64,000 bases of DNA from an uncultured Verrucomicrobiota bacterium (GTDB lineage Bacteria > Auribacterota > JABMQX01): contig CAZXGF010000010.1 in assembly GCA_964640185.1 (NCBI GenBank), positions 64,162 through 128,161 on the forward strand. Reading direction: 5' to 3'. How positions within the stretch are numbered: position 1 is the stretch's first letter; the number at the start of each line of letters is the position of its first letter. The translations under genes and the position numbers were made by a program. The notes beneath the pieces were generated by a model. The model saw only the letters and a list, made by a program, of their open reading frames with translations. It searched no databases and was not told the DNA's origin. Positions 1 through 64,000 of this stretch are shown in pieces.

Positions 1-37
1 TCCTTGTAACCGGCGAAATGGTGATTGTCTTTCCCAT
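1..37 (-). CDS. mvhA: [NiFe]-hydrogenase large subunit, N-terminal 12 codons only (MvhA-like); the gene continues beyond the window start
   Basis: The reverse complement of nt 1-60 reads AAGGAGGAAAGAC-ATG GGA AAG ACA ATC ACC ATT TCG CCG GTT ACA AGG (MGKTITISPVTR). It is preceded by a Shine-Dalgarno sequence and lies 11 nt downstream of the mvhG stop (TAA, rc of 49-51). The N-terminus parallels the second large subunit in this window (MSKRLTIDPITRLEGHG). Confidence 0.55.
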   Translation of the reverse strand, partial: MGKTITISPVTR

Positions 38-48
38 GTCTTTCCTCC

Positions 49-999
49 TTATCTTGCGGGCCTCTTTGGGAGCGGACGCAGCCGCTTCTGGGCGCCGACG
101 TACCGGTTCAACAAAGCCCTCCTGTCCACGACGTCTCTGACGTTCAGCCCGATGGATGAAATCGCCCCCATCATGTCCACCAGGGGATTGGCGCCTTTTC
201 GGATCGGCCCGAAGCAGCCCCGGCAGGGCATACCGCCCTGGACACACCTGGGGACTTTCACCCCGCCGTCAATCGTCCGAGCGCATCCCGAACGAGTTAC
301 CGGGCCCAAGCACAGAAAACCCTGCTCCATGAAACAGCGCGTGTTATCCCACGGTTCCCCCTGCTTGAATTCCATCGGCTCGAGGCTTCTTTTGATCTGT
401 CCGCCGGCTGCCTTTTTCTCCCTCTTCAGCGGGCAATCGTCGCAGACGCTCCTCTCGGGAAGCTCGAACGGTTTTCCCTCCAACAGGCAGGTGAGCGCCT
501 CGGCGACGAGGTCTGGGTTGGTGGGGCATCCGGGGATGTAGACATCAACGTTGACCACTTCATCCACGGCATACACGCGGTCAAGAAGCGGCGGCAGATT
601 CTCCGACGGCGTATCCGCGGAGTCGGTGGTCTTGGAGCCTCTGTAAACTTTGTCGTAAAGCTCTTCGAGCGTCCACATGTTTGCCATGGCGGGAATGCCA
701 CCGAAACACGCGCATGAACCCAGGGCTATGAGGGTCTTAGTTTTTTTCCTCATCTCCTCTGTGATGTGCTTTTCCTCCTCGTTTCGGACGCCTCCGCTGA
801 TGAGGCCGATGTCCGCTTCCGGAATCTCCAACTCGGTGCCATCGCCCGTCTGTCCGAAATACTTGTGGTCCATCAGGACAGGCATGTGCACGAACTCAAG
901 CTCCGGCAGAAGGTCGAGGAGCTTGTCCCCGATGTCGAGGATCGTCACCTCGCACCCTCCACAGATGTTGAGCCATTCTTCGGCGACTTTCACTGGCAT
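49..999 (-). CDS. mvhG: [NiFe]-hydrogenase small subunit, group 3c MvhG-like (F420-non-reducing type)
   Basis: 316-aa ORF. It has the N-terminal CGGCE and proximal/medial/distal FeS Cys ligands (GSCACFGG, GCP, Cys-rich C-terminus). It is about 40% identical by eye to the second copy at 25376-26368, and sits directly upstream of the large-subunit start. Confidence 0.85.
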   Translation of the reverse strand: MPVKVAEEWLNICGGCEVTILDIGDKLLDLLPELEFVHMPVLMDHKYFGQTGDGTELEIPEADIGLISGGVRNEEEKHITEEMRKKTKTLIALGSCACFGGIPAMANMWTLEELYDKVYRGSKTTDSADTPSENLPPLLDRVYAVDEVVNVDVYIPGCPTNPDLVAEALTCLLEGKPFELPERSVCDDCPLKREKKAAGGQIKRSLEPMEFKQGEPWDNTRCFMEQGFLCLGPVTRSGCARTIDGGVKVPRCVQGGMPCRGCFGPIRKGANPLVDMMGAISSIGLNVRDVVDRRALLNRYVGAQKRLRPLPKRPAR

Positions 1000-1114
1000 T
1001 CTGCACCTCCTCAGGTTGTATGAACGATTTGAGGACAGGATTCGGAAAGCGTGTTCTGTCCTGTTGTCGTGTCAGAATAAATGAACCCAGCAGCGATCGA
1101 AAACCTCCTCCTGC

Positions 1115-1324
1115 TCAAGGCGGCGCCTCTCCCTCCAGAACGATTTCCTTCACCACCCGCCTTGTGTAAAGCAGGTACTTGCCTTCCTGCTCGAAGAGTT
1201 GAACCTGGAAATCATTTTCTTCGTACTCACTCTTCTTTTTCTTCGCCTCCTCCTCTGTCTCATAGATGGCGCCGTCCCACATATATTTGTCCTTGTCCAC
1301 GTACTTGGCCAGCTCAGCTTCCAT
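1115..1324 (-). CDS. small acidic hypothetical protein (69 aa, Glu/Lys-rich) between mvhD and mvhG
   Basis: The ORF fills the mvhD-mvhG gap exactly with tight spacing. It has no recognisable domain and its coding status is uncertain. Confidence 0.35.
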   Translation of the reverse strand: MEAELAKYVDKDKYMWDGAIYETEEEAKKKKSEYEENDFQVQLFEQEGKYLLYTRRVVKEIVLEGEAPP

Positions 1325-1336
1325 AGATTCTCCCCC

Positions 1337-1753
1337 TTATGCCCGATAGGGACTCGGGCCTACCGATTTGATTTGCTCGACCATTTCCGTAGCCACCTGG
1401 GCGAACCTTGGTCCCTCCGAGGCGGAGACCCATTCCAGCCTGAACCTCTCCGGCTCCAGCCCGAAATCTTCGAGCATTAGTTCGATGGCTTCCGCTCTCT
1501 TTTCCGCCTTGAGGTTGCCGTCAATGTAGTGGCAGTCTCCCGGATGGCAGCCGAGGACCAGAACGCCATCCGTGCCTTTGGTCAAGGCATTGATAATCAG
1601 GTTGGGGTGAACCATCCCCGAACACATCACCCTGATAATCCGAATGTTCGGCGGATACTGAAGCCTCGATGTCCCCGCCAGGTCCGCCCCAGCGTACGAA
1701 CACCAGTTACAGCAGAAAGCGATAATGATCGGTTCAAACTCGTCGTTTGCCAT
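1337..1753 (-). CDS. mvhD: methyl-viologen-reducing hydrogenase delta subunit (MvhD, [2Fe-2S])
   Basis: 138 aa with the conserved MvhD Cys pattern (FCCNWCSY...MCSG...GCHPGDCHY). It is about 50% identical to the second copy at 22433-22852. Confidence 0.85.
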   Translation of the reverse strand: MANDEFEPIIIAFCCNWCSYAGADLAGTSRLQYPPNIRIIRVMCSGMVHPNLIINALTKGTDGVLVLGCHPGDCHYIDGNLKAEKRAEAIELMLEDFGLEPERFRLEWVSASEGPRFAQVATEMVEQIKSVGPSPYRA

Positions 1754-1760
1754 AATCGGC

Positions 1761-4700
1761 TCACTCCATCAGCGCCGCCTCGGCCATGGCCCCGATTTGC
1801 TCCAGCTTGAAGTTCCGGACGAAGATGCCCTCCTTGGGGCATGTGGCCTGGCAGACTCCACATCCCTTACATGCCGAAGCATCTCGCTCGACCGTCTTCT
1901 TTATCGCGCCGTCGCGCATGTACTCGATCAGTGTCAGGGCATTGTAAGGGCATGGGTCAATGCAATATGCGCAGCCGTCGCAATTGGCGTCAACGACCTC
2001 GGATATGGTGCCCTCCAGCTCGATTTCATCTTTGGACAGGATGGTTGCTGCCCGGGCCGCAGCACCCTCGGCCTGGCAGATGCTCTCGCTCAGCTCCTTC
2101 GGCGAATGAGCGAGCCCGCACAGGAAAATCCCGTCAGTAGCGAAATCGAGCGGCCTCAGCTTCATGTGCGCCTCGAGGAAAAACTTGTCTCTATTCAGGG
2201 GCAACTTCAATATTTTTGCGATCTCTTCGGCGTCCTCCCGTGGAACGATTGCCGGCGCCAGAATCAGCAGGTCCGCGGCGAGCTCCAGATTGGCGTTCAG
2301 GATAGGGTCGAATACGCGAACGGTCAACCTGTCTTCGTCCCTGGAAACCTCCACGCCGGGGGCGTGGTCATCGGGGTGACGTATGAACTTGACGCCCGCT
2401 TCTCTCGCCTGGGTGTAATACATCTCTCGGAAGCCGTAAGTTCTCATGTCTCTGTGTAGGACGTAAACGTTGGCGGTCGGACGCTGCCGTTTCAGTTCCA
2501 GAGCGTTCTTGACCGCCTGCTGACAGCAGATTCGGCTGCAATAAGGGCGTTCTTCGTCCCGCGACCCCACACACTGAATCATCACGACCGTCCCCGCGTC
2601 CACTTCCCCGGAGGAGAGCTTCTCCTCCAGCTCCAACTGCGTGAGCACCCGGGGGTCCTCGCCGTGGAAATAGCCCGTTTCCGGCAGAGGACGCGCGCCA
2701 ATGGCGACGATAATAATTCCATGCTCCACTTGCTTTTCTTCGCCGTCTTGCTGAAAAGTCGTGGTGAAGCTGCCCACGGAACCTTCTATGGCGGTTATGT
2801 GTGATGACGTGAAGGAGTTGATGAGAGGGTGATTCGTTACTCTCTCGACCAGGTCAGCGAGGATTTGCCGGGGGTCTTCCCCTTCCGGCAGGTAGCGGAC
2901 TCTCCGGAAGTTTCCCCCGAGCTCCTCATCTTTTTCCAGTAGATGCACGTCGAATCCCTGCTCCGCGAGATTAAGCGCTGCGGTCATGCCGCTGATACCG
3001 CCGCCGATGACCAGAGCCGCCTGGTTGACCAGCACGGTAAGTTTCTGCAGCGGCTCGATGAGGGCGGCCTTCGCTACGGCCATTCTTACTAGCGCTTTTG
3101 CTTTCTTGGTGGCTTTCTCCGGCTCGTGCCTGTGCACCCAGGAGCACTGGTCGCGGATGTTGGCCATCTCGAAGAGGTATTCGTTCAGTCCAGCCTCGCG
3201 GATTGTGTTGCGGAACAAGGGCTCGTGCGTGCGAGGTGTGCAGGAGGCCACAAGGACGCGATTGAGGTGGTGTTCCTTGATCATCTCCTTGATTCTCTGC
3301 TGCGTATCGTTGGAGCAGGTATACAGGTTGTCCTCGGCGTGGACAACGTTCGGCAGTCCCTTTGCATACTCGACGACGCTCGGCACGTCAACCACGGCCG
3401 CAATGTTCGTCCCGCAATGGCACACGAAAATGCCGATGCGTGGTTCCTGGCCGCTGACGTCAATTTCCGGAGGGTACTCCTTTTTCACGATTAAGGAGCC
3501 CCTCGCCTCAGAGAGCAGGGCCATGGCGTGCGCCGCGGCGCCGCTGGCCTGGGCGACGGTTTCGGGAATGTCCTTCGGCTCCGTGAAGGGACCGGACACG
3601 AAAATGCCTTCACTGTCAACGCTTGTCGGGCAAGAGCGCGCCGTTTTGCAGAATCCGAACTCGTTCAACTCCAGCCCGAACTTCTTCGCAAGTTCCTCAG
3701 CCCCCTTGGGCGGCTTGACGCCGGTTGAGAGAACAACCATGTCGTATTCCTCGAGATGCGTCTTGCCTTCCTCGGTTACGTAGCGCACCTCGATGTTCTT
3801 CGTATCGGAAATCTCCCTCAGGGCTGACGGTCGGCACTTGATATACCTCACGCCCGCCTCCTGAGCCCGAGCGTAATAATCGTCGTAACCTTTCCCGAAA
3901 GCTCTTAGGTCAATATAGTAGATATCGCACGCCAGTCCGGGAGAATGCTCCATGGCGATGATCGCCTCCTTGGTGGCGTACATGCAGCAGATAGAAGAGC
4001 AGAAAGAGCATCCCTCATCAGCCTGCCGCGAACCGAAGCACTGTAGGAAGGCGACCCTCTTTGGCGGCTTGTGATCCGATGGACGAAGCATCTCGCCCAG
4101 ATAAGGCCCCGTCGCGCTCAGGAGGCGCTCGAACTCGAGGGCCGTAAGCACATTGGGGGAATAGGAGTAGCCGTATTCGGGCTTGAGGTCGGGATCGAAT
4201 CGTTCGTACCCTGGCGAGAGAATGACCGCTCCGACATCCACCTTCTCTTCCGTTTCCTTCTGTTCGTAGTTAATGGCACCGGCTTCACAGGACTCTTTGC
4301 ATATCTGACATACCTCTCCGCCTCGGAGCATGTGGGCGCAGTGTTCCCTATCAATCAGCGCGCGGTTCGGGACAGCCTGAGGATAGGGAATGTAAATGGC
4401 GGGCCGGGCGATCAACTCCTCGTTGTATTCGTCGAGAATGGGCCTGGGCTCTCTGGTGGCCACCTCCGAGAGGTTAATTCTCCCCGTAGGACAAATGAAG
4501 GCGCACGCTCCGCAGACCTGGCAGACATCCGTGGGCGCCCCGAAGGGAGGTTTGACCTCTCGTTTGGAGCCGCGGTTCACGAAGCTTACAGCAGCCGCGC
4601 CCATTCTCTCCTCACACATTCGCACGCAGCGGCCGCAAAGCATACAGTCCTCGTCCTTCTTCTTGAACCTCGTCTCTTTGACGCCGCATTCTTCGGCCAG

Positions 4701-5027
4701 CTTTTGTATTTCCTCGGCATCCGGGCATCTCGCGAGGAGAAGTTCAATCATTATTTTTCGCGCCCTGAGGACCCTGTCGGTATCGGTGCTGACGACCATG
4801 CCGTCTTTGGCAGGGTACGTGCACGATGCGCGGACTGCCGAACGATTCCCCTCTGAAATCTCCACCAGGCAGACCCTGCACGAGCCGTACGGCTTCAAAG
4901 CCTTGTGGTAGCAAAGAGTGGGTATTTTGATGCCAGCCTTTTGAGCAGCCTCGAGGATGGTGTTTCCCTCTTCCACTTCAATTTGTTGTCCGTCAATAGT
5001 CAGGCTTATCACGCCAATACCTTTCAA
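1761..5027 (-). CDS. hdrA: giant HdrA-like flavoprotein (1088 aa): N-terminal NuoG/FdhA-type 2Fe-2S plus 4Fe-4S domains, a partial HdrA-like unit, then a complete HdrA unit
   Basis: N-term CYHKALKPYGSCRVC (2Fe-2S) and several CxxCxxCxxxCP motifs. One HdrA core lacks its N-terminus (FLQCFGSRQADEGCSFCSSICCMYA...IYYIDLRAFGKGYDDY). A full HdrA follows: IGIFVCHCGTNIAAVVD, FAD motif VIGGGISGMTAALNLAEQG, VGSRDEERPYCSRICCQQA, and a C-terminal ferredoxin domain. Confidence 0.8.
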   Translation of the reverse strand: MKGIGVISLTIDGQQIEVEEGNTILEAAQKAGIKIPTLCYHKALKPYGSCRVCLVEISEGNRSAVRASCTYPAKDGMVVSTDTDRVLRARKIMIELLLARCPDAEEIQKLAEECGVKETRFKKKDEDCMLCGRCVRMCEERMGAAAVSFVNRGSKREVKPPFGAPTDVCQVCGACAFICPTGRINLSEVATREPRPILDEYNEELIARPAIYIPYPQAVPNRALIDREHCAHMLRGGEVCQICKESCEAGAINYEQKETEEKVDVGAVILSPGYERFDPDLKPEYGYSYSPNVLTALEFERLLSATGPYLGEMLRPSDHKPPKRVAFLQCFGSRQADEGCSFCSSICCMYATKEAIIAMEHSPGLACDIYYIDLRAFGKGYDDYYARAQEAGVRYIKCRPSALREISDTKNIEVRYVTEEGKTHLEEYDMVVLSTGVKPPKGAEELAKKFGLELNEFGFCKTARSCPTSVDSEGIFVSGPFTEPKDIPETVAQASGAAAHAMALLSEARGSLIVKKEYPPEIDVSGQEPRIGIFVCHCGTNIAAVVDVPSVVEYAKGLPNVVHAEDNLYTCSNDTQQRIKEMIKEHHLNRVLVASCTPRTHEPLFRNTIREAGLNEYLFEMANIRDQCSWVHRHEPEKATKKAKALVRMAVAKAALIEPLQKLTVLVNQAALVIGGGISGMTAALNLAEQGFDVHLLEKDEELGGNFRRVRYLPEGEDPRQILADLVERVTNHPLINSFTSSHITAIEGSVGSFTTTFQQDGEEKQVEHGIIIVAIGARPLPETGYFHGEDPRVLTQLELEEKLSSGEVDAGTVVMIQCVGSRDEERPYCSRICCQQAVKNALELKRQRPTANVYVLHRDMRTYGFREMYYTQAREAGVKFIRHPDDHAPGVEVSRDEDRLTVRVFDPILNANLELAADLLILAPAIVPREDAEEIAKILKLPLNRDKFFLEAHMKLRPLDFATDGIFLCGLAHSPKELSESICQAEGAAARAATILSKDEIELEGTISEVVDANCDGCAYCIDPCPYNALTLIEYMRDGAIKKTVERDASACKGCGVCQATCPKEGIFVRNFKLEQIGAMAEAALME

Positions 5028-5039
5028 CCTTGGACCTTC

Positions 5040-5615
5040 TTACTCCATCTCTTTACTCAAAGCGCCCCCGCCTTCAATTTCAGCCGTGTCCAGTAGATAT
5101 CTTTTTTCTCCCCTGCGGTACGCATACGTGAAGCGAATTCCGGGGTGGCCCGCAATTAGTGCCTCCAGCGTCTGGGCCATGTCCCCCAGCGGCTTGATGT
5201 CTATATGATTTGTCTTGAATGTAGCCCTCACTACCGTCCCCCGCCGGGCCTCGGACGTAATCTCGAAATCTCCTTCGCACTCTTTAGCCGCCTGGGAGAG
5301 AAGCGATAAACCGAGGCCCACTTTTCCTCCTTCTCTCGTGGTAAAGAAGGGGCCGGTGGCCTTCCTCACAGTCTGCTCATCCATCCCTTTTCCGTCATCT
5401 TCGATTTCGATAGTTAAAAGTTTCCTTTTCTCGTCATCCGTGACTCGAATGTCCACCTTGCTCGCCCCTGCGGCCACTGCATTTTCGGCTATGTCCAAAA
5501 CGTGCAAAGAAAGGTCTTCCACTATTCCTCGAAGAAAACTCCTCTTCCTTCTCGGCCCAGGAGGGCTTTTTTTATTTCCTGCGACTCCATTGCTTCGGCA
5601 AGAAAGCCGGTCCAC
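5040..5615 (-). CDS. GHKL-type ATPase domain protein (anti-sigma-factor/Ser-kinase-like)
   Basis: HATPase_c-like motifs (LHVLDIAENAV, IEIEDDGKGMD, GLGLSL). The annotated GTG start overlaps the PHP gene by about 90 nt, so the true start may be a downstream GTG. Confidence 0.6.
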   Translation of the reverse strand: MDRLSCRSNGVAGNKKSPPGPRRKRSFLRGIVEDLSLHVLDIAENAVAAGASKVDIRVTDDEKRKLLTIEIEDDGKGMDEQTVRKATGPFFTTREGGKVGLGLSLLSQAAKECEGDFEITSEARRGTVVRATFKTNHIDIKPLGDMAQTLEALIAGHPGIRFTYAYRRGEKRYLLDTAEIEGGGALSKEME

Positions 5616-6265
5616 CGCTTCCCAATATCTTCGGGGTAGTGAGCGTCCGAGAAAGTCACAAGGGGAAAAGCCTGCACCGCCGGGAATGCGGACCTGGCCT
5701 CGGCGAGTGTGCTCCTCGGAGAGACCTCCAGAGCGTCCAGCTCCAGACCTTCGGGGATGAACCCTAACTGCCCTATAATGCCGAAACTCTCGCGATCCAC
5801 ATGCGACGCGATGGCAATCCCGGAAAGCGAGTGAATCTCCTGGACAATGCTGTCGAGGGGCAAAGTAGTTGCACCTACCAAAAGTCTCTCGTTTATCTCC
5901 ACGACCTCATCGTTCTCGTTGACAACCACTTGCTCGCCGAAGGCCCTTTCATCATTCACGCCGGGGAGACTGTCATACACTCTTTCTTGCAGCTTCAATA
6001 GCTTTTCCTCCCGATCAAACAGCGCCAGCACATGTACCTCCTCTTCGGACGTTATTTCCATTCCTCCCAGCACTGCTATTCTGGTTTTTTCGGCGGCTTT
6101 CCTCACTGCCGCCGCGTTTTCCGCCGAGTTGTGGTCACATATCGCGATGACGTCCAACCCCCTTTTCTGGGCTTCTTCGATGATAACTCCGGGGACCATG
6201 GCCAAGCTTCCACACGGCGAAAGGCACGTGTGAATGTGCAAGTCCGCCCGGAACCCTCTCAGCAT
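5522..6265 (-). CDS. PHP (polymerase and histidinol phosphatase) domain protein
   Basis: N-terminal ADLHIHTCLSPCG and later CDHNS and DAHYPEDIG metal-binding His/Asp motifs typical of the PHP family. Confidence 0.75.
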   Translation of the reverse strand: MLRGFRADLHIHTCLSPCGSLAMVPGVIIEEAQKRGLDVIAICDHNSAENAAAVRKAAEKTRIAVLGGMEITSEEEVHVLALFDREEKLLKLQERVYDSLPGVNDERAFGEQVVVNENDEVVEINERLLVGATTLPLDSIVQEIHSLSGIAIASHVDRESFGIIGQLGFIPEGLELDALEVSPRSTLAEARSAFPAVQAFPLVTFSDAHYPEDIGKRWTGFLAEAMESQEIKKALLGREGRGVFFEE

Positions 6266-6609
6266 GAGGCCGTTCCGCGAAGTCCAAGCTGATACAGCCG
6301 GCCCACAACCTCGAAGGTTGGCAGGCTCGTCACCAGAATCGGTACTCCCTCTTTTTCAGCCCTGCTCAGGGTTTCTGAATCCGGCTCTCTTCCGTTGACG
6401 ATAACTACTCCCGCGAGCTCTTTGACAACCGCAACAGCTACGATATTCTGATGAAGTTGAACCGTCACCCAGAGACAGTCCTTACCCGCATGGGCCATCA
6501 CGTCGCTCAACAGGTCGCTGGCGTAACCGCCGCTCACCTCCCGGGAGAGGTTCCCGGCCGCCGATCTCACCTCCATTTTCAGCTCGCGGACTGCCTCCTC
6601 TAATTTCAT
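6259..6609 (-). CDS. DRTGG domain protein
   Basis: 116 aa with a DRTGG-like core (GGYASDLLSDVMAHAGKDCLWVTVQ...VVIVNGR...GVPILVTSLPTFEVVGRL). Confidence 0.65.
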   Translation of the reverse strand: MKLEEAVRELKMEVRSAAGNLSREVSGGYASDLLSDVMAHAGKDCLWVTVQLHQNIVAVAVVKELAGVVIVNGREPDSETLSRAEKEGVPILVTSLPTFEVVGRLYQLGLRGTASC

Positions 6610-6621
6610 CTGCGCCCTTTC

Positions 6622-7539
6622 CTAATCCGGGAAATGGAATGTGGCCTGCAGGTCTGTCCCTTTCCCGACCTTCGATTTCAATACCATCTCGTCCGCACTT
6701 TTCTGAATGTTGCAAAGTCCCATCCCTGCGCCGAAGCCCAGTTCCCGCACCCATTCCGGCGCCGTGGAAAAGCCCGGCTGCATCGCTTGTTCTATGTCCT
6801 CAATCCCGGGGCCCTTGTCTTTCGCCTGAATCTGGATGTATTCCGGGTAAATGTGGGAGACCATTTCCCCCTTTTCTGCGAACACCACGATGTTCATCTC
6901 TGCTTCGTACGTCGCAATGGCAACTCTGCGGACCACCTGCGGGGCAAACCCGAGCCGAGTGAGCGTTTTCTTCAGCGTACTCGCAGAAATCCCTGCCCGG
7001 TCGAAATCTCCTCCCAGCACGTTGTATCGCAGGGTTATGACTGTTTTATCAGCGAGGATGTCCTCGAAAATGTGGCTGGCCCGGTAGCGATGAATCTCTT
7101 CCTCCCGGTAGTCAATCTCTAATTTGTTCAACAGTCCTCTGATGATGTCCCCTTTGCTCAAAATGCCAGCCAACTGTCCGGTCTTGCGGTCAACCACCGG
7201 GAATCGCCCAAAGCCGTAGCGCTCGAATTTATTGATGGCATGAACCACCGGCTCGTCGGCATAGAGAACCTCCAGCTTCCTGGTCATCTTCTTTTCCACC
7301 GAGCAATCCATCTCCCCGCCAGCCAGGCACTTAATGAAATCTTCAATGCTGATAATTCCCACCAAGTTCTCGCCATCAACAACGGGAGTTCCGGAAATCT
7401 TGTTCACACGGAAGAGTTCTCTCAGCTCACCGACAGGGCAATCAGGCCGGGCTGTTATCACTTCCCTGGTCATCACTTCTCCCACTTTCAGCTCGTATGT
7501 CAGCTCCTGAACCCTGCCGATTCCCCGGTCCTTGCCCAT
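6622..7539 (-). CDS. CBS-pair + GHKL ATPase regulatory protein
   Basis: Two CBS-like segments (VITARPDCPV...GTPVVD and ...GRFPVVD...GILSKGDII) followed by a histidine-kinase-like ATPase domain (GPGIEDIEQA, GFGAGMGL). Confidence 0.7.
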   Translation of the reverse strand: MGKDRGIGRVQELTYELKVGEVMTREVITARPDCPVGELRELFRVNKISGTPVVDGENLVGIISIEDFIKCLAGGEMDCSVEKKMTRKLEVLYADEPVVHAINKFERYGFGRFPVVDRKTGQLAGILSKGDIIRGLLNKLEIDYREEEIHRYRASHIFEDILADKTVITLRYNVLGGDFDRAGISASTLKKTLTRLGFAPQVVRRVAIATYEAEMNIVVFAEKGEMVSHIYPEYIQIQAKDKGPGIEDIEQAMQPGFSTAPEWVRELGFGAGMGLCNIQKSADEMVLKSKVGKGTDLQATFHFPD

Positions 7540-7561
7540 TTCCGCCTCTTCATCAGGAACA

Positions 7562-7915
7562 TCAGTTCACTTCGGAACATCCCGGCAAACCGTTTTTGTA
7601 AAGCCGCCCGCACGTCTCGAACATGGGCAACTGGGTCAACAACAGAGGTATGCCCTTGTTCTCTGCCAACCGCACAGTCTCCTCACCGGGTCTTTTTCCT
7701 CGAACAAAGCAGATAGCTTTGATATCAACCATCTCAGCCGTGCGAATAACCTGGGGATTGGTTAGTCCCGTTATGAGGAGCGCCCCTTGCTTGACGAAGG
7801 CGAGCACGTCGCTCATCAGGTCCGCCCCGCAAGCCATGCCGACCTCTGTATCCAAACCATTGCCGCCGGAGATGACCTCCGCGTCCAGAATTCGCTCCAC
7901 TTCGTCGAGTTTCAT
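7562..7915 (-). CDS. DRTGG domain protein (second copy)
   Basis: The ORF track gives 7562..8089. I trimmed the start to the internal Met (MKLDEVERIL) because the upstream part overlaps the end of the NuoF-like gene. DRTGG-like core: GADLMSDVLAFVKQGALLITGLTNPQVIRTAEMVDI...GIPLLLTQLPMFETCGRL. Confidence 0.6.
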   Translation of the reverse strand: MKLDEVERILDAEVISGGNGLDTEVGMACGADLMSDVLAFVKQGALLITGLTNPQVIRTAEMVDIKAICFVRGKRPGEETVRLAENKGIPLLLTQLPMFETCGRLYKNGLPGCSEVN

Positions 7916-7925
7916 GAAAGACTCC

Positions 7926-9719
7926 TCACCTTCTGGTGACGGCGCCGAACTTGCAGACCTCGTAGCACAATCCGCACTTGATACATTTTGCCGGGTCAAT
8001 AGTCTGCGGCTCCTTCTTTTCGCCGCTGATGGCCTCCGAGGGGCATTTCTTGACGCAGAGCATGCATCCGGTGCACTTCTCGGGGTCAATTAGGTACTCG
8101 ATCAAGCCTTTGCAGACCCCCGCAGGGCACCTCTTTTCCTTTATGTGTGCCTCATACTCGCTTCTGAAGTATTTCAGCGTGCTCAGTACCGGATTGGGAA
8201 GAGTCTGACCCAGTCCGCACAGCGACGCATCCTTAATGGCATTGCCCAATTCCTCAAGGAGCTCGAGGTCTCCCTCTCTGCCTTCCCCCTCGCAGATGCG
8301 GGTCAGGATCTCCAGGAGAGCCTCCGAGCCCTCGCGGCAAGCTGTGCATTTCCCGCACGACTCGGCATTCGTGAACCGTATGAAATAGCGAGCAACGTCC
8401 ACCACACATGTTTCTTCGTCCATTACGATCATTCCCCCAGAGCCCATAATAGAGCCTGCTTCCGTCAGGCGCTCGTAATCCACAGGAAGGTCTATTAGCT
8501 CTGCCGGAATGCACCCGCCCGAGGGGCCGCCGGTCTGCACCGCTTTGAACTTTTTCCCGTTCGGGATACCGCCCCCGATATCGAAGACGATCTCCCTTAA
8601 GGGGATCCCCATCGGCACCTCAACCAGCCCCGTATTGTTAATCTTACCCACGAGAGAAAAAACCTTCGTCCCCTTACTTTTCTCCGTACCTATGCTCGAA
8701 AACCAGTCGGCTCCTCGCAAAATGATCGTCGGTACAGTTGCCCAGGTCTCCACATTGTTGATGTTCGTGGGCTTCCCCCATAACCCACATTCGACAGGGT
8801 AGGGAGGTCTTTGCCTCGGCTCCGGCGGTCGGCCCTCGATGGACGCCAGCAGCGCGGTCTCCTCCCCGCACACGAAGGCTCCTGCCCCCACGTGAACCTC
8901 GACGTCAAAACTAAAATCGGTGTCGAATATGTTTTTGCCCAGAAGTCCGTAATCTCTCGCCTGCTCGATGGCGATTTTGATCCTTTCAAGGGCCAGGGGA
9001 TATTCACTTCTGATGTAGATAAACCCTTCCTCGGCGCCGATGGCCCTGGCGCCAATCAGCATCCCCTCCAGGACCGACTGCGGGTCTGCCTCCGCTATGC
9101 TCCTGTCCATGAACGCCCCCGGGTCCCCCTCATCGCCGTTGCATACAACATACTTCGGTTGGCCCTGAGCCTTCCGGCATAGGTCCCACTTGAGCCCGGT
9201 GGGGAACCCTGCCCCTCCTCTGCCCCGCAGCCCGGAAGCTTTGATCGTCTCGACAATCTCCTCCGCGGTCATCTCACTCAGCGCTTTTGCCAGAGCTTTG
9301 TACCCGTCCCGGGCGATATACTCGTCTATCTTTTCGGGATCAATTAGACCCCTGTTTCTCAGGGCCACGAGTGTCTGGCGCGCGAAAAAGCCGATATCCA
9401 TCATCCTGGGAATCGGCTTGTCCTCTGGAGGCGGAGAGTACATCAAGCGCTCAACGGGACGCCCTTTCAAGAAATGCTCTTCTACGAGGTGCGGAATATC
9501 CTCCACGGTGAGCTGTTGGTAGAAGATTCCTTCCGGCATGACTGTCATGACAGGGCCCACCGCACAAAAGCCGTTGCACCCGGTCATGACCACTGCAATT
9601 TCGTCTTCAAGACCTTGTTTCGCCAGTTCTTTATCGAGCGCTTCCTTGACCTGGAACGACCTGTTCGAAACACAGGCCGTCCCCGCGCAAAGCATCAAGT
9701 GCGTTCTATATCTCTTCAA
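7926..9719 (-). CDS. NuoF/HndC/HydB-like NAD(P)H-binding FMN flavoprotein with an N-terminal thioredoxin-like 2Fe-2S domain and a C-terminal 2x[4Fe-4S] ferredoxin domain
   Basis: NAD(P)H site GLRGRGGAGFPTGLKW, FMN site YVVCNGDEGDPGAFMDR, 4Fe-4S site ESCGKCTACREG, and C-terminal CxxCxxCxxxCP x2 motifs. Confidence 0.85.
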   Translation of the reverse strand: MKRYRTHLMLCAGTACVSNRSFQVKEALDKELAKQGLEDEIAVVMTGCNGFCAVGPVMTVMPEGIFYQQLTVEDIPHLVEEHFLKGRPVERLMYSPPPEDKPIPRMMDIGFFARQTLVALRNRGLIDPEKIDEYIARDGYKALAKALSEMTAEEIVETIKASGLRGRGGAGFPTGLKWDLCRKAQGQPKYVVCNGDEGDPGAFMDRSIAEADPQSVLEGMLIGARAIGAEEGFIYIRSEYPLALERIKIAIEQARDYGLLGKNIFDTDFSFDVEVHVGAGAFVCGEETALLASIEGRPPEPRQRPPYPVECGLWGKPTNINNVETWATVPTIILRGADWFSSIGTEKSKGTKVFSLVGKINNTGLVEVPMGIPLREIVFDIGGGIPNGKKFKAVQTGGPSGGCIPAELIDLPVDYERLTEAGSIMGSGGMIVMDEETCVVDVARYFIRFTNAESCGKCTACREGSEALLEILTRICEGEGREGDLELLEELGNAIKDASLCGLGQTLPNPVLSTLKYFRSEYEAHIKEKRCPAGVCKGLIEYLIDPEKCTGCMLCVKKCPSEAISGEKKEPQTIDPAKCIKCGLCYEVCKFGAVTRR

Positions 9720-9746
9720 TCCCTTTTTCCGATTCCCTAATGGTTT

Positions 9747-10130
9747 CTAAGACTGCCGTTCACTTCCTCTGGCCAATGCGTACTCCGTCACGGCTTTTCC
9801 GCCCAAGACGTGCTCATCGAGAATCCTGCGGGTCTTGTCCGGAGTCAGGTCCACGTACTTGACAGGCGCCTCTCCCTTCAATTCGACTGTCGCCATGGGT
9901 TCGCGACTGCATAGCCCTGCACATCCGCTACTGGTCAAGATAACGTCCTTGATATCCTTATTCTCGAACTCGTCCAGAAGCGTGTTCATGATTTCTCTTG
10001 CTCCTGCGGCGATACCACAGGTCCCCATGTGGACGGTAATTTTGGCTCTCCCCGCCCCCTGCCGGAGTAGAGTAGCCCTCCTTACCTTTTCGGCAATCCT
10101 GTCGAGGTCTTCGATCTTTATCTTGGACAT
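9747..10130 (-). CDS. NuoE/HndA-like thioredoxin-fold [2Fe-2S] ferredoxin
   Basis: 127 aa with the Cys pattern HMGTCGIAAG ... SSGCAGLC typical of thioredoxin-like 2Fe-2S ferredoxins. Confidence 0.75.
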   Translation of the reverse strand: MSKIKIEDLDRIAEKVRRATLLRQGAGRAKITVHMGTCGIAAGAREIMNTLLDEFENKDIKDVILTSSGCAGLCSREPMATVELKGEAPVKYVDLTPDKTRRILDEHVLGGKAVTEYALARGSERQS

Positions 10131-10141
10131 CCCTTGTTCCC

Positions 10142-11101
10142 CTACCTGTACTTTTCAACGATCTTCAGCACTTCTGCTTGGGTCAGCTTGCCATAGAGGT
10201 CCTCTCCGATGGTCATAACCGGCGCCAGGCCGCAACACCCGATGCAGTTGACAGTTTCCAGGGTAAAAGCCATGTCCTCCGATGTCTCACCGGTTGCTAT
10301 GCCAAGTGCTCGCTCGAGCGTCTCAACAATGAGGGGAGCGCCTTTAACATGGCAGGTCGTCCCCATGCAAACGGTGACGATGTGTTTCCCTCTCGGCTTG
10401 AGGCTGAAGGAGGCGTAAAAAGTAGCTATCCGGTAAATCAGGCTTAGAGGGATATCAAGCTGGCGAGCTAAATAGCGCAAGACATCTTCGGGAAGATAGT
10501 TGTAGCTTGAGTTGATGCTCTGCAAGATGGACACTATTGGTCCCTTTTCGCCACGGTGTTCATGCAGAATCTCGTCCACCCTCACCCGGTCCTCCGCTGC
10601 GAGCTCAACCTTCTTTTTCTCCTCTGGCTTCAGCACATATATTTGGTTCCTTACAGGGCAGATGCCCATACACTCCCCGCAGCCGGTGCACTTGTCCTCC
10701 TCAACGAAGCGGGGACGCTTTTTGAGGGTTGCCTGAAAGCGTCCGGGACTTCCCTCAAGCCTCTCCACATGCGCCAGGGTAATCACCTCGATATCCTTAT
10801 GCCTCCCGATTTCCACGAGACGGGGGGCCATAGTGCACATTGCGCAGTCATTCGTCGGGAAGGTTTTGTCAAGCTGGGACATCACCCCCCCAATGCTGGG
10901 TTTGTTATCCACCAGATAAACCTTGAATCCTGATTCGGCGAGGTCGAGGGCGGCTTGCATACCACCGATCCCCCCGCCCACGACAAGAACGGCGCCAACT
11001 TTGCCGTTTCTTCGTTGACGGTTATCGCTCATTAAATGTTGGTCCTTTGCAAAACCTCTACCCGGCAATCGCCGGCGCCTATCTTCGCTCAGCCCTTTCA
11101 A
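10142..11101 (-). CDS. fusion protein: an HdrA-like N-terminal FAD-binding fragment joined to a NuoE-like [2Fe-2S] domain
   Basis: N-terminal half: VLVVGGGIGGMQAALDLAESG...DCAMCTMAPRL...CTGCGECMGICP (HdrA-type dinucleotide fold plus a 4Fe-4S site). C-terminal half: CMGTTCHVKG...VNCIGCCGLAPV (NuoE signature). The start overlaps the upstream gene stop in an ATGA arrangement. Confidence 0.7.
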   Translation of the reverse strand: MKGLSEDRRRRLPGRGFAKDQHLMSDNRQRRNGKVGAVLVVGGGIGGMQAALDLAESGFKVYLVDNKPSIGGVMSQLDKTFPTNDCAMCTMAPRLVEIGRHKDIEVITLAHVERLEGSPGRFQATLKKRPRFVEEDKCTGCGECMGICPVRNQIYVLKPEEKKKVELAAEDRVRVDEILHEHRGEKGPIVSILQSINSSYNYLPEDVLRYLARQLDIPLSLIYRIATFYASFSLKPRGKHIVTVCMGTTCHVKGAPLIVETLERALGIATGETSEDMAFTLETVNCIGCCGLAPVMTIGEDLYGKLTQAEVLKIVEKYR

Positions 11102-11556
11102 GCCTCAGGGCCGCCGCCAGGCAGGTGCATTTCTGTCAAAAAGCGATAGTACTCGCACTCCTCGCAAGGCCCGGGACACAGAAACAGGCTGGGATCGGCC
11201 TGATCCCTAAGAACGTAGCACTCTTTGGCCTTCGTTTTGAAAACCAGGCAGTCTTCGCACCGCCTCTCCTCCTTGCCGGGGTGAGTCTTGTTGCGGACGT
11301 GGAACTCCCAGCAGTACACAAAGTCCTTGACCGCAAGCTCTGGAAGACCCAATATCACCCTCGCCCTCTCGCCCATCGGAAGCCCTCGCCTCTCCATGAA
11401 CTCCACAATGTCCTGCGGGAGAATACGCCATTGACCCTGGGGAGTCAGCCTGTGGCCGGGCAGATGCCCCCTCTCAAGCCACCTCTTGACGGTGTCGTGC
11501 GAGCACTTGCAGATAGTCGCCACGTCCCCTGTAGTAAGAATGTCCTTGTACTTCAC
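11098..11556 (-). CDS. HTH (excisionase/MerR-like, HTH_17) DNA-binding protein with a C-terminal Cys-rich domain; putative operon regulator
   Basis: N-term TTGDVATICKCSHDTVKRWLERG. The C-terminus carries 8 Cys (CWEF...CEDC...C...CPGPCEECEY). It is the first gene of the minus-strand operon and is translationally coupled (ATGA) to the next gene. Confidence 0.6.
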   Translation of the reverse strand: MKYKDILTTGDVATICKCSHDTVKRWLERGHLPGHRLTPQGQWRILPQDIVEFMERRGLPMGERARVILGLPELAVKDFVYCWEFHVRNKTHPGKEERRCEDCLVFKTKAKECYVLRDQADPSLFLCPGPCEECEYYRFLTEMHLPGGGPEA

Positions 11557-11559
11557 GGT

Positions 11560-12300
11560 CAGCTATTCACCCGGAGGCTGTGACTGAATATATTTCGCAT
11601 ACATTGTCAGCGCTTATGGGCCAATCATACACCCCTTGCGTTATTAGCGTAGTTTTACACTCCCAAACCGGCCTGTCAAGAAAAACTTTTCCCCAAAGTC
11701 TAAATAAGGCAGACTCAGTCGCAGCCAAAACCGGCCCGAAAACGCCATGTGTCACATTTCCGAAGCATTGAAGATCAGAGATGCCTGAGACGCAGTATTC
11801 CGGGCGGCACGTCGGAAGAGCTCAAACTGCCTGGGCGAAACCTCACACCTTCACCCTGCATCCAAACCCAAAGGCAGCTCGCGCGGAACAATAAAGCTGC
11901 GATACAACCACGGCTTGATGGCGTCGGCCTTGAGGCAGCGCCAGACCGTGCTCCTACTGACGGAGGCCGTGATGTCACGCTGGACGGCAGGTGTTCCCTG
12001 GGGCAGCTCCCAGGCCACCGCCTTCACTTCCACCACGATGTGGGTGAAAAGAATCGCTGTCGCGGACACCGCTCCTCCTCGGCGGTGGGGATAACGGGCA
12101 AAAGACGCTTGTCTCGATTTGTAAGACGCAGAGTTTTCACAACACCTTCCCATATCAGGGATTGCGATGAGGTCGGCACGCATTCCGCCGTTTAGCTCGA
12201 CTTCCGCAGACGATGTCGCTCCCCTCAATCGCTAATCCCGGAGCGGGCGTCCCCAAGAAGGCCTGTCCGAAACGTCCCAACAGGAGCAGCAACTTGAGAA
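11560..12300 (-). pseudogene. IS630-family transposase N-terminal remnant (frameshifted and truncated)
   Basis: The minus-strand frames read PHRRGGAVSATAILFTHIVVEVKAVAWELPQG...DITASVSRSTVWRCLKADAIKPWLYRSFIVPRE. This resembles the conserved IS630 N-terminal region (...PRPGAPRKITDAQVEAVVVKTLE...ATHWSTRSMA..SQSAVSRIWRAFGLKPH...FKLSTDP). There is no intact ORF, and the remnant runs into the HTH regulator gene. Confidence 0.45.
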
Positions 12301-12307
12301 AGATGGG

Positions 12308-12598
12308 TTGCGTCCTGTTCTGACAGCGGCGAGAGAGGTACTGGCACAGGCGTCCAGAAGAGGCTTCTGCGAGCCTTGCAGGGAAAGCTGGGATATCCGC
12401 ATTTGTTCTCGTGGTTTCGGATGGACGCCCTCGGGACAGCGGAGACCAGAGCACCACATTCATCGGCCGCCGGTAATGGAGGACCGCCTGCCTCTGAGTT
12501 CGGGGGGTAAAGGCGCTGGACATGTAGTGCTTTTTGATACGCCACGTTCGGCTTCGAAACCGGCAGGTTCGGTTTTTCGCCACGTCATGCCCGCATGA
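12308..12598 (+). pseudogene. IS630-family transposase C-terminal fragment (opposite orientation)
   Basis: The plus-strand ORF ends ...HVVLFDTPRSASKPAGSVF, resembling the conserved IS630 C-terminal HFTPTSASWLNQVERWF block. The rest is degraded. Confidence 0.35.
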
Positions 12599-13058
12599 GG
12601 GTGTCCTCCCAGTCTCCCTGAGGGACGCGGTCGGTTCACCAGAAGGGTAACTGAAGTTGCGATGGACCTGCATAGCTTGCAGAAGCGTAGTTTTTCGCAG
12701 ATTTTTGTTGACAAGTAGGGAAGGAGAATGAGAAAGTACGCTAACAACGCGAATTTGTATGAAATGGGCATACGTGTACACAACACATATCCAATCTCGT
12801 GTTCCGAAAACGAAGCCGTCAAATCAAAGCAAATTCTGATGGAGCCTATGTTGCTCACAGTCGCACCTGCTTCCACGCGGGTGTCCGGGATAAGTCATCA
12901 CGCGGCCACAGGCGCGCCTCCAGGGAAGATTTGTGTCCCCCATCCCAGTTTGATGTGTGACATCCCGCAAAACGGGGGACGGATCCGTGGAGGGTCCACG
13001 GCGCTGCCCTAAGCAGGTTTTTTCAGTCAACCGGGATAGACACAGGGAGAAGGAGAAA

Positions 13059-14015
13059 ATGGCCAACATGAAGGCAGCAATAATAGGAGCCGGGAATGTC
13101 GGTGCGTCCACGGCGCTGAAACTCGCCGAGCTGAATATCGCTGATATCGTAATGACCGACCTCGTCGAGGGCATGCCTCAGGGGAAGGCGTTAGACATGA
13201 TGGAGTCGGCGCCGCTGTCGGGGATAGACGTCAGTATAACCGGCACGAACGATTACAAAGAGATTGCCGGCAGCGATATTGTGGTGATAACGGCTGGCGT
13301 CCCTCGCAAGCCGGGGATGTCGCGCGATGACCTGCTCAAGATAAACGCGCATATCATTGGTGAGGTGGTTGACGATGTGCTCCGGCACGCGCCGGATGCC
13401 ATTATAATAATGGTTACAAACCCGCTGGATGTGATGACCTACCTCGCCTACCAAAGAAGCGGCTTCGACAAGAGGCGCGTTCTGGGGATGGCTGGTGTGC
13501 TCGATTCGGTGAGGTTTCGCTGTTTCATAGCTATGGAACTTGGTGTGTCGGTGAAAGAGGTCTCAGCTATGGTTCTTGGAGGGCACGGAGATTCCATGGT
13601 CCCCCTACCAGATTACTCGACGGTTTCGGGGATTCCGATTGTGGAGCTTATCCCGAAGGAAGCCATTGACCGCATGATCTCCCGCACGCGGAAAGCCGGC
13701 GGTGAGATCGTAGCTTTGCTCAAGACAGGAAGCGCGTACTACGCCCCGGCGGCGGCCGTAGCCGCGATGGCGGAGAGCATTCTCCTGGATCAAAAGCAGC
13801 TCCTCCCATGCTGCACCAAGCTCGACGGAGAATACGGATTGTCCCACGTCTTCGTCGGCGTGCCGGTGATTTTGGGGAAGGAAGGGGTCGAGAAAGTTGT
13901 CGAGGTACCCCTTTCCCCGGAAGACTCTGAGAAGCTGAAGCAATCGGCCGAACACGTGAAGTCCACAATGGAGGATTTGCGTAAGCTTTCTGATACGGAC
14001 AGAGCCGAAGGCTGA
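13059..14015 (+). CDS. mdh: malate dehydrogenase (LDH-like family)
   Basis: Start trimmed to ATG at 13059, preceded by the GAGAAGGAGAAA RBS. It has the Rossmann motif AIIGAGNVGASTA, the catalytic region and substrate-binding ITAGVPRKPGMSRDDLL. Confidence 0.9.
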   Translation: MANMKAAIIGAGNVGASTALKLAELNIADIVMTDLVEGMPQGKALDMMESAPLSGIDVSITGTNDYKEIAGSDIVVITAGVPRKPGMSRDDLLKINAHIIGEVVDDVLRHAPDAIIIMVTNPLDVMTYLAYQRSGFDKRRVLGMAGVLDSVRFRCFIAMELGVSVKEVSAMVLGGHGDSMVPLPDYSTVSGIPIVELIPKEAIDRMISRTRKAGGEIVALLKTGSAYYAPAAAVAAMAESILLDQKQLLPCCTKLDGEYGLSHVFVGVPVILGKEGVEKVVEVPLSPEDSEKLKQSAEHVKSTMEDLRKLSDTDRAEG

Positions 14016-14076
14016 ATTGTTGGCTATGAGTTCTGAGGGATATCGCCATACGATGCCAATGTGAGGGAGTGCTCAG

Positions 14077-15246
14077 TTGAATATCTATGAGTACCAGGCG
14101 AAAGAAATACTGAGAAAGCATGGCGTTCAAGTTCCGAGAGGCAGAGTTGCCTCTGACTCCCTGGGGGCGGAACACGTTGCCAGAGAGATTGGCGGCGTCG
14201 CATGGGTAGTCAAAGCGCAGATCCTGGCTGGCGGACGGGGCAAAGCCGGTGGGGTAAGAATTGCGAGATCCTTCGATGAGGTTAAGGAGCACACCAAGAA
14301 GATTCTTGGCGCTCCTCTCAAGACGCATCAAACGGGCGGTTCGGCTAAGAAAGTGGACAAGGTATTGGTTGAGGAATGGTGCGAAATCGCCCACGAGCTG
14401 TATCTTGCCATTACTATCGATCGCCTCCAGTCAAGAATTGTTGTCGTAGCGAGTTCGGAAGGAGGCGTGGAAATTGAGGAGATTGCGAAGAATAACCCTT
14501 CCGCAATTTTTAGAGAATATATTGACTCCACTACAGGCATGATGCCTTTCCAGGCCAGAAGTCTCGCCTTCAGACTTGGCATCCGGGACAAGGATGTAGC
14601 ACGGCGCGCCGTAAAAGCCATGATGAGCATCCACGACCTCTTTGTTCAATACGACTGCGCTCTTGTTGAAATAAATCCTCTGGTCGTGACCAGACAGGCT
14701 GAGATTGTGGCTTTGGATGCCAAGCTCAGTTTTGACGATAGCGCACTTTCGCGCCACCCGGAAGTTGCTGAACTTAGGGATCTGAAAGGAGAGCTGCCAG
14801 CGGAGAGAATTGCACGTGAGAATAACTTGAACTACATAGCCTTAGACGGCAGCATTGGGTGCATGGTAAATGGCGCAGGCTTGGCTATGGCTACCATGGA
14901 TACCATAAAGGTCTATGGAGGGACACCTGCGAACTTCCTCGACGTTGGTGGGGGTGCTTCTGCGGAGATGATCTCTAAAGCTTTCAGCATCTTGATGAGC
15001 GACGAGAAGGTCAAAGTGATTCTCGTCAATATTTTCGGGGGTATCTTAAAATGTGACGTACTGGCTGAGGGAATTGTCACTGCCTGCCGGGAAGTAAAAC
15101 CGCGTGTCCCCATGATAGTCAGACTGGAAGGAACTAATGTCGAGCAAGGGCGGGCGATTCTGAACGCGTCCGCACTGAATATCAGCTCCGAACCGGATAT
15201 GAAGGCCGCGGCGCAAAGAGCAGTGGAGCTGGCCTATAGGAGTTGA
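14077..15246 (+). CDS. sucC: succinyl-CoA synthetase beta subunit
   Basis: MNIYEYQAKEILRKHGV... ATP-grasp N-terminus. Typical SucC length (389 aa). Confidence 0.9.
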   Translation: MNIYEYQAKEILRKHGVQVPRGRVASDSLGAEHVAREIGGVAWVVKAQILAGGRGKAGGVRIARSFDEVKEHTKKILGAPLKTHQTGGSAKKVDKVLVEEWCEIAHELYLAITIDRLQSRIVVVASSEGGVEIEEIAKNNPSAIFREYIDSTTGMMPFQARSLAFRLGIRDKDVARRAVKAMMSIHDLFVQYDCALVEINPLVVTRQAEIVALDAKLSFDDSALSRHPEVAELRDLKGELPAERIARENNLNYIALDGSIGCMVNGAGLAMATMDTIKVYGGTPANFLDVGGGASAEMISKAFSILMSDEKVKVILVNIFGGILKCDVLAEGIVTACREVKPRVPMIVRLEGTNVEQGRAILNASALNISSEPDMKAAAQRAVELAYRS

Positions 15247-15266
15247 CTATTAAGGAATAGCTACTC

Positions 15267-16154
15267 ATGTCCATACTTGTTGATGAGCGCACCCGAGTCA
15301 TTTGCCAGGGAATAACGGGCCATAGCGGCTCCTTTCACACGCGGCAATGCCTGGATTACGGAACAAAGGTTGTCGCTGGCGTGACACCCGGGAAAGGCGG
15401 AAGAAAGGTTGATGGTGTTCCTGTATTTGATACTGTTTTCGAAGCCAAGGAAGAAACGGGCGCGAACGCCTCCATGATCCTCGTACCGGCGCTGTTCGCT
15501 GCCGATGCAATCCTGGAAGCGGCGGCGGCGGCACTTGAGCTGGTAGTCTGCATCACCGAAGGAATCCCTACGCTGGACATGATCAGGGTCATGCAGGTTC
15601 TCCAAGGGACGAAGACCCGGTTGATTGGTCCTAACTGTCCGGGGATCATCAGCCCGGGCAAATGCAAGATCGGAATTATGGCGGGGCCCATTCATAAGCC
15701 CGGCCGCGTGGGGATCATTTCTCGCAGCGGAACCCTGACCTACGAGATCGCCTATCTACTTACGAGAAGGAACGTGGGGCAATCCACCTGTGTTGGCATA
15801 GGCGGAGACCAGATAACCGGGACAAGCTTCATCGATCTTCTGAAACTGTTTGAAGACGATCCCGAGACTGGCGCTCTGGTCATTATAGGAGAGATCGGCG
15901 GCACGATGGAGGAAAAGGCCGCTGCGTTCATAAAAAGCGATGTAACCAAACCGGTCGTGGGCTACATAGCTGGGGTAACCGCCCCGCCCGGAAAACGCAT
16001 GGGCCATGCTGGCGCCATCATTTCAGGAGGACACGGAGGAGCCAAAGAGAAGATAGAAGCCTTAGCTTCAGCCGGAGTCGCAATGGCAAAGACGCCTCCT
16101 GAGGTCCACGATTGGCTGGCATCCATCGCGCCGAACGTTGTAAGTGCTTCTTGA
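15267..16154 (+). CDS. sucD: succinyl-CoA synthetase alpha subunit
   Basis: [15 protein letters not shown] phosphohistidine-loop region, CoA-binding N-terminus, 295 aa. Confidence 0.9.
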
Positions 16155-16179
16155 AAACGCTAAGGATTAGTTTAAGAAA

Positions 16180-16590
16180 ATGGAAGTCTCCGTTAAAACG
16201 GTCCGCAGTCCATTCGTTAAGAAAGTGGCTGAAATAAGCGGCCAGAACCTTGGCGCTTGTTATCAATGCGGGAAATGTTCCGCAGGTTGCCCGTCCGCGG
16301 ACCGGATGGACAACGTACCAAGTCAGTTTATCAAACTGATTCAACTGGGAATGGAAGATGAAGTAAGGAAGTCGAATACGCCCTGGGTCTGCCTGACGTG
16401 CTTTGTTTGTACGGTCCGGTGTCCTAAGGGAATTGATATCGCCTCCATAATGGAAGCAGCGAGGCTGGTTCAGTCAAGGGATAGGGATAATGTGGACCAT
16501 TTTGAGGTTAGGTCTTTGGGTGCTACGTTAGACGAAAAGCTTCCCCCTATTGCGGTAGTAAGCTGTTTTAGGAAGCATACGGCAGGTTAG
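16180..16590 (+). CDS. hdrC: heterodisulfide reductase subunit C-like (2x[4Fe-4S])
   Basis: CYQCGKCSAGCP and CLTCFVCTVRCP motifs in a 136-aa protein, immediately upstream of the CCG-domain gene. Confidence 0.75.
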   Translation: MEVSVKTVRSPFVKKVAEISGQNLGACYQCGKCSAGCPSADRMDNVPSQFIKLIQLGMEDEVRKSNTPWVCLTCFVCTVRCPKGIDIASIMEAARLVQSRDRDNVDHFEVRSLGATLDEKLPPIAVVSCFRKHTAG

Positions 16591-16600
16591 CGAGTAAACG

Positions 16601-17506
16601 ATGAAGATATCATATTATCCTGGTTGTACACTTAAATCACACGCGAAGAACTTTGAGGATTCCGCCATCGCTTCCATGGCAGAATTAGGCATCGAGTTGG
16701 AAGAACTCCCCAGATGGAACTGCTGCGGGACAGTTTTCTCTTTAGCATCTGACGATTTAATGCGCCACCTCGCCCCTATCAGGATTCTTCTTCGCACCAG
16801 GGAACAAGGTAGCGATTCTCTCGTTACTCTTTGTGCTATGTGCTATCATACATTAAAGCTGAGCAACTTAAGGGTAAAGGAGAATCCTGATGAATTAGAA
16901 AAGTTAAATAACATGATGTATAAGGAGGAGATTACTTATGATGGAAAGGCCTCAGTATATCACCTCTTGACTCTCCTTAAAGAAGAGGTTGGGTTCCAAA
17001 CCGTAAGGGAACGAATAACGGTTGACCTGGGTGATCTAAAAGTTGCCCCGTATTATGGATGTCTCCTTTTACGTCCGCAGGAGGTGAGTATCGACCCCAA
17101 TATGGAGAGTCCCACCATTATGTCAGAGTTCATCGAGGCGCTGGGGGCAGTCCCAGTTGAGTTCCCGCATCAGACCGAATGTTGCGGGGCATATCTTACT
17201 GTTTGTGAAAGAGACCTCGTCGCGGAACGCTCTCATGAAATATTGGAATCGGCCAGGAGGGCGGGTGCTGACATCATTTTAACCTCCTGCCCGCTTTGTC
17301 AATTCAATCTTGATGACAGGCAAAAGGAAATAAAAAAGAAATATCCTGAGTTCGAAGAGATTCCAGTTTTGTACTTTACCCAGCTTTTGGCGTTGGCGAT
17401 GGGGCTTGATGAAGCAGCCTTGAGGTTTGATTTGAATTGGGTTGATCCCCTCACCATATTAGAAAATAAACATGTTTCAGCCGCTAAAGAGGCCGGTAGC
17501 AAGTGA
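16601..17506 (+). CDS. hdrB: heterodisulfide reductase subunit B-like (two CCG Cys-rich domains)
   Basis: YYPGCTL...NCCG and a second YYGCLLLRP...ECCG...CPLCQFNL block, as in HdrB/GlpC/SdhE-type CCG proteins. Confidence 0.8.
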   Translation: MKISYYPGCTLKSHAKNFEDSAIASMAELGIELEELPRWNCCGTVFSLASDDLMRHLAPIRILLRTREQGSDSLVTLCAMCYHTLKLSNLRVKENPDELEKLNNMMYKEEITYDGKASVYHLLTLLKEEVGFQTVRERITVDLGDLKVAPYYGCLLLRPQEVSIDPNMESPTIMSEFIEALGAVPVEFPHQTECCGAYLTVCERDLVAERSHEILESARRAGADIILTSCPLCQFNLDDRQKEIKKKYPEFEEIPVLYFTQLLALAMGLDEAALRFDLNWVDPLTILENKHVSAAKEAGSK

Positions 17507-17599
17507 ATATAGAGAACCGTGTAGGTGTTTTAGATGAATTGGTTTAGCGGCTAACCCCATGTTCACTTTGAGGGCAAAAGCTATCTTCTGAAATAGAGA

Positions 17600-17646
17600 A
17601 AAGTTGAAAAAGATAAACTATAATTAGTCGGTGCGGAGGGTGACTT
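17600..17646 (+). promoter_or_regulatory. AT-rich gap with a sigma70-like TATAAT box and a GGAGGG RBS upstream of korA (candidate internal promoter)
   Basis: It is the only AT-rich, about 140-nt non-coding gap inside the 13-30 kb gene train. TTGAAA lies 9 nt upstream of TATAAT, a suboptimal spacing. Confidence 0.2.
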
Positions 17647-18852
17647 GTGGAAGTCCGTAGTAGAGGTATAAGAAAATCAATTGTAAGTGAGCCGCACTAT
17701 AAAGATAACACATCTATTTTAACTGGTGAACATTTCTGGCAGGGTGATATCGCCATTGCCGAGGGAGCTATAGCCGCAGGTAGTAGATTTTTTGCTGGAT
17801 ACCCTATTACTCCAGCATCGGAGATTGCAGAAAGAATGTCATTAAGACTCCCGCCTATAGGGGGAGTATATATCCAGATGGAAGATGAGCTTGCATCCAT
17901 GGCTGCCATTTTGGGGGGCTCCTGGAGTGGAGTCAAATCCATGACGGCGACCAGTGGGCCCGGTGTCTCGCTAATGCTTGAGAATTTTGGCCTGGGAATC
18001 ATGACGGAGACGCCGTGCGTGATCGTGAACGTGCAGAGAGGTTCGCCGTCCACGGGCTTGCCCACATTTTTTGGTCAGGCGGATATGATGCAGGCGAGAT
18101 GGGGTACACATGGAGATTATGAGGTTATTGCCTTAGCGCCGGATTCGCCCCAGGAATGCTTCGACCTTACTATAAAAGCCTTCAATTTGTCCGAGAAATA
18201 TAGATTGCCTGTGTTCATTCTTGCTGATGGTCTTGTCGGTCATATGACGGAAAAAGTTGTCGTCCCTGAAGCTGAAGAGATTGAAGTGTTTGACCGCCGG
18301 AAAACACAGAAACCTCCCGGTCAATATCTGCCTTATGAAGCCGAAGACGATCTCGTCCCGCAAATGGCCAATTTCGGCGAAGGGTACAGACTCCATACAA
18401 CAGGTCTTACCCATGACGAAAGAGGGTATCCCGATATGACCATCGAGGCGCAGGATAAACTAATTCGACGTCTCGTAAATAAAATTCGCCACAATGCCGA
18501 TGACATTATCATGGTCGAGGAAAAAGACCTGGAGGGTGCTGAAGTCGTCGTTGTTTCTTACGGAGTTACCTCCCGCGTGGTACCGCCTGCTGTCGAGCGA
18601 GCAAAAGGCGAAGGGATAAAGGTAGGGCAGTTCAGATTATTGACAGTTTGGCCCTTTCCCGACAAAAGGATTGCCCAGATTGCAGAGAAAGTAAAGGCAT
18701 GGGTCGTACCTGAAATAAACTTGGGACAGATAGTAAGAGAGGTCGAAAGAGCGGTTGGTAGGGTCTCAAAAGTAATCCCCGTTTCTCATGCGGGCGGGGA
18801 TGTTCATGACCCTGACGATATCTATACGGTTATCAAAGAGGCGATTCAGTGA
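17647..18852 (+). CDS. korA: 2-oxoglutarate/2-oxoacid:ferredoxin oxidoreductase alpha subunit (four-subunit type)
   Basis: GTG start after a GGAGGG RBS. IAEGAIAAGSRFFAGYPITPASEI and the transketolase-like C-terminal domain are present. Confidence 0.8.
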   Translation: MEVRSRGIRKSIVSEPHYKDNTSILTGEHFWQGDIAIAEGAIAAGSRFFAGYPITPASEIAERMSLRLPPIGGVYIQMEDELASMAAILGGSWSGVKSMTATSGPGVSLMLENFGLGIMTETPCVIVNVQRGSPSTGLPTFFGQADMMQARWGTHGDYEVIALAPDSPQECFDLTIKAFNLSEKYRLPVFILADGLVGHMTEKVVVPEAEEIEVFDRRKTQKPPGQYLPYEAEDDLVPQMANFGEGYRLHTTGLTHDERGYPDMTIEAQDKLIRRLVNKIRHNADDIIMVEEKDLEGAEVVVVSYGVTSRVVPPAVERAKGEGIKVGQFRLLTVWPFPDKRIAQIAEKVKAWVVPEINLGQIVREVERAVGRVSKVIPVSHAGGDVHDPDDIYTVIKEAIQ

Positions 18853-19676
18853 ATCAGATGCCAGAACATCCTCTTGAGCGTTGTCTGAGGATGGACAGGA
18901 TGCCGCATATATGGTGCTCCGGATGCGGTATCGGAACCGCTGTAGCCTGCTTTCTGAAGGCGTTGGATGAGACAGGCATCGACCCTGATAAGGTAGTTGT
19001 GGTTTCAGGAATAGGCTGTACCGGCAGAGTGGCGGGATATGTGAAGTTCGATTCTTTCCATACCACACATGGCAGGGCCATTCCTTTTGCCACAGGGGTC
19101 AAATTGGCAAACCCTGACCTTACAGTCATCGTCTTCTCTGGCGATGGCGATTTGTTTGCCATCGGAGGTAACCATTTTATTCATGCAGCAAGGCGGAACG
19201 TTGACATAAAAGTATTTTGCATAAACAACTTTATATACGGTATGACAGGAGGGCAGGCGGCGCCTACCACGCCTTTGGGAGCGAGGACTTCCACCTCACC
19301 ATACGGGTGTTTTGAACCACCCTTCAATCTTCCCTACTTAGCAGAATCGTGCGGTGCAGTATATGTTGCAAGGTGGACACCCCTTCATATAAGAAGGCTG
19401 ACCCATGCAATGGCGGAGGCGATAAGTAAGCGAGGATTTTCATTCATCGAGATTGTCTCGCCTTGTCCCACCGTGTACTCCCGGTACAATCGCCTGGGGG
19501 ACGGCCTGGCTATGATTAAATACTACCGCGAAAACAGCCGCATAGAGAATTGGGCTAATACCAAGGATGTTCCCCTTTCAATGAACAAGGAGATAGTGGT
19601 CGGGAAGTTTGTGGATATTGACAAACCGACATTCCTCGATTATCAGGGGGCGCAAATTGAGCAGAACAAAGAATAG
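18849..19676 (+). CDS. korB: 2-oxoacid:ferredoxin oxidoreductase beta subunit (TPP-binding)
   Basis: CSGCGIGT, the GDG...N TPP motif (SGDGDLFAIGGNHF), and a 4-nt overlap with korA. Confidence 0.85.
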   Translation: MNQMPEHPLERCLRMDRMPHIWCSGCGIGTAVACFLKALDETGIDPDKVVVVSGIGCTGRVAGYVKFDSFHTTHGRAIPFATGVKLANPDLTVIVFSGDGDLFAIGGNHFIHAARRNVDIKVFCINNFIYGMTGGQAAPTTPLGARTSTSPYGCFEPPFNLPYLAESCGAVYVARWTPLHIRRLTHAMAEAISKRGFSFIEIVSPCPTVYSRYNRLGDGLAMIKYYRENSRIENWANTKDVPLSMNKEIVVGKFVDIDKPTFLDYQGAQIEQNKE

Positions 19677-20214
19677 ATACAATATAAAGATTTCTGGTTT
19701 TGGTGGCCAGGGCATTATATTGAGTGGCTATGTAATTGGGAAGGCCGCATCTCTATACGACCATAAAGATGCGGCATTTACCCAGAGTTATGGCCCTGAA
19801 GCAAGAGGTGGGGCTTGTAGCGCAACCGTGGTCATAGAAAACGGAAGAATCGGCTATCCGCTGGTGAGAATGGCTGATTTTCTTATCGTCTTATCGAAGG
19901 AAGGTTATGAAAAATACGCTGCCAAGGTAGCCCCCGATTCTTTGACCTTTGTTGATGGCGACCTTGTGAAAGAAGCGCATGTGGACAACAAGAAGGTATT
20001 CGGAATCCCCGCGACACGCTTCGCTGAATCTATGGGTAAAAAGATTGTTGCCAATGTCATCATGCTTGGATTCTTTTCCGGTATAACCAATATTATCTCC
20101 AAACAGGCTATGGTGCAGAGTATTAAAACTTCTGTGAAAAAGGCTTTCGTTGAGATTAATCTAAAAGCTTTCGAAAGAGGCTACGAATATGCCAGTGAAA
20201 TCAGCGGAGAGTAA
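19657..20214 (+). CDS. 2-oxoacid:ferredoxin oxidoreductase gamma subunit
   Basis: Start trimmed to a TTG preceded by a [25 protein letters not shown] signature. Confidence 0.75.
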
Positions 20215-20479
20215 ACTTAAGGAATACAAGCCCAGGGTATTTAAGGGAACCGTCTATATAATCAAGGAGCAGTGTAAGGGATGTGGATTCTGCATCGAGT
20301 ACTGCCCTAAACAGATACTCGAGCCTTCTGAAGAGTTCAATGAGAAAGGCTATCACTACCCGGTCGTCGTTGACGAAGAGGGATGTGTAAACTGTAAGGT
20401 CTGCGAAGACATCTGTCCGGACTTTGCGATCTTCTCTCTCCCCAAAGAAGAAAATGGCAAACACGGGGGTTGTGGTTGA
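20189..20479 (+). CDS. 2-oxoacid:ferredoxin oxidoreductase delta subunit (2x[4Fe-4S] ferredoxin)
   Basis: [12 protein letters not shown] and [12 protein letters not shown] motifs. It overlaps both the gamma-subunit stop and the hdrA start. Confidence 0.7.
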
Positions 20480-22455
20480 AAAAAATCGGCGTATTCATCT
20501 GCCATTGTGGCGGTAATATCTCCAACGTTGTTGACGTGGAGGCCGTAGCGGAGGCTGTAGGAAAGGTTCCGGAAGTTGCGTTTTCAACCACGTACGACTA
20601 TATGTGCTCGGCCCCGGGACAGGATTTGATAAAAGAAAAGGCATCCGAACATGGCCTGGATGCTTACATTGTCGCCGCATGTTCCCACAACCTCCACGAA
20701 TCAACTTTTCGTGGGTTGGCAAAAGAAATCGGCATCAATCCATACCAGGTGGAAATAGCAAACATTAGAGAACATGATTCATGGGTACATGACGACCCCC
20801 AGAAAGCCACGGAAAAGGCCATTCTCATTATCAAAAGCGTAGTAGAGAAGATAAGGTTGAATGAGGACCTTTGGCCCATCCAGGTGCCCGTCACTAAAAA
20901 GGTCCTCATTATTGGCGCGGGCATTGCTGGCATTCAAGCAGCTCTCGATATAGGTAATGCAGGATACAAAGTTACCCTGGTAGAGAGGCGGGCATCTATT
21001 GGAGGGCACATGGCCCAGCTCTCCAAAACGTTTCCCACTCTGGATTGTTCTCAATGTATCATGACTCCTCGGATGGTCGAGGTAGCGAACCATAAGAACA
21101 TAGAATTATTGACCTACAGCGAGGTCGAAGACGTTTCCGGTTACGTTGGCAATTTCCGGGTAAAAATAAAGAAGAAACCAACGTACGTTGACCCCGAGAA
21201 ATGCAACATGTGTAATAAGTGTGCCGAGGTATGTCCTGTAGAGGTAGATAGTGCGCATGATGAAGGTATTATAAAAAGGAAAGCTATTTACATACCATTT
21301 CCTCAGGCAATACCTGCCACCTATACATTAGATATAGATGCTTGTTTGGGGCTTCTGCCTATTGCCTGCGGTGAGTGTGTCAAGGTTTGTGAACCCAAAG
21401 CCATCGATTATGACATGCAGCCGCAATTTGTTGAAGATGAGTTCGGCGCAATCATAGTAGCCACGGGGTACGAACTGTATCCCATCTTGAATTTGCAGGA
21501 ATACGGAGCGGGGCGAATACCCGATGTTATTAACGGCATGCAGTTTGAGAGACTGGTCTATCTGAACGCAACAACGGGTTGTGGAGTAAGAAGACCGTCA
21601 GATGGGAGGGTTCCTAAAGATGTTGTGTTCGTTCAGTGTGCTGGATCTCGCGATCCTGAGATGCATAATGCATACTGTTCGAGGGTCTGTTGCATGTATA
21701 CATCCAAGCATGCGATGTTATATAGAAGCGCTGTCCCTGACGGTCAGGTTTACGTCTTTTACATTGATATACGTTCCAATGGCAAAGATTATGAGGAGTT
21801 CGTTCAAAGAGTTAGGGAAGATCAGGGTGTTACCTACTTAAGGGGAAAGGTGTCAAAGATTTTCCAGGAAGATGGCAAGGTTGTAGTTTGGGGAGCAGAT
21901 ACGTTGACGGGGAAGAAAGTAGACATTAAAACAGACCTTGTGGTTCTTGCTACAACTATGGTTCCTTCTCCAGGGATTAGAGAACTGGCAACAAAGCTGA
22001 AGTTGAATGTAGATGAATATGGATTCGCCCAGGAAGCCCATCCCAAGCTAAGGCCTGTGGAAAGCCTTTCGGCGGGGATATTCATGGCAGGCTGTGTTCA
22101 GAGCCCCCGGGATATACCAGATACTGTATCGCATTCTTCAGCCGCAGCAAGTAAGGTTATGGGTCTCATTGCGAGTGATATTCTGGAGAGAGACCCAATC
22201 ATTGCTAAAGTTGATGAAGACCTGTGTAGCGGATGCAAGACGTGCATTTCCGTCTGCGCGTATGACGCCAGGGAGTTTAACGCAGCGAAGAACGTTGTAG
22301 AAGTCAATGCAGCGAGATGTGAGGCATGTGGTTCCTGCGTTGTGGCTTGTCCAAGCGGCGCCACTCAGCAACTCAACTTTGCGGATTCGCAGATAACCGC
22401 CATGCTGAAGGCGATCTTGTCCGAGGACGAACATGAACGTCAAGCACGATTTTGA
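20470..22455 (+). CDS. hdrA: heterodisulfide reductase subunit A (FAD, electron-bifurcating flavoprotein)
   Basis: N-terminal [16 protein letters not shown] site [45 protein letters not shown], an inserted ferredoxin and a C-terminal CxxCxxCxxxCP pair. Canonical 661-aa length. Confidence 0.9.
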
Positions 22456-22852
22456 GCCGAAGATCGTGAGTTTTCTCTGCAAGTGGTGCAGCTCGGCTGC
22501 TGCAGACCTTGCGGGGGTCACGCGGCTGAAATATCAACCGAACGCCGTGACCATCCGGGTGATGTGTTCGTCGCGGGTGGACCCCGTTCACGTTCTCCAG
22601 GCGTTCCGACACGGCGCGGACGGCGTTTTCGTGGGAGGATGTCACCCCGGGGAGTGCCATTACCAGGTCGGAAATTATCAGACAAGAAGAAGGGTCATCC
22701 TGTTACATGAGCTGCTGAGCGGAATGGGAATTTCGCCGGCCAGGCTGAGACTGGAGTGGATTTCAGCCGCAGAAGGGGCCAAGTTTAGAAACACGATGAA
22801 CGACTTCATTGATTCGGTGAGAGCTCTTGGTCCCCTGGCGCTACAGCGTTAG
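22433..22852 (+). CDS. mvhD: MvhD (methyl-viologen-reducing hydrogenase delta subunit)
   Basis: VSFLCKWCSSAAADLAG...MCSS...GGCHPGECHY. It overlaps the hdrA 3' end by 23 nt. Confidence 0.85.
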   Translation: MNVKHDFEPKIVSFLCKWCSSAAADLAGVTRLKYQPNAVTIRVMCSSRVDPVHVLQAFRHGADGVFVGGCHPGECHYQVGNYQTRRRVILLHELLSGMGISPARLRLEWISAAEGAKFRNTMNDFIDSVRALGPLALQR

Positions 22853-22959
22853 CGCTGGATCCTTAAGGAGAAATGGCGAGAAAAGTTGAGGTCATACTTC
22901 CAAACTTTTGACCTTCGTGTTGGGTATTGCGATTGCCCGTGAGATGGTGAGGACCAAAC

Positions 22960-23670
22960 ATGGATACACAAGATATTGAGAAAGTAACTGTATACATTAT
23001 GGGAAAGGCGTACGCGGTGCCGGCTGACCAGACGATCATGGGAGCAATTGAGTACGCAGGATATCAATTGATCAGGGGAGTTGGTTGCCGGGAGGGTTTC
23101 TGCGGTTCATGCGCGACCATTTATCGTCTGCCTGGGGATTACAAATTTCACATGGCACCCGCTTGCTCGACTCTGGTTCAGGACCAAATGTACATAGCGG
23201 AAATTCCCTTTGTCCCGACCGATAAGCCTACGTACAACATAGATGAGTTAGAGCCGGACTACACGGCCTTTGAAAAGAAATTCCCGGAAGTATTTAGGTG
23301 CGTGGCTTGTAACAGTTGCACCAAGGCCTGTCCCCAGGACCTTCAGGTGATGGATTACATCCAAGCCATCATTAAAAATAACGTTTCTGAATGCGCTGAC
23401 CTTTCGTTCGACTGCGTTGCCTGCGGTTTGTGCGCGATCAGGTGCCCCGCGGAAATGGTGCAACACAACATCGGACTGTTGGCAAGAAGACTCTATGGAA
23501 AGTATTTGAATCCACGGGGACAAAACTTAAAAAATCGCGTAAGAGAGGTTGAACAGGGCAAATACAAAGAAGAGCTTCAGGAACTGAAGAGGATGGATCG
23601 GCCCAGTTTGATGAAAATGTATGATAGCCGTGATATTGAACCTCAATATAGAAAAATTGAAGCCGATTAA
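22960..23670 (+). CDS. SdhB/FrdB/TfrB-like iron-sulfur subunit (2Fe-2S plus two 4Fe-4S-type motifs), soluble type
   Basis: CREGFCGSC...C (plant-type 2Fe-2S spacing), then CVACNSCTKACP and CVACGLCAIRCP. There is no CCG domain and no membrane-anchor gene nearby. Confidence 0.75.
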   Translation: MDTQDIEKVTVYIMGKAYAVPADQTIMGAIEYAGYQLIRGVGCREGFCGSCATIYRLPGDYKFHMAPACSTLVQDQMYIAEIPFVPTDKPTYNIDELEPDYTAFEKKFPEVFRCVACNSCTKACPQDLQVMDYIQAIIKNNVSECADLSFDCVACGLCAIRCPAEMVQHNIGLLARRLYGKYLNPRGQNLKNRVREVEQGKYKEELQELKRMDRPSLMKMYDSRDIEPQYRKIEAD

Positions 23671-23685
23671 AGGAGAGACGAGGCT

Positions 23686-25353
23686 ATGTATCCGAAATAT
23701 ATGCAGGACTCCTTGCGGAAAGTGGAGAGAACGCGGCCCGCGAGGCTGAAACTCGCAAAATCCGGCAGGCCGATTTTCCCCATGATGTCTGCTGAAGAGA
23801 GGGAGCAGATTCTGAACGAGTTTCATCCTGATTACAGAGAAGGAAGCAAAAGGGCTGTTCGGGTGGGTCCCAATAAGGGAGAACTCTTAACCAGCCAGAT
23901 TGCAGATATTCTTGAGTCTCACTCAAGGATAGATGTGGATGATTTTGATCTGAAACAACCCGATTTTGCAGCGGACGTGTTGATTATTGGGGGAGGCGGG
24001 GCAGGCTGTGCAGCTGCCATAATGGCCCAAAAGGAAGGTCTGAAATCCATAATCGCTACTAAGCTCAGGCTTGGTGATGCCAACTCCATAATGTCCCAGG
24101 GAGGTGTCCAAGCAGCAGTTAACCCGCAGGATTCACCTGCCAGGCACTACCTTGACACTGTCGGCGGGGGCCACTTCGATAATAAACCCGAGCTCCTCGA
24201 GGCATTAGTCAACGATGGCCCGCTCGTAATAGATTGGCTTCAGGAAATGGGCGTGATCTTTGATAAAGACGACCGCGGCGAGCTTGAGACGTTGTCCTTC
24301 GGGGGGTACTCTCGAAAAAGAATGTTATCCTCCCGAGACTATACAGGCATGGCTATTATGAGGACTCTCATGGACGAGGTGAGGAATCACCCCGATGACA
24401 TTAAGACAGTGGAGTTCTGCCCCGTCATAGAACTCATCCTTGGCAGCAACGGTAGCGCTGCTGGGGCGGTGGCGTATGACCTGGAGACAGAGGAATACTT
24501 CACCATTGAAGCCGGGGCCGTTATCATTGCCACAGGGGGTTTCGGAAGACTTCACATTAACGGATTCGATACCACGAATCACTACGGAGCGACGTGCGAT
24601 GGGCCCGTTATAGCCTATAGGGCCGGCGCAAGGCTGCTTTACATGGACTCCGTCCAGTATCATCCGACAGGTGCGGCGCATCCTGAGCAGATAGCGGGAT
24701 TCCTTGTCACGGAAAAGGTGAGAGGCGCCGGCGGGCAACTGCTCAATAAGGAGGCGGAGATTTTCGTCTACCCCATGGAACCAAGGGACGTAGAGACATC
24801 AGTAATCATGAGGGAATGTGCGGAAAGAGAGATGGGTATCATCACCCATTATGGAAGGTGCGGGGTGTGGTTGGATACTCCGGTCGTGGATCAAATCCAG
24901 GGAGAGGGATTCATAGTCAAGAGCTACCCGGCGATGGTGAGGCAGTTTAAAAGGTTTGATATTGATATGACCAAAGAGCCACTATTTGTATTCCCCACGC
25001 TTCATTATCAGAATGGCGGCATCGAAATCAACGCAAGGTGCGAAACAAATATTCCCGGCCTATTTGTGGCGGGCGAAGCTTCGGGCGGGGTTCATGGAAG
25101 AAACAGACTGATGGGGAATTCCATACTGGATTACAACGTTTTTGGCAGGAGGGCGGGTACTTATGCCGCGCTGTATGCGAAGGAACATAAACCCGGTAAG
25201 TTATCGCTCGGGCATGTTCGGAACTATGAATCGGAAATGAAGGACGCAGGTATTGAGACCAGCAGGATTTCACCTATACTCCTTCCGCTTTATACGCCGG
25301 AGTCAGTAAAAGAGAGACAACTTACAGCTCATTACGAGGGAACGCTAAGGTAA
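23686..25353 (+). CDS. succinate dehydrogenase/fumarate reductase flavoprotein-family subunit (SdhA/FrdA/TfrA-like) with an about 90-aa N-terminal extension
   Basis: FAD site LIIGGGGAGCAAAIMA and the SdhA/FrdA active-site region HYQNGGIEINARCETNIPGLFVAGEASGGVHGRNRLMGNSILD. A 15-nt gap separates it from the FeS subunit. Confidence 0.8.
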   Translation: MYPKYMQDSLRKVERTRPARLKLAKSGRPIFPMMSAEEREQILNEFHPDYREGSKRAVRVGPNKGELLTSQIADILESHSRIDVDDFDLKQPDFAADVLIIGGGGAGCAAAIMAQKEGLKSIIATKLRLGDANSIMSQGGVQAAVNPQDSPARHYLDTVGGGHFDNKPELLEALVNDGPLVIDWLQEMGVIFDKDDRGELETLSFGGYSRKRMLSSRDYTGMAIMRTLMDEVRNHPDDIKTVEFCPVIELILGSNGSAAGAVAYDLETEEYFTIEAGAVIIATGGFGRLHINGFDTTNHYGATCDGPVIAYRAGARLLYMDSVQYHPTGAAHPEQIAGFLVTEKVRGAGGQLLNKEAEIFVYPMEPRDVETSVIMRECAEREMGIITHYGRCGVWLDTPVVDQIQGEGFIVKSYPAMVRQFKRFDIDMTKEPLFVFPTLHYQNGGIEINARCETNIPGLFVAGEASGGVHGRNRLMGNSILDYNVFGRRAGTYAALYAKEHKPGKLSLGHVRNYESEMKDAGIETSRISPILLPLYTPESVKERQLTAHYEGTLR

Positions 25354-25375
25354 CTTAAAAAAGTAGGTTGGAGCG

Positions 25376-26368
25376 ATGGGCAAGCCGAAATTTGCGTTCT
25401 ATTGGTGCGCCTCTTGTGGCGGTTGTGAAGAGGCAATAATTGATCTTGGAGAAGATTTACTCAAAGTGACCGCCGCTGTGGACATTGTCTTATGGCCGGT
25501 CGCCCTGGATTTCAAGCGGAAGGACGTCGAAGCATTCGAGGACGGAGAGATTGATGTCAGCTTCATTAACGGGGCTGTGCGGACGGAAGAACAGGAGGAG
25601 ATGGTCAATCTTCTCAGGCAAAAATCGCAGCTCGTGTTCGCGTTTGGCTCGTGCGCCCACATCGGTGGAATTCCCGGCCTTGCCAATCTCTGGAACAAAG
25701 AATCGATCTTTGAGCGCGTGTATAAAACCGTACCCACAGTCAACAATCCGGATAACGTCTATCCGAAAACGACAACGGACATCAATGGGAACGAACTCAC
25801 TCTACCGGAGTTTTATGATACAGTGCGCACTCTGGATCAGGTGATAGACGTTGACTACTACATTCCGGGCTGTGCCCCTCCACCTGATCTCATCATGAAT
25901 GCCTTCACCGCCATCTTAGAAGGGAAACTTCCTGCGAAGGGGAGTGTGCTGGCGCCTGAGAAAAGCCTTTGTGATACATGTCCCAGAGCGAAGAGCAAGC
26001 CGGAAAAGCTCGCCATCAAAGAGATACGGAGAGTCCACCAGGTTGCTCCCGACCCCGAGAAGTGTTTTTTGGAACAGGGCATTATATGTCTGGGCCCGGT
26101 AACGAGGTCGGGATGTGGAGAAAGGTGCATAAATGCAAACATGCCCTGCCGGGGTTGCTTCGGACCTACGAGGGAAGTGGCCGACCAAGGCGCTAAGATG
26201 CTGAGCGTGATTGCCGCCTGCTTTGGAATTGAGAATGAGGACAAGATCTCCGATGAAGAAGTAAAGGCGATCGTGAATCAGGTGGACGATCCGGTTGGCG
26301 TTTTCTACATGTACAGCCTTGCCGCCTCCGTTCTCCGAAGAAGGCAAATGGAGCAGATAAAAGAGTAA
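25376..26368 (+). CDS. mvhG: [NiFe]-hydrogenase small subunit, MvhG-like (second copy)
   Basis: YWCASCGGCEE, GSCAHIGG, and a C-terminal CxxC...CRGCFGP distal-cluster region. Confidence 0.85.
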   Translation: MGKPKFAFYWCASCGGCEEAIIDLGEDLLKVTAAVDIVLWPVALDFKRKDVEAFEDGEIDVSFINGAVRTEEQEEMVNLLRQKSQLVFAFGSCAHIGGIPGLANLWNKESIFERVYKTVPTVNNPDNVYPKTTTDINGNELTLPEFYDTVRTLDQVIDVDYYIPGCAPPPDLIMNAFTAILEGKLPAKGSVLAPEKSLCDTCPRAKSKPEKLAIKEIRRVHQVAPDPEKCFLEQGIICLGPVTRSGCGERCINANMPCRGCFGPTREVADQGAKMLSVIAACFGIENEDKISDEEVKAIVNQVDDPVGVFYMYSLAASVLRRRQMEQIKE

Positions 26369-27859
26369 TTGGCGGAAAAGGACGACGTTAGCATGTCTAA
26401 AAGATTGACAATAGACCCCATAACACGACTCGAAGGACACGGCAAAATCGAGATCTTTCTGGATAGTCGCGGCAACGTCAGTCACGCTTATTTCCAGGTT
26501 CCGGAACTTCGTGGATTCGAGAAGTTCTGCGAGGGACGGCTCGCCGAGGAAATGCCCCGGATCACTCCCAAGATATGCGGCGTGTGCCCCACAGCGCACC
26601 ACATGGCTTCCGGAAAAGCCCTGGACGATCTGTTCGAGGTCAACCCTCCACCGGCAGCAAAGAAGATTCGGGAGCTTGTCAATTCGGCGTTCATTGCGGA
26701 GGATCACGCGCTCCATTTCTTCTTTCTGGGGGGGCCCGACTTCATTGTGGGCCCTCGGGCACCGGCGAGCGAGAGAAACATATTGGGTGTGATTGAAAAA
26801 GTTGGGCTCGACGCCGGCAAGCAGGTCATACACATCCGCAAACGGCTGCGTGATTTGATTGCGAAACAGGGGGGGAGAGTCATTCATCCAGTCTGTAACC
26901 TGCCGGGTGGGGTTTCCAAGGGTGTCAGCAAGGAGGACAGGGAGGAGTACATTCAAACGGGAAAGGAAGCCGTAGAATTCGCGCGATTTGCGCTGAAGAC
27001 CTTTGAGGATATTGTCGTTCAGAACAAGGAATATCTCGATCTTATCACCGGCGATATCTACCGCCACAGGACCTACTACATGGGGCTTGTGGATGAAAAC
27101 AACAAGGTCAACTTCTACGACGGTGAAATCAGGGTAGTTGACCCGGATGGGAAAGAGTTCGCGAAATTCAGTCCGAGAGAGTACCTGGACAACATCGAGG
27201 AACATATAGAGCCGTGGAGCTATGTGAAGTTTCCGTATCTCAAACACGTAGGGTGGAAGGGTTTTGTTGATGGCAAAGATAGCGGGGTGTATCGGGTTGC
27301 CCCGTTGGCCAGACTCAACGCGTCGGATGGAATGGCCACTCCGCTTGCCCAGGAAGAGTGTGAGAAGATGTATAGCACATTGGGTGGCAAGCCATCTCAT
27401 AATACACTTGCCAATCATTGGGCAAGGCTTATAGAGCTTCTCTACGCCTCGGAACGGCTCCTTGAGCTTGCCCAGGACGAGGAAATACTCGATCCCCACG
27501 TTCTAAACATTCCTTCGGCCGTGCCCGAGGAAGGGATCGGAGTTGTGGAGGCGCCGAGAGGCACACTCTACCATCACTACAAGACAGATGAGAAAGGAAT
27601 CCTCACCCACGTAAATCTCATCGTTGCCACAGTAAACAACGCGGCTGCGATATCTATGTCTATCGAGAAAGCAGCGAGAAGCCTGATCAAGAAAGGTAAG
27701 GCGGACGACGCGTTACTCAACATGGTGGAGATGGCTTTCAGGGCTTATGACCCTTGTCTTGCCTGTGCAACACATGCTATAGCAGGGGGTCCAGCGTTAG
27801 AAATTACGCTGTATGACAGTAAGGGAGAGCCGATAGACTCAATGGTCAATTTCGAGTGA
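26369..27859 (+). CDS. mvhA: [NiFe]-hydrogenase large subunit, MvhA-like (group 3c)
   Basis: N-terminal RLEGHG (L1 motif with CGVC just after) and C-terminal DPCLACATHA (L2 Ni-Fe ligands). 496 aa. Confidence 0.9.
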   Translation: MAEKDDVSMSKRLTIDPITRLEGHGKIEIFLDSRGNVSHAYFQVPELRGFEKFCEGRLAEEMPRITPKICGVCPTAHHMASGKALDDLFEVNPPPAAKKIRELVNSAFIAEDHALHFFFLGGPDFIVGPRAPASERNILGVIEKVGLDAGKQVIHIRKRLRDLIAKQGGRVIHPVCNLPGGVSKGVSKEDREEYIQTGKEAVEFARFALKTFEDIVVQNKEYLDLITGDIYRHRTYYMGLVDENNKVNFYDGEIRVVDPDGKEFAKFSPREYLDNIEEHIEPWSYVKFPYLKHVGWKGFVDGKDSGVYRVAPLARLNASDGMATPLAQEECEKMYSTLGGKPSHNTLANHWARLIELLYASERLLELAQDEEILDPHVLNIPSAVPEEGIGVVEAPRGTLYHHYKTDEKGILTHVNLIVATVNNAAAISMSIEKAARSLIKKGKADDALLNMVEMAFRAYDPCLACATHAIAGGPALEITLYDSKGEPIDSMVNFE

Positions 27860-28335
27860 TTCTTGTGAAACAAAAGGGCCGCACAGTTGTCGTGGGGATT
27901 GGGAATCCGATTCGCGGAGACGATGGTGTCGCAATCCGCCTGGTGCGCAAATTGAGAGAAGTGCTGCCCCCAAGGTTTGAGGTGAAGGAATCGGCCACGG
28001 CGGGCTTGGAATTGATGGAGACCATCCTGGGCTATCGCAGGGCAATCCTCATAGATGCTATACGAACTCCCGAAGGTGTGCCAGGTGAAGTTTACCGTTT
28101 TGATTGGCAGGACTCGAAGGTCGCCCCCTATCTACCTTTCTCTCACACGATCAATCTGGGGCAGGTTGTGGAGATGGGAGGGATGTTGGGGGGGCAAGAG
28201 ATGCCTGCCGTGGAAGTTCTGGCAGTTGAGGCGAAAAGACTTGATGCCTTCTGCGAGGACTTAAGCCCGGAATTGGAAGAGAAGCTTGACGAGATTGCCG
28301 CGGAACTTAGAACCGCAATCCAAGAGATAGATTGA
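27856..28335 (+). CDS. hydrogenase maturation endopeptidase (HycI/HyaD/FrhD family)
   Basis: VVGIGNPIRGDDGVAIRLV...D/H metal-binding pattern, a 4-nt overlap with mvhA, 159 aa. Confidence 0.8.
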   Translation: MILVKQKGRTVVVGIGNPIRGDDGVAIRLVRKLREVLPPRFEVKESATAGLELMETILGYRRAILIDAIRTPEGVPGEVYRFDWQDSKVAPYLPFSHTINLGQVVEMGGMLGGQEMPAVEVLAVEAKRLDAFCEDLSPELEEKLDEIAAELRTAIQEID

Positions 28336-28338
28336 AAC

Positions 28339-29445
28339 ATGACGAAGAGGGTTTACGTTGCAGCTACGAGACAGAATGACGGAAAGACCGTAGTCTCGAT
28401 AGGGCTTTTGAGGGCTTTTCTAAAAAGATATAATAAGGTGGGTTATATCAAGCCAGTCGGCCAGCAGTTTCGTATCGTGGACGGCGAGCAAGTAGATAAA
28501 GATGCGATCTTGATGAAGTCGATCTATGGGCTTGAGGAGAATTTAAGAGACATGAGTCCCATCGCCGTGCCGAGGGGATTCACAGAGAACTACATTCTCC
28601 ATGGGAACGCGCAGGCGCTCCGAAGAAAAGTCCTCGAAGCCTATGACAGAATAGCTAAGGACAAAGAGATAGTTGTTGTCGAGGGCACAGGACACGCAGG
28701 AGTCGGCTCTACCTTCGATATGTCAAACGCGGACGTGGCCCATCTTCTCGGTGCGCAAGTGATTTTGGTGACCTGTGGTGGAATTGGACGGCCAATCGAC
28801 GAGATAATGCTGAACAAGCCAACCTTCGATACCCGGGCTGTGAAGATACTGGGAGTGATTATCAATAAAGTCCTTCGTAAGAAATACAACAAGATCGATA
28901 CTTTTGTCAGAAGAGGATTGGAGAAGAAAAACATCGAAGTCTTGGGTGTGGTTCCGTTCGATCAGGTTCTTTCCAGTCCAACAGTCTCCGATCTTCTTGA
29001 AGATATCGGAGGAACGCTGCTGTATGGAAAAGGGCACCTGGATAATTCCGTAACCAAAATTGTAGTGGGCGCCATGCCTCCTCACGAGGCGCTGAACTAT
29101 TTTGGGCCCGGCACGCTGCTCATTACGCCTGGTAATAGAGAAGACAACATGCTGGCGGCAATTGGGGGTTGCCTTGCCGCTATCACGAAGACGCAGTGTG
29201 TGTCAGGGATTGTGGCGACATGTGGGTTCATTCCTCATAAGAGCGTACTGAAACTCATGGAGCGGGTTCCGATCCCGTTGATAGCCATCAAAGACGATAC
29301 TTATACGGCCGCCTCCAAGATCAATAGTCTCATAACTAAGATAAGGCCGAACGACACAAAGAAGATCACCGCGACAGAGCGCTTGATACAGAAATACGTG
29401 GATATAGATAGACTACTCTCTCTAATCCAGAATAGTGCTAATTAG
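28339..29445 (+). CDS. stand-alone phosphotransacetylase-N-terminal-like protein (AAA_26/CobQ-type P-loop fold plus DRTGG domain)
   Basis: VYVAATRQNDGKTVVSIGLLRAF (degenerate P-loop) and a C-terminal DRTGG-like block GTLLITPGNREDNMLAAIGG...IPLIAIKDDTYTAASKI. It lacks the Pta catalytic domain. Confidence 0.6.
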   Translation: MTKRVYVAATRQNDGKTVVSIGLLRAFLKRYNKVGYIKPVGQQFRIVDGEQVDKDAILMKSIYGLEENLRDMSPIAVPRGFTENYILHGNAQALRRKVLEAYDRIAKDKEIVVVEGTGHAGVGSTFDMSNADVAHLLGAQVILVTCGGIGRPIDEIMLNKPTFDTRAVKILGVIINKVLRKKYNKIDTFVRRGLEKKNIEVLGVVPFDQVLSSPTVSDLLEDIGGTLLYGKGHLDNSVTKIVVGAMPPHEALNYFGPGTLLITPGNREDNMLAAIGGCLAAITKTQCVSGIVATCGFIPHKSVLKLMERVPIPLIAIKDDTYTAASKINSLITKIRPNDTKKITATERLIQKYVDIDRLLSLIQNSAN

Positions 29446-29560
29446 TCCTCCATGTATGAGAGTTTCAGGGGACTTAGCAAACATGGATTATGGTAGTAAC
29501 GAGCCTGACGGCTGAGCGCCGCAGCGGTTTTTCACGATAAGTGTAGGGAAGCGGAAGAGT

Positions 29561-30775
29561 ATGGCAAACCGCGACGACGGTTTGAGAAAGGAGGGTTTGG
29601 ATATGGCGCAACCAAAATTTGTGGGCAAAGTGGAGTGGCCCGTCACGGTGCAGCTCGGAAAAGGGCTTGAAGGGGCGATCACGGGAGAATCGGCGATCGG
29701 CTACGTGGACGGCCAGAAGGGGTGGTTGGTCTATCGCGGATACAACATTTTCGACCTGGCCGAGCATTCCAGCTATGAGGAGACAGCTTACCTCTTGCTC
29801 TTCGGGAAGCTCCCCAAACAAGAAGAGCTGGACAAATTCAAGCAGAAGCTGATGGGGTATCGTGCCGTTCCGGGGTCAGTGTTTGACACGCTGAAATCTC
29901 TCCCCAGAGAGACCCATCCCATGGCGGCGTTGAGGACAGGAGTTTCGGTCCTGGGATGCCTTGATCCGAACGCTGACAAATGCGCCATCGAGAGCGAGAC
30001 GGAGATTTCGATCAAGCTGATTTCTCAGACCGCGACGATAGCCGCTGCCGTGGCCAGAACTCGGAAAGGTCTGGAACCTGTTGACCCTGACCCCAGCCTC
30101 GATCACACCGCCAATTATCTTCTGATGACCACCGGGGAAAAGCCGGATGAGTTGATGGCCAAGGTAATGGACGTGGCACTCATTCTGCACGCCGACCACG
30201 GCATGAACGCCTCGACATTCACCACGATGGTCATCCACTCCTCCCTTTCCGACATGTACTCTGCGATTGTAGGAGGGATCTGCAGCTTGAAGGGGCCGCT
30301 CCATGGTGGAGCCAATGAACGGGCTCTGGCAGACCTGCTGAAGTTGAACGACGAGGAGGACGCCGCGAGGTACGTCAAAGAGTGCATCGCCCAGAAGAAG
30401 AAGATTATGGGCTTCGGGCACCGCGTCTATAAGGCTTACGATCCCAGGGCCAAAATCCTCGGCAAGTACTCGCAGGATGTAAGCGAAAAGAAGGGGATGG
30501 GGCGCCTTTATCGCATCGCCAAAAGGGTCGAGGATGAGGTCATTGCAGCTTACGGAGAAAAGGGCATATTCCCGAACGTGGATTTCTATTCGGGCACAAT
30601 CTACTACGCGTTCGGCATAGAGCCAGCGATGTTCACGCCGATTTTTGCGGTCAGCAGGGTTGCCGGATGGTGCGCCCGTGTGCTCGAGTACATGCCTGTG
30701 AACAGGATTTTCCGTCCGCGAGCGGAATATGTGGGAGCGCTGGAGACGGAATACGTGCCTATTGACCAAAGGTAA
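29561..30775 (+). CDS. gltA: citrate synthase
   Basis: GLEGAITGESAIGYVDGQKGWLVYRGYNIFDLA, the catalytic His/Asp regions (GFGHRVYKAYDPRA), 404 aa. Confidence 0.85.
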   Translation: MANRDDGLRKEGLDMAQPKFVGKVEWPVTVQLGKGLEGAITGESAIGYVDGQKGWLVYRGYNIFDLAEHSSYEETAYLLLFGKLPKQEELDKFKQKLMGYRAVPGSVFDTLKSLPRETHPMAALRTGVSVLGCLDPNADKCAIESETEISIKLISQTATIAAAVARTRKGLEPVDPDPSLDHTANYLLMTTGEKPDELMAKVMDVALILHADHGMNASTFTTMVIHSSLSDMYSAIVGGICSLKGPLHGGANERALADLLKLNDEEDAARYVKECIAQKKKIMGFGHRVYKAYDPRAKILGKYSQDVSEKKGMGRLYRIAKRVEDEVIAAYGEKGIFPNVDFYSGTIYYAFGIEPAMFTPIFAVSRVAGWCARVLEYMPVNRIFRPRAEYVGALETEYVPIDQR

Positions 30776-30979
30776 GGTTGGCGCTGGCGGGGGTTGATTT
30801 GCCCCGGCAGTCCAACTCGGCTGAAAATGGCGGCGGAGTGGCTTATTGCAGACGCCTTATTCTCAACTGCATTACCTGGGGAAACACGGGCGAAGAGCAA
30901 GTCTGCCAGTCAAGCTACTCTTCTACACCGCGATTTTGTAAGTTCTTGCGCAAAAGGCAGTTGTGTTTTTCGATTCTGC

Positions 30980-32830
30980 TCTTGGCACTACGTTTCGTTT
31001 TCTGTGCGGTTTTGCGATGCTCAGGGGATTTTTGCTTCGCAGAGCCGAACGATCGGTCCAAGGGCTACACCAACCGCCTGAATAGCTTTGCCGGCGTCGC
31101 CCAGTGTGCGGTTTCGGATCACGAAGGTCTTCCCGGTGTTTCGGACAGTGATCTCCTCGAGGTCGTGGAGGTCATTCCTCAGACGGTCCCAGTGCATAGT
31201 CCAACCCCGAGCTTGCATCTTCGCCTGTAGTTCCTTCAACAGCACGAGCGCGAGGAAACTACAGAAAACGTGGCCGCGAATGGTCTCGTCCACTTTGTGG
31301 TAAATCGGTCGCGTCCGCAAAACCCACTTGATGCTGCGAAAAACGGCTTCCACCATCCACAGCTCTTTGTATTTCAGGGCCACTTCCTCCGCCGTCATAT
31401 CGGTGTCGGTTTGCAGCACCCACTTGCCGTCCAAGCGCGCTTCACGGCGGACCTTCTGTTCGTCTATGACAAACCCCGTCTTTGGCGGGGAGGTTGTCTT
31501 GAGAAACTTGCGATAGCCTTTGTTTCCCACAAGCGACTTGTCACCCCGCTTGAGTTGGTCTCGCAACGCCGCGACGATGGCTTCCCGGTCGGCTCTATCT
31601 TTCTCCGCTTGCTCCTCGTTGTGGCAAACGATGTACCGGCGCCCATTGACGGAAACGTCTTTGACCTTCAAGGGCGATGGATCCTTTCTGTCCTTCCTCG
31701 CACCGTGAACCACTTGATAGCGATCCTGCCTTCGGCGGGACAGCACTTCCTCCCTCACCTCTTTCACAGCCCGCATCCTCGCTCCTAAGATGAACTTCGT
31801 GTCGCGGTGCGCCTGTTTTAGTTGCTCCATGACTTCTTTGCTGACCATCCGTCTGTCAGCTACCACCCGTATGGAGCCGATGTGAAAACGCTTCTTCAAG
31901 CGATCCACCACCGGGATAAGAGTCTTCACATCCGTGGTGTTGCCCGGCCATAACTCACAACACAGAGGGTGTCCGTTCTCCTCCAGCACGACTCCCACGA
32001 TCATCTGCTTGCGATCGGGGCGGTGATCCTTGCTATTGCCGTACTCTCCCAACGTCTCGCCTCCTTCACCCTCAAAGTAGATCGAAGTGGTGTCGAAAAA
32101 CACAATATCCAACCGACTGAACAGGTCTCGCCGTAAGTCAAACAACCACTCCTCAATCAGGTCCTTCGTGCAGCGTGGAGACAAGCCGCTCACTGCGCTC
32201 TGCTTTTCTTCGCCAAGCGGCTCGCCCAGCCAGGCCATCGCCCGGTACAGGTGGTGGAGACGCAGTTTCTTTGCCCCTTTGATCTTGTACTTCTGATGCC
32301 ACACCTCCGCCGCTCTATCACTCCCCGGAGCAAATAGACGGTGCAATACCGTCAAAAACACTGCTCGCTCCACGTCAAACTCGTACTTGCGCTCTGCAAG
32401 CAGGTGCTTTATCACCCTCGGCGCCCGCGATTCCCGCCACAGCCTCTCAAAAACCAGCGGCGGCCCGATGTGAATGGTGTCCGCCGGCGGAGTCTTCCCC
32501 CGTCTCGTGGCGTCAATCACAGCGATGCGCTGCGCAAACCTCGCGCACGACGCGATAAGCCCATCTATCTGCCCGGTCATCATCAACACGTCGCAACGAC
32601 CCAGCGTGGCAACGATCTCCTGCCGCACCTTCCCTCCCTTCCTGTAGTTGTGAGCTACCTGGAAGTATTCGTACTTGCCTGACTTCTTCACTCTCACAAA
32701 CATGCGCCTTCCCTCCTATCTCAGGACCAATGTTGGTCACTACACTACAACGGAAGCATAAAGAAGCGGCGCATGTAGGAAAAGAATCCGCAACCGGGCT
32801 GATTTCTCAGAATATGTGGCACTACGTTTT
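30980..32830. mobile_element. IS1634-family insertion sequence (approximate boundaries)
   Basis: A single 560-aa transposase ORF. The 13-mer TGGCACTACGTTT is present as a direct repeat on both flanks, at about 30983 and about 32817. A second related motif AAAAG(G/C)(C/G)(A/C)(G/T)TTGTGTTTT occurs outside each copy. The terminal inverted repeats are imperfect. Confidence 0.55.
31021..32703 (-). CDS. IS1634-family (IS4-related) DDE transposase
   Basis: The N-terminus MFVRVKKSGKYEYFQVAHNYRKGGKVRQEIVATLGR is characteristic of IS1634-type transposases, and the length (560 aa) is typical. Confidence 0.85.
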   Translation of the reverse strand: MFVRVKKSGKYEYFQVAHNYRKGGKVRQEIVATLGRCDVLMMTGQIDGLIASCARFAQRIAVIDATRRGKTPPADTIHIGPPLVFERLWRESRAPRVIKHLLAERKYEFDVERAVFLTVLHRLFAPGSDRAAEVWHQKYKIKGAKKLRLHHLYRAMAWLGEPLGEEKQSAVSGLSPRCTKDLIEEWLFDLRRDLFSRLDIVFFDTTSIYFEGEGGETLGEYGNSKDHRPDRKQMIVGVVLEENGHPLCCELWPGNTTDVKTLIPVVDRLKKRFHIGSIRVVADRRMVSKEVMEQLKQAHRDTKFILGARMRAVKEVREEVLSRRRQDRYQVVHGARKDRKDPSPLKVKDVSVNGRRYIVCHNEEQAEKDRADREAIVAALRDQLKRGDKSLVGNKGYRKFLKTTSPPKTGFVIDEQKVRREARLDGKWVLQTDTDMTAEEVALKYKELWMVEAVFRSIKWVLRTRPIYHKVDETIRGHVFCSFLALVLLKELQAKMQARGWTMHWDRLRNDLHDLEEITVRNTGKTFVIRNRTLGDAGKAIQAVGVALGPIVRLCEAKIP

Positions 32831-32994
32831 CAGCGAAAAGCGGCTTGTGTTTTCATAAGTCGTTGATTCCCAAGACGCCAATTCTTCACCACCCGTCGCA
32901 ACTGTAGAAGATGGGCTTGGGCGCATCCGCGATCCTAAAGCGCTTTCCAACCGTCGCACTCCCGGATGAAATCAGTTGTCAAAACTCCGACATG

Positions 32995-34557
32995 TTACGT
33001 CCCCTCCGGCCCCCGAATGTGCCCCTTACCGACTCCCTTGACCGAACAGCCGAGCCGCAGGTATTTCGTGATTTTCTCCTCCGTCAAGAAATCGGAGCAA
33101 TCCACAATGAGAGGCGTTTTGCCGGCGGCACGGACAACATCCTGGGGGTCCAAAGCAAGATACGCCCTATGTCCCACGGCGAAGACCACCGCATCCGCCC
33201 CTTTCAGGCATTGGGCGAGGTCCTTGTTCGCGAATGCCTCTTCCAGTTCCGGCCACGTTTCCACGAGCGGATCGTGGACGGTCACTTCGGCGCCTGCATC
33301 GCGTAACTTTTTCCATAGGGTCGCCGAAGGCGAATGTCGGGTGTCGCCGACATCTTCCAGATAGGAGGCGCCGAGGAGGACAACAGTTTTCCCGCCCAGG
33401 TCACCACACACAGCTTCCTGAATAATCTCAAATGTGTGGAGCGGCATCAGATCGTTGATGTCCACAGACCGCACGGCGTATTCGAGTTGAACGTCAGTTC
33501 CAAGCAGCTCCGCCGCTGCCCAGTTGGCCAGCACAGGGTCCTTCGTCAGGCAGTACCCGCCGACCCCAAGACTGGGCCGACACATATTGTCGTGCGTTCC
33601 TTTTCTCACGCGGATAGACCTGATAACCTCGAACAGATTGACGCCGCTTTTTTCGGCGAGCCGTGCCCACTCGAGCGTCAGAGCAATGTTAACCGCGCGG
33701 TAGGTATTCTCAAAGACCTTGGCAATTTCTGACGCGGTCGTACTCCTCAGGCGATACAGTGGAAAATGGGCAACGTCAAGAACGTTGGAGAGGAATACGC
33801 GAGCCAATTCCGTACTCACGTCATCAACGCCTGCGTAAGTGCGCCAGAAGTTTCGGATGGAGCTGACGTACCGTCTGCCGGGCATGACCCGCTCGTAAGA
33901 GTGAGCGACTCTGGGGGGATTTTCCGCCGTGTTGATACCGCGTTTCTCGAATTCCTCCTCCAGAATCGGCTTGATGACCTTCTCGCACGTCCCCGGCGGC
34001 ACCGTTGTCTCCACCAATACCAAAGCTTCGGGTTTGATATGCCGCCCGAGGGTCCGCATTCCTTCACTGAAAGCTGAGAGGTCGCAGTATCCCTCCGCGG
34101 CTCTGCCCAATGTCGGCTTGGTAGCGTCGAGCTGGATGTCCACCACCACGATGTCGGCGAGCTTATAGGCGTGATCGTGCCATGTGGCGCGGAGCGTCTT
34201 CTTTTCCAGGACGCACCGGCGGAATATCTCAGGGATCTCGGGGTCATCAGCCTTTACGGGCGGCTTCCCGCTGTTGATGACAGGCACTTTCCAGAAGGAC
34301 CGGCGCGAGGGCCTCAGATGCCCGTGCACAAAATAGAACGGTTCGCCCTTGCCGTTCTCGGCGTCGGCGACGATGGCGCCCATTACCGCTCCGACGAACC
34401 CCATTCCCTGCACAACAACGATGCCACGGCCGAGCTTTTGCTGCTCGTCAGTGATTCTGTCCAAAGCCTCCTTCTCCTTCTCGCTTTCGTCCGGTCCGCG
34501 AAGCTGATATTCCTTCCCGTGGGGGGCAAGAGAAATGGCTGGTGTCATCGGCTTCAT
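32995..34557 (-). CDS. nucleotide-sugar dehydrogenase (UDP-glucose/GDP-mannose/UDP-ManNAc 6-dehydrogenase family)
   Basis: N-terminal Rossmann fold GMGFVGAVMGAIVA, a central dimerisation region and a C-terminal UDP-binding domain. 520 aa with N-terminal and internal extensions. Confidence 0.8.
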   Translation of the reverse strand: MKPMTPAISLAPHGKEYQLRGPDESEKEKEALDRITDEQQKLGRGIVVVQGMGFVGAVMGAIVADAENGKGEPFYFVHGHLRPSRRSFWKVPVINSGKPPVKADDPEIPEIFRRCVLEKKTLRATWHDHAYKLADIVVVDIQLDATKPTLGRAAEGYCDLSAFSEGMRTLGRHIKPEALVLVETTVPPGTCEKVIKPILEEEFEKRGINTAENPPRVAHSYERVMPGRRYVSSIRNFWRTYAGVDDVSTELARVFLSNVLDVAHFPLYRLRSTTASEIAKVFENTYRAVNIALTLEWARLAEKSGVNLFEVIRSIRVRKGTHDNMCRPSLGVGGYCLTKDPVLANWAAAELLGTDVQLEYAVRSVDINDLMPLHTFEIIQEAVCGDLGGKTVVLLGASYLEDVGDTRHSPSATLWKKLRDAGAEVTVHDPLVETWPELEEAFANKDLAQCLKGADAVVFAVGHRAYLALDPQDVVRAAGKTPLIVDCSDFLTEEKITKYLRLGCSVKGVGKGHIRGPEGT

Positions 34558-34810
34558 TCCTTTCTATATCCTGCTGCTCTCCTGTAGCTTCTCAATTATT
34601 CGCTTTCTTTTCTTCTTCTTTTTACCCGAAACGGGAGGCTTGTTAAAGCGCTAATGTTGCCTTGCCTCTTCGCCACCGAGGATGGAGGCTTGACATCTTC
34701 CTTGCTGGCAGCGACAATTGCGTGTGTGTGGTGGCCCGGACAGAGCGTTTGCCGCGCGTGTCGCTCGATTCCCGATAAAGCAGCGTAATTCAACTGTGGA
34801 GGAGGGAAGC

Positions 34811-35518
34811 ATGAGAGGAATCGGAGGAACTATGCAAGCCTTTGTTTTGGCGATAATCGTTCTGGCGGTTTTTTCGGTCTCGACGTTTTCGGCCGCATCC
34901 GAGAAGGCGAGCGTGCCCGCGTCTATTCAACAAGCCAAGACCCCTGCCCAGCGAGAAGCCTTTCGCGAGAAGCTCCTGAGAGAACTGGAGCAATTCGCAA
35001 AAACGTATCCCATGTGGAACGTGTCGCCGAGCGACGGACAATTCCTCCGTATCCTTGTCGAGTCCTGTAAGGTCAAACGAGGAGTGGAAATCGGCTCCTC
35101 CGACGGCTATTCGGGCATCTGGATCGGGATGGGCCTCGAGCAAACCGGCGGCAAGCTCATCACGCTCGAAATTGACCACGACCGCGCGCAGATGTGCAAG
35201 GAAAACATCAAAAAAGCCGGCCTCGAAAAGGTGGTCACGGGCATGGAGGGCGATGCTCTCAAGCTCATCCCCACGCTGAAAGGACCTTTCGACTTCGTGT
35301 TCATTGACGCGTGGAAGCCCGATTACAAAAAATACCTCGACATGGTAATGCCCAAAATGCCGGTCGGCGGAGTCATCGCCGCCCATAACGCAATCAAGAT
35401 GGCCACCTCCATGAGCGATTACATTGACGCGGTGAAAACCGATCCTCGCTTCGACACCGTTTTTCTCAGCACAACAATGCGGGACGGTTTCGCCATCACA
35501 TACAAGAAGGCGGAGTAA
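34811..35518 (+). CDS. class I SAM-dependent O-methyltransferase (caffeoyl-CoA OMT family 3) with an N-terminal signal/TM segment
   Basis: Start trimmed to ATG at 34811 after a GGAGGAGGGAAG RBS. VEIGSSDGYSGIWIG...ITLEIDHDRAQMCKEN...FDFVFIDAWKPDY is typical of OMT family 3. The N-terminus AFVLAIIVLAVFSVSTFSAA is hydrophobic. Confidence 0.7.
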   Translation: MRGIGGTMQAFVLAIIVLAVFSVSTFSAASEKASVPASIQQAKTPAQREAFREKLLRELEQFAKTYPMWNVSPSDGQFLRILVESCKVKRGVEIGSSDGYSGIWIGMGLEQTGGKLITLEIDHDRAQMCKENIKKAGLEKVVTGMEGDALKLIPTLKGPFDFVFIDAWKPDYKKYLDMVMPKMPVGGVIAAHNAIKMATSMSDYIDAVKTDPRFDTVFLSTTMRDGFAITYKKAE

Positions 35519-35538
35519 TTGCCGCCCGGGTTACGGAA

Positions 35539-36588
35539 ATGAGATTCTTTTTCCTACTATCGCTGCTTCTGGCGGTCGCATTCATTCCATCAAGTCGCGT
35601 GCGCGCCGCCGAGGCGCTGTACGAAAATCAAAGCCGCTACCACTTGATCCGGGTCATTCAGTCCGGCAGTTTACGCACGCTGACTTTTCGACGGAAGGGA
35701 TACGACCGGAATCAGTCGAGAATGGATATGGCCGACCCCCTGCGCCCTTGCCTCCCCTACTACCGCTTGATGTTCGCCGGTTATCTTTTTGTCCCGAAGC
35801 CGAAGCGCATCCTCGTTGTGGGGTTAGGCGGAGGTATTGTATCTCGCCTTTCGGCTCACTATTTCCCGGAGACACATGTTGACTCCGTTGAGCTCGACCC
35901 CGCAGTGCTGGAAGTCGCAAAGAAGTTCTTCGGGTTTCAGGAGGGGCCGAGACAGCGCGTCTTCGCTCGAGATGCGCGCGTCCAGATTAAGGTCTTTCGC
36001 AGCCAGGGTGTCGTGTACGACATCATCATGCTCGATGCATTCAGCGGCGGATATATCCCCGAGCACCTCATCACAAAGGAGTTTTACCAGGAGTGTCGCG
36101 ACATCCTCTCTCCGGAGGGCGCCATCGTCGTCAATCTCAGGCTTGATTGGGTCATCTACCAGTATCAGAGGCGAACACTCACCGCCGTTCTCGCCGAGCA
36201 ATACCCTTTCGGCGGCGCCTCCGGCAGCGAGATCGTCGTTGCCCTTCCATCCAAAAGAAAGCTCACAAAGGATAACCTTCTTGCCTCAGCCAGAAATCTC
36301 CAGCAAGAGCGGAAGTTCTCCTTCAACCTTCCTGACGTCGCCTCCCAGTTCGATATGGGGCCCGGTTTTCCCCGCCAAGGGCTGATTTTCACCGACGGCC
36401 ACGTCCCCGCAAACATCCTCAAGCAGCAACTTGAAGGCCACTTCGCCCACTATAAGCCACCGGTGCCCGCCTTCGACAGCATTGCCGCCTGGCTGAAAAG
36501 CCACAGGCTTCCGGTCATCTTCCTGGCCCTCGTCTTCATTGTGGTCGCTTACACTTTGCACAGGAGGAAAAGAGGCTTGGCGTCGTGA
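35539..36588 (+). CDS. spermidine-synthase-like (PABS-fold) methyltransferase-family protein with an N-terminal signal peptide and a C-terminal TM helix
   Basis: VVGLGGGIVSRLSAHYFPETHVDSVELDP...IIMLDAFSGGYIPEHL resembles the spermidine synthase fold. It has an N-terminal signal-like segment and a C-terminal hydrophobic helix. Confidence 0.55.
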   Translation: MRFFFLLSLLLAVAFIPSSRVRAAEALYENQSRYHLIRVIQSGSLRTLTFRRKGYDRNQSRMDMADPLRPCLPYYRLMFAGYLFVPKPKRILVVGLGGGIVSRLSAHYFPETHVDSVELDPAVLEVAKKFFGFQEGPRQRVFARDARVQIKVFRSQGVVYDIIMLDAFSGGYIPEHLITKEFYQECRDILSPEGAIVVNLRLDWVIYQYQRRTLTAVLAEQYPFGGASGSEIVVALPSKRKLTKDNLLASARNLQQERKFSFNLPDVASQFDMGPGFPRQGLIFTDGHVPANILKQQLEGHFAHYKPPVPAFDSIAAWLKSHRLPVIFLALVFIVVAYTLHRRKRGLAS

Positions 36589-36735
36589 CGTCGTGGCGAG
36601 AGAAACCGGAGAGAGGAAATCTCTCGCAAAGGCGCGAAGGCGCAAAGAAACGGGCGAAATACGAACGCCAATTGACTGGGGCGTTTCTCCGGCAGTGAAA
36701 GGTCCCTCCGGTGATTGTGCCGCAGGGAAAAGCAT

Positions 36736-37473
36736 TCAGTCTTCAACGACCGAAACAAACCTTTTCTCCAGCTCCGCCAGCGGCATCTCCGCCAGCGAGG
36801 AAAGGAGAACGTCCGCATCCCGCAAATCGGTTTGAGCGGTAATCGAGTTGGGCACCGCGACGCAGAAAATCGCTGCGGCTTCGGCTGACTGCACTCCTTT
36901 CGCGGAATCCTCGAAGGCGATGCAACTTTCGGCGGGGAGGTTGAGCATCTCCAACGCTGTCAGATAGAGTTCGGGATGCGGCTTAATCTGCGATACATCC
37001 GAACCGGTCGCCAGCGCGTCGAAGAAGCCCTCTATCTGAAACCGCGTGAGGTTGGAGACAACCCATTCCCGTGGCGAGCTCGAACATATCGCCAGCTTCA
37101 ATTTCCGCCTTCGGGCTTGATGGAGGTACTGCAAAACCCCGGGTCTGAGCGGTTCATCCCTCATTCTCTCGTCGAAAATCTCCTGCTTGCGACTCCGCAC
37201 TTTCTCCCTATCAACGGGCTTTTTCGCTCTCTGCTCCAAAAACTCCAGCGGGTCGAAGGCGCCTGTCGGCAGGCCGATGATCTGCTGCCAGAATGAGAAC
37301 TCAAGCTCGACCCCGTGCGATTCGATCACTTCCTTCCAGGCGTGGTATCGCGCGGTTTCCGTGTCGAGGATGAGACCGTCGAAATCGAATATCAGGCCTT
37401 CAAGCGATCGTTTCAAGAATCTTTCCTTTCTCTGTCGGGCAAAAGCTGCGTCCTCAAGCTTCGAGAACGTCAT
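36736..37473 (-). CDS. HAD-superfamily hydrolase (subfamily IA; beta-phosphoglucomutase/phosphatase-like)
   Basis: Start trimmed to MTFSKLED after an AGAGAGG RBS. It has the DFDGLILDTE motif I and K...D/ExxD later motifs. Confidence 0.7.
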   Translation of the reverse strand: MTFSKLEDAAFARQRKERFLKRSLEGLIFDFDGLILDTETARYHAWKEVIESHGVELEFSFWQQIIGLPTGAFDPLEFLEQRAKKPVDREKVRSRKQEIFDERMRDEPLRPGVLQYLHQARRRKLKLAICSSSPREWVVSNLTRFQIEGFFDALATGSDVSQIKPHPELYLTALEMLNLPAESCIAFEDSAKGVQSAEAAAIFCVAVPNSITAQTDLRDADVLLSSLAEMPLAELEKRFVSVVED

Positions 37474-38678
37474 CCGCTGCACCTCTCTTTCAGCTTGTCT
37501 GCTACAGCAGCTCCGAGCAAAAAGCATTCGGCGAGAGCATCATCGTCCGGGATATATCTCGTCTTGACGCCTTCCCCCACAAGCTCGACGTTCATGTCAG
37601 CGAGAACGTCTCTGACCTGCTTGACCGCCTCGCCACTCCAACCATATGAGCCGAAGGCGGCGCCGACCAAGTTACGCGGCTTCAAGCCCTTCAGGTACGT
37701 GAGAAGATCGGCAACGGTGGGGAACATATTGTTGTTCAATGTGGGGGAACCAACGAGTAGGGCACCGGCATCGAGTATCTCAGTGGCGACATCGCTGCGG
37801 TGGCACGAGCTGAGCGGCATCACTTTGGCGCTCACGTCGTGCGAAGCCAAACCCTCGCATATCGCGCGTGCCATCATGGCGGTGCTTTGCCACATGGTGT
37901 CGTACACGATGATTGCTTTCTTGAGACGTTCCTGGGCGGCCCACTTGGAATAGTGCTGGAGTATCCTCTCAATGCCCTTTCGCCAAATGGGGCCGTGGTC
38001 AGGCAACAACATCCTGAACGTAAGATCGAGCTTGCCGACCCTCTCCAGTAGCCTGGTGACAAACGGAGAGAACGGCAGCAAAATGTTCGCAAAGTACTTC
38101 GCTGCCTCGTCCTCCAGGATTGCCTCGTCAATCTCATCGTCGAACCGCTCGCTGGAGGCGAGGTGCATGCCGAAGGCATCCTGGGAAAACAGCACCTCCT
38201 CCTCCGCCAGATACGTGAACATGCTGTCCGGCCAATGAAGCATACGCGTCTCGATAAACGACAGGTTCAGGTTCCCGAGACTGAGGCTCTCGCCGTCCTT
38301 TACAGGCACGATTTCCCGGTCCATGTGGAAATGCTCCGACAGAGCCTTGACCCCATTCTCGGAGGCGAACACCTTCTCGGGTTTCACCACGTCCATCACA
38401 TCCGGCAAACATCCGGAATGGTCCATCTCCGAATGGTTTGAGATGATGTAATCAATACTATGTGGGTTAATGACAGAGGCTATCCGGGAGAGCAACTCGT
38501 TTTTGAAAGGCGCCTTGACGGTGTCTATCAAGGTGACTTTGTCGGCGAGAATCAGGTAGGCGTTATACGTTGTGCCGCGGGTGGTCGCATAACCATGAAA
38601 ATTGCGGATGGCCCAGTCCACGGCCCCAACCCAATAGACATGATCGCTCACTCGAGTCGCCTTCAACGGTTCGTTCAT
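37470..38678 (-). CDS. flavodiiron protein (FprA/rubredoxin:oxygen oxidoreductase type; metallo-beta-lactamase plus flavodoxin domains)
   Basis: The HxExDH diiron motif (SNHSEMDHSG) lies in a beta-lactamase-like N-domain, and the C-terminal flavodoxin-like domain has LVGSPTLNNNMFP. 402 aa. Confidence 0.85.
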   Translation of the reverse strand: MNEPLKATRVSDHVYWVGAVDWAIRNFHGYATTRGTTYNAYLILADKVTLIDTVKAPFKNELLSRIASVINPHSIDYIISNHSEMDHSGCLPDVMDVVKPEKVFASENGVKALSEHFHMDREIVPVKDGESLSLGNLNLSFIETRMLHWPDSMFTYLAEEEVLFSQDAFGMHLASSERFDDEIDEAILEDEAAKYFANILLPFSPFVTRLLERVGKLDLTFRMLLPDHGPIWRKGIERILQHYSKWAAQERLKKAIIVYDTMWQSTAMMARAICEGLASHDVSAKVMPLSSCHRSDVATEILDAGALLVGSPTLNNNMFPTVADLLTYLKGLKPRNLVGAAFGSYGWSGEAVKQVRDVLADMNVELVGEGVKTRYIPDDDALAECFLLGAAVADKLKERCSG

Positions 38679-38734
38679 GAAGCCTCCTGCTGAATTCGCA
38701 ACGATTACGGTTAGAGTCTTTCGCCCGGCCCCGG

Positions 38735-39772
38735 TCAGTGATATACGCTGAGGACAATTTTTCCAAATTGGTCACCCTCTTCCATTCGCGCCATAGCTTC
38801 CTTACAGCGATCGAGAGGTTCAACGGAGTCTATGACCGGCTTGAGGCGAGCGATTCTAATCGCTCGAAGCATCTGGCGGAAGTCCTCGTGAGACCCCATG
38901 GTCGATGCCAGGATGGCCAACTGGTTCCAGTACAGTTTTTGCAGATTGGTCTGGGCACTTGCACCGGATGTGACACCGCACAGCACGATTCTCCCTCCCC
39001 GGCGAACAGCCGAGAAATCAATCCGCCACGTTGCAGCCCCAACCGTGTCAAACGCGACGTCAACACCACGGCCGGACGTAACCTCCCTGACGTGCGCAGC
39101 CACGTCCCGCGTCGTGTTATAGTTGATTGTGTGATCGGCTCCAAGCTCTTTTGCGCGAGCCAGTTTCTCATCGGATGAAGAAGTCACGATCACCTCGGCA
39201 CTAACAAGCTTGGCAAGCTGAAGCGCTGCCAGTGCCACGCCTCCGCCAATCCCGTGGATCAAGATACTCTCGCCTGGCCGAAGTTTTGCTCGAGTCATCA
39301 GCATCCTCCAGGCGGTAACGTAGGCCAACGGGAGCGCCGCAGCTTCTCGAAAGTTGAGATGGGACGGTTTAGGATGAAGATTGGCGGCTGGCACGGCAAC
39401 CCGTTCGGCGAACGTGCCTGGCCGCGTCATACCCACAATGCCAAACGTCAGGCACTCGCTTTGCTCGCCGCGATTGCAGAACTCGCAAAATCCACAACTG
39501 AGTCCAGGATTCAAAAGCACCTCATCGCCCACCCTCACACCTTCAACACCCGGGCCGAGTTCCGCAACAACCCCTGCGGCATCAGACCCCAGTATGTGCG
39601 GCATCTCGATAGAGAGGCCCGGACGTCCCCCACGCACCCATATGTCAAGGTGATTAAGGGCGGCGGCGCGAACTTCCAGAATCACTTCGTTGTGGGCCGC
39701 CCTTGGTCTAGTGATTTTCTCAACTCGGACACAATCCAGTCCGCCATGCTCTTGGATAGTGACTGCTTTCAT
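38735..39772 (-). CDS. zinc-type medium-chain dehydrogenase/reductase (alcohol dehydrogenase / quinone oxidoreductase family)
   Basis: GroES-like N-domain, Zn-ligand region and a Rossmann GIGGGVALAALQLAK motif. Confidence 0.8.
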   Translation of the reverse strand: MKAVTIQEHGGLDCVRVEKITRPRAAHNEVILEVRAAALNHLDIWVRGGRPGLSIEMPHILGSDAAGVVAELGPGVEGVRVGDEVLLNPGLSCGFCEFCNRGEQSECLTFGIVGMTRPGTFAERVAVPAANLHPKPSHLNFREAAALPLAYVTAWRMLMTRAKLRPGESILIHGIGGGVALAALQLAKLVSAEVIVTSSSDEKLARAKELGADHTINYNTTRDVAAHVREVTSGRGVDVAFDTVGAATWRIDFSAVRRGGRIVLCGVTSGASAQTNLQKLYWNQLAILASTMGSHEDFRQMLRAIRIARLKPVIDSVEPLDRCKEAMARMEEGDQFGKIVLSVYH

Positions 39773-39863
39773 TCGCTACCTCCGGGGTGGAACAAGCTTC
39801 CTCATGGGCAACTGGCGGGCCTTGATTTGTCGGCTTCTCCCGTGCAGCAGGAGGGCCAACTGC

Positions 39864-40496
39864 TCAAAACGTTTTCGCCTTTTCGCGAGCCGTGCCCATG
39901 GCGTCAATCAGCCTCTGCTTGGCGAGATCGGGACCGCCCTGGAGCGTCGGCTCAACTACGATGTGGCCGATCTCAGTAAAGCCGATGAAACGAAGAATGC
40001 TCTCCAGATACGGCCGCTGGAAATCGAATGCGGCTGAGTCCGCGCCTGCCCGGTATTCCCCGCCCCGCGCAAGGATCAACATAGCCGATCGGCCGGTTAC
40101 CAGTCCTGTGTAACCCTTCTCGGGCGAATAAGCGAACGTATAGCCCGGCTGAACTATCACGTCAAAATACTGCTTCAGACGATAGGGGATGCCGAAGTTC
40201 CACATGGGCGATGAGATCACCAACTTATCTGGTCTCTTGAACCGCTCGACCTCAGCCTCCACCGCTTTCCAGGCGTCCGCTTCCTTGTTGGTGTGGGACT
40301 CTCCATGCAGGATGCGATATTTTGCCCTTGCCGTCAGCCCAAGAAACTCTGGAATCTTGTCCTGCGCCACGTTGATTACATCAACGGTTTCGCCAGGGTG
40401 CGCCTCCAGATAGCTTTCCAGGAAAGCCTCCGCCGCTCGAAGCGAGTAAGACAGCTCCGGCGTGGCTGTTGCCCGAATGTGAAGTACAGTGGCCAT
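39864..40496 (-). CDS. azoR: FMN-dependent NADH-azoreductase (AzoR/AcpD family)
   Basis: MATVLHIRATATPELSYS... and the flavodoxin-like fold motifs of the azoreductase family. 210 aa. Confidence 0.75.
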   Translation of the reverse strand: MATVLHIRATATPELSYSLRAAEAFLESYLEAHPGETVDVINVAQDKIPEFLGLTARAKYRILHGESHTNKEADAWKAVEAEVERFKRPDKLVISSPMWNFGIPYRLKQYFDVIVQPGYTFAYSPEKGYTGLVTGRSAMLILARGGEYRAGADSAAFDFQRPYLESILRFIGFTEIGHIVVEPTLQGGPDLAKQRLIDAMGTAREKAKTF

Positions 40497-40632
40497 TTCA
40501 TATACCTCCTTTCAGACCCACATCATCGAACACTTGGACATGGAAATGAACCTCATGCGCTGGCTGACCATGCCCTCAAACAAGTCCTCGACAGGAAAGC
40601 AGTGAGCTCCTGCTCTAATTCTCGCCCGGAGC

Positions 40633-41442
40633 CTAACCCAACGCTACATCGAGCACCATCATCACGGCAAAGCCTGCGATAAACCCAAGAGTAGCCAGGT
40701 CTGCGTTGCCGCTACGGTGGGATTCCGGCACGACTTCCTCCACGACGACAAAGATCATTGCGCCGGCTGCAAAAGCCAGGGCGTACGGGAGAATCGGCTG
40801 TGCGATAATGACGGCAGCCGCGCCGATAACACCGGCAATCGGTTCGACGAACCCGGACAACTGCCCGTACCAGAAACTCTTCAAGCGAGACATGCCCTCT
40901 CGACGAAGAGGGAGCGCTACCGCAACTCCTTCCGGGAAATTCTGTAGCCCGATTCCGATAGCGAGCGCGACCGCTGCCCCGAAAGTGGCGCCGGGGAAGC
41001 CAACGGCCACTGCGCCAAACGCAACACCAACGGCGAGTCCCTCCGGGATGTTGTGCAATGTTATCGCAAGAACAAGCAATATGCTGCGCCGCCAGGATGT
41101 CTTGATCCCCTCGGCTTCCTCCATGGGAAAACCGAGATGGAGATGGGGAAGAATCATATCAATACCACGCAAGAAAACAGCACCCATCAGGAACCCAATC
41201 ATGGCTGGGAACCAGACGGGAACGCTCCTGCCTTCTGACATCTCAATCGCAGGAGCGAGAAGCGACCAATAGCTGGCGGCCACCATCACTCCACCGGCAA
41301 AACCGAGCATTCCGTCAAGAACCTTTTGGTTCATTTTTTTGAGGAAGAACACCCCGGATGCTCCAAGGGCGGTTACGCCCCAGGTAAAACATGTCGCCAC
41401 AAGAGCTTGCAATACCGGATGAAGCTTCTGCAGAAAACTCAT
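40633..41442 (-). CDS. zupT: ZIP-family divalent metal transporter (ZupT-like)
   Basis: Multiple TM helices with the [10 protein letters not shown] and FPEGVAVA metal-binding signatures. Confidence 0.8.
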
Positions 41443-41870
41443 TCTATGACCTGTGGTTCCTTGTGACGGTGAATGAGCGAATACCGATGTCCTTATTCGA
41501 TTCCTCTGCGCCTTTGCGTCTGTGCCCTGAAAATAAGGGCTATGGGGCGGATTGGCGCTCGATATTGAAACAAATTGGACCGGTGCAGCCCTGAGCCGTT
41601 GCAGAATCGCAACAAACGCCTTGGGACCAACCAGAAAAACATTTTCATGTTCTCCCGGTGAACGAAGTTCATGATAGACTGCGTTTTACATTCTTAAATT
41701 GTTTCAATCCCGCCGACGGCGGGACAGAGACGCAGAGTGCTAAGGGGTCTCCCCTTGCTGCCGATGAGCCATCCGAGGCATGGGTGCGGACGTGCCACGG
41801 GCGTCCCGCCCGTGATGCACCATGGGCAAGATGCCCATGCCACGTTTGCCAGTTCGAGCAATCTTCTCTT

Positions 41871-42749
41871 TCATGCAAACTCTTCCATAATCTTGGCGAG
41901 CGCCGCCTTGTCGAGTTGCCGTCCCACTAACGACGCATCACTTAGGACGGAGAATTGTTCCTCGAACGCGGGCCTGTCATTGCGGTAAATCATGCCGATA
42001 GGAATACGGTCCTCCCATTCACGAGCTACCTTCATGGCGGACTCCCAATCGGTCGGGTCATGTTCGTCCGGCAAAACGTAACATCGCTGCTTATACCAGG
42101 CGAAGGTGTTGACTTTGTTGAATGACGGACAGGGCTGAAGGATGTCAACCAGCGAGAGGCCTCGATGAGCGATTCCCTGCTGAATCATGTCAGCCAGATG
42201 GTCTATCTTCCCAGAGAAGCTCCGCGCGACAAATCCTGCGTGCATGGCCACGGCTACGGCAATGGGGTTAAACGGCTCGGCAAGCACGCCCCCCGGTTGG
42301 GCTTTGGTGACAAACCCCGTATCGGAGGTGGGACTTGCCTGCCCCTTGGTCAGACCGTACACCTGATTGTTGTGAACTAACAAAGTCACGTCAACGTTAC
42401 GGCGGATAGCCGCGAGGAAATGGTTTCCGCCCTCGCCATAGTTACATCCGTCGCCGCTCTCGACGATCACGGTCAGCTCCGGGTTAGCGAGCTTGGCGCC
42501 GGTCGCCACGGGCAGAGACCGTCCGTGGAGGCCGTTGAAAACGTTGGCATTCAAATAGTGCGGCGCCTTCGCCGCCTGCCCGATGCCGGATACGAAAAGC
42601 ACCTGATGGGGAATAAGGCCACTGGCTACGAGTGCTTGCTTGACAGCATTCAGAATGGCGAAGTTCCCGCACCCCGGGCACCAGGCTGTCTCATATTTTC
42701 CGTAATCGTCAAGCGTTACCATTGTCCTCCTCGGTTTAGCTTTGGTCAT
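41871..42749 (-). CDS. 2-oxoacid:ferredoxin oxidoreductase beta subunit (two-subunit type, TPP-binding)
   Basis: WCPGCGNFAIL and the TPP motif SGDGCNYGEGGNHF. 4-nt overlap with the alpha gene. Confidence 0.8.
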   Translation of the reverse strand: MTKAKPRRTMVTLDDYGKYETAWCPGCGNFAILNAVKQALVASGLIPHQVLFVSGIGQAAKAPHYLNANVFNGLHGRSLPVATGAKLANPELTVIVESGDGCNYGEGGNHFLAAIRRNVDVTLLVHNNQVYGLTKGQASPTSDTGFVTKAQPGGVLAEPFNPIAVAVAMHAGFVARSFSGKIDHLADMIQQGIAHRGLSLVDILQPCPSFNKVNTFAWYKQRCYVLPDEHDPTDWESAMKVAREWEDRIPIGMIYRNDRPAFEEQFSVLSDASLVGRQLDKAALAKIMEEFA

Positions 42750-44428
42750 CGGTTCAGTTCACGCAGGATGAACTCCGGCGTAATCGGCAATCCGTCGTAT
42801 CGAAGCACCAGCTTCTCGATGAGGAATCCGGTCTCGCGGTAAATCAACCGTGCGAATTGCCCGGTCGCGTTTCCTTCCACACACACCACCTCTCCAGCTT
42901 CCCGAAGAAGCCCCACGAACTGTTCCGGCGCAAGCGGCCATACTTGTGAGAAGTGGAGCGTCGCGACGCGACGGCCCTCCGACGTTAGTTGCGATGCTGC
43001 CTCGTACACCGCTCCCCTGCTCGATCCCCACGACACTAACAGAAGGTCCGGGTTACTGTCTCCGCTGGACTCCGGAGGGATGACCTGTTCGAGGATTCCT
43101 TTCTGCTTTCTCAATCGCTTTTCGACCATCTGACGCCGGACTAAAAGGTCTTCCGTGAGATGTCCGTCTTCCGTATGCTCATCGCTGTCAGTGACAACGA
43201 GGTGCTGGCTCATTCCCGGAAGCAGACGAGGCGAGACACCGCTCTCCGTGAAGGCGTGCCGGCGGTATGGTTCTGAAATGCCCTCTAACTCTGCACCGGC
43301 GCCAAGGGTATAAAGGTGCTCTACCTCAAACGGCGCCACGGCACGCGAAGAATCCGCAAGAAATTGATCCGTCAACACAAACACCGGCCCCTGATAGGAC
43401 TCCGCAAGATCAAATGCACTCCGAGTAAGGTGGAAGCATTCCTCTACCGTGCCGGGCGCCAGGATGGCCCGCGGAAACTCGCCGTGTCCGGCATGGACGA
43501 CGAACTCCAGATCTCCTTGCTCCGTCCGGGTGGGAAGTCCGGTTGCCGGGCCCGGCCTCTGCGCCACTACGACGACCAACGGCGTTTCCGTCATTGCTGC
43601 CAAACTCACGCCCTCCACCATCAGGGCAAATCCGCCGCCGGAGGTGGATACCATGCTGGGCGAACCGGCAAACGAAGCCCCTATGGACATGTTAATCGCG
43701 GCGATCTCATCCTCTGCCTGTTCGACGATCAATCCCATCTCGTTTGCCCGACTCGCCAGGTTCAGCGCAATTGAAGTTGACGGAGTCATGGGATAGAACG
43801 AGTAAAATCTTAGCCCCGCCGATAGGGCGCCCAGCGCAATTGCTTCGTTTCCGTTCATCAGTAAGCGTTTCGGCGGATTCTCGACAGGTCTCAGCTTTTC
43901 AATCAGTGATCGCTGACCCTCGCACCATTGAAAGGACTTCGTCAACGCCTCCTGATTTTGCTCTGCGATCTTCAAGTCCCTCTTTCCAAAGAACTCATCC
44001 ATTGTGCGGGCAACCAGCTCCTCGTCGAGACCCAGCAAAAAGCTCACGACTCCGAGAGCCACAATGTTTGCGAACCGACGCCCCGACAGTTCCTTGAACG
44101 GAATTCTCAAACACAAGTCCCCGGAGACGTCGAAAGCCACATCAACGGCTATAAGACCTCCAGGGGTGAGCTGTCCTCGATGCAAACTCACCGATTCCGC
44201 ATTGAGCGCGACCAAAAGGTCAACCGACTCCTGCGGGGCGACGATCTCGTCAGGGCTGACGCGCACGGCGAAGGTGTTGTGGCCGCCGCGAATCCGGGAT
44301 TGATAGTCCTGAGTGACCACCACAAAATAACCGGTTCGTACGAGGCTTTTCGCGAGCAAATGTCCCACGGTCACCAGTCCCTGCCCCGCCTCCCCTGCTA
44401 TCAGGATGTTGAATGCATTCGGTTTCAT
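42746..44428 (-). CDS. 2-oxoacid:ferredoxin oxidoreductase alpha subunit (fused gamma + alpha domains, two-subunit type)
   Basis: N-terminal gamma-like ILIAGEAGQGLVTVG followed by alpha-domain GNEAIALGALSAGLRFYSFYPMTPST. 560 aa. Confidence 0.8.
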   Translation of the reverse strand: MKPNAFNILIAGEAGQGLVTVGHLLAKSLVRTGYFVVVTQDYQSRIRGGHNTFAVRVSPDEIVAPQESVDLLVALNAESVSLHRGQLTPGGLIAVDVAFDVSGDLCLRIPFKELSGRRFANIVALGVVSFLLGLDEELVARTMDEFFGKRDLKIAEQNQEALTKSFQWCEGQRSLIEKLRPVENPPKRLLMNGNEAIALGALSAGLRFYSFYPMTPSTSIALNLASRANEMGLIVEQAEDEIAAINMSIGASFAGSPSMVSTSGGGFALMVEGVSLAAMTETPLVVVVAQRPGPATGLPTRTEQGDLEFVVHAGHGEFPRAILAPGTVEECFHLTRSAFDLAESYQGPVFVLTDQFLADSSRAVAPFEVEHLYTLGAGAELEGISEPYRRHAFTESGVSPRLLPGMSQHLVVTDSDEHTEDGHLTEDLLVRRQMVEKRLRKQKGILEQVIPPESSGDSNPDLLLVSWGSSRGAVYEAASQLTSEGRRVATLHFSQVWPLAPEQFVGLLREAGEVVCVEGNATGQFARLIYRETGFLIEKLVLRYDGLPITPEFILRELNR

Positions 44429-44522
44429 GACGTTCTCCGCATCGGCTCATGCCTTGCCTGTAAGCCCAGGCGCCACCAGTGCGCTGGAATGAGGCCCATC
44501 TCCACAGACGCCGCTTCAAATA

Positions 44523-45248
44523 TCACCCGCGAATCCGTCTCGCCCGGTCGAACCTGCGGGCGACTTCCTCCCAGTGAATGACGTTCATAATCGCGCTAAC
44601 GTAATCCGCGCGGCGATTCTGGTACTTGAGGTAATAGGCGTGCTCCCATACGTCAATCACAAGTAGCGGCACGGCGCCACACACAACCTGATTCTCATGC
44701 TTTTCGATCTGAAGCACTAACAGCCGCCGCCCCAAAGGCTCGTACGCCAATACGCCCCATCCGCTGCCCGCAACCTTGTTGGCCGCCGCGCTCAGCTGGG
44801 ACACTAGCGCCTCAACCTTCCCGAATTGCGCTTTTAGGGCGGCCAGCAAGGCGCCCCTCGGTTTAGTCGGTTTGGGGTGGAGGTTCGCGAAATAGAGCGT
44901 GTGCAACACGTGTCCGGAGCCATGAAAGGCCAACGCCCGCAACAGAGCCTGCACGGCGCTGAAATCCCCCTTCTTTTGTGCATCTTCCAGTTTTGCCAGC
45001 GTGGCGTTGAGGCCTCGCACGTAGCCCGCGTGGTGTTTATCGTGGTGGATGGTCAGCGTGCGGGCGTCAAGATACGGTTCGAGGGCATCAACCGCGTATG
45101 GCAAATCGGGCAGGGTATATGGCTCAACGCTGCCTGCACGCCGGTTGGCGGTGGCTGCTGAGTCCTTCACTGGCAAACCGACGGCAGCGGCCCCGGCCGC
45201 TGACGCCCCCACCAATCTTATCCATTCTCGCCGAGAAAGTATATCCAC
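44523..45248 (-). CDS. Fe/Mn superoxide dismutase with a twin-arginine (Tat) signal peptide
   Basis: SRREWIRLVGASAAGAAA Tat-like leader. SOD metal ligands (HHDKHHAGY..., D..WEHAYY). Confidence 0.85.
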   Translation of the reverse strand: MDILSRREWIRLVGASAAGAAAVGLPVKDSAATANRRAGSVEPYTLPDLPYAVDALEPYLDARTLTIHHDKHHAGYVRGLNATLAKLEDAQKKGDFSAVQALLRALAFHGSGHVLHTLYFANLHPKPTKPRGALLAALKAQFGKVEALVSQLSAAANKVAGSGWGVLAYEPLGRRLLVLQIEKHENQVVCGAVPLLVIDVWEHAYYLKYQNRRADYVSAIMNVIHWEEVARRFDRARRIRG

Positions 45249-45308
45249 AGTCCTATCCCCCTCCTATGTGATAACCGGTTCAGCTCAACGTTCACAGAAG
45301 CCATTGCT

Positions 45309-45815
45309 TCAGTTCAAGGATGCCAGTGTCTTGCTCAGGGTGGTGATATGGCTCATCTCCTCCTTGATGATGCGGGCGATATTCTCCCCGCCGAGCCTTT
45401 CGGGGACCATCTCCTTGATCCCCAGGTAGAAGACGATGGAATCTTTTTCAAGACCGATGGCGGTTTTGAGGACGTCCTGAATCGTCTCCTCCCCCGTCAG
45501 AAGCTCGGTCGGATCCGCACGCACATCGAAGACATACCCGTCCGCCATGGCATTCAGGTACATCCCCGCCTCGCTTTCGGGGTCGAAAACCGTTGACGTG
45601 CGTTCTTCGGCAGACAATTCCGCCCTCATAGAAGCGAAAGTTCTTTCGTGGTCGTCTTCCATTGCGGCGAGGTCGAGGAGAAGCTGACGGGTTCCCGGGT
45701 CTTCGCTTCCTTCGGCCACCTTGCGGTAGAATCTGGCGCCGTTCCTCTCTATCTGTTCTGCCATCTCGAAGACTTCATCAGCATTGAAATGGATACTCAT
45801 GTTTCGTCTCCTCAA
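45309..45815 (-). CDS. ferritin-like diiron-domain protein (rubrerythrin/erythrin-like, no rubredoxin domain)
   Basis: Paired ExxH-type motifs (LAAMEDDHERTF, IKEEMSHITTL) in a four-helix-bundle-sized protein (168 aa). Confidence 0.55.
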   Translation of the reverse strand: MRRRNMSIHFNADEVFEMAEQIERNGARFYRKVAEGSEDPGTRQLLLDLAAMEDDHERTFASMRAELSAEERTSTVFDPESEAGMYLNAMADGYVFDVRADPTELLTGEETIQDVLKTAIGLEKDSIVFYLGIKEMVPERLGGENIARIIKEEMSHITTLSKTLASLN

Positions 45816-46327
45816 AGTGAAAATGTTCGCTTGCCCAGCTCTTTGTCCACTACCATCAGCTCTTCGCCGGAATCACCGGCGTTCTCCAAGATCCGCACGT
45901 TGCTCGATGCCGATTCTTCCTCCTCCACCTGCTCCTTCACGAACCACTGGAGGAGTACACTGGCCGGCTCATCGTTTTGCGCTTGGGCAATCTTGACGAG
46001 GTCATTTATTGTGCCGGTGATGAACTGCTCGTGCTTGTAGGCGTCCTGAAAAGCCTCCAGGGGCGACGACCACTCCGTCTTCAGTTGAGTGAGATTCTGG
46101 AGCAGCACCCTTCCGTCGCGGTCCTTGATGTGGTCGAAAAACTTCATCGCGTGCACCATCTCCTCCCGGGTTTGCGCACGCATCCACTGCGCCATCCCGT
46201 CCAGGCCTTGCGAATGAAGATACGCCGCCATGGACAGGTAGATGTAAGCAGACTCCAGCTCATTCCTGATCTGGTCGTTGAAAGCCTTCTGCATTTTCTC
46301 GCTGATCATGGCCATCATCCTTTCCAT
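45812..46327 (-). CDS. ftn: non-heme ferritin
   Basis: [18 protein letters not shown]...[14 protein letters not shown] ferroxidase-centre residues. 171 aa. Confidence 0.8.
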
Positions 46328-46689
46328 AAACCGTGTACGTTGCAGTATTCTCGTGCGGTGACTTCCTCGGCCGCGATGTCAAAAGTAGCTTCCGGCGCCT
46401 CTCCCGGCTTGAGGAATTGCCGATAGGCTTTCCCGTCGGCGACTATCTCGATCCACTCGATGTAATGCTTCTCCTCCATCGGATGCGGAACGCTGCCGAC
46501 GCTCACCTTGACGCCGCCCTCGCTCTTTTCGACCACCGGCACGTGCTTCTCCTGAGCCGCGTCCACCGTGTTCTCGAGATAAAGCTTCATCGGCTGCCCA
46601 CAGCACACAAGCTGGCCAACGCCCTCGTGGAGCACTTCCACGATGTTGCCGCAAATCTCACACTTGTAAATCTGCAATCTCTTGGTCAT
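46315..46689 (-). CDS. dfx: desulfoferrodoxin (2Fe superoxide reductase; N-terminal desulforedoxin domain plus SOR domain)
   Basis: Start trimmed to [17 protein letters not shown]. CxxC...CC and HVPV...HxxxH...C...H SOR ligands (EKHVPVVEK...[13 protein letters not shown]...CNVHGLW). Confidence 0.85.
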
Positions 46690-46703
46690 TTTCGCCCCTC
46701 CTC

Positions 46704-47342
46704 TCATAGTTTCTTGTGGCAGAACCACCAATCAAAACAGTCGGATTGTTTAGCTCTCTCCTCCGCCGTTTTCTCATCCGATGGCGGCGGGATTATCACC
46801 TCATCTCCGACGAGTTCGTTGTTCGGCCAGTTTGCTGGGATCGCCACTTTGTTCTCGTCGGCGACCTGGAACCCCTTAACCATCCTCAGGATTTCGTCCA
46901 TATTTCTCCCGAGCTCTTGCGGATAATAGAGGATGGCTCTGATGATGCCATTGGGGTCAACGACAAAAACCGCCCGAACGGTGTTCGTCCCCTTCCCGGG
47001 ATGGATCAGTCCCAGTAAAGTGGCAACCCGCCCCGTGTCGTCGGCGATGACAGGAAACTGGACCTCGACATTCAGATTCTCCTTGATCCACTGCACCCAT
47101 TTGATGTGTGAAAACACCTGGTCAATGCTCAACCCGATGAGCTCGGCGTTCAACTTCCTGAATTCCTCATATCTCTTTTGGAATGCCACAAACTCAGTTG
47201 TGCATACCGGCGTGAAGTCCGCTGGATGGCTGAAGAAAACAAACCACTTGCCCGCGTACGTGTCCGGCAGCTTGAGCTTACCGTGGGTTGTTTGAACCTC
47301 TATCTCCGGAAACTCTTCTCCGATAAGCGGCAACTTTTCCAT
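46704..47342 (-). CDS. peroxiredoxin (1-Cys Prx6-like / AhpC-TSA family)
   Basis: Start trimmed to the ATG after a [26 protein letters not shown] peroxidatic-Cys motif. Confidence 0.85.
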
Positions 47343-47401
47343 AACTATCCCCCTTTCCAAGTGTGGTTGAAGTTGTTAGGTTCGCAAAGGAGTTGTCTTA
47401 T

Positions 47402-48301
47402 TCATTCCTTCTTCTGTGCTTCTATCCCCTCGAGCTTGAATCTCAGCCAGTCGGCCATCTCTTGGATGTTCTTGCTGAGATACCAGCGGCCATTGGCGAA
47501 GGCACCGTAGTCAGCCCCCATCATTGCGGAGGCGAAGCGTGTCGAGTTGGCGAAAAAGAGCCACTCCTCTACCCACTTCTTCTCAATCGCTTCGTTGAAA
47601 ATGCTGTCGTTCTCAGCGAGCCCTCGCGCCGCGCCTTTTTCCCAGGCTGTCATCAATATCCTGGTCGCCGTCCGCGTCATTTCGTTGGTCGTTCTGATCG
47701 TGTTTTGGAAGCGCGCGAACTGCCCGTCCACCCAACCCTGCCCGTGGCAGGCGAGGCAGATATTCTGCATTGCTTTACGCCTCTTCTCCTGCTCTTTCCC
47801 GTCAATGAGGAACTTGGCGGCAGGCTCACCTGTCAGCTCAGTCGGCAGCGGCAGACCCGCCCGGTTCTTGATGATGCTGGTATCTGCCGATTTCGGATGG
47901 GGGTGGGCATAGATAAGCCCGAAAATCCTCCACGGGAGCCGATCATTCATCCGATGCGTCCTCTCGGCAACCGCCTCACCATCATCGTTGACAATCAAGC
48001 TGACATGGCATGTCGCGCACGTTGGCGCCGTGAAATCTCTTCCAACAACCCACGGGACCGCATCGAAGTTCCACCTATCGCCCACCGAGGAAAAAATGTT
48101 CCCGTGCTTGCTGACCATATAGACCTTGTACGCCGGAACGTCCGGCCCCTCGTGACATGCGGAACAGGTGTAAGGCTTTCTCGCCATCTCGACCGAGAAC
48201 CGGTGCCTCGTATGGCAGGCGGTGCATGAGCCCACGCTTCCATCGGGATTCAACCGACCAACTCCCTGATTCGGCCACCCGGAAAGAACCGGGAACTCCA
48301 T
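47402..48301 (-). CDS. multiheme cytochrome c, C-terminal tetraheme half (probably the downstream part of a frameshift-split octaheme cytochrome)
   Basis: Four CxxCH motifs (CTACH, CSACH, CATCH, CLACH). There is no signal peptide. The N-terminus overlaps, in another frame, the end of the upstream cytochrome ORF. Confidence 0.55.
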   Translation of the reverse strand: MEFPVLSGWPNQGVGRLNPDGSVGSCTACHTRHRFSVEMARKPYTCSACHEGPDVPAYKVYMVSKHGNIFSSVGDRWNFDAVPWVVGRDFTAPTCATCHVSLIVNDDGEAVAERTHRMNDRLPWRIFGLIYAHPHPKSADTSIIKNRAGLPLPTELTGEPAAKFLIDGKEQEKRRKAMQNICLACHGQGWVDGQFARFQNTIRTTNEMTRTATRILMTAWEKGAARGLAENDSIFNEAIEKKWVEEWLFFANSTRFASAMMGADYGAFANGRWYLSKNIQEMADWLRFKLEGIEAQKKE

Positions 48302-48915
48302 CTCCCCCAGAACCGTCTCCCTTGTCTCAAAACCTCTTCCTCGACCGCCGTGCCATGGCAGTAGAAGCAGGAATCAGCTTCGGTCTCGGCATCCGGGGGC
48401 GAAAGGCTCGTCGTCATGTTCTCGAAGGACTGAACGCCGGTCGCCGAATTCACCAGGGAGTGATAGACCGGATTGTTCTTGAGATTCCCGTAGGCGTGGG
48501 ACATCAGATTTTGGCCGTACTCCTTCACCTCGACAGCATGGCACGTCGCGCAATCATTCGGCGTAACGACCACATGCACTTTGTAATCGGCGTGCTCAAA
48601 CGTGTCTTTGTGCTTTTCCGGATTCAGGTTGTGGCACTCCGCACAGCCGACCGCGACGTTTGCGAGATTTTCCGGCACTTTCGCGACCGAGATTCTTCTT
48701 TCAAGGTCATCTTTCTTCAGGGCCTCGGCCGGAGTTACGCGGGCGTGAAGGCCTTTTCTCCAATCCGCTACGATCCCCGGGTTCAACGTCGCGTGACAGG
48801 CAAGGCACGTTTCGCTGTCTTCGCTTAACGCGGCGTTCTCCGCGGGAAACGACGTTGCCGCCACACACAGCAATGCAAGAACGAGAGCTGCTGAAAAGCT
48901 AAAGACGCTGCTCAT
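48250..48915 (-). CDS. multiheme cytochrome c, N-terminal tetraheme half with a Sec signal peptide
   Basis: Signal peptide MSSVFSFSAALVLALLCVAATSFPA. Four CxxCH motifs (CLACH, CAECH, CATCH, CFYCH). Confidence 0.6.
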   Translation of the reverse strand: MSSVFSFSAALVLALLCVAATSFPAENAALSEDSETCLACHATLNPGIVADWRKGLHARVTPAEALKKDDLERRISVAKVPENLANVAVGCAECHNLNPEKHKDTFEHADYKVHVVVTPNDCATCHAVEVKEYGQNLMSHAYGNLKNNPVYHSLVNSATGVQSFENMTTSLSPPDAETEADSCFYCHGTAVEEEVLRQGRRFWGRWSSRFFPGGRIRELVG

Positions 48916-48974
48916 AAATCTCCCTTATTCTGCGGTCGGCCCGCACGGGATGCGGCGGAGTTGCGAACTTAACC

Positions 48975-49493
48975 TCATACCAGCTTCTTCACCGCGCTCA
49001 AAGCCGCTTCGTAGTCAGGCTCGTTTGTCAACTCCTCGACAACCTGCACGTATCGAACCGTGCCCTGGCGGTCCACCACGAAAACGGCCCGCGCCAACAG
49101 ACGCAGCTCTTTGATCAGCACCCCGTACGACGTGCCGAAGAAAGTGTCACGGTGGTCCGAAAGCGTTTGAACCCGCTCCACACCTGCCGCACCACACCAC
49201 CGTTTCTGCCCGAAAGGCAGGTCCATACTTATGGTGAGTATTATGACTTCCGGGCCCAGCCCCGCAGCTTGCTCGTTGAACTTTCGCGTCTGCAGATCGC
49301 ACACCTGCGTGTCCAGAGAGGGCACAGATGCGACAATGCAGACTTTCCCGCGGAATGACGAAAATCTTACCGGCGACAGATTGTTGTCCAGCACAACGAA
49401 GTCCGGCGCCGCGTCCCCCACCTTGATCTCGTTCCCCACAAGAGTTAGCGGGCTGCCCTTCATCGTTATGATTCCGATGCGTTCTCTCATCAC
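48975..49493 (-). CDS. tpx: thiol peroxidase (Tpx, atypical 2-Cys peroxiredoxin)
   Basis: SVPSLDTQVCDLQTRKFN peroxidatic Cys and resolving Cys (KRWCGA). 172 aa. Confidence 0.85.
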   Translation of the reverse strand: MMRERIGIITMKGSPLTLVGNEIKVGDAAPDFVVLDNNLSPVRFSSFRGKVCIVASVPSLDTQVCDLQTRKFNEQAAGLGPEVIILTISMDLPFGQKRWCGAAGVERVQTLSDHRDTFFGTSYGVLIKELRLLARAVFVVDRQGTVRYVQVVEELTNEPDYEAALSAVKKLV

Positions 49494-49559
49494 GCTTTCC
49501 CTTTCAATACGGCATCCGACCTGGAGATCGCCGGTGCTTCCGCAACGGGCCGGGTCTTC

Positions 49560-50093
49560 CTACTCCGCTTCCGTCCGCGCTGCTATAAGCTCGTCGAGGA
49601 CGTCGGTGTACGCCTTCTTCAGGCTACGGCCCACTATTGTCTTCGCAAGCTTGCCGGCTTTGAAGATTTTCACGTCCGGAATCGCCATGACACCATGTTT
49701 CTGCGCCAGGCTGGTGAACTTAGTCACGTCCACGGATACAACCGTTGCCCGCCCTGCATACTCCGTTGCAATCTCGTGAATGGTCGGCTTCAGCCTTCTG
49801 CATGGCGGGCACCCATCCGAGTAGAAGTCCACAAGCACCACATCGTTGCTCCTCAGCACCTCCTTTAGCTCCGCCGCTGCTTTCAGTCCGATTAGATGTT
49901 TCGAGGGATTCGCAACTTTCTGTTGCCCCCCGAACGTGGATGCGAGCAGCACCCCTATCAAAGCCCCAAAGATGGCCCCGCCTATGGGGCTGCCGGTCAG
50001 GGGACACGTGCCGCTTGCGCACTTTCCGAAATGCCCGATCACGCCCCCAATTACCCCGCCAATAACCGCACCGACTATGAGCTTATGTACCAT
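49560..50093 (-). CDS. thioredoxin-domain protein with a non-canonical CPPC active site and an N-terminal Gly-rich hydrophobic segment
   Basis: VVLVDFYSDGCPPCRRLKP...AIPDVKIF is a thioredoxin fold with a cis-Pro region. The N-terminal about 55 aa is GxxxG-rich (VGAVIGGVIGGVIGHFGKCASGTCPLTGSPIGGAIFGALIGVLLA). Confidence 0.65.
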   Translation of the reverse strand: MVHKLIVGAVIGGVIGGVIGHFGKCASGTCPLTGSPIGGAIFGALIGVLLASTFGGQQKVANPSKHLIGLKAAAELKEVLRSNDVVLVDFYSDGCPPCRRLKPTIHEIATEYAGRATVVSVDVTKFTSLAQKHGVMAIPDVKIFKAGKLAKTIVGRSLKKAYTDVLDELIAARTEAE

Positions 50094-50138
50094 CGCTTAG
50101 CTCTCTTGTTTTTATTTTCGAGGAGTGCTCTCCAACAC

Positions 50139-50705
50139 TCACCAGTTTTCGGCCAGCACTTCGAAATGCCCCTGGGGATGTGCGCAGGCGGGACATTTCT
50201 CCGGAGCCTCCGTGCCCACATGGAGATACCCGCAGTTTCTGCACCGCCACACAACAACCTTTTCCTTCTTGAACACTGTCCCCGCCTCGACGTTCGCCAG
50301 CAGCCTCAGGTAACGTTTCTCATGCTGCTTTTCAGCAACCGCGATGGCTTCGAAAATCGCCGCGATTTCCTCGAAGCCCTCTTCTCTGGCGATGTTGGCA
50401 AACGACGGGTACATCCTCTCCCACTCGTAGTGCTCTCCGGCGGCAGCCGCTCTGAGGTTCTCCGCCGTCGTCCCTATCACCCCGGCAGGGAATGCCGCCT
50501 GAATCTCCACCTCTCCCCCTTCAAGCAGCTTGAAGAGGCGTTGGGCGTGCTCTTTTTCCTGATTAGCTGTCTCCTCGAAGATGCTGGAGATCTGGATGAA
50601 CCCGTCCTTCCGGGCCCCGCTGGCGAAGTAGGTGTACCGATTCCTCGCCTGTGATTCCCCGGCGAACGCCGTCAAGATGTTCCTTTCGGTCCTCGATCCT
50701 TTCAA
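50139..50705 (-). CDS. rbr: rubrerythrin (diiron four-helix bundle plus C-terminal rubredoxin-like domain)
   Basis: Start trimmed to a TTG preceded by a GGAGGG RBS (LKGSRTERNIL...). ExxH motifs (EKEHAQRL, EKQHEKRY) and C-terminal CRNCGY...CPAC. Confidence 0.85.
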   Translation of the reverse strand: MKGSRTERNILTAFAGESQARNRYTYFASGARKDGFIQISSIFEETANQEKEHAQRLFKLLEGGEVEIQAAFPAGVIGTTAENLRAAAAGEHYEWERMYPSFANIAREEGFEEIAAIFEAIAVAEKQHEKRYLRLLANVEAGTVFKKEKVVVWRCRNCGYLHVGTEAPEKCPACAHPQGHFEVLAENW

Positions 50706-50996
50706 TTCGATAATCCCTCCTCTCTTTTCGCAGCCTTCCTTTGCGCCTTTGCGAAAGGTCTGCTTCTTTTCTGATTCTCTCGCCAAGACGCTAAAGCCCC
50801 AAGGATCCTCCTTCTCCAGTAACAACTGTTGTCCGCATGAGCGTTGCGAATAAGTCCCGATTCGCTTGCGAGACACACCACGACGCGCGGGACGTCGGCC
50901 CAAAGTGGAAAACGGGATACTTCTTCGGTTCTCCAAACGTCAGCCCTGCGGCCCGTCTTTGCCCGCCGTTCGTGGGAACTCTTTCTTCCGTAAGTG

Positions 50997-51311
50997 TTAT
51001 GATTTGCCCTTATTGAGTTCCTCGGCGATTTCGTCAACCTCGGCGGCGCCATCCGCCAGGTGTCCCGCCTCATCCGGCAGCAGTATATTGAGCACCCGCT
51101 GGAATTCTCCGGCATGCACGCGCTCCTCGTTGGCTATATCTTGAAGCACCGCCTTTGCCAGTTCGTTGTCTGTGGCATCGGCGAGCGCCTCGTAGAGGTG
51201 GACCGCTTCCTCCTCGGCTGCCAGAGCCATGCGTATTCCTCGGCTCAACTCCCGCTCGCTCAACTTACCTTCCGGAATCACTCCGCTAAACGGATTGATG
51301 AACTCCGCCAT
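50997..51311 (-). CDS. small ferritin-like / rubrerythrin-like diiron-domain protein (104 aa)
   Basis: EEEAVHLYE and EERVHAGEF ExxH-type motifs. EncFtn/erythrin-like size. Confidence 0.5.
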   Translation of the reverse strand: MAEFINPFSGVIPEGKLSERELSRGIRMALAAEEEAVHLYEALADATDNELAKAVLQDIANEERVHAGEFQRVLNILLPDEAGHLADGAAEVDEIAEELNKGKS

Positions 51312-51554
51312 TTCTGCACCTCCTTTTCAAAAAGCCGGTTCTCCCTCAACTTCTTCGTTTGCCCTCGTTGCAATTTCCCAAACGCGCGCTCCAGCCCTAA
51401 AGTTCCCTGCACACCGTGGTGGCAATCGCGTACCGGCGGCATGTCGCCGCGGGAGCGTGCCTTGGATGACCATGCCTGCAGGCGACGCCGCGCCCAACTT
51501 GTCCGTCTCGCCCGCGCTGTTACGCTGCCACGGCAGCGGCTCGTCGGAGGCCTT

Positions 51555-51959
51555 CTATCGCGCGTTGTTCTCGCCCCGGGAGCTTGTCCCCCGCTCCTTG
51601 CACTCAGGACACAGCCCTACAAATCCTACGCAGTGCCCGGTTATTTCGTATTCGCTCGCTCCGCGAGCAGCTTCTTCAAGCCCGGACATCGCTTCTATCG
51701 GCACATCGTCAACCCGGCCGCAGCTTGCGCAGCGTACGTGATAGTGATTTCTTGCGTTTCCGTCGAAGCGCCTTTGCGTGCCCGCAAGCTGGAGTTTTTG
51801 TATGACACCTCGCTCGCTGAGAATCTCGAGGTTGCGGTAAACTGTGCCCAGACTGATTCTCGGCAGTCGCTTGCGAACCATCTCGTAAAGAGCAGAGGCA
51901 GTCGGGTGTGAAGTAACTTTCCCCAGTTCCTCCAGGATGACCCGGCGCTGGCGGGTCAT
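51555..51959 (-). CDS. perR: Fur-family transcriptional regulator, PerR-like
   Basis: Start trimmed to MTRQRRVILEEL after an AGAGG RBS. It has a winged-helix N-domain, HYHVRCASCGR and CPEC structural-Zn Cys pairs, and sits next to the oxidative-stress genes. Confidence 0.75.
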   Translation of the reverse strand: MTRQRRVILEELGKVTSHPTASALYEMVRKRLPRISLGTVYRNLEILSERGVIQKLQLAGTQRRFDGNARNHYHVRCASCGRVDDVPIEAMSGLEEAARGASEYEITGHCVGFVGLCPECKERGTSSRGENNAR

Positions 51960-52618
51960 CGTGAAGCCTCTTTGTGATGGAGAGTCTGCCGCCTTTTTCA
52001 TAATAATAATCATTCTCAATTGTCGGTCGGCGAGCACACTCTGTCAAGCACTTTTGTGAATCGGATGTGGCCGCGTTTCCGTAGCTTGCCATGACACCCC
52101 GTTTTGAACCTCTCTCGCCGCACGTTGACGCCGCGCATCTGTCCAGTGTGTCGCTCTCTCGTATAACGGAAAAGGCCGCGGCTTCCTTTTCGCCTGCGCT
52201 CAGCCGGCGCCGGCTTTAGTGGGTGGTATCGGATACGGGATTCTTCTTCTGAGAGCCGGCTTAAGCCGGGCTTCTCGACCAGCGGCTTCATCCGAATTCT
52301 GCCATGCAAACACGGCCGCACACTGTGAATCTTCCCTCGGTGAAAGTAACAATCGAGGACCCGTAACGGTTCCCGTTACACCTCATTCCTCCTTGACGCC
52401 CGGCGGGTCATGCCGATGTTTTAACAGGAGTTTGCCAAAAAACGGCGAGTGTGACGTTGTAACCTGTTGGTAGCGAGGTAGAAATCGAAGATGGCAAGTG
52501 TGAAGGCCTGTTTTTGTGAAAAAAATGGGGGAACTTTTTCAACAAAAAGAAGGGGCCGCCGGACTCGAGGGGCGGACTCGGGCTCGGACCTCAGCCGCTG
52601 AAGGAATGTCGCTGTGAG

Positions 52619-54028
52619 TCAGCCTCCGTGATGATACGTCTGCCAGCCAAGATAAGTCGTGAAGGCCTCATACAGAGCTCTCGAGACGCGGGAGTAGGCC
52701 ATGGTCACGTGGTGCTCGAATCCTTCGCGGCATATGAACGCCAGGAGGCCCTGAAGATTATGGATGTGCGCCACGCCAGACCCGCCGAAGGTGCCCGCGG
52801 TCTCATCGGTAATCTCCCCTTCGGCGAGATATACGCGGATGTTTCCGGCAGAATCGTCCGTGGAAACCCGGCAGAAGGTCACCGGTCCGGGCTTGAGCGT
52901 GCCAGCGCACGCCCCCATGGCCTTGTCTTCTCCGACGGTGTCCTTGAGGATTTCGTGGCTGCCCATCCGGAAATCCTTGAACATGTCTTTGGGGAGATTG
53001 CTGCAATGGAACACAACACACTTGTCCGGGTCGCCACCGTAGTTGTTGTTCCAATCGAGGATAGCGCTGGGAGCTCGGCTCGCCAACGTCAGGGCGTACA
53101 TCGCCACGGCCCCGGTAACATCCACCTCGCACGCGCTGGGCATGAGGGCATTGCTCATCATGCTCATCACGGCGCACGGCGTTATGCCGAAATATTGCTC
53201 GATTGCGGTCCAGCACTGGATTGCGCTCGCGACGAGGTTTTTCTCCGCCATCCATCTTTCGAGCACGACGGCAAACCTGGCCATCTTCCCGAGGGCGCTT
53301 TGCGGAATCGCATCCGCCCCGCAATACTCTTCAATGGCTGCAATTTTCTCCTTGACCTCCGGGATGTCGTCAGCGAGCTCCTCGGCTTTTCCGAAAACGT
53401 CCGAGAGGTCAATTGGCTCGACGGAAATCCCCGAGCGCTCGAGGATTTTCTCGCTGAAGCGGACCGTGTTGAAAGCCGCAGGTCTCGCCCCGACGGCCCC
53501 GATCCTTGCCCCGCGCAGTCCCTTCACGACGCGGCAAACTGCCGCAAACCGGTCAAGCTCACCCCGGAATTCTACGCCTCCCACGGGCATCGTGTGGCGA
53601 CTGGTCAAGCTGAAGGGAATTCCGTACTGCTTGAGGTTGTTGCAGACGGAAATCTTGCCGCAAAAGCTGTCTCGCCTGTCGCTGACGGACATCTTCCCCA
53701 GCTCGTCCGGGAAAGCGTGCACCAGCACCGGCGCCGCAAGCCCGGACATCCTCAGCGTATCGGCGACTGCCCGCTCGTCACCGAAATTCGGAAGCGTCAC
53801 GATAATGCCATCAATGTCATCCGCCCTCGAGCGGAACAGGTCCGCACATTTCCTTGCGTCCGTCAGGGTCTCCACAGAACCCAGCTTCGTCTCCTCGGGC
53901 GACAGGCAAAGCCCTTCGCAGCCCGCCTCCTCCAGAGCCGCCAGAATCTCTGTCCGCCCTTCGGCAACGAGATGGTCCGGGAAAAAACCTCTGTTGCCAA
54001 CGATCACGCCAAAAATACTCTTCTTCAT
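52619..54028 (-). CDS. sugar isomerase, L-fucose/L-arabinose isomerase-like family (tentative)
   Basis: 469 aa, N-term KKSIFGVIVGNRGFFPDHLV. The domain organisation is reminiscent of FucI-like isomerases, and the assignment is by family resemblance only. Confidence 0.45.
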   Translation of the reverse strand: MKKSIFGVIVGNRGFFPDHLVAEGRTEILAALEEAGCEGLCLSPEETKLGSVETLTDARKCADLFRSRADDIDGIIVTLPNFGDERAVADTLRMSGLAAPVLVHAFPDELGKMSVSDRRDSFCGKISVCNNLKQYGIPFSLTSRHTMPVGGVEFRGELDRFAAVCRVVKGLRGARIGAVGARPAAFNTVRFSEKILERSGISVEPIDLSDVFGKAEELADDIPEVKEKIAAIEEYCGADAIPQSALGKMARFAVVLERWMAEKNLVASAIQCWTAIEQYFGITPCAVMSMMSNALMPSACEVDVTGAVAMYALTLASRAPSAILDWNNNYGGDPDKCVVFHCSNLPKDMFKDFRMGSHEILKDTVGEDKAMGACAGTLKPGPVTFCRVSTDDSAGNIRVYLAEGEITDETAGTFGGSGVAHIHNLQGLLAFICREGFEHHVTMAYSRVSRALYEAFTTYLGWQTYHHGG

Positions 54029-54259
54029 GTTATCTCTCCTTTATGGCCGAGTTTTATTTTGTCTCTCTTTCCGCCTCGTTTGGGAAAGCGAATCATGTTC
54101 GCCGCCAAACGAGAACAACGAAATCTTACCAGACTTGCGATTTCAATCAAAGGCCTGCGATGGGGTGCGACCGCATTCGAGTGGGGTCTGCGATACTGTT
54201 TTGCGCCTCTCAGGGCGACGCGCTTCGCCCAGGCCGAATGGCTGCCGGCCATGCGAAGC

Positions 54260-57200
54260 TCAGGGCAACGCCGGCGTTACGAGGCGATAGAAACGGGCGC
54301 CGACGCGGCTGGCGTCCGGGTCATGGACTTCGATTACGCCGCCGTCGGTTTGAGCGGGAACATCGCGTAGCTTCAACCACGTGCCGCTGGTAAACGTGTC
54401 GCGGTAGAGGATGGTGTAGGACTCTCCAGCGACGGCGGTGAAACGCACGACAACTGACGCGCTGCCGCTGCTGATAGAATCCATTTTCAAGAAGCTGGTC
54501 GCGTCGTGCGGATGTGTGCCGCAGAGGTATTCCTGTAAATTAGTGAACCCGTCGCCATCCGGGTCGCCTGAGGGGCCGTCGTTGCCGGTTGCGGTATTGG
54601 GGTCGAGGCCGTTGGCTGACTCCCATTCGTCGGGCAAACCGTCGCCATCAGTATCGAGAGCATTTTCGTCGTCGTCCTGTCCGGGCGAGCCACCGATGTC
54701 TGCGCTCGGGCACCAACCGGCTTTGCTCCCCCAAGTGTCCAATGCGGCGTTCTCATTCCGGATGACCAGTGAAAAGCCATCGCCGTCGGTGACGGGGTAC
54801 CAGTCGTCGTCGTAATCAAAGTCGAGAATGATTTCGCCAGCCGCGTCCTCGAGGCGAAGGTTCTCCCCACCATTATCGAGATCGCCGGTGTATTCTCCAG
54901 CGATGTTGCCGAGGGCGCCGTAACGGACGTTAACCGCAGCCTGACTTTTTACGACGAGCGCCAGCTCGCCCGGGGCGAGGGTGGTGAGCTCGCTGCCAGC
55001 GAAGGAAAAAGCGATTCCGTTCGTGAACCGCACACCGGTCAGGTCGAGAAGCGTGGTTGCAATATTTTTCAGCTCGATGAACTCGAAATCGTTCTCAACG
55101 AAGCGGGGGTTGGCGAGCAGTTCCTCGGCGGAGGGATCGAGCGGATGATAGTTGATCTCGGTGATGACCAGATTTCCGGCCCTGGCAACCGGATGGATGG
55201 AGAACCAAGCTCTGGTCTGGCCGGACCAATCGCTCATGGTGTTAACGCTGTAGTTCGGGTTCAGATTTGAGTTTGTCTTCCGGGCGCGCGCGACGACCTC
55301 GGTGGTATCCGTAATCGCAATCGGCCCATTGTACACCCTCGCGTCCTTGGGCACGCCTCCGCCGGGCAGGCGGGGATCGGAGCCATCGAGCGTGTAATAG
55401 ATGCGCGCCTTGGCCGGGGCCGTCATGGTGAGCGTGAAGCCGGGGGTGATCTGCCCGCCAGTGCTGCTGAAGACCGGCGGGGCCACAAGCTGGCTGTCCA
55501 TCCATGCGAGTCGGGTCGCGAGCCAATCTTTCAAGTGGTCAACCTCGCCCTGAAATGTTCCGCCGTACTGTGCGCGGGGCCTCTGGCTCCACCTCTGCAA
55601 ATCGCGGACCTGAGCCTCCTGAATCTCGTCAGCCATCGAGTCAATGATGGAGTGGATGTTGCTTGCGCTGAACTGATTTTTCCTGAGTTCCTGCCAGCGG
55701 TCTATGTATCTCTGAAAAAAGTCGGGGTCCTGGAACATTCGGCCCCACCAGGGATAATTGAAAAAGTCGGTTCCGCCCTGCCAACCCGTCGGGTCGGCGT
55801 CGCGGCCATCGGTGGAGCCCATCGTGCGGTCGAAGTCCCAGATGGGCCCGAAGGTGAGTTTCCCCTCTCTCGGCTTGTACATGTAAGTGCTCAATCGAAA
55901 AGCGTCCGGGTTTTTGGTGAGTATATTCAGTAAATGGTGGTCAACCGCGGCATCCACGTCAATGAATTGGGCGTAACCGAGGTCCGGGTCGGTGAAGTTC
56001 GTTCCATTCAGCGCAATCGCGAAGCTGTTCATGAAATCGCTGATATACTGCTTCTGGGCGTCTCGATCCGGACGTTCTATATCCACTTCTTTCGGGTAAA
56101 CGTAGCACAGCGACTGCCCTGCGGCGTAGAAGCCGCTGTCGCCCGGATCGAGTCGGTCAATCTTCAGCATGTATCCGCCGGTGACCCCCGGTTCGCGGTC
56201 GTGTTCGGGAAACAGCCTCTTGACATTGACTCGGTCTTCGTCCCGACTGATTTTCTCGATGAAGGCATAGACGCCCCAGTAGTCCGCCTGCGATAAGGCG
56301 CCGCCCCCCGTATTGAGGAATACCTCGACGAACCGCGATCGCGTGGCATAGCGCCCGACCTGATTGCTCAGCTCGTAAATGAAGGGGTTTCGCATCAGCG
56401 CCAGGTCGAAGTTGTACGGCCCCCACAAGACCCAATCGGATTCCCCGGGCATTCCCAGAGGCGAAATGTTCTTCTCTTCGTTCACCTCATTCCACGCTTC
56501 AAGGGCGAGCGAAGGCTTTGGTCGTCCTGCCGTGCTGGAGCCGCGAATCTTGATTCCAGCGCGTGTGGCCAGGTCAGGAAGCTTCGTCAAAGAACTCCTG
56601 CCTTTACCTTGCTCGAAGACCGCCATAAGGACCGGCTGAAATGAGTTTTGAGACATCCATCCGGCGCCGAAATTCTCGAGGACCACCAGCGGCAGGTTGG
56701 AAGTAAAATCCATCACGGTAGGGCCCAGAGCGACGTACGTCTCGCTGACGGTGGGGCCCTCGCCGAAGCCCGCCTCGAACACTTTGGCCCGCAACTGCCT
56801 CGTCCCCGAAACGCTGAGCGGCCCGGTGTAAACGGGCGACGATTGATTGGGTACGCTCCCGTCCCGGGTGTAACGAATCACGGCGTCATCGGTGGCATCG
56901 TCCGGCAGCTCCAATTCCACGGAAAGCGATTTGACAAAGGTGCAACTGGGAATGGAGAAACGCGCCTTGCCGGCCATGCCGGGGAACGCGGGCCCGTTCG
57001 GCATCCCCGGCGTCGGCGATTGCAAGTAGCCAACCATTTCCGTACCGGACTTGTCACCTAAGCCGTACGAGACATCGGGGCGCTGGTCGGGATATTTCGG
57101 AAAGAACTCCGAAACCGGATGCTTGTCGGGGCTCAAGAGAGCCAGATACTCCCCACTGCCGCCCAATTTGAAGTTCGTGTGAAGCGGGGCGCCGAGCATC

Positions 57201-57664
57201 GCGCGGTCTTTCCCGGAAGCGAACACTATCATGTAGCGCTGGGAGGACAAAGTCACTCCGGGGAAACGCCATTGGTGAGCGGCGTCGGTCAGATACCAGC
57301 CGTCGAGGTTCACGGCCGACTTGGAGGGATTATGAATCTCGATCCAGTCCGAGCGGTCATCGTCGTCGTCAATCAGCGTTTTCGTGTTGATAGCCATGAA
57401 CTCCGTGAGCTGCAAAGTGCCCGCAGCGGCGGCGGGGAAGAAAATGACGACACAGACGAGGAAAACCAGAAGGATGATCGCCCGTGAGCGCGGGATGCGG
57501 AGGTTGATGAAGTTTTGGTTCCTCTGCGACCGGGGGAATGGTTCAGCAAGCAAGCTGAGCGCTTTGCTTTTCGAGCATTTGGGCATCACAAACCCGCAAC
57601 CACGGAGGGCCAACTCCTGAACAACACCGAGATGCCGTCTGTAATCAATGCTGCAAGGCTTCAA
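54260..57664 (-). CDS. giant secreted protein (1134 aa) with two lamin-tail (LTD) domains, a CotH-like central region and thrombospondin-type-3/Ca-binding Asp-rich repeats
   Basis: N-terminal TM/signal (IILLVFLVCVVIFFPAAAAG). LTD-like LTEFMAINTK...WIEIHNP and LVITEINYHPLDP...FEFIELKNI. DPDGDGLPDEWE...DPDGDGFTNLQE repeats. Confidence 0.6.
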   Translation of the reverse strand: MKPCSIDYRRHLGVVQELALRGCGFVMPKCSKSKALSLLAEPFPRSQRNQNFINLRIPRSRAIILLVFLVCVVIFFPAAAAGTLQLTEFMAINTKTLIDDDDDRSDWIEIHNPSKSAVNLDGWYLTDAAHQWRFPGVTLSSQRYMIVFASGKDRAMLGAPLHTNFKLGGSGEYLALLSPDKHPVSEFFPKYPDQRPDVSYGLGDKSGTEMVGYLQSPTPGMPNGPAFPGMAGKARFSIPSCTFVKSLSVELELPDDATDDAVIRYTRDGSVPNQSSPVYTGPLSVSGTRQLRAKVFEAGFGEGPTVSETYVALGPTVMDFTSNLPLVVLENFGAGWMSQNSFQPVLMAVFEQGKGRSSLTKLPDLATRAGIKIRGSSTAGRPKPSLALEAWNEVNEEKNISPLGMPGESDWVLWGPYNFDLALMRNPFIYELSNQVGRYATRSRFVEVFLNTGGGALSQADYWGVYAFIEKISRDEDRVNVKRLFPEHDREPGVTGGYMLKIDRLDPGDSGFYAAGQSLCYVYPKEVDIERPDRDAQKQYISDFMNSFAIALNGTNFTDPDLGYAQFIDVDAAVDHHLLNILTKNPDAFRLSTYMYKPREGKLTFGPIWDFDRTMGSTDGRDADPTGWQGGTDFFNYPWWGRMFQDPDFFQRYIDRWQELRKNQFSASNIHSIIDSMADEIQEAQVRDLQRWSQRPRAQYGGTFQGEVDHLKDWLATRLAWMDSQLVAPPVFSSTGGQITPGFTLTMTAPAKARIYYTLDGSDPRLPGGGVPKDARVYNGPIAITDTTEVVARARKTNSNLNPNYSVNTMSDWSGQTRAWFSIHPVARAGNLVITEINYHPLDPSAEELLANPRFVENDFEFIELKNIATTLLDLTGVRFTNGIAFSFAGSELTTLAPGELALVVKSQAAVNVRYGALGNIAGEYTGDLDNGGENLRLEDAAGEIILDFDYDDDWYPVTDGDGFSLVIRNENAALDTWGSKAGWCPSADIGGSPGQDDDENALDTDGDGLPDEWESANGLDPNTATGNDGPSGDPDGDGFTNLQEYLCGTHPHDATSFLKMDSISSGSASVVVRFTAVAGESYTILYRDTFTSGTWLKLRDVPAQTDGGVIEVHDPDASRVGARFYRLVTPALP

Positions 57665-58164
57665 TGAAAATCACCTGCCCGGCCTGAGAGACTGTCGGAT
57701 TCGGCTCGAACAAACACTCGCAAGCGGTCAAGGTTTTCTCTGCTCGGGCGAGCTCGATTCTTACCGAGGTTTTGACCACGCGTAAACCTATTCCCTTCGA
57801 ACCGAAGCACTCGTATGAGCATATCATTATGCCGCGGCCCGGTCAATAGTGGCGCCGCCTCGGGAATAGGTGGACTCGTCCCTCGGGATTTCCCAAAACC
57901 ACAGACCCCCGCGCACACCTCCTTTCGCGAATGACGCCTTTGCGAATCGCGAGGAAGCAGCGAGGGAGCCGAGCGACATAATCGGTCGGTCTCTCGGAGC
58001 TCGCCTCGGTCGAGGTCCTCCGGCGGTGGGCGTACAACCCCAGGCCCTGCGGAACGGTTGGGTTGCCGTTCTCGCATTCCTGCGGAGGCCGCCGTCGCGA
58101 CAAGGCGATGCAATGCCGCCAGTGCGCGATGCCAAAATGGGGTCGCTGTGGTTACCGCGCCTGA

Positions 58165-59517
58165 TTACAGATGGTATGGGTGGCGCTGTGGCCTACTCAT
58201 CAAGCGCCGGGCCTCTGCGTCGCCGACGATCTCCTTCTTAGCTTGGTCCCAACGGAGCTTGCGGCCAAGGATGAAGGAAAGGTTGCCGAGAACGCACAGA
58301 TTGGCTACACCGACTGCCGCATCAATGTTCATGACGGTCTTGGCGCCGGTCTTGATGCCCTTAAACCAGTCCTCCATGTGCCCCGGGCTTTTGTAAACAT
58401 CCTTTGCGCCGGCGGGCGGCGCCCATTCGCGGACTTTTCTCTCAGCCCACGTGCCGCCATCGCCGCCCCAATGGGTGAACGTGCCCTTGGTGCCGTGATA
58501 GACCGCGCCGTAGCCGGGACGGACGATTCTGGCCTCGCCCTTCTTCCTCTCCTCGGCAGGAGGAGCGTTGCCGGTATGCTGGTCCCAGATGAGAACCCAG
58601 TCGGGGTTCTTGAAGGTGTAAGTGACGTGCATGGTGACGGCGGCGTCCCACAAGCCCTTGGTCGGCGAAGTGCCCGTCGCCTCAATGGTGACGGGGCCGG
58701 TTCCGTCGGCGCCCATCCACCACATGGCGCAGCTCATCACGTGGGCGCCGCGGTCGCGAATCTGCCCGCCGCCGGACTCCAATACCCAGCGAAATGTGCC
58801 GGGGAGATACTTTCTATTGTATGGTCGCCAGCGCAGCGGTCCCAACCACATGTCCCAGTCCAGCTCGGGTGGCGGATCACTGTCCGGGACCGGGTTATTG
58901 TCCGCAGGACTGTTGTAGTGAAAACACCATACCTTACTGATGTGGCCGATGTTGCCGTTGACCAGGTACCGGTGCAAGAGATAAGCCTCCGGCTGCGACC
59001 GTCCCTGCGAGCCGACCTGGATGGCCACCTTGTTCTTCCTTCCGGCTGCGGCCATCGCCTGTCCCTCCTCGATAGTGCAGCACGCCGGCTTTTCCACGTA
59101 GATGTGCTTGCCGCATTCGGCGGCGTGGACCGTCTGAACGGCGTGCCAGTGGTCGGGCGTAGCAATCACCACCGCGTCAATGTCCTTGCGCTGGAGAACG
59201 TAGCGGTAGTCGCGGTAGGGCGTGACGGTTTTCTTTGACCATTTCGCCTGGTACGTCGCCGCGCGGGCGAGCCTTTTCTCGTCCACATCGCAGACTGCTG
59301 CACAGTCAGCCTGGTCGCCAATTTTGGACCTCATCATTCCGTTCATGAGGCCCGTGCCTCTCCCGCCCGAACCGATCAGGGCAACTGCCACTCGGTCGTT
59401 TGCCCCCGGTCTGCCCGGGGCAGCCAGCACCCCTGACGGAATGATGTACGGAGCGCTTATCGCCGCGCCCACACTCGCCAAAAACTGGCGTCGGTTCATT
59501 TTGCTTTGCTTGCTCAT
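58165..59517 (-). CDS. Gfo/Idh/MocA-family NAD(P)-dependent oxidoreductase with a Tat signal
   Basis: MNRRQFLASVGAAISAPYI Tat leader. Rossmann fold VALIGSGGRG, EKP motif (IYVEKPAC). Confidence 0.85.
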   Translation of the reverse strand: MSKQSKMNRRQFLASVGAAISAPYIIPSGVLAAPGRPGANDRVAVALIGSGGRGTGLMNGMMRSKIGDQADCAAVCDVDEKRLARAATYQAKWSKKTVTPYRDYRYVLQRKDIDAVVIATPDHWHAVQTVHAAECGKHIYVEKPACCTIEEGQAMAAAGRKNKVAIQVGSQGRSQPEAYLLHRYLVNGNIGHISKVWCFHYNSPADNNPVPDSDPPPELDWDMWLGPLRWRPYNRKYLPGTFRWVLESGGGQIRDRGAHVMSCAMWWMGADGTGPVTIEATGTSPTKGLWDAAVTMHVTYTFKNPDWVLIWDQHTGNAPPAEERKKGEARIVRPGYGAVYHGTKGTFTHWGGDGGTWAERKVREWAPPAGAKDVYKSPGHMEDWFKGIKTGAKTVMNIDAAVGVANLCVLGNLSFILGRKLRWDQAKKEIVGDAEARRLMSRPQRHPYHL

Positions 59518-59571
59518 CGTATTTCCACCTCTCTGTCTGGAGTCAGATTGAGTAATTTCTTATTCGGAGCG

Positions 59572-60213
59572 TCACCCCGCGGGTTTCAGGCTCGTCTTGC
59601 GCGTCGGTACAAGCTTCTGGCACGGAAGCCCCGGAACCTCCACGCCGCGTGCTCGCAGCGATTGGGCGATGTTGATCTTGAACTCCTGTGGCACGGCCTT
59701 CAGTGCCCTTTTGAGGGCTGCAAGAGACCTTTTGCCCGGCAGTCGCTGGAGAACCATCCGCGCATCCTCCCGCAACTCCTTATTCGATAACAATGCCGCC
59801 ACGGGACCGACGCACCTGCCGCCGCCGATCTCCGACAACATCCACACCACTTCCCGCCGGACCGCCGCCGGCTGATTCTCGCCTAACAGCCCGAGCAGTT
59901 CGGGAACGACCGGCCTTTTCTCCCGGGCGGCTCCGGGACGACCGACGTAACGGACGATTTTCCACAAGCCACGCCTCGCGGCCCGGGCGACCTCGAAGTC
60001 CTCGTCGCTCATCACCGCTGCCAGGGGCTTGACCGCCGGCGCCCCGATTTTTCCGGCACTGAGCAAGGCCTTGGCTCGGACCTTGTCGTCCTTGTCCCGG
60101 ACCTTGGCAATCAGGTCGGCGACCGCGTCAACTCCCGCCGCCTCAGACTCGGCCGCAAGAGCCGCAACTGCCGAGATGGCGACCGCCGCCTTTTTCACTC
60201 TCTTTTCAGACAT
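59572..60213 (-). CDS. HEAT-repeat protein
   Basis: Start trimmed to MSEKRVKK. Repeated ...VR..A..ALG.IG helical repeats (DDKVRAKALLSAGKIG, DFEVARAARRGLWKI, AVRREVVWMLSEIG). Confidence 0.6.
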   Translation of the reverse strand: MSEKRVKKAAVAISAVAALAAESEAAGVDAVADLIAKVRDKDDKVRAKALLSAGKIGAPAVKPLAAVMSDEDFEVARAARRGLWKIVRYVGRPGAAREKRPVVPELLGLLGENQPAAVRREVVWMLSEIGGGRCVGPVAALLSNKELREDARMVLQRLPGKRSLAALKRALKAVPQEFKINIAQSLRARGVEVPGLPCQKLVPTRKTSLKPAG

Positions 60214-60423
60214 ATTCAAACCCTCCTTGATTGAATCCCACTTCTGCCACAATACACTACCCTGCCGCTACCAAAGGCGCGCAAAAAACTCCAGCTATGG
60301 GCTAAAAGAATATATACCACAACTATGCTCCCCGAATGCAAGGTTAAAAAAGCGCGCTTGCCGGCAGCCATGAAGCGTTGCGGGGTTTGCTATTTTATCG
60401 GCGGTGGCTCGCCGGCCGCCTGC

Positions 60424-61773
60424 TCACAGGTGGTATGGATGGCGCTGTGGCCGACTCATTAGGCGCCGGGCCTCTGCGTCACCGACGATCTCCCCTTTAG
60501 CCTGATCCCAACGGAGCTTGCGGCCGAGGATAAAAGAGAGGTTGCCCAGGACGCACAGGTTGGCCACTCCGACCCCGGCCTCGATGTTCATGATGGTCTT
60601 GGCGCCGGTCTTGATACCCTTGAACCAGTCTTCCATGTGGCCGGGGCTCTTATAGACATCTTTTGCTCCGGCAGGCGGCGCCCATTCGCGGGCTTTTCTC
60701 TCGGCCCAGACCTCGCCGCATCCCCAGTGAGTGAACGTCCCCGTGGTACCGTGATAGACCGCCCCGTAGCCGGGACGGAGGATCCTGGCCTCGCCTTTCT
60801 TTCTCTCCTCCGGCGGGGGGGCGTTGCCGGTGTGCTGATCCCAGATCAGAACCCAATCGGGGCTCTTGAACGTGTAGGTCACGTGCATGGTGACGGCGGC
60901 ATCCCACAGGCCCTTGGTCGGCGAAGTACCCCTGGCCTCTACGGTAACCGGCCCGGCGCCGTCGGCGCCCATCCACCACATGGTGAGGCTCATGTCGTGG
61001 GCGCCGCGGTCGCGAATCTGCCCGCCGCCGGACTCCATTACCCAACGAAACGTGCCGGGGAGATACCTCCTATTGTATGGACGCCAGCGCAACGGGCCCA
61101 GCCACATGTCCCAATCAAGCTCAGGCGGGGGATCGCTGTCGGGGACCGGGTTGTTGTCCACAGGGCTGTTATAGTGAAAACACCATACCTTGGAGATGTG
61201 GCCGATGTTCCCGTTGACCAGGTACCGGTGCGCCAGATAACCTTCCGGGTGCGATCGTCCTTGGGAGCCGACCTGGACGGCCACTTTGTTCTGTTCCGCC
61301 GCCCTGACCATCGCCTTGCCTTCCCCGATGGTGCAGCAAGCCGGCTTTTCCACGTAGATGTGCTTGCCGCATTCGGCGGCGTGGACCATCTGGACCGCAT
61401 GCCAGTGATCGGGAGTGGCAATCACCACCGCGTCAATGTCCTTGCGCTCCAGAATATAGCGGTAGTCGCGATAGGGCGTGACGCGTCTTTTCGCCCACCT
61501 CGCCTCCCACTTCGCTGCATCGGCGAGTCTTTTCTCGTCAACATCGCAGACGGCTGCGCACTGAGCCTGGTCGGCAATTTTTGACGTCCTTATCCAGTTC
61601 ATCAGGCTTCTGCCCCGCCCGCCCGCGCCGATCAGGGCAACTGCCACTCGGTCGTTTGCCCCCGGTTCGCCCGAGGCAGCCAACACGCCTGACGGAATGA
61701 TATACGGAGCGCTTATCGCCGCGCCCATAGTCGCCAGAAACTGGCGTCGGTTCATTTTGTTTTGCTTGCTCAT
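60424..61773 (-). CDS. Gfo/Idh/MocA-family oxidoreductase with a Tat signal (tandem paralog, about 88% identical by eye to 58165-59517)
   Basis: Near-identical N-terminus MSKQNKMNRRQFLATMGAAISAPYIIPSGVLAA and conserved core. Confidence 0.85.
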   Translation of the reverse strand: MSKQNKMNRRQFLATMGAAISAPYIIPSGVLAASGEPGANDRVAVALIGAGGRGRSLMNWIRTSKIADQAQCAAVCDVDEKRLADAAKWEARWAKRRVTPYRDYRYILERKDIDAVVIATPDHWHAVQMVHAAECGKHIYVEKPACCTIGEGKAMVRAAEQNKVAVQVGSQGRSHPEGYLAHRYLVNGNIGHISKVWCFHYNSPVDNNPVPDSDPPPELDWDMWLGPLRWRPYNRRYLPGTFRWVMESGGGQIRDRGAHDMSLTMWWMGADGAGPVTVEARGTSPTKGLWDAAVTMHVTYTFKSPDWVLIWDQHTGNAPPPEERKKGEARILRPGYGAVYHGTTGTFTHWGCGEVWAERKAREWAPPAGAKDVYKSPGHMEDWFKGIKTGAKTIMNIEAGVGVANLCVLGNLSFILGRKLRWDQAKGEIVGDAEARRLMSRPQRHPYHL

Positions 61774-61880
61774 CGTATTTCCACCTCTCTGTCTGGGCTC
61801 AGATTGAGTAATCTCTTATCCGGAGAGTCACCCCACGAGTTTTCCACTCTCTTTTCAGACATATTCAAACCCTCCTTATT
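61774..61880 (-). repeat. remnant of the duplicated Gfo-HEAT unit: only the 5' end of a second HEAT gene and its upstream leader remain
   Basis: ...ccactctcttttcagacatattcaaaccctcctt here matches ...cactctcttttcagacatattcaaaccctcctt at the start of the intact HEAT gene (about 60205-60250). The downstream leader motifs cccgaa(a)atgcaagg(c/t)taaaag are also shared. Confidence 0.5.
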
Positions 61881-62360
61881 GGATCCGGGTTTTTTCGCAG
61901 TGGCTCCGTTTAGCAACCATGAAAACTGACCGGAGACTCATAGGAACTCCTTATTACTAAGGATAACAAAATCATAGCCCGAAAATGCAAGGCTAAAAGT
62001 CCTCGGGCTGGAGTGTTTCACTTACGGGCGGCTGAGGCTGCAACAGCGCAGCGCGCATACGACGCCGAGGCGCCATTGTACCGCTCTCGCCCCCGCTGAG
62101 GGCGAGACGCCCTCAGGACTGCCGTCCCGCCATGGCGGGGTGTCCTTCTCACCTTATTCTTTGCGCCTTTGCGCCTTTGCGTTAATCTGCTGTTCCCTTC
62201 TTGCCTCCTCCGCCTCGGCCGGCTGTCCGCCCGAGACTGAGCGATTACCTCGTCTCGGCACAATGCTCTGTCGTCTGTTTTACGTGGGAGCTACGGCCGT
62301 TGGCAGATGGCCGGCATGAGCGGGAAAGGGAAGTCCAATCGGACGCAGGCAGCAGGATCA

Positions 62361-62855
62361 TCAAAGCCCTGTGAAGGTGTAACTTCCCAGGTTGTACAGC
62401 CTTCTTTTCTTCTCTTCGCTGATGTGGGCGGCGACTATTTCGCCGACGAAGATTGTGTGGTCGCCCGTCTCGATTTCGCCCACGACCCTGCACTCGAAGT
62501 TCGCAACGCAGCCTTCAATCAGCGGCGGGCGAACTTTTTTCGCCGGGACGGCCACCAAGCCCGTCTCCTTGAACTTATCCACGTCGCGTCCACTGTGAGT
62601 TCCGCAATAGAGGACCTCCTTACCCATCTCCTCGCTCGGGAAAGCCACGACGAATTCGCGCGATTCCGAGATGAGTTTGTGGCTGTGTCGCGTTTTGCCG
62701 ACGGAAATTGCCATCATCGGTGGGTCAAAGGAAGTGGGCATGCACCAGCCGAGGGAGATGATATTCGCCTTGCCCTCGGAATCAATCGAGACAGCCCAGG
62801 AAACTTGCTCCGGATACTTCCGTTTCCACGCTTCTTCGACCGAGACCTCTTTCAT
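62361..62855 (-). CDS. flavin reductase-like FMN-binding split-barrel protein
   Basis: 164 aa with the flavin_reduct-family pattern (ISLGWCMP...VAFPSEEM...GDHTIFVGEIV). Confidence 0.75.
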   Translation of the reverse strand: MKEVSVEEAWKRKYPEQVSWAVSIDSEGKANIISLGWCMPTSFDPPMMAISVGKTRHSHKLISESREFVVAFPSEEMGKEVLYCGTHSGRDVDKFKETGLVAVPAKKVRPPLIEGCVANFECRVVGEIETGDHTIFVGEIVAAHISEEKKRRLYNLGSYTFTGL

Positions 62856-62981
62856 TATATCCCGCTCTTTCCCAGGTAACGATGCAGACGAGCTGCTGCC
62901 TGTCGTGGAGATCGCGTTTTCAACAGCGAAGTCGGCTCTTCCTTCGTGTGGATTCTATTGCGCGCGAATCGAGGCAGGCTC

Positions 62982-64000
62982 TCACACAATCGCTTTTTCC
63001 GTTTCGGGGTCGAAGAAACGAGCCTTGTCCATGTTGAACACCATATCTATGTTCTGGCGAATGGCGTTTTTGGGGTGCGATTTGACGCGGGCGATGTAAG
63101 AATTGATTCCGGTGTTGAGGTAAAGGTAAACCTCCGAGCCCATCGGCTCAACCACCTCGATGAGAGATGTAACTTCCCTCCCTTCCGTCGGGCCCACGGC
63201 ATTGGCTTTTGTCCAGACATCCTCCGGCCTTATCCCGAAAAGGATTTTCTTGTCTGTGTAAAGAGAAACCTTCTGCTTGTGCTCGTCGCTCACGCGAACC
63301 TTGAATCGCCCTTCGTCGAAGTAAAGGGCGGCGTCCTGCGACTTGATGGTTCCGTTGAAGAAATTCATGGGAGGGCTGCCGATGAAGCCAGCGACGAAGA
63401 CAGTAGCAGGGTAATCGTAGAGGTTGATCGGGTTGTCAATCTGCTGCACGATGCCGTCCTTGAGGATTACGATCCGGTCACCCATGGTCATAGCTTCCAC
63501 CTGGTCGTGGGTGACGTAGATCATGGTGGTCTGGAGGCTCTGGTGCAGCTTGCTCAGCTCCGTGCGCATCTGGACCCTCAGTTTCGCGTCGAGGTTGCTC
63601 AAAGGCTCGTCGAAAAGGAAGACCTTCGGTTTCCGGACGATGGCTCGCCCCACCGCCACGCGTTGCCTCTCCCCGCCGGAGAGAGCCTTCGGTTTTCGAT
63701 CCAGAAGATGCCGGATGCTCAGGATGTCCGCGGCTTCTTTGACTCGTTGGTCAATCTCAGCCTTCGGCAAGCGGCGAAGCTTCAGCCCGAAAGCCATGTT
63801 TTTGTAAACGGTCATATGGGGATAGAGGGCGTAATTCTGGAAAACCATGGCAATGTCGCGGTTCTTCGGCGGGATGTCGTTGACCAGCTTATCGTCAATG
63901 TAGATTTCCCCCTTGGTGGCCTCCTCCAATCCTGCGATTAGCCGAAGGGTCGTTGATTTGCCGCAGCCCGAAGGACCGACCAGCACCAGAAACTCCTTAT
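62982..64000 (-). CDS. ABC transporter ATP-binding subunit (MalK/UgpC-like sugar importer ATPase); the N-terminus lies beyond the window end
   Basis: Walker [11 protein letters not shown]-loop, [14 protein letters not shown] signature, Walker [11 protein letters not shown] and the C-terminal MalK-type TOBE regulatory domain. Confidence 0.85.

What the first reader, a model, noticed from the sequence alone, without database searches (positions are those of the whole stretch)
22960..25353. Soluble two-subunit SdhB/SdhA-like pair without a membrane anchor, embedded between hdrA-mvhD and mvhGA; the flavoprotein carries an unusual 90-aa N-terminal extension
The FeS protein has plant-type 2Fe-2S spacing (CREGFCGSC...C) and two CxxCxxCxxxCP motifs. 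In canonical SdhB the third cluster is a 3Fe-4S with a different motif. No SdhC/D, no cytochrome b and no CCG domain are fused. The flavoprotein has the FrdA/SdhA active-site region (HYQNGGIEIN...GEASGGVHGRNRLMGNS), but its FAD motif starts only at about residue 95, after an extension (MYPKYMQDSLRKVERTRPARLKLAKSGRPIFPMMSAEEREQILNEFHPDYREGSKRAVRV...) with no obvious homology.

The extension could mediate docking to HdrA/MvhD. It could also mean the start codon is mis-called, although the FeS-flavoprotein gap is only 15 nt, which argues for the long form.
Basis: partly seen in the sequence, partly recalled or inferred. Interest (0 to 1): 0.6.

Follow-up and report, generated by a model that had tools for sequence, protein, structure and literature searches.

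The report
Hydrogenase/Hdr-linked soluble fumarate reductase pair
These two genes encode a membrane-free fumarate reductase that sits in a TCA-cycle operon wired to a hydrogenase and an electron-splitting Hdr complex; the gene family and this arrangement have been described from genomes, but nobody has tested the enzyme.

Summary
Window 22960-23670 encodes a 236-aa protein with 12 invariant Cys (one 2Fe-2S motif, two CxxCxxCxxxCP motifs). After a 15-nt gap, 23686-25353 encodes a 555-aa SdhA/FrdA-type flavoprotein whose FAD fold starts at residue 97.

The 95-aa N-terminal extension is real. It is gap-free in 82 related loci from many phyla, is predicted with good confidence, and matches no Pfam family or solved structure. 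It occurs only at the N-terminus of this flavoprotein family.

The pair is not an oddity of this genome. More than 599 species-level genomes carry it. It almost always lies next to hdrA-mvhD, hdrCB and the 2-oxoglutarate:ferredoxin oxidoreductase genes, with Mvh (H2) or Flx (NADH) as the donor module.

Rubin-Blum et al. 2019 called the orthologues 'tfrAB' and proposed an electron-bifurcating complex. Williams et al. 2021 described the Mvh-linked version. I found no biochemistry or structure.

Most likely mechanism: H2 electrons are bifurcated at HdrA. One branch goes to ferredoxin/OGOR, the other through HdrC/HdrB and the FeS protein to fumarate.

The FeS subunit matches SdhB in architecture only, not as a family member. 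Novelty: a new member of a known, uncharacterised kind.

The parts
22960..23670 (+). Iron-sulfur subunit (236 aa). It has an N-terminal plant-type 2Fe-2S beta-grasp domain, an all-helical 2x[4Fe-4S] domain and a ~65-aa helical C-terminal tail with no known homology.
   Evidence: The translation is. The 12 Cys are invariant in 39 homologues. Pfam hits: Fer4_9 31.1 bits and Fer4_17 27.4 bits, both above their cut-offs, and Fer2_4 22.7 bits against a cut-off of 22.8. The N-terminal domain weakly resembles plant-type ferredoxins. The tail has no Pfam hit.
23686..25353 (+). Flavoprotein subunit (555 aa), an SdhA/FrdA/TfrA-type fumarate reductase catalytic subunit.
   Evidence: PF00890 scores 255 bits over residues 97-480. 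The best NCBIfam model is TfrA at 344.7 bits. The best solved-structure fold match is E. coli FrdA 1kf6_A (E 2.7e-30, about 450 aligned columns). Catalytic residues H326, T342, E343, R346, R367, H440 and R474 are invariant.
23686..23970 (+). Family-specific N-terminal domain of the flavoprotein (residues 1-95).
   Evidence: It is gap-free and 55.7% identical to the window across 82 loci. AF2 pLDDT is about 79-95, with helices 4-26, 36-46 and 70-76. A search of 1.84 billion representatives found 372 hits; among the 150 hits listed, all but one spurious TPR protein match at their own N-terminus. Of the nine hits scanned, seven have PF00890 starting at residue 92-100 and two have no Pfam match. 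It has no Pfam or PDB hit.
25276..25350 (+). Strongly conserved C-terminal tail of the flavoprotein (about residues 531-555, LLPLYTPE..RQLTAHYEGTLR). It is a candidate docking peptide.
   Evidence: Many positions are invariant. Mean identity across loci is 68.9%, and 91% in the last block. AF2 pLDDT is below 50. It has no Pfam hit.
20470..22455 (+). HdrA-like bifurcating flavoprotein.
   Evidence: It scores 674 bits against solved HdrA 8rvu_a over its full length, and 647 bits against 5odc_A. The NCBIfam HdrA2 model scores 771 bits.
22433..22852 (+). MvhD (FlpD) 2Fe-2S adaptor between the hydrogenase and HdrA.
   Evidence: PF02662 scores 173 bits.
16180..16590 (+). HdrC-like 2x[4Fe-4S] protein.
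   Evidence: TIGR03290 scores 72 bits, below its cut-off of 160; Fer4_17 and Fer4_8 also match.
16601..17506 (+). HdrB-like protein with two CCG domains. It is the equivalent of the C-terminal half of TfrB and of the SdhE subunit of type E enzymes.
   Evidence: PF02754 matches twice. NCBIfam scores: HdrB TIGR03288 190 bits, MFR SdhE 149 bits, and TfrB model positions 262-485 at 53 bits. It scores 149 bits against solved HdrB.
17647..20479 (+). Four-subunit 2-oxoglutarate:ferredoxin oxidoreductase (KorA, KorB, KorG and the KorD ferredoxin subunit), inserted between hdrCB and hdrA.
   Evidence: Pfam hits are POR_N/PFOR_II, TPP_enzyme_C, POR and Fer4. The same interleaving is seen in many phyla.
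25376..28335 (+). Group 3c-type [NiFe] hydrogenase small subunit (MvhG) and large subunit (MvhA), plus the HycI-type maturation protease.
   Evidence: VhuG scores 225 bits and VhuA 403 bits in NCBIfam. Oxidored_q6, NiFeSe_Hases and HycI match in Pfam.
12957..16154 (+). Malate dehydrogenase and succinyl-CoA synthetase beta and alpha subunits. These are the operon-leading TCA genes.
   Evidence: Pfam hits. Intergenic gaps are 20-61 nt.
28339..30775 (+). DRTGG/AAA_26 protein (like the N-terminal region of phosphate acetyltransferase) and citrate synthase, at the end of the operon.
   Evidence: Pfam hits; NCBIfam PRK05632 matches the N-terminal part of that model.

Best explanation
The two genes encode the fumarate-reducing end module of a soluble Mvh-Hdr electron-bifurcating complex built into a (reverse) TCA operon. 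It is FrdBA-like, and the literature calls its orthologues 'TfrAB'.

Proposed electron path (inferred, not shown):
1. H2 is oxidised by MvhAG.
2. Electrons pass through MvhD to the FAD of HdrA, where the pair is split.
3. The low-potential electron reduces ferredoxin or the KorD subunit and drives reductive carboxylation of succinyl-CoA by the Kor enzyme.
4. The high-potential electron runs through HdrC and the non-cubane clusters of HdrB, then the two [4Fe-4S] and the [2Fe-2S] clusters of the FeS protein.
5. It ends at the non-covalently bound FAD of the flavoprotein, which reduces fumarate to succinate.

In this scheme fumarate (E0' about +30 mV) takes the role that CoM-S-S-CoB plays in methanogens. 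FeS plus HdrB together equal a split TfrB.

The 95-aa N-terminal domain and the conserved C-terminal tail are family-specific parts of the flavoprotein. They replace the missing canonical C-terminal helical domain and most likely form subunit or complex interfaces.

What is shown: gene content, conservation, catalytic residues and orthology to the published cluster. What is inferred: the electron path, the direction of the reaction and the docking role.
For: Operon:
- Eighteen tightly packed + strand genes: mdh, sucCD, hdrC, hdrB, korABGD, hdrA, mvhD, FeS, flavoprotein, mvhGA, hycI, a DRTGG-domain gene and citrate synthase. Gaps range from -68 to 140 nt.

Conservation of the neighbourhood:
- In 37 loci with at least 8 kb on both sides, the FeS gene is adjacent in 37/37.
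- An Hdr gene lies within 10 kb in 33/37.
- HdrA + MvhD + HdrB/C are present in 25/37, KorA in 24/37 and MvhGA in 6/37.
- The phyla include Omnitrophota, Aminicenantes, Cloacimonadota, Sumerlaeota, Neomarinimicrobiota and Proteobacteria.

Orthology to the published cluster:
- The flavoprotein is 63% identical over residues 1-546 to that of the Escarpia laminata symbiont (locus L053).
- L053 has the published gene order frdB-frdA-hdrC-hdrB-korDABC-hdrA-flxDCBA.
- For that cluster, Rubin-Blum et al. proposed bifurcation to OGOR and fumarate reductase (PMC6315080). Mitchell et al. reported co-expression of the cluster, except for tfrAB itself (PMC11636981).
- An Mvh-linked version was described in Ca. 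Celaenobacter (PMC8542988).

Catalytic site and partners:
- The fumarate/succinate catalytic set is invariant.
- The covalent-FAD His is an invariant Asn (N133). By established knowledge of FrdA His44 mutants and soluble fumarate reductases, this favours fumarate reduction over succinate oxidation.
- HdrA is a full-length homologue of structurally characterised bifurcating HdrA.
- HdrB matches the C-terminal half of TfrB and the SdhE subunit of type E enzymes. These are precedents for a CCG protein docking onto an SdhAB-type pair.
Against: - No biochemical or structural data exist for any member in the literature I could search.
- The window has citrate synthase rather than ATP-citrate lyase. 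No fumarase, aconitase or isocitrate dehydrogenase was seen among the window ORFs I scanned, so the direction of the cycle is not fixed by gene content.
- Aminicenantes carry the Hdr-Kor-Frd set without any hydrogenase or Flx genes nearby, so the electron donor there is unknown.
- Four of 37 full-context loci have no Hdr gene within 10 kb. One of them (L020) has FlxB- and FlxA-like genes directly upstream instead, so the pair can work with other partners.
- In the Riftia study, tfrAB expression did not track the rest of the cluster (PMC11636981).
- I could not model the complex, so the roles of the N-terminal domain and C-terminal tail are conjecture.
Confidence: 0.6

Rival explanations
1. Thiol-mediated coupling, i.e. 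a true thiol:fumarate reductase. Mvh-HdrABC reduces a diffusible disulfide, such as a DsrC-like protein or a low-molecular-weight heterodisulfide. The FeS-flavoprotein pair then oxidises the resulting thiol to reduce fumarate, as Methanothermobacter TfrAB does with CoM-SH and CoB-SH.
For: - The best NCBIfam hit of the flavoprotein is TfrA.
- The literature annotates the orthologues as tfrAB and offers this as one option (PMC6315080 supplement; PMC11636981).
- HdrB keeps both CCG motifs.
Against: - The FeS protein lacks the CCG thiol-oxidising domain that defines TfrB. It scores 28.7 bits against a cut-off of 385, and the match covers only one cluster motif.
- The window operon contains only one CCG protein. 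That protein would have to both make and consume the thiol, which achieves nothing that direct electron transfer would not.
- No thiol-carrier gene was seen in the operon.
Confidence: 0.12
2. The reaction runs in reverse, as confurcating succinate oxidation. In an oxidative TCA cycle of a fermenter or syntroph, electrons from succinate (high potential) and from reduced ferredoxin made by Kor (low potential) are merged at HdrA. They leave as H2 through MvhAG. This would solve the energetic problem of anaerobic succinate oxidation without a membrane.
For: - The operon ends with citrate synthase, not ATP-citrate lyase.
- The family is common in Aminicenantes and Cloacimonadota, which are described as fermenters or syntrophs.
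- Bifurcating Hdr-type complexes are reversible in principle (established knowledge).
Against: - The histidine that carries covalent FAD in every succinate-oxidising SdhA is an invariant Asn here. Non-covalent FAD enzymes of this superfamily are poor succinate oxidisers (established knowledge).
- Orthologous clusters in autotrophs sit next to ATP-citrate lyase (PMC6315080, PMC8542988).
Confidence: 0.15
3. The flavoprotein is not a fumarate reductase. It is another member of the superfamily, such as L-aspartate oxidase, an AprA-like enzyme or urocanate reductase, that merely borrows an FeS partner.
For: - No curated equivalog threshold is met.
- NadB models score only somewhat lower than TfrA and SdhA models (261.8 bits against 344.7 and 291.6).
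- NadB shares most of the catalytic residues.
Against: - TfrA and SdhA/FrdA models rank first.
- The best fold match is E. coli FrdA.
- The only sulfate-pathway relative that turns up is the PAPS reductase alpha subunit, at E 2e-4 and only over the FAD motif region.
- The gene sits between malate dehydrogenase, succinyl-CoA synthetase and 2-oxoglutarate:ferredoxin oxidoreductase, exactly where a fumarate/succinate step is needed.
- An obligate FeS partner is typical of Sdh, Frd and Tfr, not of NadB (established knowledge).
Confidence: 0.05
4. The N-terminal 95 residues are an annotation artefact, and translation really starts near the FAD motif.
For: There are internal Met codons at residues 33 and 34. 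No reference family (TfrA, SdhA, NadB) has such an extension.
Against: - Residues 1-95 are conserved without a single gap in 82 loci from many phyla. Alignments start at residue 1-2 in 80 of 82.
- M1, Y2 and P3 are nearly invariant in 73 sequences.
- All 120 listed homologues are 550-557 aa (118 of them exactly 555) and cover 99-100% of the query.
- A GGAG lies 10 nt upstream of the ATG.
- AF2 pLDDT is about 80-95 for the segment.
Confidence: 0.02

Closest known systems
Putative 'TfrAB/FrdBA' of the flxABCD-hdrABC-korABCD rTCA cluster in tubeworm symbionts and Thioflavicoccus mobilis (Rubin-Blum et al. 2019, PMC6315080; Mitchell et al. 2024, PMC11636981)
   Same: - Orthologous pair: the flavoprotein is 63% identical over residues 1-546, N-terminal domain included (locus L053).
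- Same neighbours: hdrC, hdrB, the four-subunit kor genes, hdrA and an MvhD/FlxD protein.
- Same proposal of flavin-based bifurcation to ferredoxin/OGOR and fumarate.
   Different: The donor module here is an MvhGA [NiFe] hydrogenase (H2), not FlxABC (NADH). The gene order differs. The window has citrate synthase at the end of the operon rather than ATP-citrate lyase.
TFR-OGOR-Mvh(group 3c)-Hdr cluster of Ca. Celaenobacter, Cloacimonadota (Williams et al. 2021, PMC8542988)
   Same: It has the same combination of fumarate reductase pair, OGOR, succinyl-CoA synthetase, Mvh hydrogenase and Hdr in one cluster, and was interpreted as an H2-driven rTCA cycle. Cloacimonadota loci in my set carry the same family (for example L069).
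   Different: The lineage differs. ATP-citrate lyase is encoded elsewhere in that genome. That paper assumed a heterodisulfide intermediate. The N-terminal domain was not mentioned in the passages I read.
Thiol:fumarate reductase TfrAB of Methanothermobacter (Heim et al. 1998; NCBIfam NF004900 and NF004898)
   Same: TfrA is the best-scoring curated family for the flavoprotein (344.7 bits). Both are soluble and lack a membrane anchor. By the published description (my own knowledge), the FeS part of TfrB has one 2Fe-2S and two 4Fe-4S motifs.
   Different: - The scores are far below the equivalog cut-offs (718 and 385).
- TfrB carries a fused CCG domain, whereas here the CCG protein (HdrB) is separate.
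- TfrA has no N-terminal extension: model position 6 aligns to residue 94.
- TfrA has a C-terminal region (model positions 413-546) that is missing here.
MvhAGD-HdrABC of hydrogenotrophic methanogens (PDB 5odc, 8rvu)
   Same: HdrA, HdrB, HdrC, MvhD, MvhG and MvhA are all present. HdrA and HdrB align over their full length to the solved subunits (674 and 149 bits).
   Different: The organism is bacterial. The genes are interleaved with kor and the fumarate reductase pair. The likely terminal acceptor is fumarate instead of CoM-S-S-CoB.
Type E succinate:quinone oxidoreductases and methylmenaquinol:fumarate reductase (SdhABE, with or without SdhF)
   Same: An SdhAB-type pair works with a CCG-domain protein. 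The window's HdrB scores 148.8 bits against the MFR SdhE model. In some type E enzymes the third cluster of SdhB is a 4Fe-4S (my own knowledge).
   Different: Those enzymes are membrane-associated and quinone-linked. Here there is no quinone-related gene in the operon, and the partners are HdrA and Mvh.
Soluble NADH-dependent fumarate reductases: Hydrogenobacter thermophilus FrdABCDE (Miura et al. 2008) and the Flx-Hdr-linked enzyme proposed for Pseudoclostridium thermosuccinogenes (PMC7282089, citing a 2019 preprint)
   Same: They are soluble multi-subunit fumarate reductases that serve the reductive branch. The P. thermosuccinogenes 'succinate operon' couples fumarate reductase to a bifurcating Flx-Hdr complex.
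   Different: Their donor is NADH. I could not obtain their sequences, so their relationship to this family was not tested.

Membership tests
SdhA/FrdA/NadB flavoprotein superfamily (Pfam PF00890 FAD_binding_2) | A FAD-binding plus capping domain that matches the model above the gathering score. | tested here: met
   The match scores 255.2 bits against a cut-off of 20.4, over residues 97-480 and model positions 1-414 of 414. The fold matches E. coli FrdA 1kf6_A with E 2.7e-30.
SdhA/FrdA fumarate/succinate catalytic subunits | The catalytic His/Arg set and Thr-Glu of the capping domain (E. coli FrdA H232, T244/E245, R248, R287, H355, R390). | tested here: met
   H326, T342, E343, R346, R367 (in PRDVE), H440 and R474 are invariant in 73 sequences. 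Residue equivalences were read from the HMMER alignments to 1nek_A and 2b76_A. R367 was assigned by motif rather than by the printed alignment.
Respiratory SdhA/FrdA (complex II type) | A histidine that carries covalently bound FAD (E. coli SdhA H45, FrdA H44). | tested here: not met
   The aligned position is N133, which is invariant in the family.
Respiratory SdhA/FrdA (complex II type) | A C-terminal helical domain and C-terminal domain, plus membrane anchor subunits. | tested here: not met
   All reference models stop matching near residue 506: TfrA at model position 412 of 546, SdhA at 413 of 568. Only 49 residues follow. No transmembrane protein is encoded in the operon.
TfrA, thiol:fumarate reductase subunit A (NCBIfam NF004900, equivalog) | A whole-protein score above the curated cut-off. 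| tested here: not met
   It scores 344.7 bits against a cut-off of 718. This is the best-ranking family, but the match is partial.
TfrB, thiol:fumarate reductase subunit B (NCBIfam NF004898) | An FeS domain fused to a C-terminal HdrB-like CCG domain, the thiol-oxidation site. | tested here: not met
   The FeS protein scores 28.7 bits against a cut-off of 385, covering only model positions 182-206, and has no CCG domain. The separate HdrB-like protein matches model positions 262-485.
SdhB/FrdB iron-sulfur subunit (TIGR00384, NF004616) | Sequence membership: a score above the cut-off and a match across both domains. | tested here: not met
   - It scores 30.9 bits against a cut-off of 88, and 31.5 against 228, each matching one motif only.
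- The family profile against PDB finds human SdhB at only 20.4 bits, E 2e-3.
SdhB/FrdB iron-sulfur subunit | Architecture: an N-terminal 2Fe-2S domain (CxxxxCxxC...C) followed by a helical two-cluster domain, encoded next to the flavoprotein gene. | tested here: met
   The Cys pattern is invariant. The AF2 secondary structure is a beta-grasp followed by an all-helical part, but the model is poor (pLDDT 66, pTM 0.39). The gene is adjacent to the flavoprotein gene in 77 of 82 loci.
SdhB/FrdB iron-sulfur subunit | The third cluster is a 3Fe-4S (CxxxxxCxxxCP). | tested here: not met
   Both motifs are CxxCxxCxxxCP, which predicts two 4Fe-4S clusters. Actual cluster content cannot be tested here.
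L-aspartate oxidase NadB (TIGR00551) | A score above the cut-off, and a stand-alone enzyme without an FeS partner. | tested here: not met
   It scores 261.8 bits against a cut-off of 452.75, ranking below TfrA and SdhA models. An FeS partner is always adjacent.
AprA, adenylylsulfate reductase alpha subunit | Detectable similarity beyond the FAD motif. | tested here: not met
   No AprA model appears among the best 25 of 42 NCBIfam hits. The only sulfate-pathway structure found is the PAPS reductase alpha subunit 8a8o_A, at E 2.4e-4 over residues 95-290.
Mvh-Hdr flavin-based electron-bifurcating complex | Presence of HdrA, HdrB (two CCG domains), HdrC, MvhD, MvhG and MvhA. | tested here: met
   The curated equivalog cut-offs are not reached (for example HdrA2 771 bits against 1100), so these are Hdr-like proteins, not methanogen equivalogs.
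Mvh-Hdr flavin-based electron-bifurcating complex | H2-dependent coupled reduction of ferredoxin and a high-potential acceptor. | not testable with these tools
   This needs enzyme assays.
Hdr-Kor-'TfrAB' rTCA gene cluster (Rubin-Blum et al. 2019) | An orthologous frdBA pair interleaved with hdrCB, korDABC and hdrA-flxD/mvhD. | tested here: met
   The flavoprotein is 63% identical to that of the E. laminata symbiont, and the same neighbours are present. The donor module and the citrate-cleaving enzyme differ.

The most novel reading that the evidence does not exclude
The genes may encode one physical super-complex of Mvh, Hdr, the fumarate reductase pair and Kor. In it, H2 electrons split at HdrA would be delivered by protein-bound cluster chains directly to fumarate (high-potential arm) and into 2-oxoglutarate synthase through KorD (low-potential arm). 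No free ferredoxin or thiol carrier would be involved. Fumarate reduction would then pay, one for one, for the ferredoxin-dependent carboxylation two steps later in the same cycle. The previously unremarked N-terminal domain and C-terminal tail of the flavoprotein, together with the helical tail of the FeS protein, would be the docking elements that replace the SdhA helical domain and the membrane anchor.
Probability: 0.2. Interest if true: 0.8.

Novelty: new member of a known kind. Interest (0 to 1): 0.42.

Why it matters
If the proposed mechanism holds, fumarate would be a natural high-potential acceptor for Hdr-type flavin-based electron bifurcation in bacteria. A soluble H2:fumarate/ferredoxin oxidoreductase would supply the low-potential electrons that the reverse TCA cycle needs, using no membrane and no ATP. 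That would change the energy budget assumed for rTCA and roTCA autotrophy. It would also help explain why this cluster has spread across very different phyla, including tubeworm symbionts, Gallionella relatives, Aminicenantes, Cloacimonadota and Omnitrophota.

The family is large and highly conserved, and no member has been purified or solved, so it is a good target for biochemistry and cryo-EM.

For this particular window the gain is modest. It adds one more Mvh-linked example. It also documents three things: the family-wide N-terminal domain, the loss of the C-terminal helical domain, and the Asn at the covalent-FAD position.

Tried and rejected
1. Mis-called start codon: rejected on conservation.
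2. Circular permutation, with the N-terminal domain being the SdhA helical domain moved to the front: no support. The 96-aa segment finds nothing in PDB, including all SdhA and FrdA chains, at E up to 10, and nothing in Pfam. A structural test was not possible because model coordinates are not returned.
3. Firm SdhB membership of the FeS protein: tested five ways and not supported.
   - phmmer against PDB.
   - Family profile against PDB.
   - NCBIfam.
   - Foldseek on the AF2 model. That model is poor (pLDDT 66, pTM 0.39), and its top hits, the NuoG/NDUFS1 N-terminal 2Fe-2S domains at TM about 0.23, are not meaningful.
5. NadB or AprA identity: rejected.
6. Internal promoters or terminators around the 107-nt mvhD-FeS gap: the consensus scans gave no more sites than shuffled sequence.
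7. Naming the source organism through exact protein look-ups: no names are on record.
8. Miura et al. 2008 and the 2019 Koendjbiharie preprint are not in the held library, so comparison with those enzymes rests on what other papers say about them.
9. A heterodimer or complex prediction was not attempted.

Full report
**What is in the sequence**

The two ORFs are as described. An FeS protein of 236 aa is encoded at 22960-23670. A flavoprotein of 555 aa is encoded at 23686-25353, 15 nt downstream, with a GGAG 10 nt before its ATG.

The FeS protein carries C43-x4-C48-x2-C51...C69 and two CxxCxxCxxxCP motifs, at 114-125 and 152-163. All 12 cysteines are invariant in 39 homologues.

The flavoprotein matches PF00890 from residue 97 to 480, at 255 bits. 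The quoted active-site strings are present.

**The surrounding operon**

The pair lies inside an 18-gene, tightly packed + strand operon (12957-30775; gaps -68 to 140 nt). The genes in order are:
- malate dehydrogenase;
- succinyl-CoA synthetase (SucC and SucD);
- an HdrC-like protein and an HdrB-like protein with two CCG domains;
- a four-subunit 2-oxoglutarate:ferredoxin oxidoreductase (KorABGD);
- HdrA and MvhD;
- the FeS protein and the flavoprotein;
- MvhG, MvhA and a HycI-type protease;
- a DRTGG/AAA_26 protein;
- citrate synthase.

None of these proteins has a convincing transmembrane segment. The 'soluble, no anchor' observation therefore stands. The statement 'no CCG domain' needs a qualifier: a CCG protein is an operon partner.

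**The N-terminal extension**

The extension is real and is a feature of the whole family.
- All 120 best database homologues are 550-557 aa (118 of them exactly 555), cover 99-100% of the query and are 67-87% identical, apart from the 100% self-match.
- In 73 aligned sequences M1, Y2 and P3 are nearly invariant. R17, R20, H47, P48, D49, G61, T69, L76, E77, R81 and L89 are invariant.
- Across 82 non-redundant loci from public genomes, the tblastn alignment starts at residue 1 or 2 in 80 cases. Residues 1-95 have no gap at all and 55.7% mean identity to the window, against 66.5% for the core.
- AlphaFold2 predicts the segment with pLDDT of about 79-95. It shows a long helix (4-26), a second helix (36-46), two short strands and a third helix (70-76).
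- The segment has no Pfam hit and no meaningful PDB hit at E up to 10.
- A search of 1.84 billion representative proteins found 372 matches. Among the 150 hits listed, all but one spurious TPR protein match at their own N-terminus.
- Of the nine listed hits I scanned against Pfam, seven have a PF00890 domain starting at residue 92-100 and two have no Pfam match.

The mis-called-start idea is therefore excluded, and 'no obvious homology' is confirmed.

- Every reference model stops matching at about residue 506: TfrA at position 412 of 546, SdhA at 413 of 568, NadB at 387 of 489. Only 49 residues follow. The canonical C-terminal helical domain is therefore missing.
- The last 25 residues (LLPLYTPE..RQLTAHYEGTLR) are among the most conserved in the protein, yet they are predicted with pLDDT below 50. 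A peptide that orders only on binding a partner would look like this.
- The histidine that carries covalent FAD in SdhA and FrdA aligns to N133, which is invariant.
- The catalytic set is invariant: H326, T342, E343, R346, R367 (PRDVE), H440 and R474.
- The best fold match is E. coli FrdA, with about 450 aligned columns, i.e. the core without the extension.
- Family ranking is TfrA (344.7 bits), then SdhA/FrdA (291.6, 275.6), then NadB (261.8). None reaches a curated cut-off. There is no AprA-like signal.

**The FeS protein**

The architecture is that of SdhB, FrdB and the N-terminal half of TfrB: a plant-type 2Fe-2S domain followed by a helical two-cluster domain. The gene is adjacent to the flavoprotein gene in 77 of 82 loci, and in all 37 loci with full context.

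Sequence membership fails. SdhB and TfrB models give only local, sub-threshold hits to one cluster motif. The family profile finds human SdhB at 20 bits.

The AF2 model is poor (pLDDT 66, pTM 0.39), so its Foldseek hits carry no weight. I therefore call the protein SdhB-like in architecture only.

It also has a roughly 65-aa helical C-terminal tail with no known homology.

**Conservation of the neighbourhood**

They come from Aminicenantes, Cloacimonadota, Omnitrophota, Sumerlaeota, Neomarinimicrobiota, Ignavibacteria, Gallionella/Nitrosomonadales, Sulfuricella, Alphaproteobacteria and the Escarpia laminata tubeworm symbiont.

Among 37 loci with at least 8 kb on both sides:
- 33 have an Hdr gene within 10 kb;
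- 25 have HdrA + MvhD + HdrB/C;
- 24 have KorA;
- 6 have MvhGA.

The donor module varies:
- Omnitrophota, a 'Planctomycetia' MAG, Cloacimonadota and others have MvhGA.
- The Escarpia symbiont locus has Flx-like Fer4_22 proteins after MvhD/FlxD.
- Aminicenantes have no donor genes nearby.
- One Aminicenantes locus has FlxB- and FlxA-like genes directly upstream of the pair and no Hdr.

**What is already known**

- Rubin-Blum et al. 2019 (PMC6315080 and its supplement) list exactly this cluster in the E. laminata symbiont: frdB, frdA, hdrC, hdrB, korDABC, hdrA, flxDCBA, aclBA. They call the pair putative tfrAB. [quoted passage not shown]
- My locus L053 is that organism. Its flavoprotein is 63% identical to the window's over residues 1-546.
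- Mitchell et al. 2024 report co-expression of the cluster in Riftia symbionts, with tfrAB itself an exception.
- Williams et al. 2021 describe TFR, OGOR, succinyl-CoA synthetase, a group 3c Mvh hydrogenase and Hdr in one cluster in Ca. Celaenobacter. That is the H2-linked arrangement seen here.
- A Flx-Hdr-linked fumarate reductase is also proposed for Pseudoclostridium thermosuccinogenes.
- A 2026 survey still treats the bifurcating complex as a suggestion.
- I found no biochemical or structural study. The closest solved flavoprotein is only about 35% identical.

**Most likely mechanism (inferred)**

HdrA and HdrB are full-length homologues of the structurally characterised bifurcating MvhAGD-HdrABC subunits. 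The window's HdrB also matches the C-terminal half of TfrB and the SdhE subunit of methylmenaquinol:fumarate reductase. These are two precedents for a CCG protein working directly with an SdhAB-type pair. FeS plus HdrB therefore amount to a split TfrB.

I propose the following path:
1. H2 is oxidised by MvhAG.
2. Electrons pass through MvhD to the FAD of HdrA.
3. The low-potential branch reduces ferredoxin or KorD.
4. The high-potential branch runs HdrC, HdrB, FeS protein, non-covalent FAD, fumarate.

A thiol shuttle is less economical, because the window operon has only one CCG protein and the FeS protein has no thiol site.

The Asn at the covalent-FAD position argues for the reductive direction (established knowledge of the superfamily). 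However, citrate synthase in place of ATP-citrate lyase keeps a reverse, confurcating succinate oxidation on the table.

The N-terminal domain, the C-terminal tail and the FeS tail are candidate interfaces. This was not testable with the tools available.

**Verdict**

The pair is a new member of a widespread family that has been described from genomes but not characterised biochemically. This window adds:
- another Mvh-linked example, in a roughly 17.8-kb operon with lower GC than its flanks (0.49-0.51 against 0.56-0.575), followed by a transposase gene;
- explicit documentation of the family-wide N-terminal domain, the lost C-terminal domain and the non-covalent FAD signature.

Interest is moderate.

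Noticed in passing
window 49-11101, minus strand: A second soluble redox module sits upstream on the opposite strand. It comprises a hydrogenase small-subunit-like protein (49-999, Oxidored_q6), a 1088-aa protein with Fer2_4 + Pyr_redox_2 + Fer4 domains (1761-5027), a NuoF-like protein (7926-9719) and a NuoE-like protein with an N-terminal FAD-motif fragment (10142-11101). It resembles HydABCSL- or NfnABC/StnABC-type electron-bifurcating complexes.
   Followed up: partly
window 31021-32703 (-) and 16000-30000: A DDE transposase gene lies directly after the operon. The operon has lower GC (0.49-0.51) than both flanks (0.56 and 0.575). The closest relatives of its proteins are in Omnitrophota (66-85% identity, same gene order, locus L004). 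This suggests horizontal acquisition but does not prove it.
   Followed up: partly
window 28339-29445 (+): A 368-aa protein has AAA_26 and DRTGG domains and matches only the N-terminal, non-catalytic part of phosphate acetyltransferase. It sits between the hydrogenase protease and citrate synthase, and is conserved at the same position in the Omnitrophota locus L004 (71% identity). Its role is unknown.
   Followed up: no
L020 7334-11668: In one Aminicenantes genome the FeS-flavoprotein pair is preceded directly by a FlxB-like (Fer4_22) gene and a FlxA-like (NAD_binding_1 + DHODB_Fe-S_bind) gene, with no Hdr gene within 10 kb. This may be a simpler NAD(P)H-linked form of the enzyme.
   Followed up: partly
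window 25276-25350 (flavoprotein residues 531-555): The C-terminal tail is among the most conserved parts of the protein but has AF2 pLDDT below 50. The active-site loops (132-163, 287-303, 322-340, 471-478) are also predicted with low confidence although they are invariant.
   Followed up: no
window 23287-23361 (FeS residues 110-134): The first cluster motif of the FeS protein (EVFRCVACNSCTKACPQDL) aligns to the last motif of E. coli SdhB, the 3Fe-4S motif SVFRCHSIMNCVSVCPKGL. The extra Cys sits where 3Fe-to-4Fe conversions are known (my own knowledge). So the order of motif types relative to SdhB may be swapped.
   Followed up: no
window 41871-44428 (-): A second 2-oxoacid:ferredoxin oxidoreductase is encoded here: a fused gamma-alpha subunit of 560 aa plus a beta subunit with a PFO_beta_C domain. 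It is separate from the Kor genes in the operon.
   Followed up: no
window 30778-31230 (+): This 150-aa ORF has a TTG start, 9 Cys, one hydrophobic stretch and no family match. It is probably not a gene. It fills the space between citrate synthase and the transposase.
   Followed up: no
L001-L003, L010 and other Aminicenantes loci: Aminicenantes keep hdrC-hdrB-korDABG-hdrA-mvhD-FeS-flavoprotein but have no hydrogenase or Flx genes nearby. The electron donor (or acceptor) for HdrA in that phylum is unexplained.
   Followed up: no
window 47402-48301 (-) and 54260-57664 (-): The downstream flank encodes a multi-haem cytochrome c-like protein and a 1134-aa CotH/lamin-tail-domain protein. They appear unrelated to the operon.
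   Followed up: no

Follow-up and report, generated by a model that had tools for sequence, protein, structure and literature searches.

A HAO-family octaheme cytochrome c gene within a PerR-like stress island, disrupted by a one-base deletion and in all probability recently inactivated

Introduction

In the oxidative HAO of N. europaea, Tyr467 forms a crosslink with the catalytic heme of the adjacent subunit. Members of the reductive HAO branch reduce nitrite, hydroxylamine or NO, and their hydroxylamine oxidation is negligible. This branch features the HAO fold devoid of the crosslinking Tyr (PMC8042395, PMC9250108, PMC8940962), and in the HAO family heme motif 4 binds the catalytic five-coordinate heme (PMC8042395, PMC9250108). 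IhOCC, the octaheme cytochrome c of Ignicoccus hospitalis (PDB 4QO5; Parey et al. 2016, as cited in PMC9250108 and PMC8840924), lacks a P460 heme (PMC9250108). Epsilon-Hao, as far as Haase et al. 2017 is cited in PMC8042395 and PMC8940962, reduces nitrite and hydroxylamine, and HAOr Kustc0458 of Kuenenia (PDB 6H5L) reduces nitrite to NO and works with a diheme partner (PMC8042395).

The gene described here lies on the minus strand of the window, i.e. the whole 64,000-nt stretch of DNA that was analysed. A first-pass annotation had noted an octaheme cytochrome split into two tetraheme ORFs and had offered three causes, namely recent pseudogenisation, a programmed frameshift or a homopolymer sequencing error. 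As read from its sequence, the locus is one HAO-family octaheme cytochrome c gene and a disrupted member of that family, and among the three causes recent pseudogenisation is favoured over the other two.

Structure of the split gene

Two ORFs with four CxxCH motifs each, as described before, are present at 48915..48250 (ORF-A) and 48301..47402 (ORF-B), and they overlap in different frames by 52 nt, close to the 50 nt estimated earlier. The parts of the gene are the following, each heme motif occupying an invariant alignment column:

48250..48915, minus strand: N-terminal fragment of the octaheme cytochrome (ORF-A), hemes 1-4, from ORF and motifs
48793..48807, minus strand: heme motif 1, CLACH
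48631..48645, minus strand: heme motif 2, CAECH
48538..48552, minus strand: heme motif 3, CATCH
48355..48369, minus strand: heme motif 4, CFYCH, the last before the break
47402..48325, minus strand: C-terminal part in the -1 frame, hemes 5-8, with native reading from about 48325 (TRETVLGEMEFPV...) and stop TGA at 47404-47402
48212..48226, minus strand: heme motif 5, CTACH
48152..48166, minus strand: heme motif 6, CSACH
48005..48019, minus strand: heme motif 7, CATCH
47744..47758, minus strand: heme motif 8, CLACH

ORF-A encodes 221 aa and retains the native start and ribosome-binding site. Its N-terminus (MSSVFSFSAALVLALLCVAATSFPAENA) is hydrophobic and signal-like as judged by eye, and comparable leaders are found on homologs of the joined protein; the Sec signal peptide assigned earlier is a candidate one, its n-region being devoid of Lys and Arg. 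About 196 native residues are followed by a 25-aa out-of-frame tail (RQGRRFWGRWSSRFFPGGRIRELVG) and the stop TGA at 48252-48250, so that the plain ORF-A product would end in the tail peptide FFPGGRIRELVG. This exact product is recorded on 14 contigs. ORF-B (299 aa) lacks a signal peptide, as had been stated, and its first residues belong to an internal conserved segment. For the C-terminal part two starts are called, ATG 48301 (299 aa) and TTG 48253 (283 aa). Joining ORF-A and ORF-B by a -1 shift results in a protein of 504 aa, somewhat shorter than the 520 aa expected earlier, and when this repaired query was compared with the window copy by tblastn, residues 1-197 were matched in one frame and residues 196-504 in the other.

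Assignment to the reductive HAO branch

The joined product aligns end to end with IhOCC (PDB 4QO5, chain residues 8-514) at E = 3e-129 with the single sequence and 6e-153 with the profile, and this alignment spans the junction and matches all eight CxxCH motifs, in agreement with the earlier reading of a single octaheme protein. Further profile matches comprise 6H5L (E = 3e-40), 1FGJ (7e-39), 4N4J (2e-31) and 6HIF (4e-22), and PF13447 is hit with 77 bits against a cutoff of 21.9. After conceptual frame repair, each of the eight motifs coincides with invariant positions in an alignment of 29 sequences. At E <= 1e-20, 3,738 homologs were retrieved, more than 3,700 of them full-length. The best 120 of these 3,738 are all single proteins of 489-614 aa and not pairs of tetraheme genes. 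An intact ortholog of the kind whose search had been proposed is present in L006 and shares 86% identity. In the set of 58 genome loci, L063 alone is distributed over two frames, and what L050 carries is a truncated internal remnant.

The profile match to N. europaea HAO in the PDB search extends only to residue ~415, and the position of Tyr467, which falls within a conserved TYT motif, was located in the oxidative HAO sequences by anchored counting. The corresponding column holds Ala472 (MAFFT) or Phe473 (hhalign) in the joined protein, whose Tyr470 aligns with the aromatic residue at -2; across the subclade the column is variable, as judged from the alignment only. The HAO-specific crosslink Tyr, which had been named as a residue to check, is thus absent, and this absence points to an enzyme of the reductive type. 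The predicted enzyme is a member of the reductive IhOCC/epsilon-Hao branch without the heme-Tyr crosslink; of the HAO, Otr and MccA families suggested at first, only HAO was retained.

Position of the lesion

The intact syntenic ortholog of the joined gene, P0001 (L006 7758-9317), is the closest intact relative among those listed. Its DNA alignment with the window copy contains one gap, a single missing base in a Lys codon at ~48327, where the window reads 'ttg a-g aca agg' and L006 'ttg aag tca agg'; in the tblastn comparison the change of frame falls at 48331-48325.

48325..48331, minus strand: lesion, single-base deletion in a Lys codon, from the L006 alignment, the tblastn HSP crossover and homolog junction sequences
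48304..48308, minus strand: G5 run (C5 on the plus strand), Leu-Gly-Glu in frame in the intact ortholog, kept in L006

The frameshift had been placed at the G5/C5 run, given as cccccc/ggggg at about 48303-48308 within the overlap. The run comprises five bases, sits just upstream of the ORF-B ATG and thus outside the ATG-defined overlap, and was rejected as the lesion since it is identical in the intact ortholog and since the conserved RETVLGEMEFPV, located upstream of the run, is already read in frame B, which is open from 48373. A T4 run was discarded as well: T4->T5 would restore the length but yield V-F-E-T, where homologs have L-K-[ST]. The lesion site itself is an AA dinucleotide and not a homopolymer, and phase variation was rejected because the lesion lacks a repeat tract.

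Origin of the split

That an error of sequencing or assembly removed the base, the gene being intact in the organism, is conceivable insofar as the window is a metagenome-type assembly and single-base indels are a known error class. However, seven other contigs (L001-L005, L066, L067) carry the 1,514-nt gene at 100% identity, and L068 constitutes a further frameshifted copy with a single SNP, i.e. a strain variant sharing the frameshift. These eight contigs originate from seven samples and two pipelines, JGI (3300031551, 3300032062, 3300031650, 3300031620) and Logan (SRR9707467, SRR9707989, SRR9700625), and an NCBI source is also listed for the fragment in the collection. Clusters of the fragments at 90% contain 221-, 283- and 299-aa fragments only, and no intact allele was found among ~15 billion catalogued proteins. 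Since independent assemblies share the lesion and no homopolymer occurs at its site, the homopolymer error suggested earlier was rejected, and an artefact of any kind is extremely improbable. Judged by these recurring copies, the frameshift is real and the base is missing in the DNA. The frameshifted contigs probably stem from a single study and a single near-clonal population (1 SNP in 2,400 nt); what they demonstrate is that the base is truly missing, not that this state is old or widespread.

The split very probably reflects a recent, lineage-specific inactivation of a reductive HAO-type gene by a one-base deletion. One base would have been lost recently in this lineage from the Lys codon at ~48327, which lies between heme motifs 4 and 5. 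Ribosomes initiating at the native start would then make a 221-aa product consisting of the signal peptide, hemes 1-4 and 25 nonsense residues, and the part with hemes 5-8 would be translatable only from internal starts. Devoid of a signal peptide, this second part would stay out of the periplasm, the compartment of c-type heme attachment, and no full-length enzyme would be expected, save perhaps from a minority intact allele or through low-level restoration of the frame. The frameshift is confined to one near-clonal population, the 86% ortholog and the other relatives listed being in frame. Relative to L006, dN/dS amounts to 0.159 in the N half and 0.126 in the C half, compared with 0.109-0.186 in five intact neighbours, and neither half contains further stops or indels. 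Such low ratios and halves free of secondary lesions would be expected after a very recent inactivation, and just as well in a gene that is still under selection.

Two readings in which the gene would still be of use, a working exported tetraheme N-terminal cytochrome or a full-length enzyme made by -1 slippage within ~120 nt, are unlikely even when taken together; if either were true, a multiheme cytochrome that is recoded or newly truncated would be part of this stress operon. Slippage would imply that the octaheme protein is still produced by -1 ribosomal frameshifting, with reduced or regulated expression. Apart from the shift, the two halves are undamaged and show low dN/dS, and a -1 shift is indeed what is required: as frame B has no stop between 48373 and the end of ORF-A, a slip anywhere in these ~120 nt gives a full-length product. 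A P-site slip could occur with tRNA-Gly on G GGG G (48308-48304), where GGG re-pairs perfectly one base back in the G5 run and slippage is mechanistically possible, or with tRNA-Leu on U UUG (48331-48328), which would yield a product of native length; the predicted junction peptides are FWGEMEFPVLSGWPNQGVGR and EEEVLETRETVLGEM, respectively. However, slippage at G5 would swap the conserved KTRETVL for RQGRRFW, and since the intact ortholog has the G5 run too, this run did not arise along with the shift. Between 48376 and 48250 there is no canonical X_XXY_YYZ heptamer, partial matches only, and the downstream sequence folds no better than shuffled controls (MFE z = +0.56, +0.48). The programmed frameshift proposed at first finds no support in these results, and with the shift restricted to one population and the listed relatives in frame, recoding is very improbable.

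The other reading regards the exported 221-aa tetraheme piece, alone or with the C-terminal piece, as a working 'pruned' cytochrome, for which the retained start, ribosome-binding site, signal-like peptide and four heme motifs of ORF-A speak. A precedent has been proposed, in that cytochrome c554 and NrfA would derive from octaheme ancestors by truncation (PMC9250108), and coupled translation of the second piece is conceivable, as TTG 48253 overlaps the ORF-A stop with AGGGAG located 8 nt upstream. The break, however, lies off the module borders of known truncated relatives and parts the catalytic heme-4 motif from the conserved segment right after it. Moreover, ORF-A ends in 25 nonsense residues, the second piece would forgo periplasmic heme loading for want of a signal peptide, and no such split is encoded by the relatives listed, which renders functional fragments quite unlikely. 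The recent inactivating deletion remains the preferred reading.

The stress island and the function of the intact enzyme

The gene is flanked by a series of putative stress-defence genes, all on the minus strand:

51555..51959, minus strand: Fur-family regulator at the island head, best matches PerR models with 106 and 103 bits, below the cutoffs of 180 and 200
51311-50997, minus strand: EncB-like ferritin-like protein, upstream
50705-50139, minus strand: rubrerythrin, upstream, passes cutoff
50093-49560, minus strand: thioredoxin with DUF6132 N-terminus, upstream
49490-48975, minus strand: thiol peroxidase Tpx, upstream, passes cutoff
47342-46704, minus strand: peroxiredoxin, downstream, passes cutoff
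46689-46315, minus strand: desulfoferrodoxin, downstream, passes cutoff
46318-45812, minus strand: ferritin, downstream
45800-45309, minus strand: rubrerythrin-like protein, downstream
45248-44523, minus strand: Fe/Mn superoxide dismutase, downstream

Intact homologs likewise neighbour genes for Fur/PerR-like, rubrerythrin, desulfoferrodoxin, peroxiredoxin, thioredoxin, flavodiiron and Hcp proteins; at least one such stress gene is located nearby in 19 of the 51 genome loci of at least 6 kb, mostly in the closest subclade. The stress island recognized earlier, putatively of the PerR type, is supported by these conserved neighbourhoods; its regulator scores best on PerR models but stays below their cutoffs. 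Gene and island have their nearest named relatives in MAGs that carry the label Verrucomicrobiota. No tRNA or Rfam matches were found within the window.

The intact enzyme would take up electrons via seven bis-His hemes and reduce nitrite, NO or hydroxylamine, possibly also peroxide, at heme 4. From family biochemistry and the conserved neighbourhood we infer that it formed part of a PerR-like oxidative/nitrosative stress operon. The gene context supports a stress-defence role, and the peroxidase or nitrosative-stress function suggested in the first-pass annotation may apply.

Island losses differ by sister lineage, affecting the cytochrome here and the peroxiredoxin or the encapsulin shell elsewhere; that different members were lost in different sister lineages points to redundancy among the defences. 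A subclade of reductive HAO-type octaheme cytochromes repeatedly resides within PerR-like operons for oxidative stress, together with rubrerythrin, desulfoferrodoxin, peroxiredoxin, flavodiiron protein or Hcp, an association for which a search of the literature turned up no account. Many of the 'hao' genes dominating nitrogen-gene counts in anoxic sediments and mats may accordingly serve stress defence and would then not be respiratory or nitrogen-cycle enzymes. The window gene itself looks like a young pseudogene of a well-known enzyme family, not a new mechanism, and should be annotated as a frameshifted HAO-family gene instead of two tetraheme cytochromes.

Comparison with known systems

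With IhOCC the window copy shares homology over the full length, the eight aligned CxxCH motifs, the lack of a Tyr at the crosslink column and the same C-terminal helical region. In contrast to IhOCC, it is bacterial, frameshifted and placed in a stress-gene operon, it is missing a ~35-residue insertion that precedes heme 8 in IhOCC, and it has Tyr470 where IhOCC has Trp. Epsilon-Hao and HAOr are, like the window copy, HAO-family octaheme proteins without the crosslinking Tyr. Their homology is detectable (28-30% identity in Helicobacter loci, E = 3e-40 for 6H5L), but they are far more distant in sequence than IhOCC, and the Helicobacter loci and other distant homologs have almost none of the stress-gene neighbourhood.

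The oxidative HAO/HDH enzymes (N. europaea HAO, 1FGJ/4FAS; Kuenenia HOX, 4N4J; HDH, 6HIF) belong to the same family and exhibit the same heme-core arrangement, the central heme 5-7 region being well conserved (E = 7e-39 to 4e-22). They differ in their divergent N- and C-terminal regions and in the Tyr crosslinking the P460 heme 4, which is Ala or Phe in the window copy; moreover, carriers of the window type are anaerobe-type MAGs and not ammonia oxidisers. Compared with programmed -1 frameshift genes of the dnaX/IS-element type, the window gene lacks a heptamer, a stimulatory structure and a conserved shift. With ordinary lineage-specific frameshift pseudogenes, on the other hand, it has in common a deletion of one base, the lack of a slippery signal, relatives with intact orthologs, and the decay of other members of the same island in sister lineages; the only difference is its youth, the window copy having no secondary lesions.

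Gene structure and family assignment

The cytochrome locus comprises two open reading frames with four CxxCH heme motifs each, in different frames, as the first-pass annotation had described:

48915..48250, minus: ORF-A (N-terminal piece), 221 aa, GGGAGA ribosome-binding site before the start; CLACH, CAECH, CATCH, CFYCH
48301..47402, minus: ORF-B (C-terminal piece), 299 aa, ATG midway through a conserved segment; CTACH, CSACH, CATCH, CLACH
48329-48332: T4 run
48304-48308: G5 run (C5 on the plus strand)

The overlap amounts to 52 nt (stated as about 50), the ORF-B frame stays open towards its 5' side as far as 48373, and passage from frame A to frame B requires a -1 shift, i.e. one base missing in the DNA. 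The N-terminus of ORF-A (48830-48915, minus) is hydrophobic and signal-like; its n-region is devoid of Lys and Arg, in contrast to homologs, and the sole SNP found in the population (S2R, contig L068, 671-680) brings a positive residue into it.

The proposal that both pieces form one octaheme protein is borne out by conceptual repair of the frame. The joined protein of 504 aa matches 4QO5, the structure of the Ignicoccus hospitalis octaheme cytochrome (IhOCC), at E = 3e-129 when searched alone and at 6e-153 with a 29-sequence profile, and the match covers chain residues 8-514 and spans the junction. Next come oxidative hydroxylamine oxidoreductases (HAO) and hydrazine dehydrogenase, with E values of 7e-39 to 4e-22. 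In addition, it scores above the cutoff of Pfam PF13447. A search of 5.8 billion proteins yielded 3,738 matches at E <= 1e-20, of which the best 120 are without exception single proteins of 489-614 aa; the closest full-length match among these, P0001 (86% identical), is the product of a single intact gene at the syntenic locus L006, an intact ortholog of the kind that had been sought in related genomes. The family alignment shows invariant columns at each of the eight heme motifs. The locus is one disrupted gene and a new member of a known octaheme cytochrome family.

Position and reality of the lesion

At the junction, intact homologs read CFYCHGTA[IV]EV[EK][AG][LT]K[STV]RET.LGEMEFPVLSGWPNQ, while frame A of the window encodes GTAVEEEVL and frame B TRETVLGEMEFPVLSGWPNQ, a comparison that places the frame switch upstream of the G5 run. 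The DNA alignment to the L006 ortholog contains a single gap (window 'ttg a-g aca agg', L006 'ttg aag tca agg'), indicating that one A (or an equivalent base) of a Lys codon was lost at ~48327, and tblastn, independently of this alignment, has the frames switch between 48331 and 48325. Since, moreover, the segment holding the run, CTGGGGGA, is identical in L006, the homopolymer that had been noted at the junction is a bystander; its size was also misstated, as it comprises five bases.

The DNA itself carries the frameshift. An exact match to the 221-aa product is recorded on 14 contigs. Over its 1,514 nt, the gene on L001-L005 is 100% identical to that of the window, two further contigs (L066 and L067) carry the gene, and L068, from another run, differs by one SNP (S2R) in 2,400 nt with the frameshift unchanged. 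Four JGI metagenomes and three SRA runs (Logan assemblies) make up the samples; the collection also gives an NCBI source, and the longest contig has 128 kb. No intact allele is catalogued, the 90% clusters of the fragments holding 221-, 283- and 299-aa entries only, and no full-length protein closer than 86% identity occurs among the matches from the 5.8 billion proteins. A sequencing or assembly error, which had been offered as one possible cause, at the homopolymer, is hardly credible, because the base is missing at an AA dinucleotide and is absent alike from JGI and Logan assemblies of separate samples, the SNP variant included.

Cause and consequence of the frameshift

Among the causes offered by the first-pass annotation, recent pseudogenisation is favoured, and inactivation by the one-base deletion is very probably the explanation. 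Relative to L006, dN/dS is 0.159 in the N-terminal and 0.126 in the C-terminal half, compared with 0.109 to 0.186 in five intact neighbour genes (dS about 0.3-1.0), and neither half contains further stops or indels; hence, either the gene remains under constraint, or the break is a young event compared with the divergence from the 86% relative. Synthesis of a full-length product by programmed -1 frameshifting is very improbable: a P-site slip on G GGG G, though possible mechanistically, would turn the conserved KTRETVL into RQGRRFW, and the run is older than the lesion. No X_XXY_YYZ heptamer occurs in frame A across the region in which both frames are open, shuffled sequences fold at least as well as the 70 nt that follow the lesion and those that follow the G5 run (z = +0.56 and +0.48), and no relative among 58 genome loci shares the shift. 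Two of these 58 hold copies damaged in different ways:

L063, 8001-9013: Helicobacter felistomachi, complete genome; copy divided over two frames, at a position other than that in the window
L050, 2991-3665: Desulfobacteraceae MAG; truncated internal remnant, query residues 53-277

That the pieces still work as cytochromes is very unlikely. The exported ORF-A product would carry hemes 1-4, among them the motif of the catalytic heme 4, and 25 nonsense residues, while the part with hemes 5-8, having no signal peptide, would not mature in the periplasm. The eight hemes of solved family members form one packed chain within a single fold (PMC9250108), so that neither piece is expected to be active on its own. 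Except for what it made of the homopolymer and its length, the earlier observation is right; its interpretation is supported, and the cause narrows to a recent deletion of one base.

The stress island and its relatives

The gene lies within a co-directional cluster of stress genes running from 51959 down to 44523:

51959-51555, minus: Fur-family regulator; best matches are PerR models, with scores under the cutoff
51311-50997, minus: EncB-like ferritin-like protein
50705-50139, minus: rubrerythrin
50093-49560, minus: thioredoxin with DUF6132 N-terminus
49490-48975, minus: thiol peroxidase
48915-47402, minus: octaheme cytochrome
47342-46704, minus: peroxiredoxin
46689-46315, minus: desulfoferrodoxin
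46318-45812, minus: ferritin
45800-45309, minus: rubrerythrin-like protein
45248-44523, minus: superoxide dismutase (Fe/Mn), end of the island

For the 104-aa EncB-family encapsulin cargo protein, which scores 93.5 bits against a cutoff of 90, tblastn detected no shell gene anywhere in the window; either the shell was lost or the cargo is an orphan. The fused DUF6132 segment of the thioredoxin is glycine-rich and hydrophobic, and the fusion is kept beside the cytochrome in L006. The superoxide dismutase bears a twin-arginine-like motif at its N-terminus, SRREWIRLVGASAAGAAA, and its export to the periplasm is suggested. Outside the island, the neighbouring 450- and 449-aa proteins (58165-59517 and 60424-61773, both minus) share one 90%-identity cluster and are thus recent paralogs, the former of the GFO_IDH_MocA oxidoreductase type (Pfam match); the whole window 1-64000 contains no tRNA genes or Rfam families.

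L006 carries the intact ortholog in the same island, together with a ferredoxin-like gene and the hybrid cluster protein Hcp upstream of the cytochrome (4610-6706; Hcp/prismane is a hydroxylamine/NO reductase family); Hcp is absent from the 64-kb window. Among named genomes, the island has its nearest relatives in MAGs labelled Verrucomicrobiota, two of which (71-73% identity) possess the same island and a Linocin_M18 encapsulin shell gene directly 3' of the cargo gene (L069, 2333-3145; L070, 2134-2949). The island decays differently, lineage by lineage, among sister lineages. In L006 (9383-10169), where the cytochrome is intact, the downstream peroxiredoxin is reduced to residues 1-22 and 193-211 with the interior replaced; in L070 it is a 59-aa C-terminal remnant (7574-7753), and desulfoferrodoxin is absent.

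Further afield, a Syntrophobacterales genome has the order Fur, rubrerythrin, rubredoxin, flavodiiron protein, cytochrome, and a Desulfobacterales genome desulfoferrodoxin, cytochrome, peroxiredoxin. A tblastn search with the stress proteins of the window, on loci of at least 6 kb, placed at least one stress gene within 8 kb in 19 of 51 genome loci and at least two in 11 of 51, counts that are descriptive and without genome-wide background; of the 28 loci with >=60% identity, about 17 had such a neighbour by a table count, likewise descriptive, as against about 2 of 30 among more distant homologs. The cytochrome locus itself is of low intrinsic interest, and the more useful lead is the conserved seat of this HAO subclade in oxidative-stress operons along with the lineage-wise decay of the island.

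Comparison with characterised enzymes

In oxidative HAOs a Tyr of one subunit is crosslinked to the catalytic heme of the next, while reductive enzymes are devoid of it (PMC8042395). Oxidative homologs were retrieved for comparison, and Tyr467 of Nitrosomonas europaea HAO was located in the conserved (W/F/Y)-T-Y-T-x-G-W motif by anchored counting, with three anchor positions consistent with 1FGJ numbering. In the MAFFT alignment its column holds Ala472 of the window protein, Thr in IhOCC and His in Helicobacter proteins, while hhalign pairs it with Phe473; in both, the nearly invariant Tyr470 pairs with the aromatic residue at -2 from the crosslinking Tyr. The check for this residue, proposed earlier, thus finds it absent by alignment, which assigns the predicted protein to the reductive IhOCC/epsilon-Hao type. 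Within it, the characterised enzymes catalyse the reduction of nitrite and hydroxylamine, or of nitrite to NO (PMC8042395, PMC9250108). IhOCC, reported to lack a P460 heme (PMC9250108), differs in having Trp in place of Tyr470.

A literature search found no described link of HAO or octaheme cytochromes with rubrerythrin, PerR or desulfoferrodoxin. The related pentaheme NrfA of Wolinella reportedly mediates defence against nitrite, NO, hydroxylamine and H2O2, as Kern, Volz and Simon are said to have described in 2011, which makes a stress-defence role for this HAO subclade plausible.
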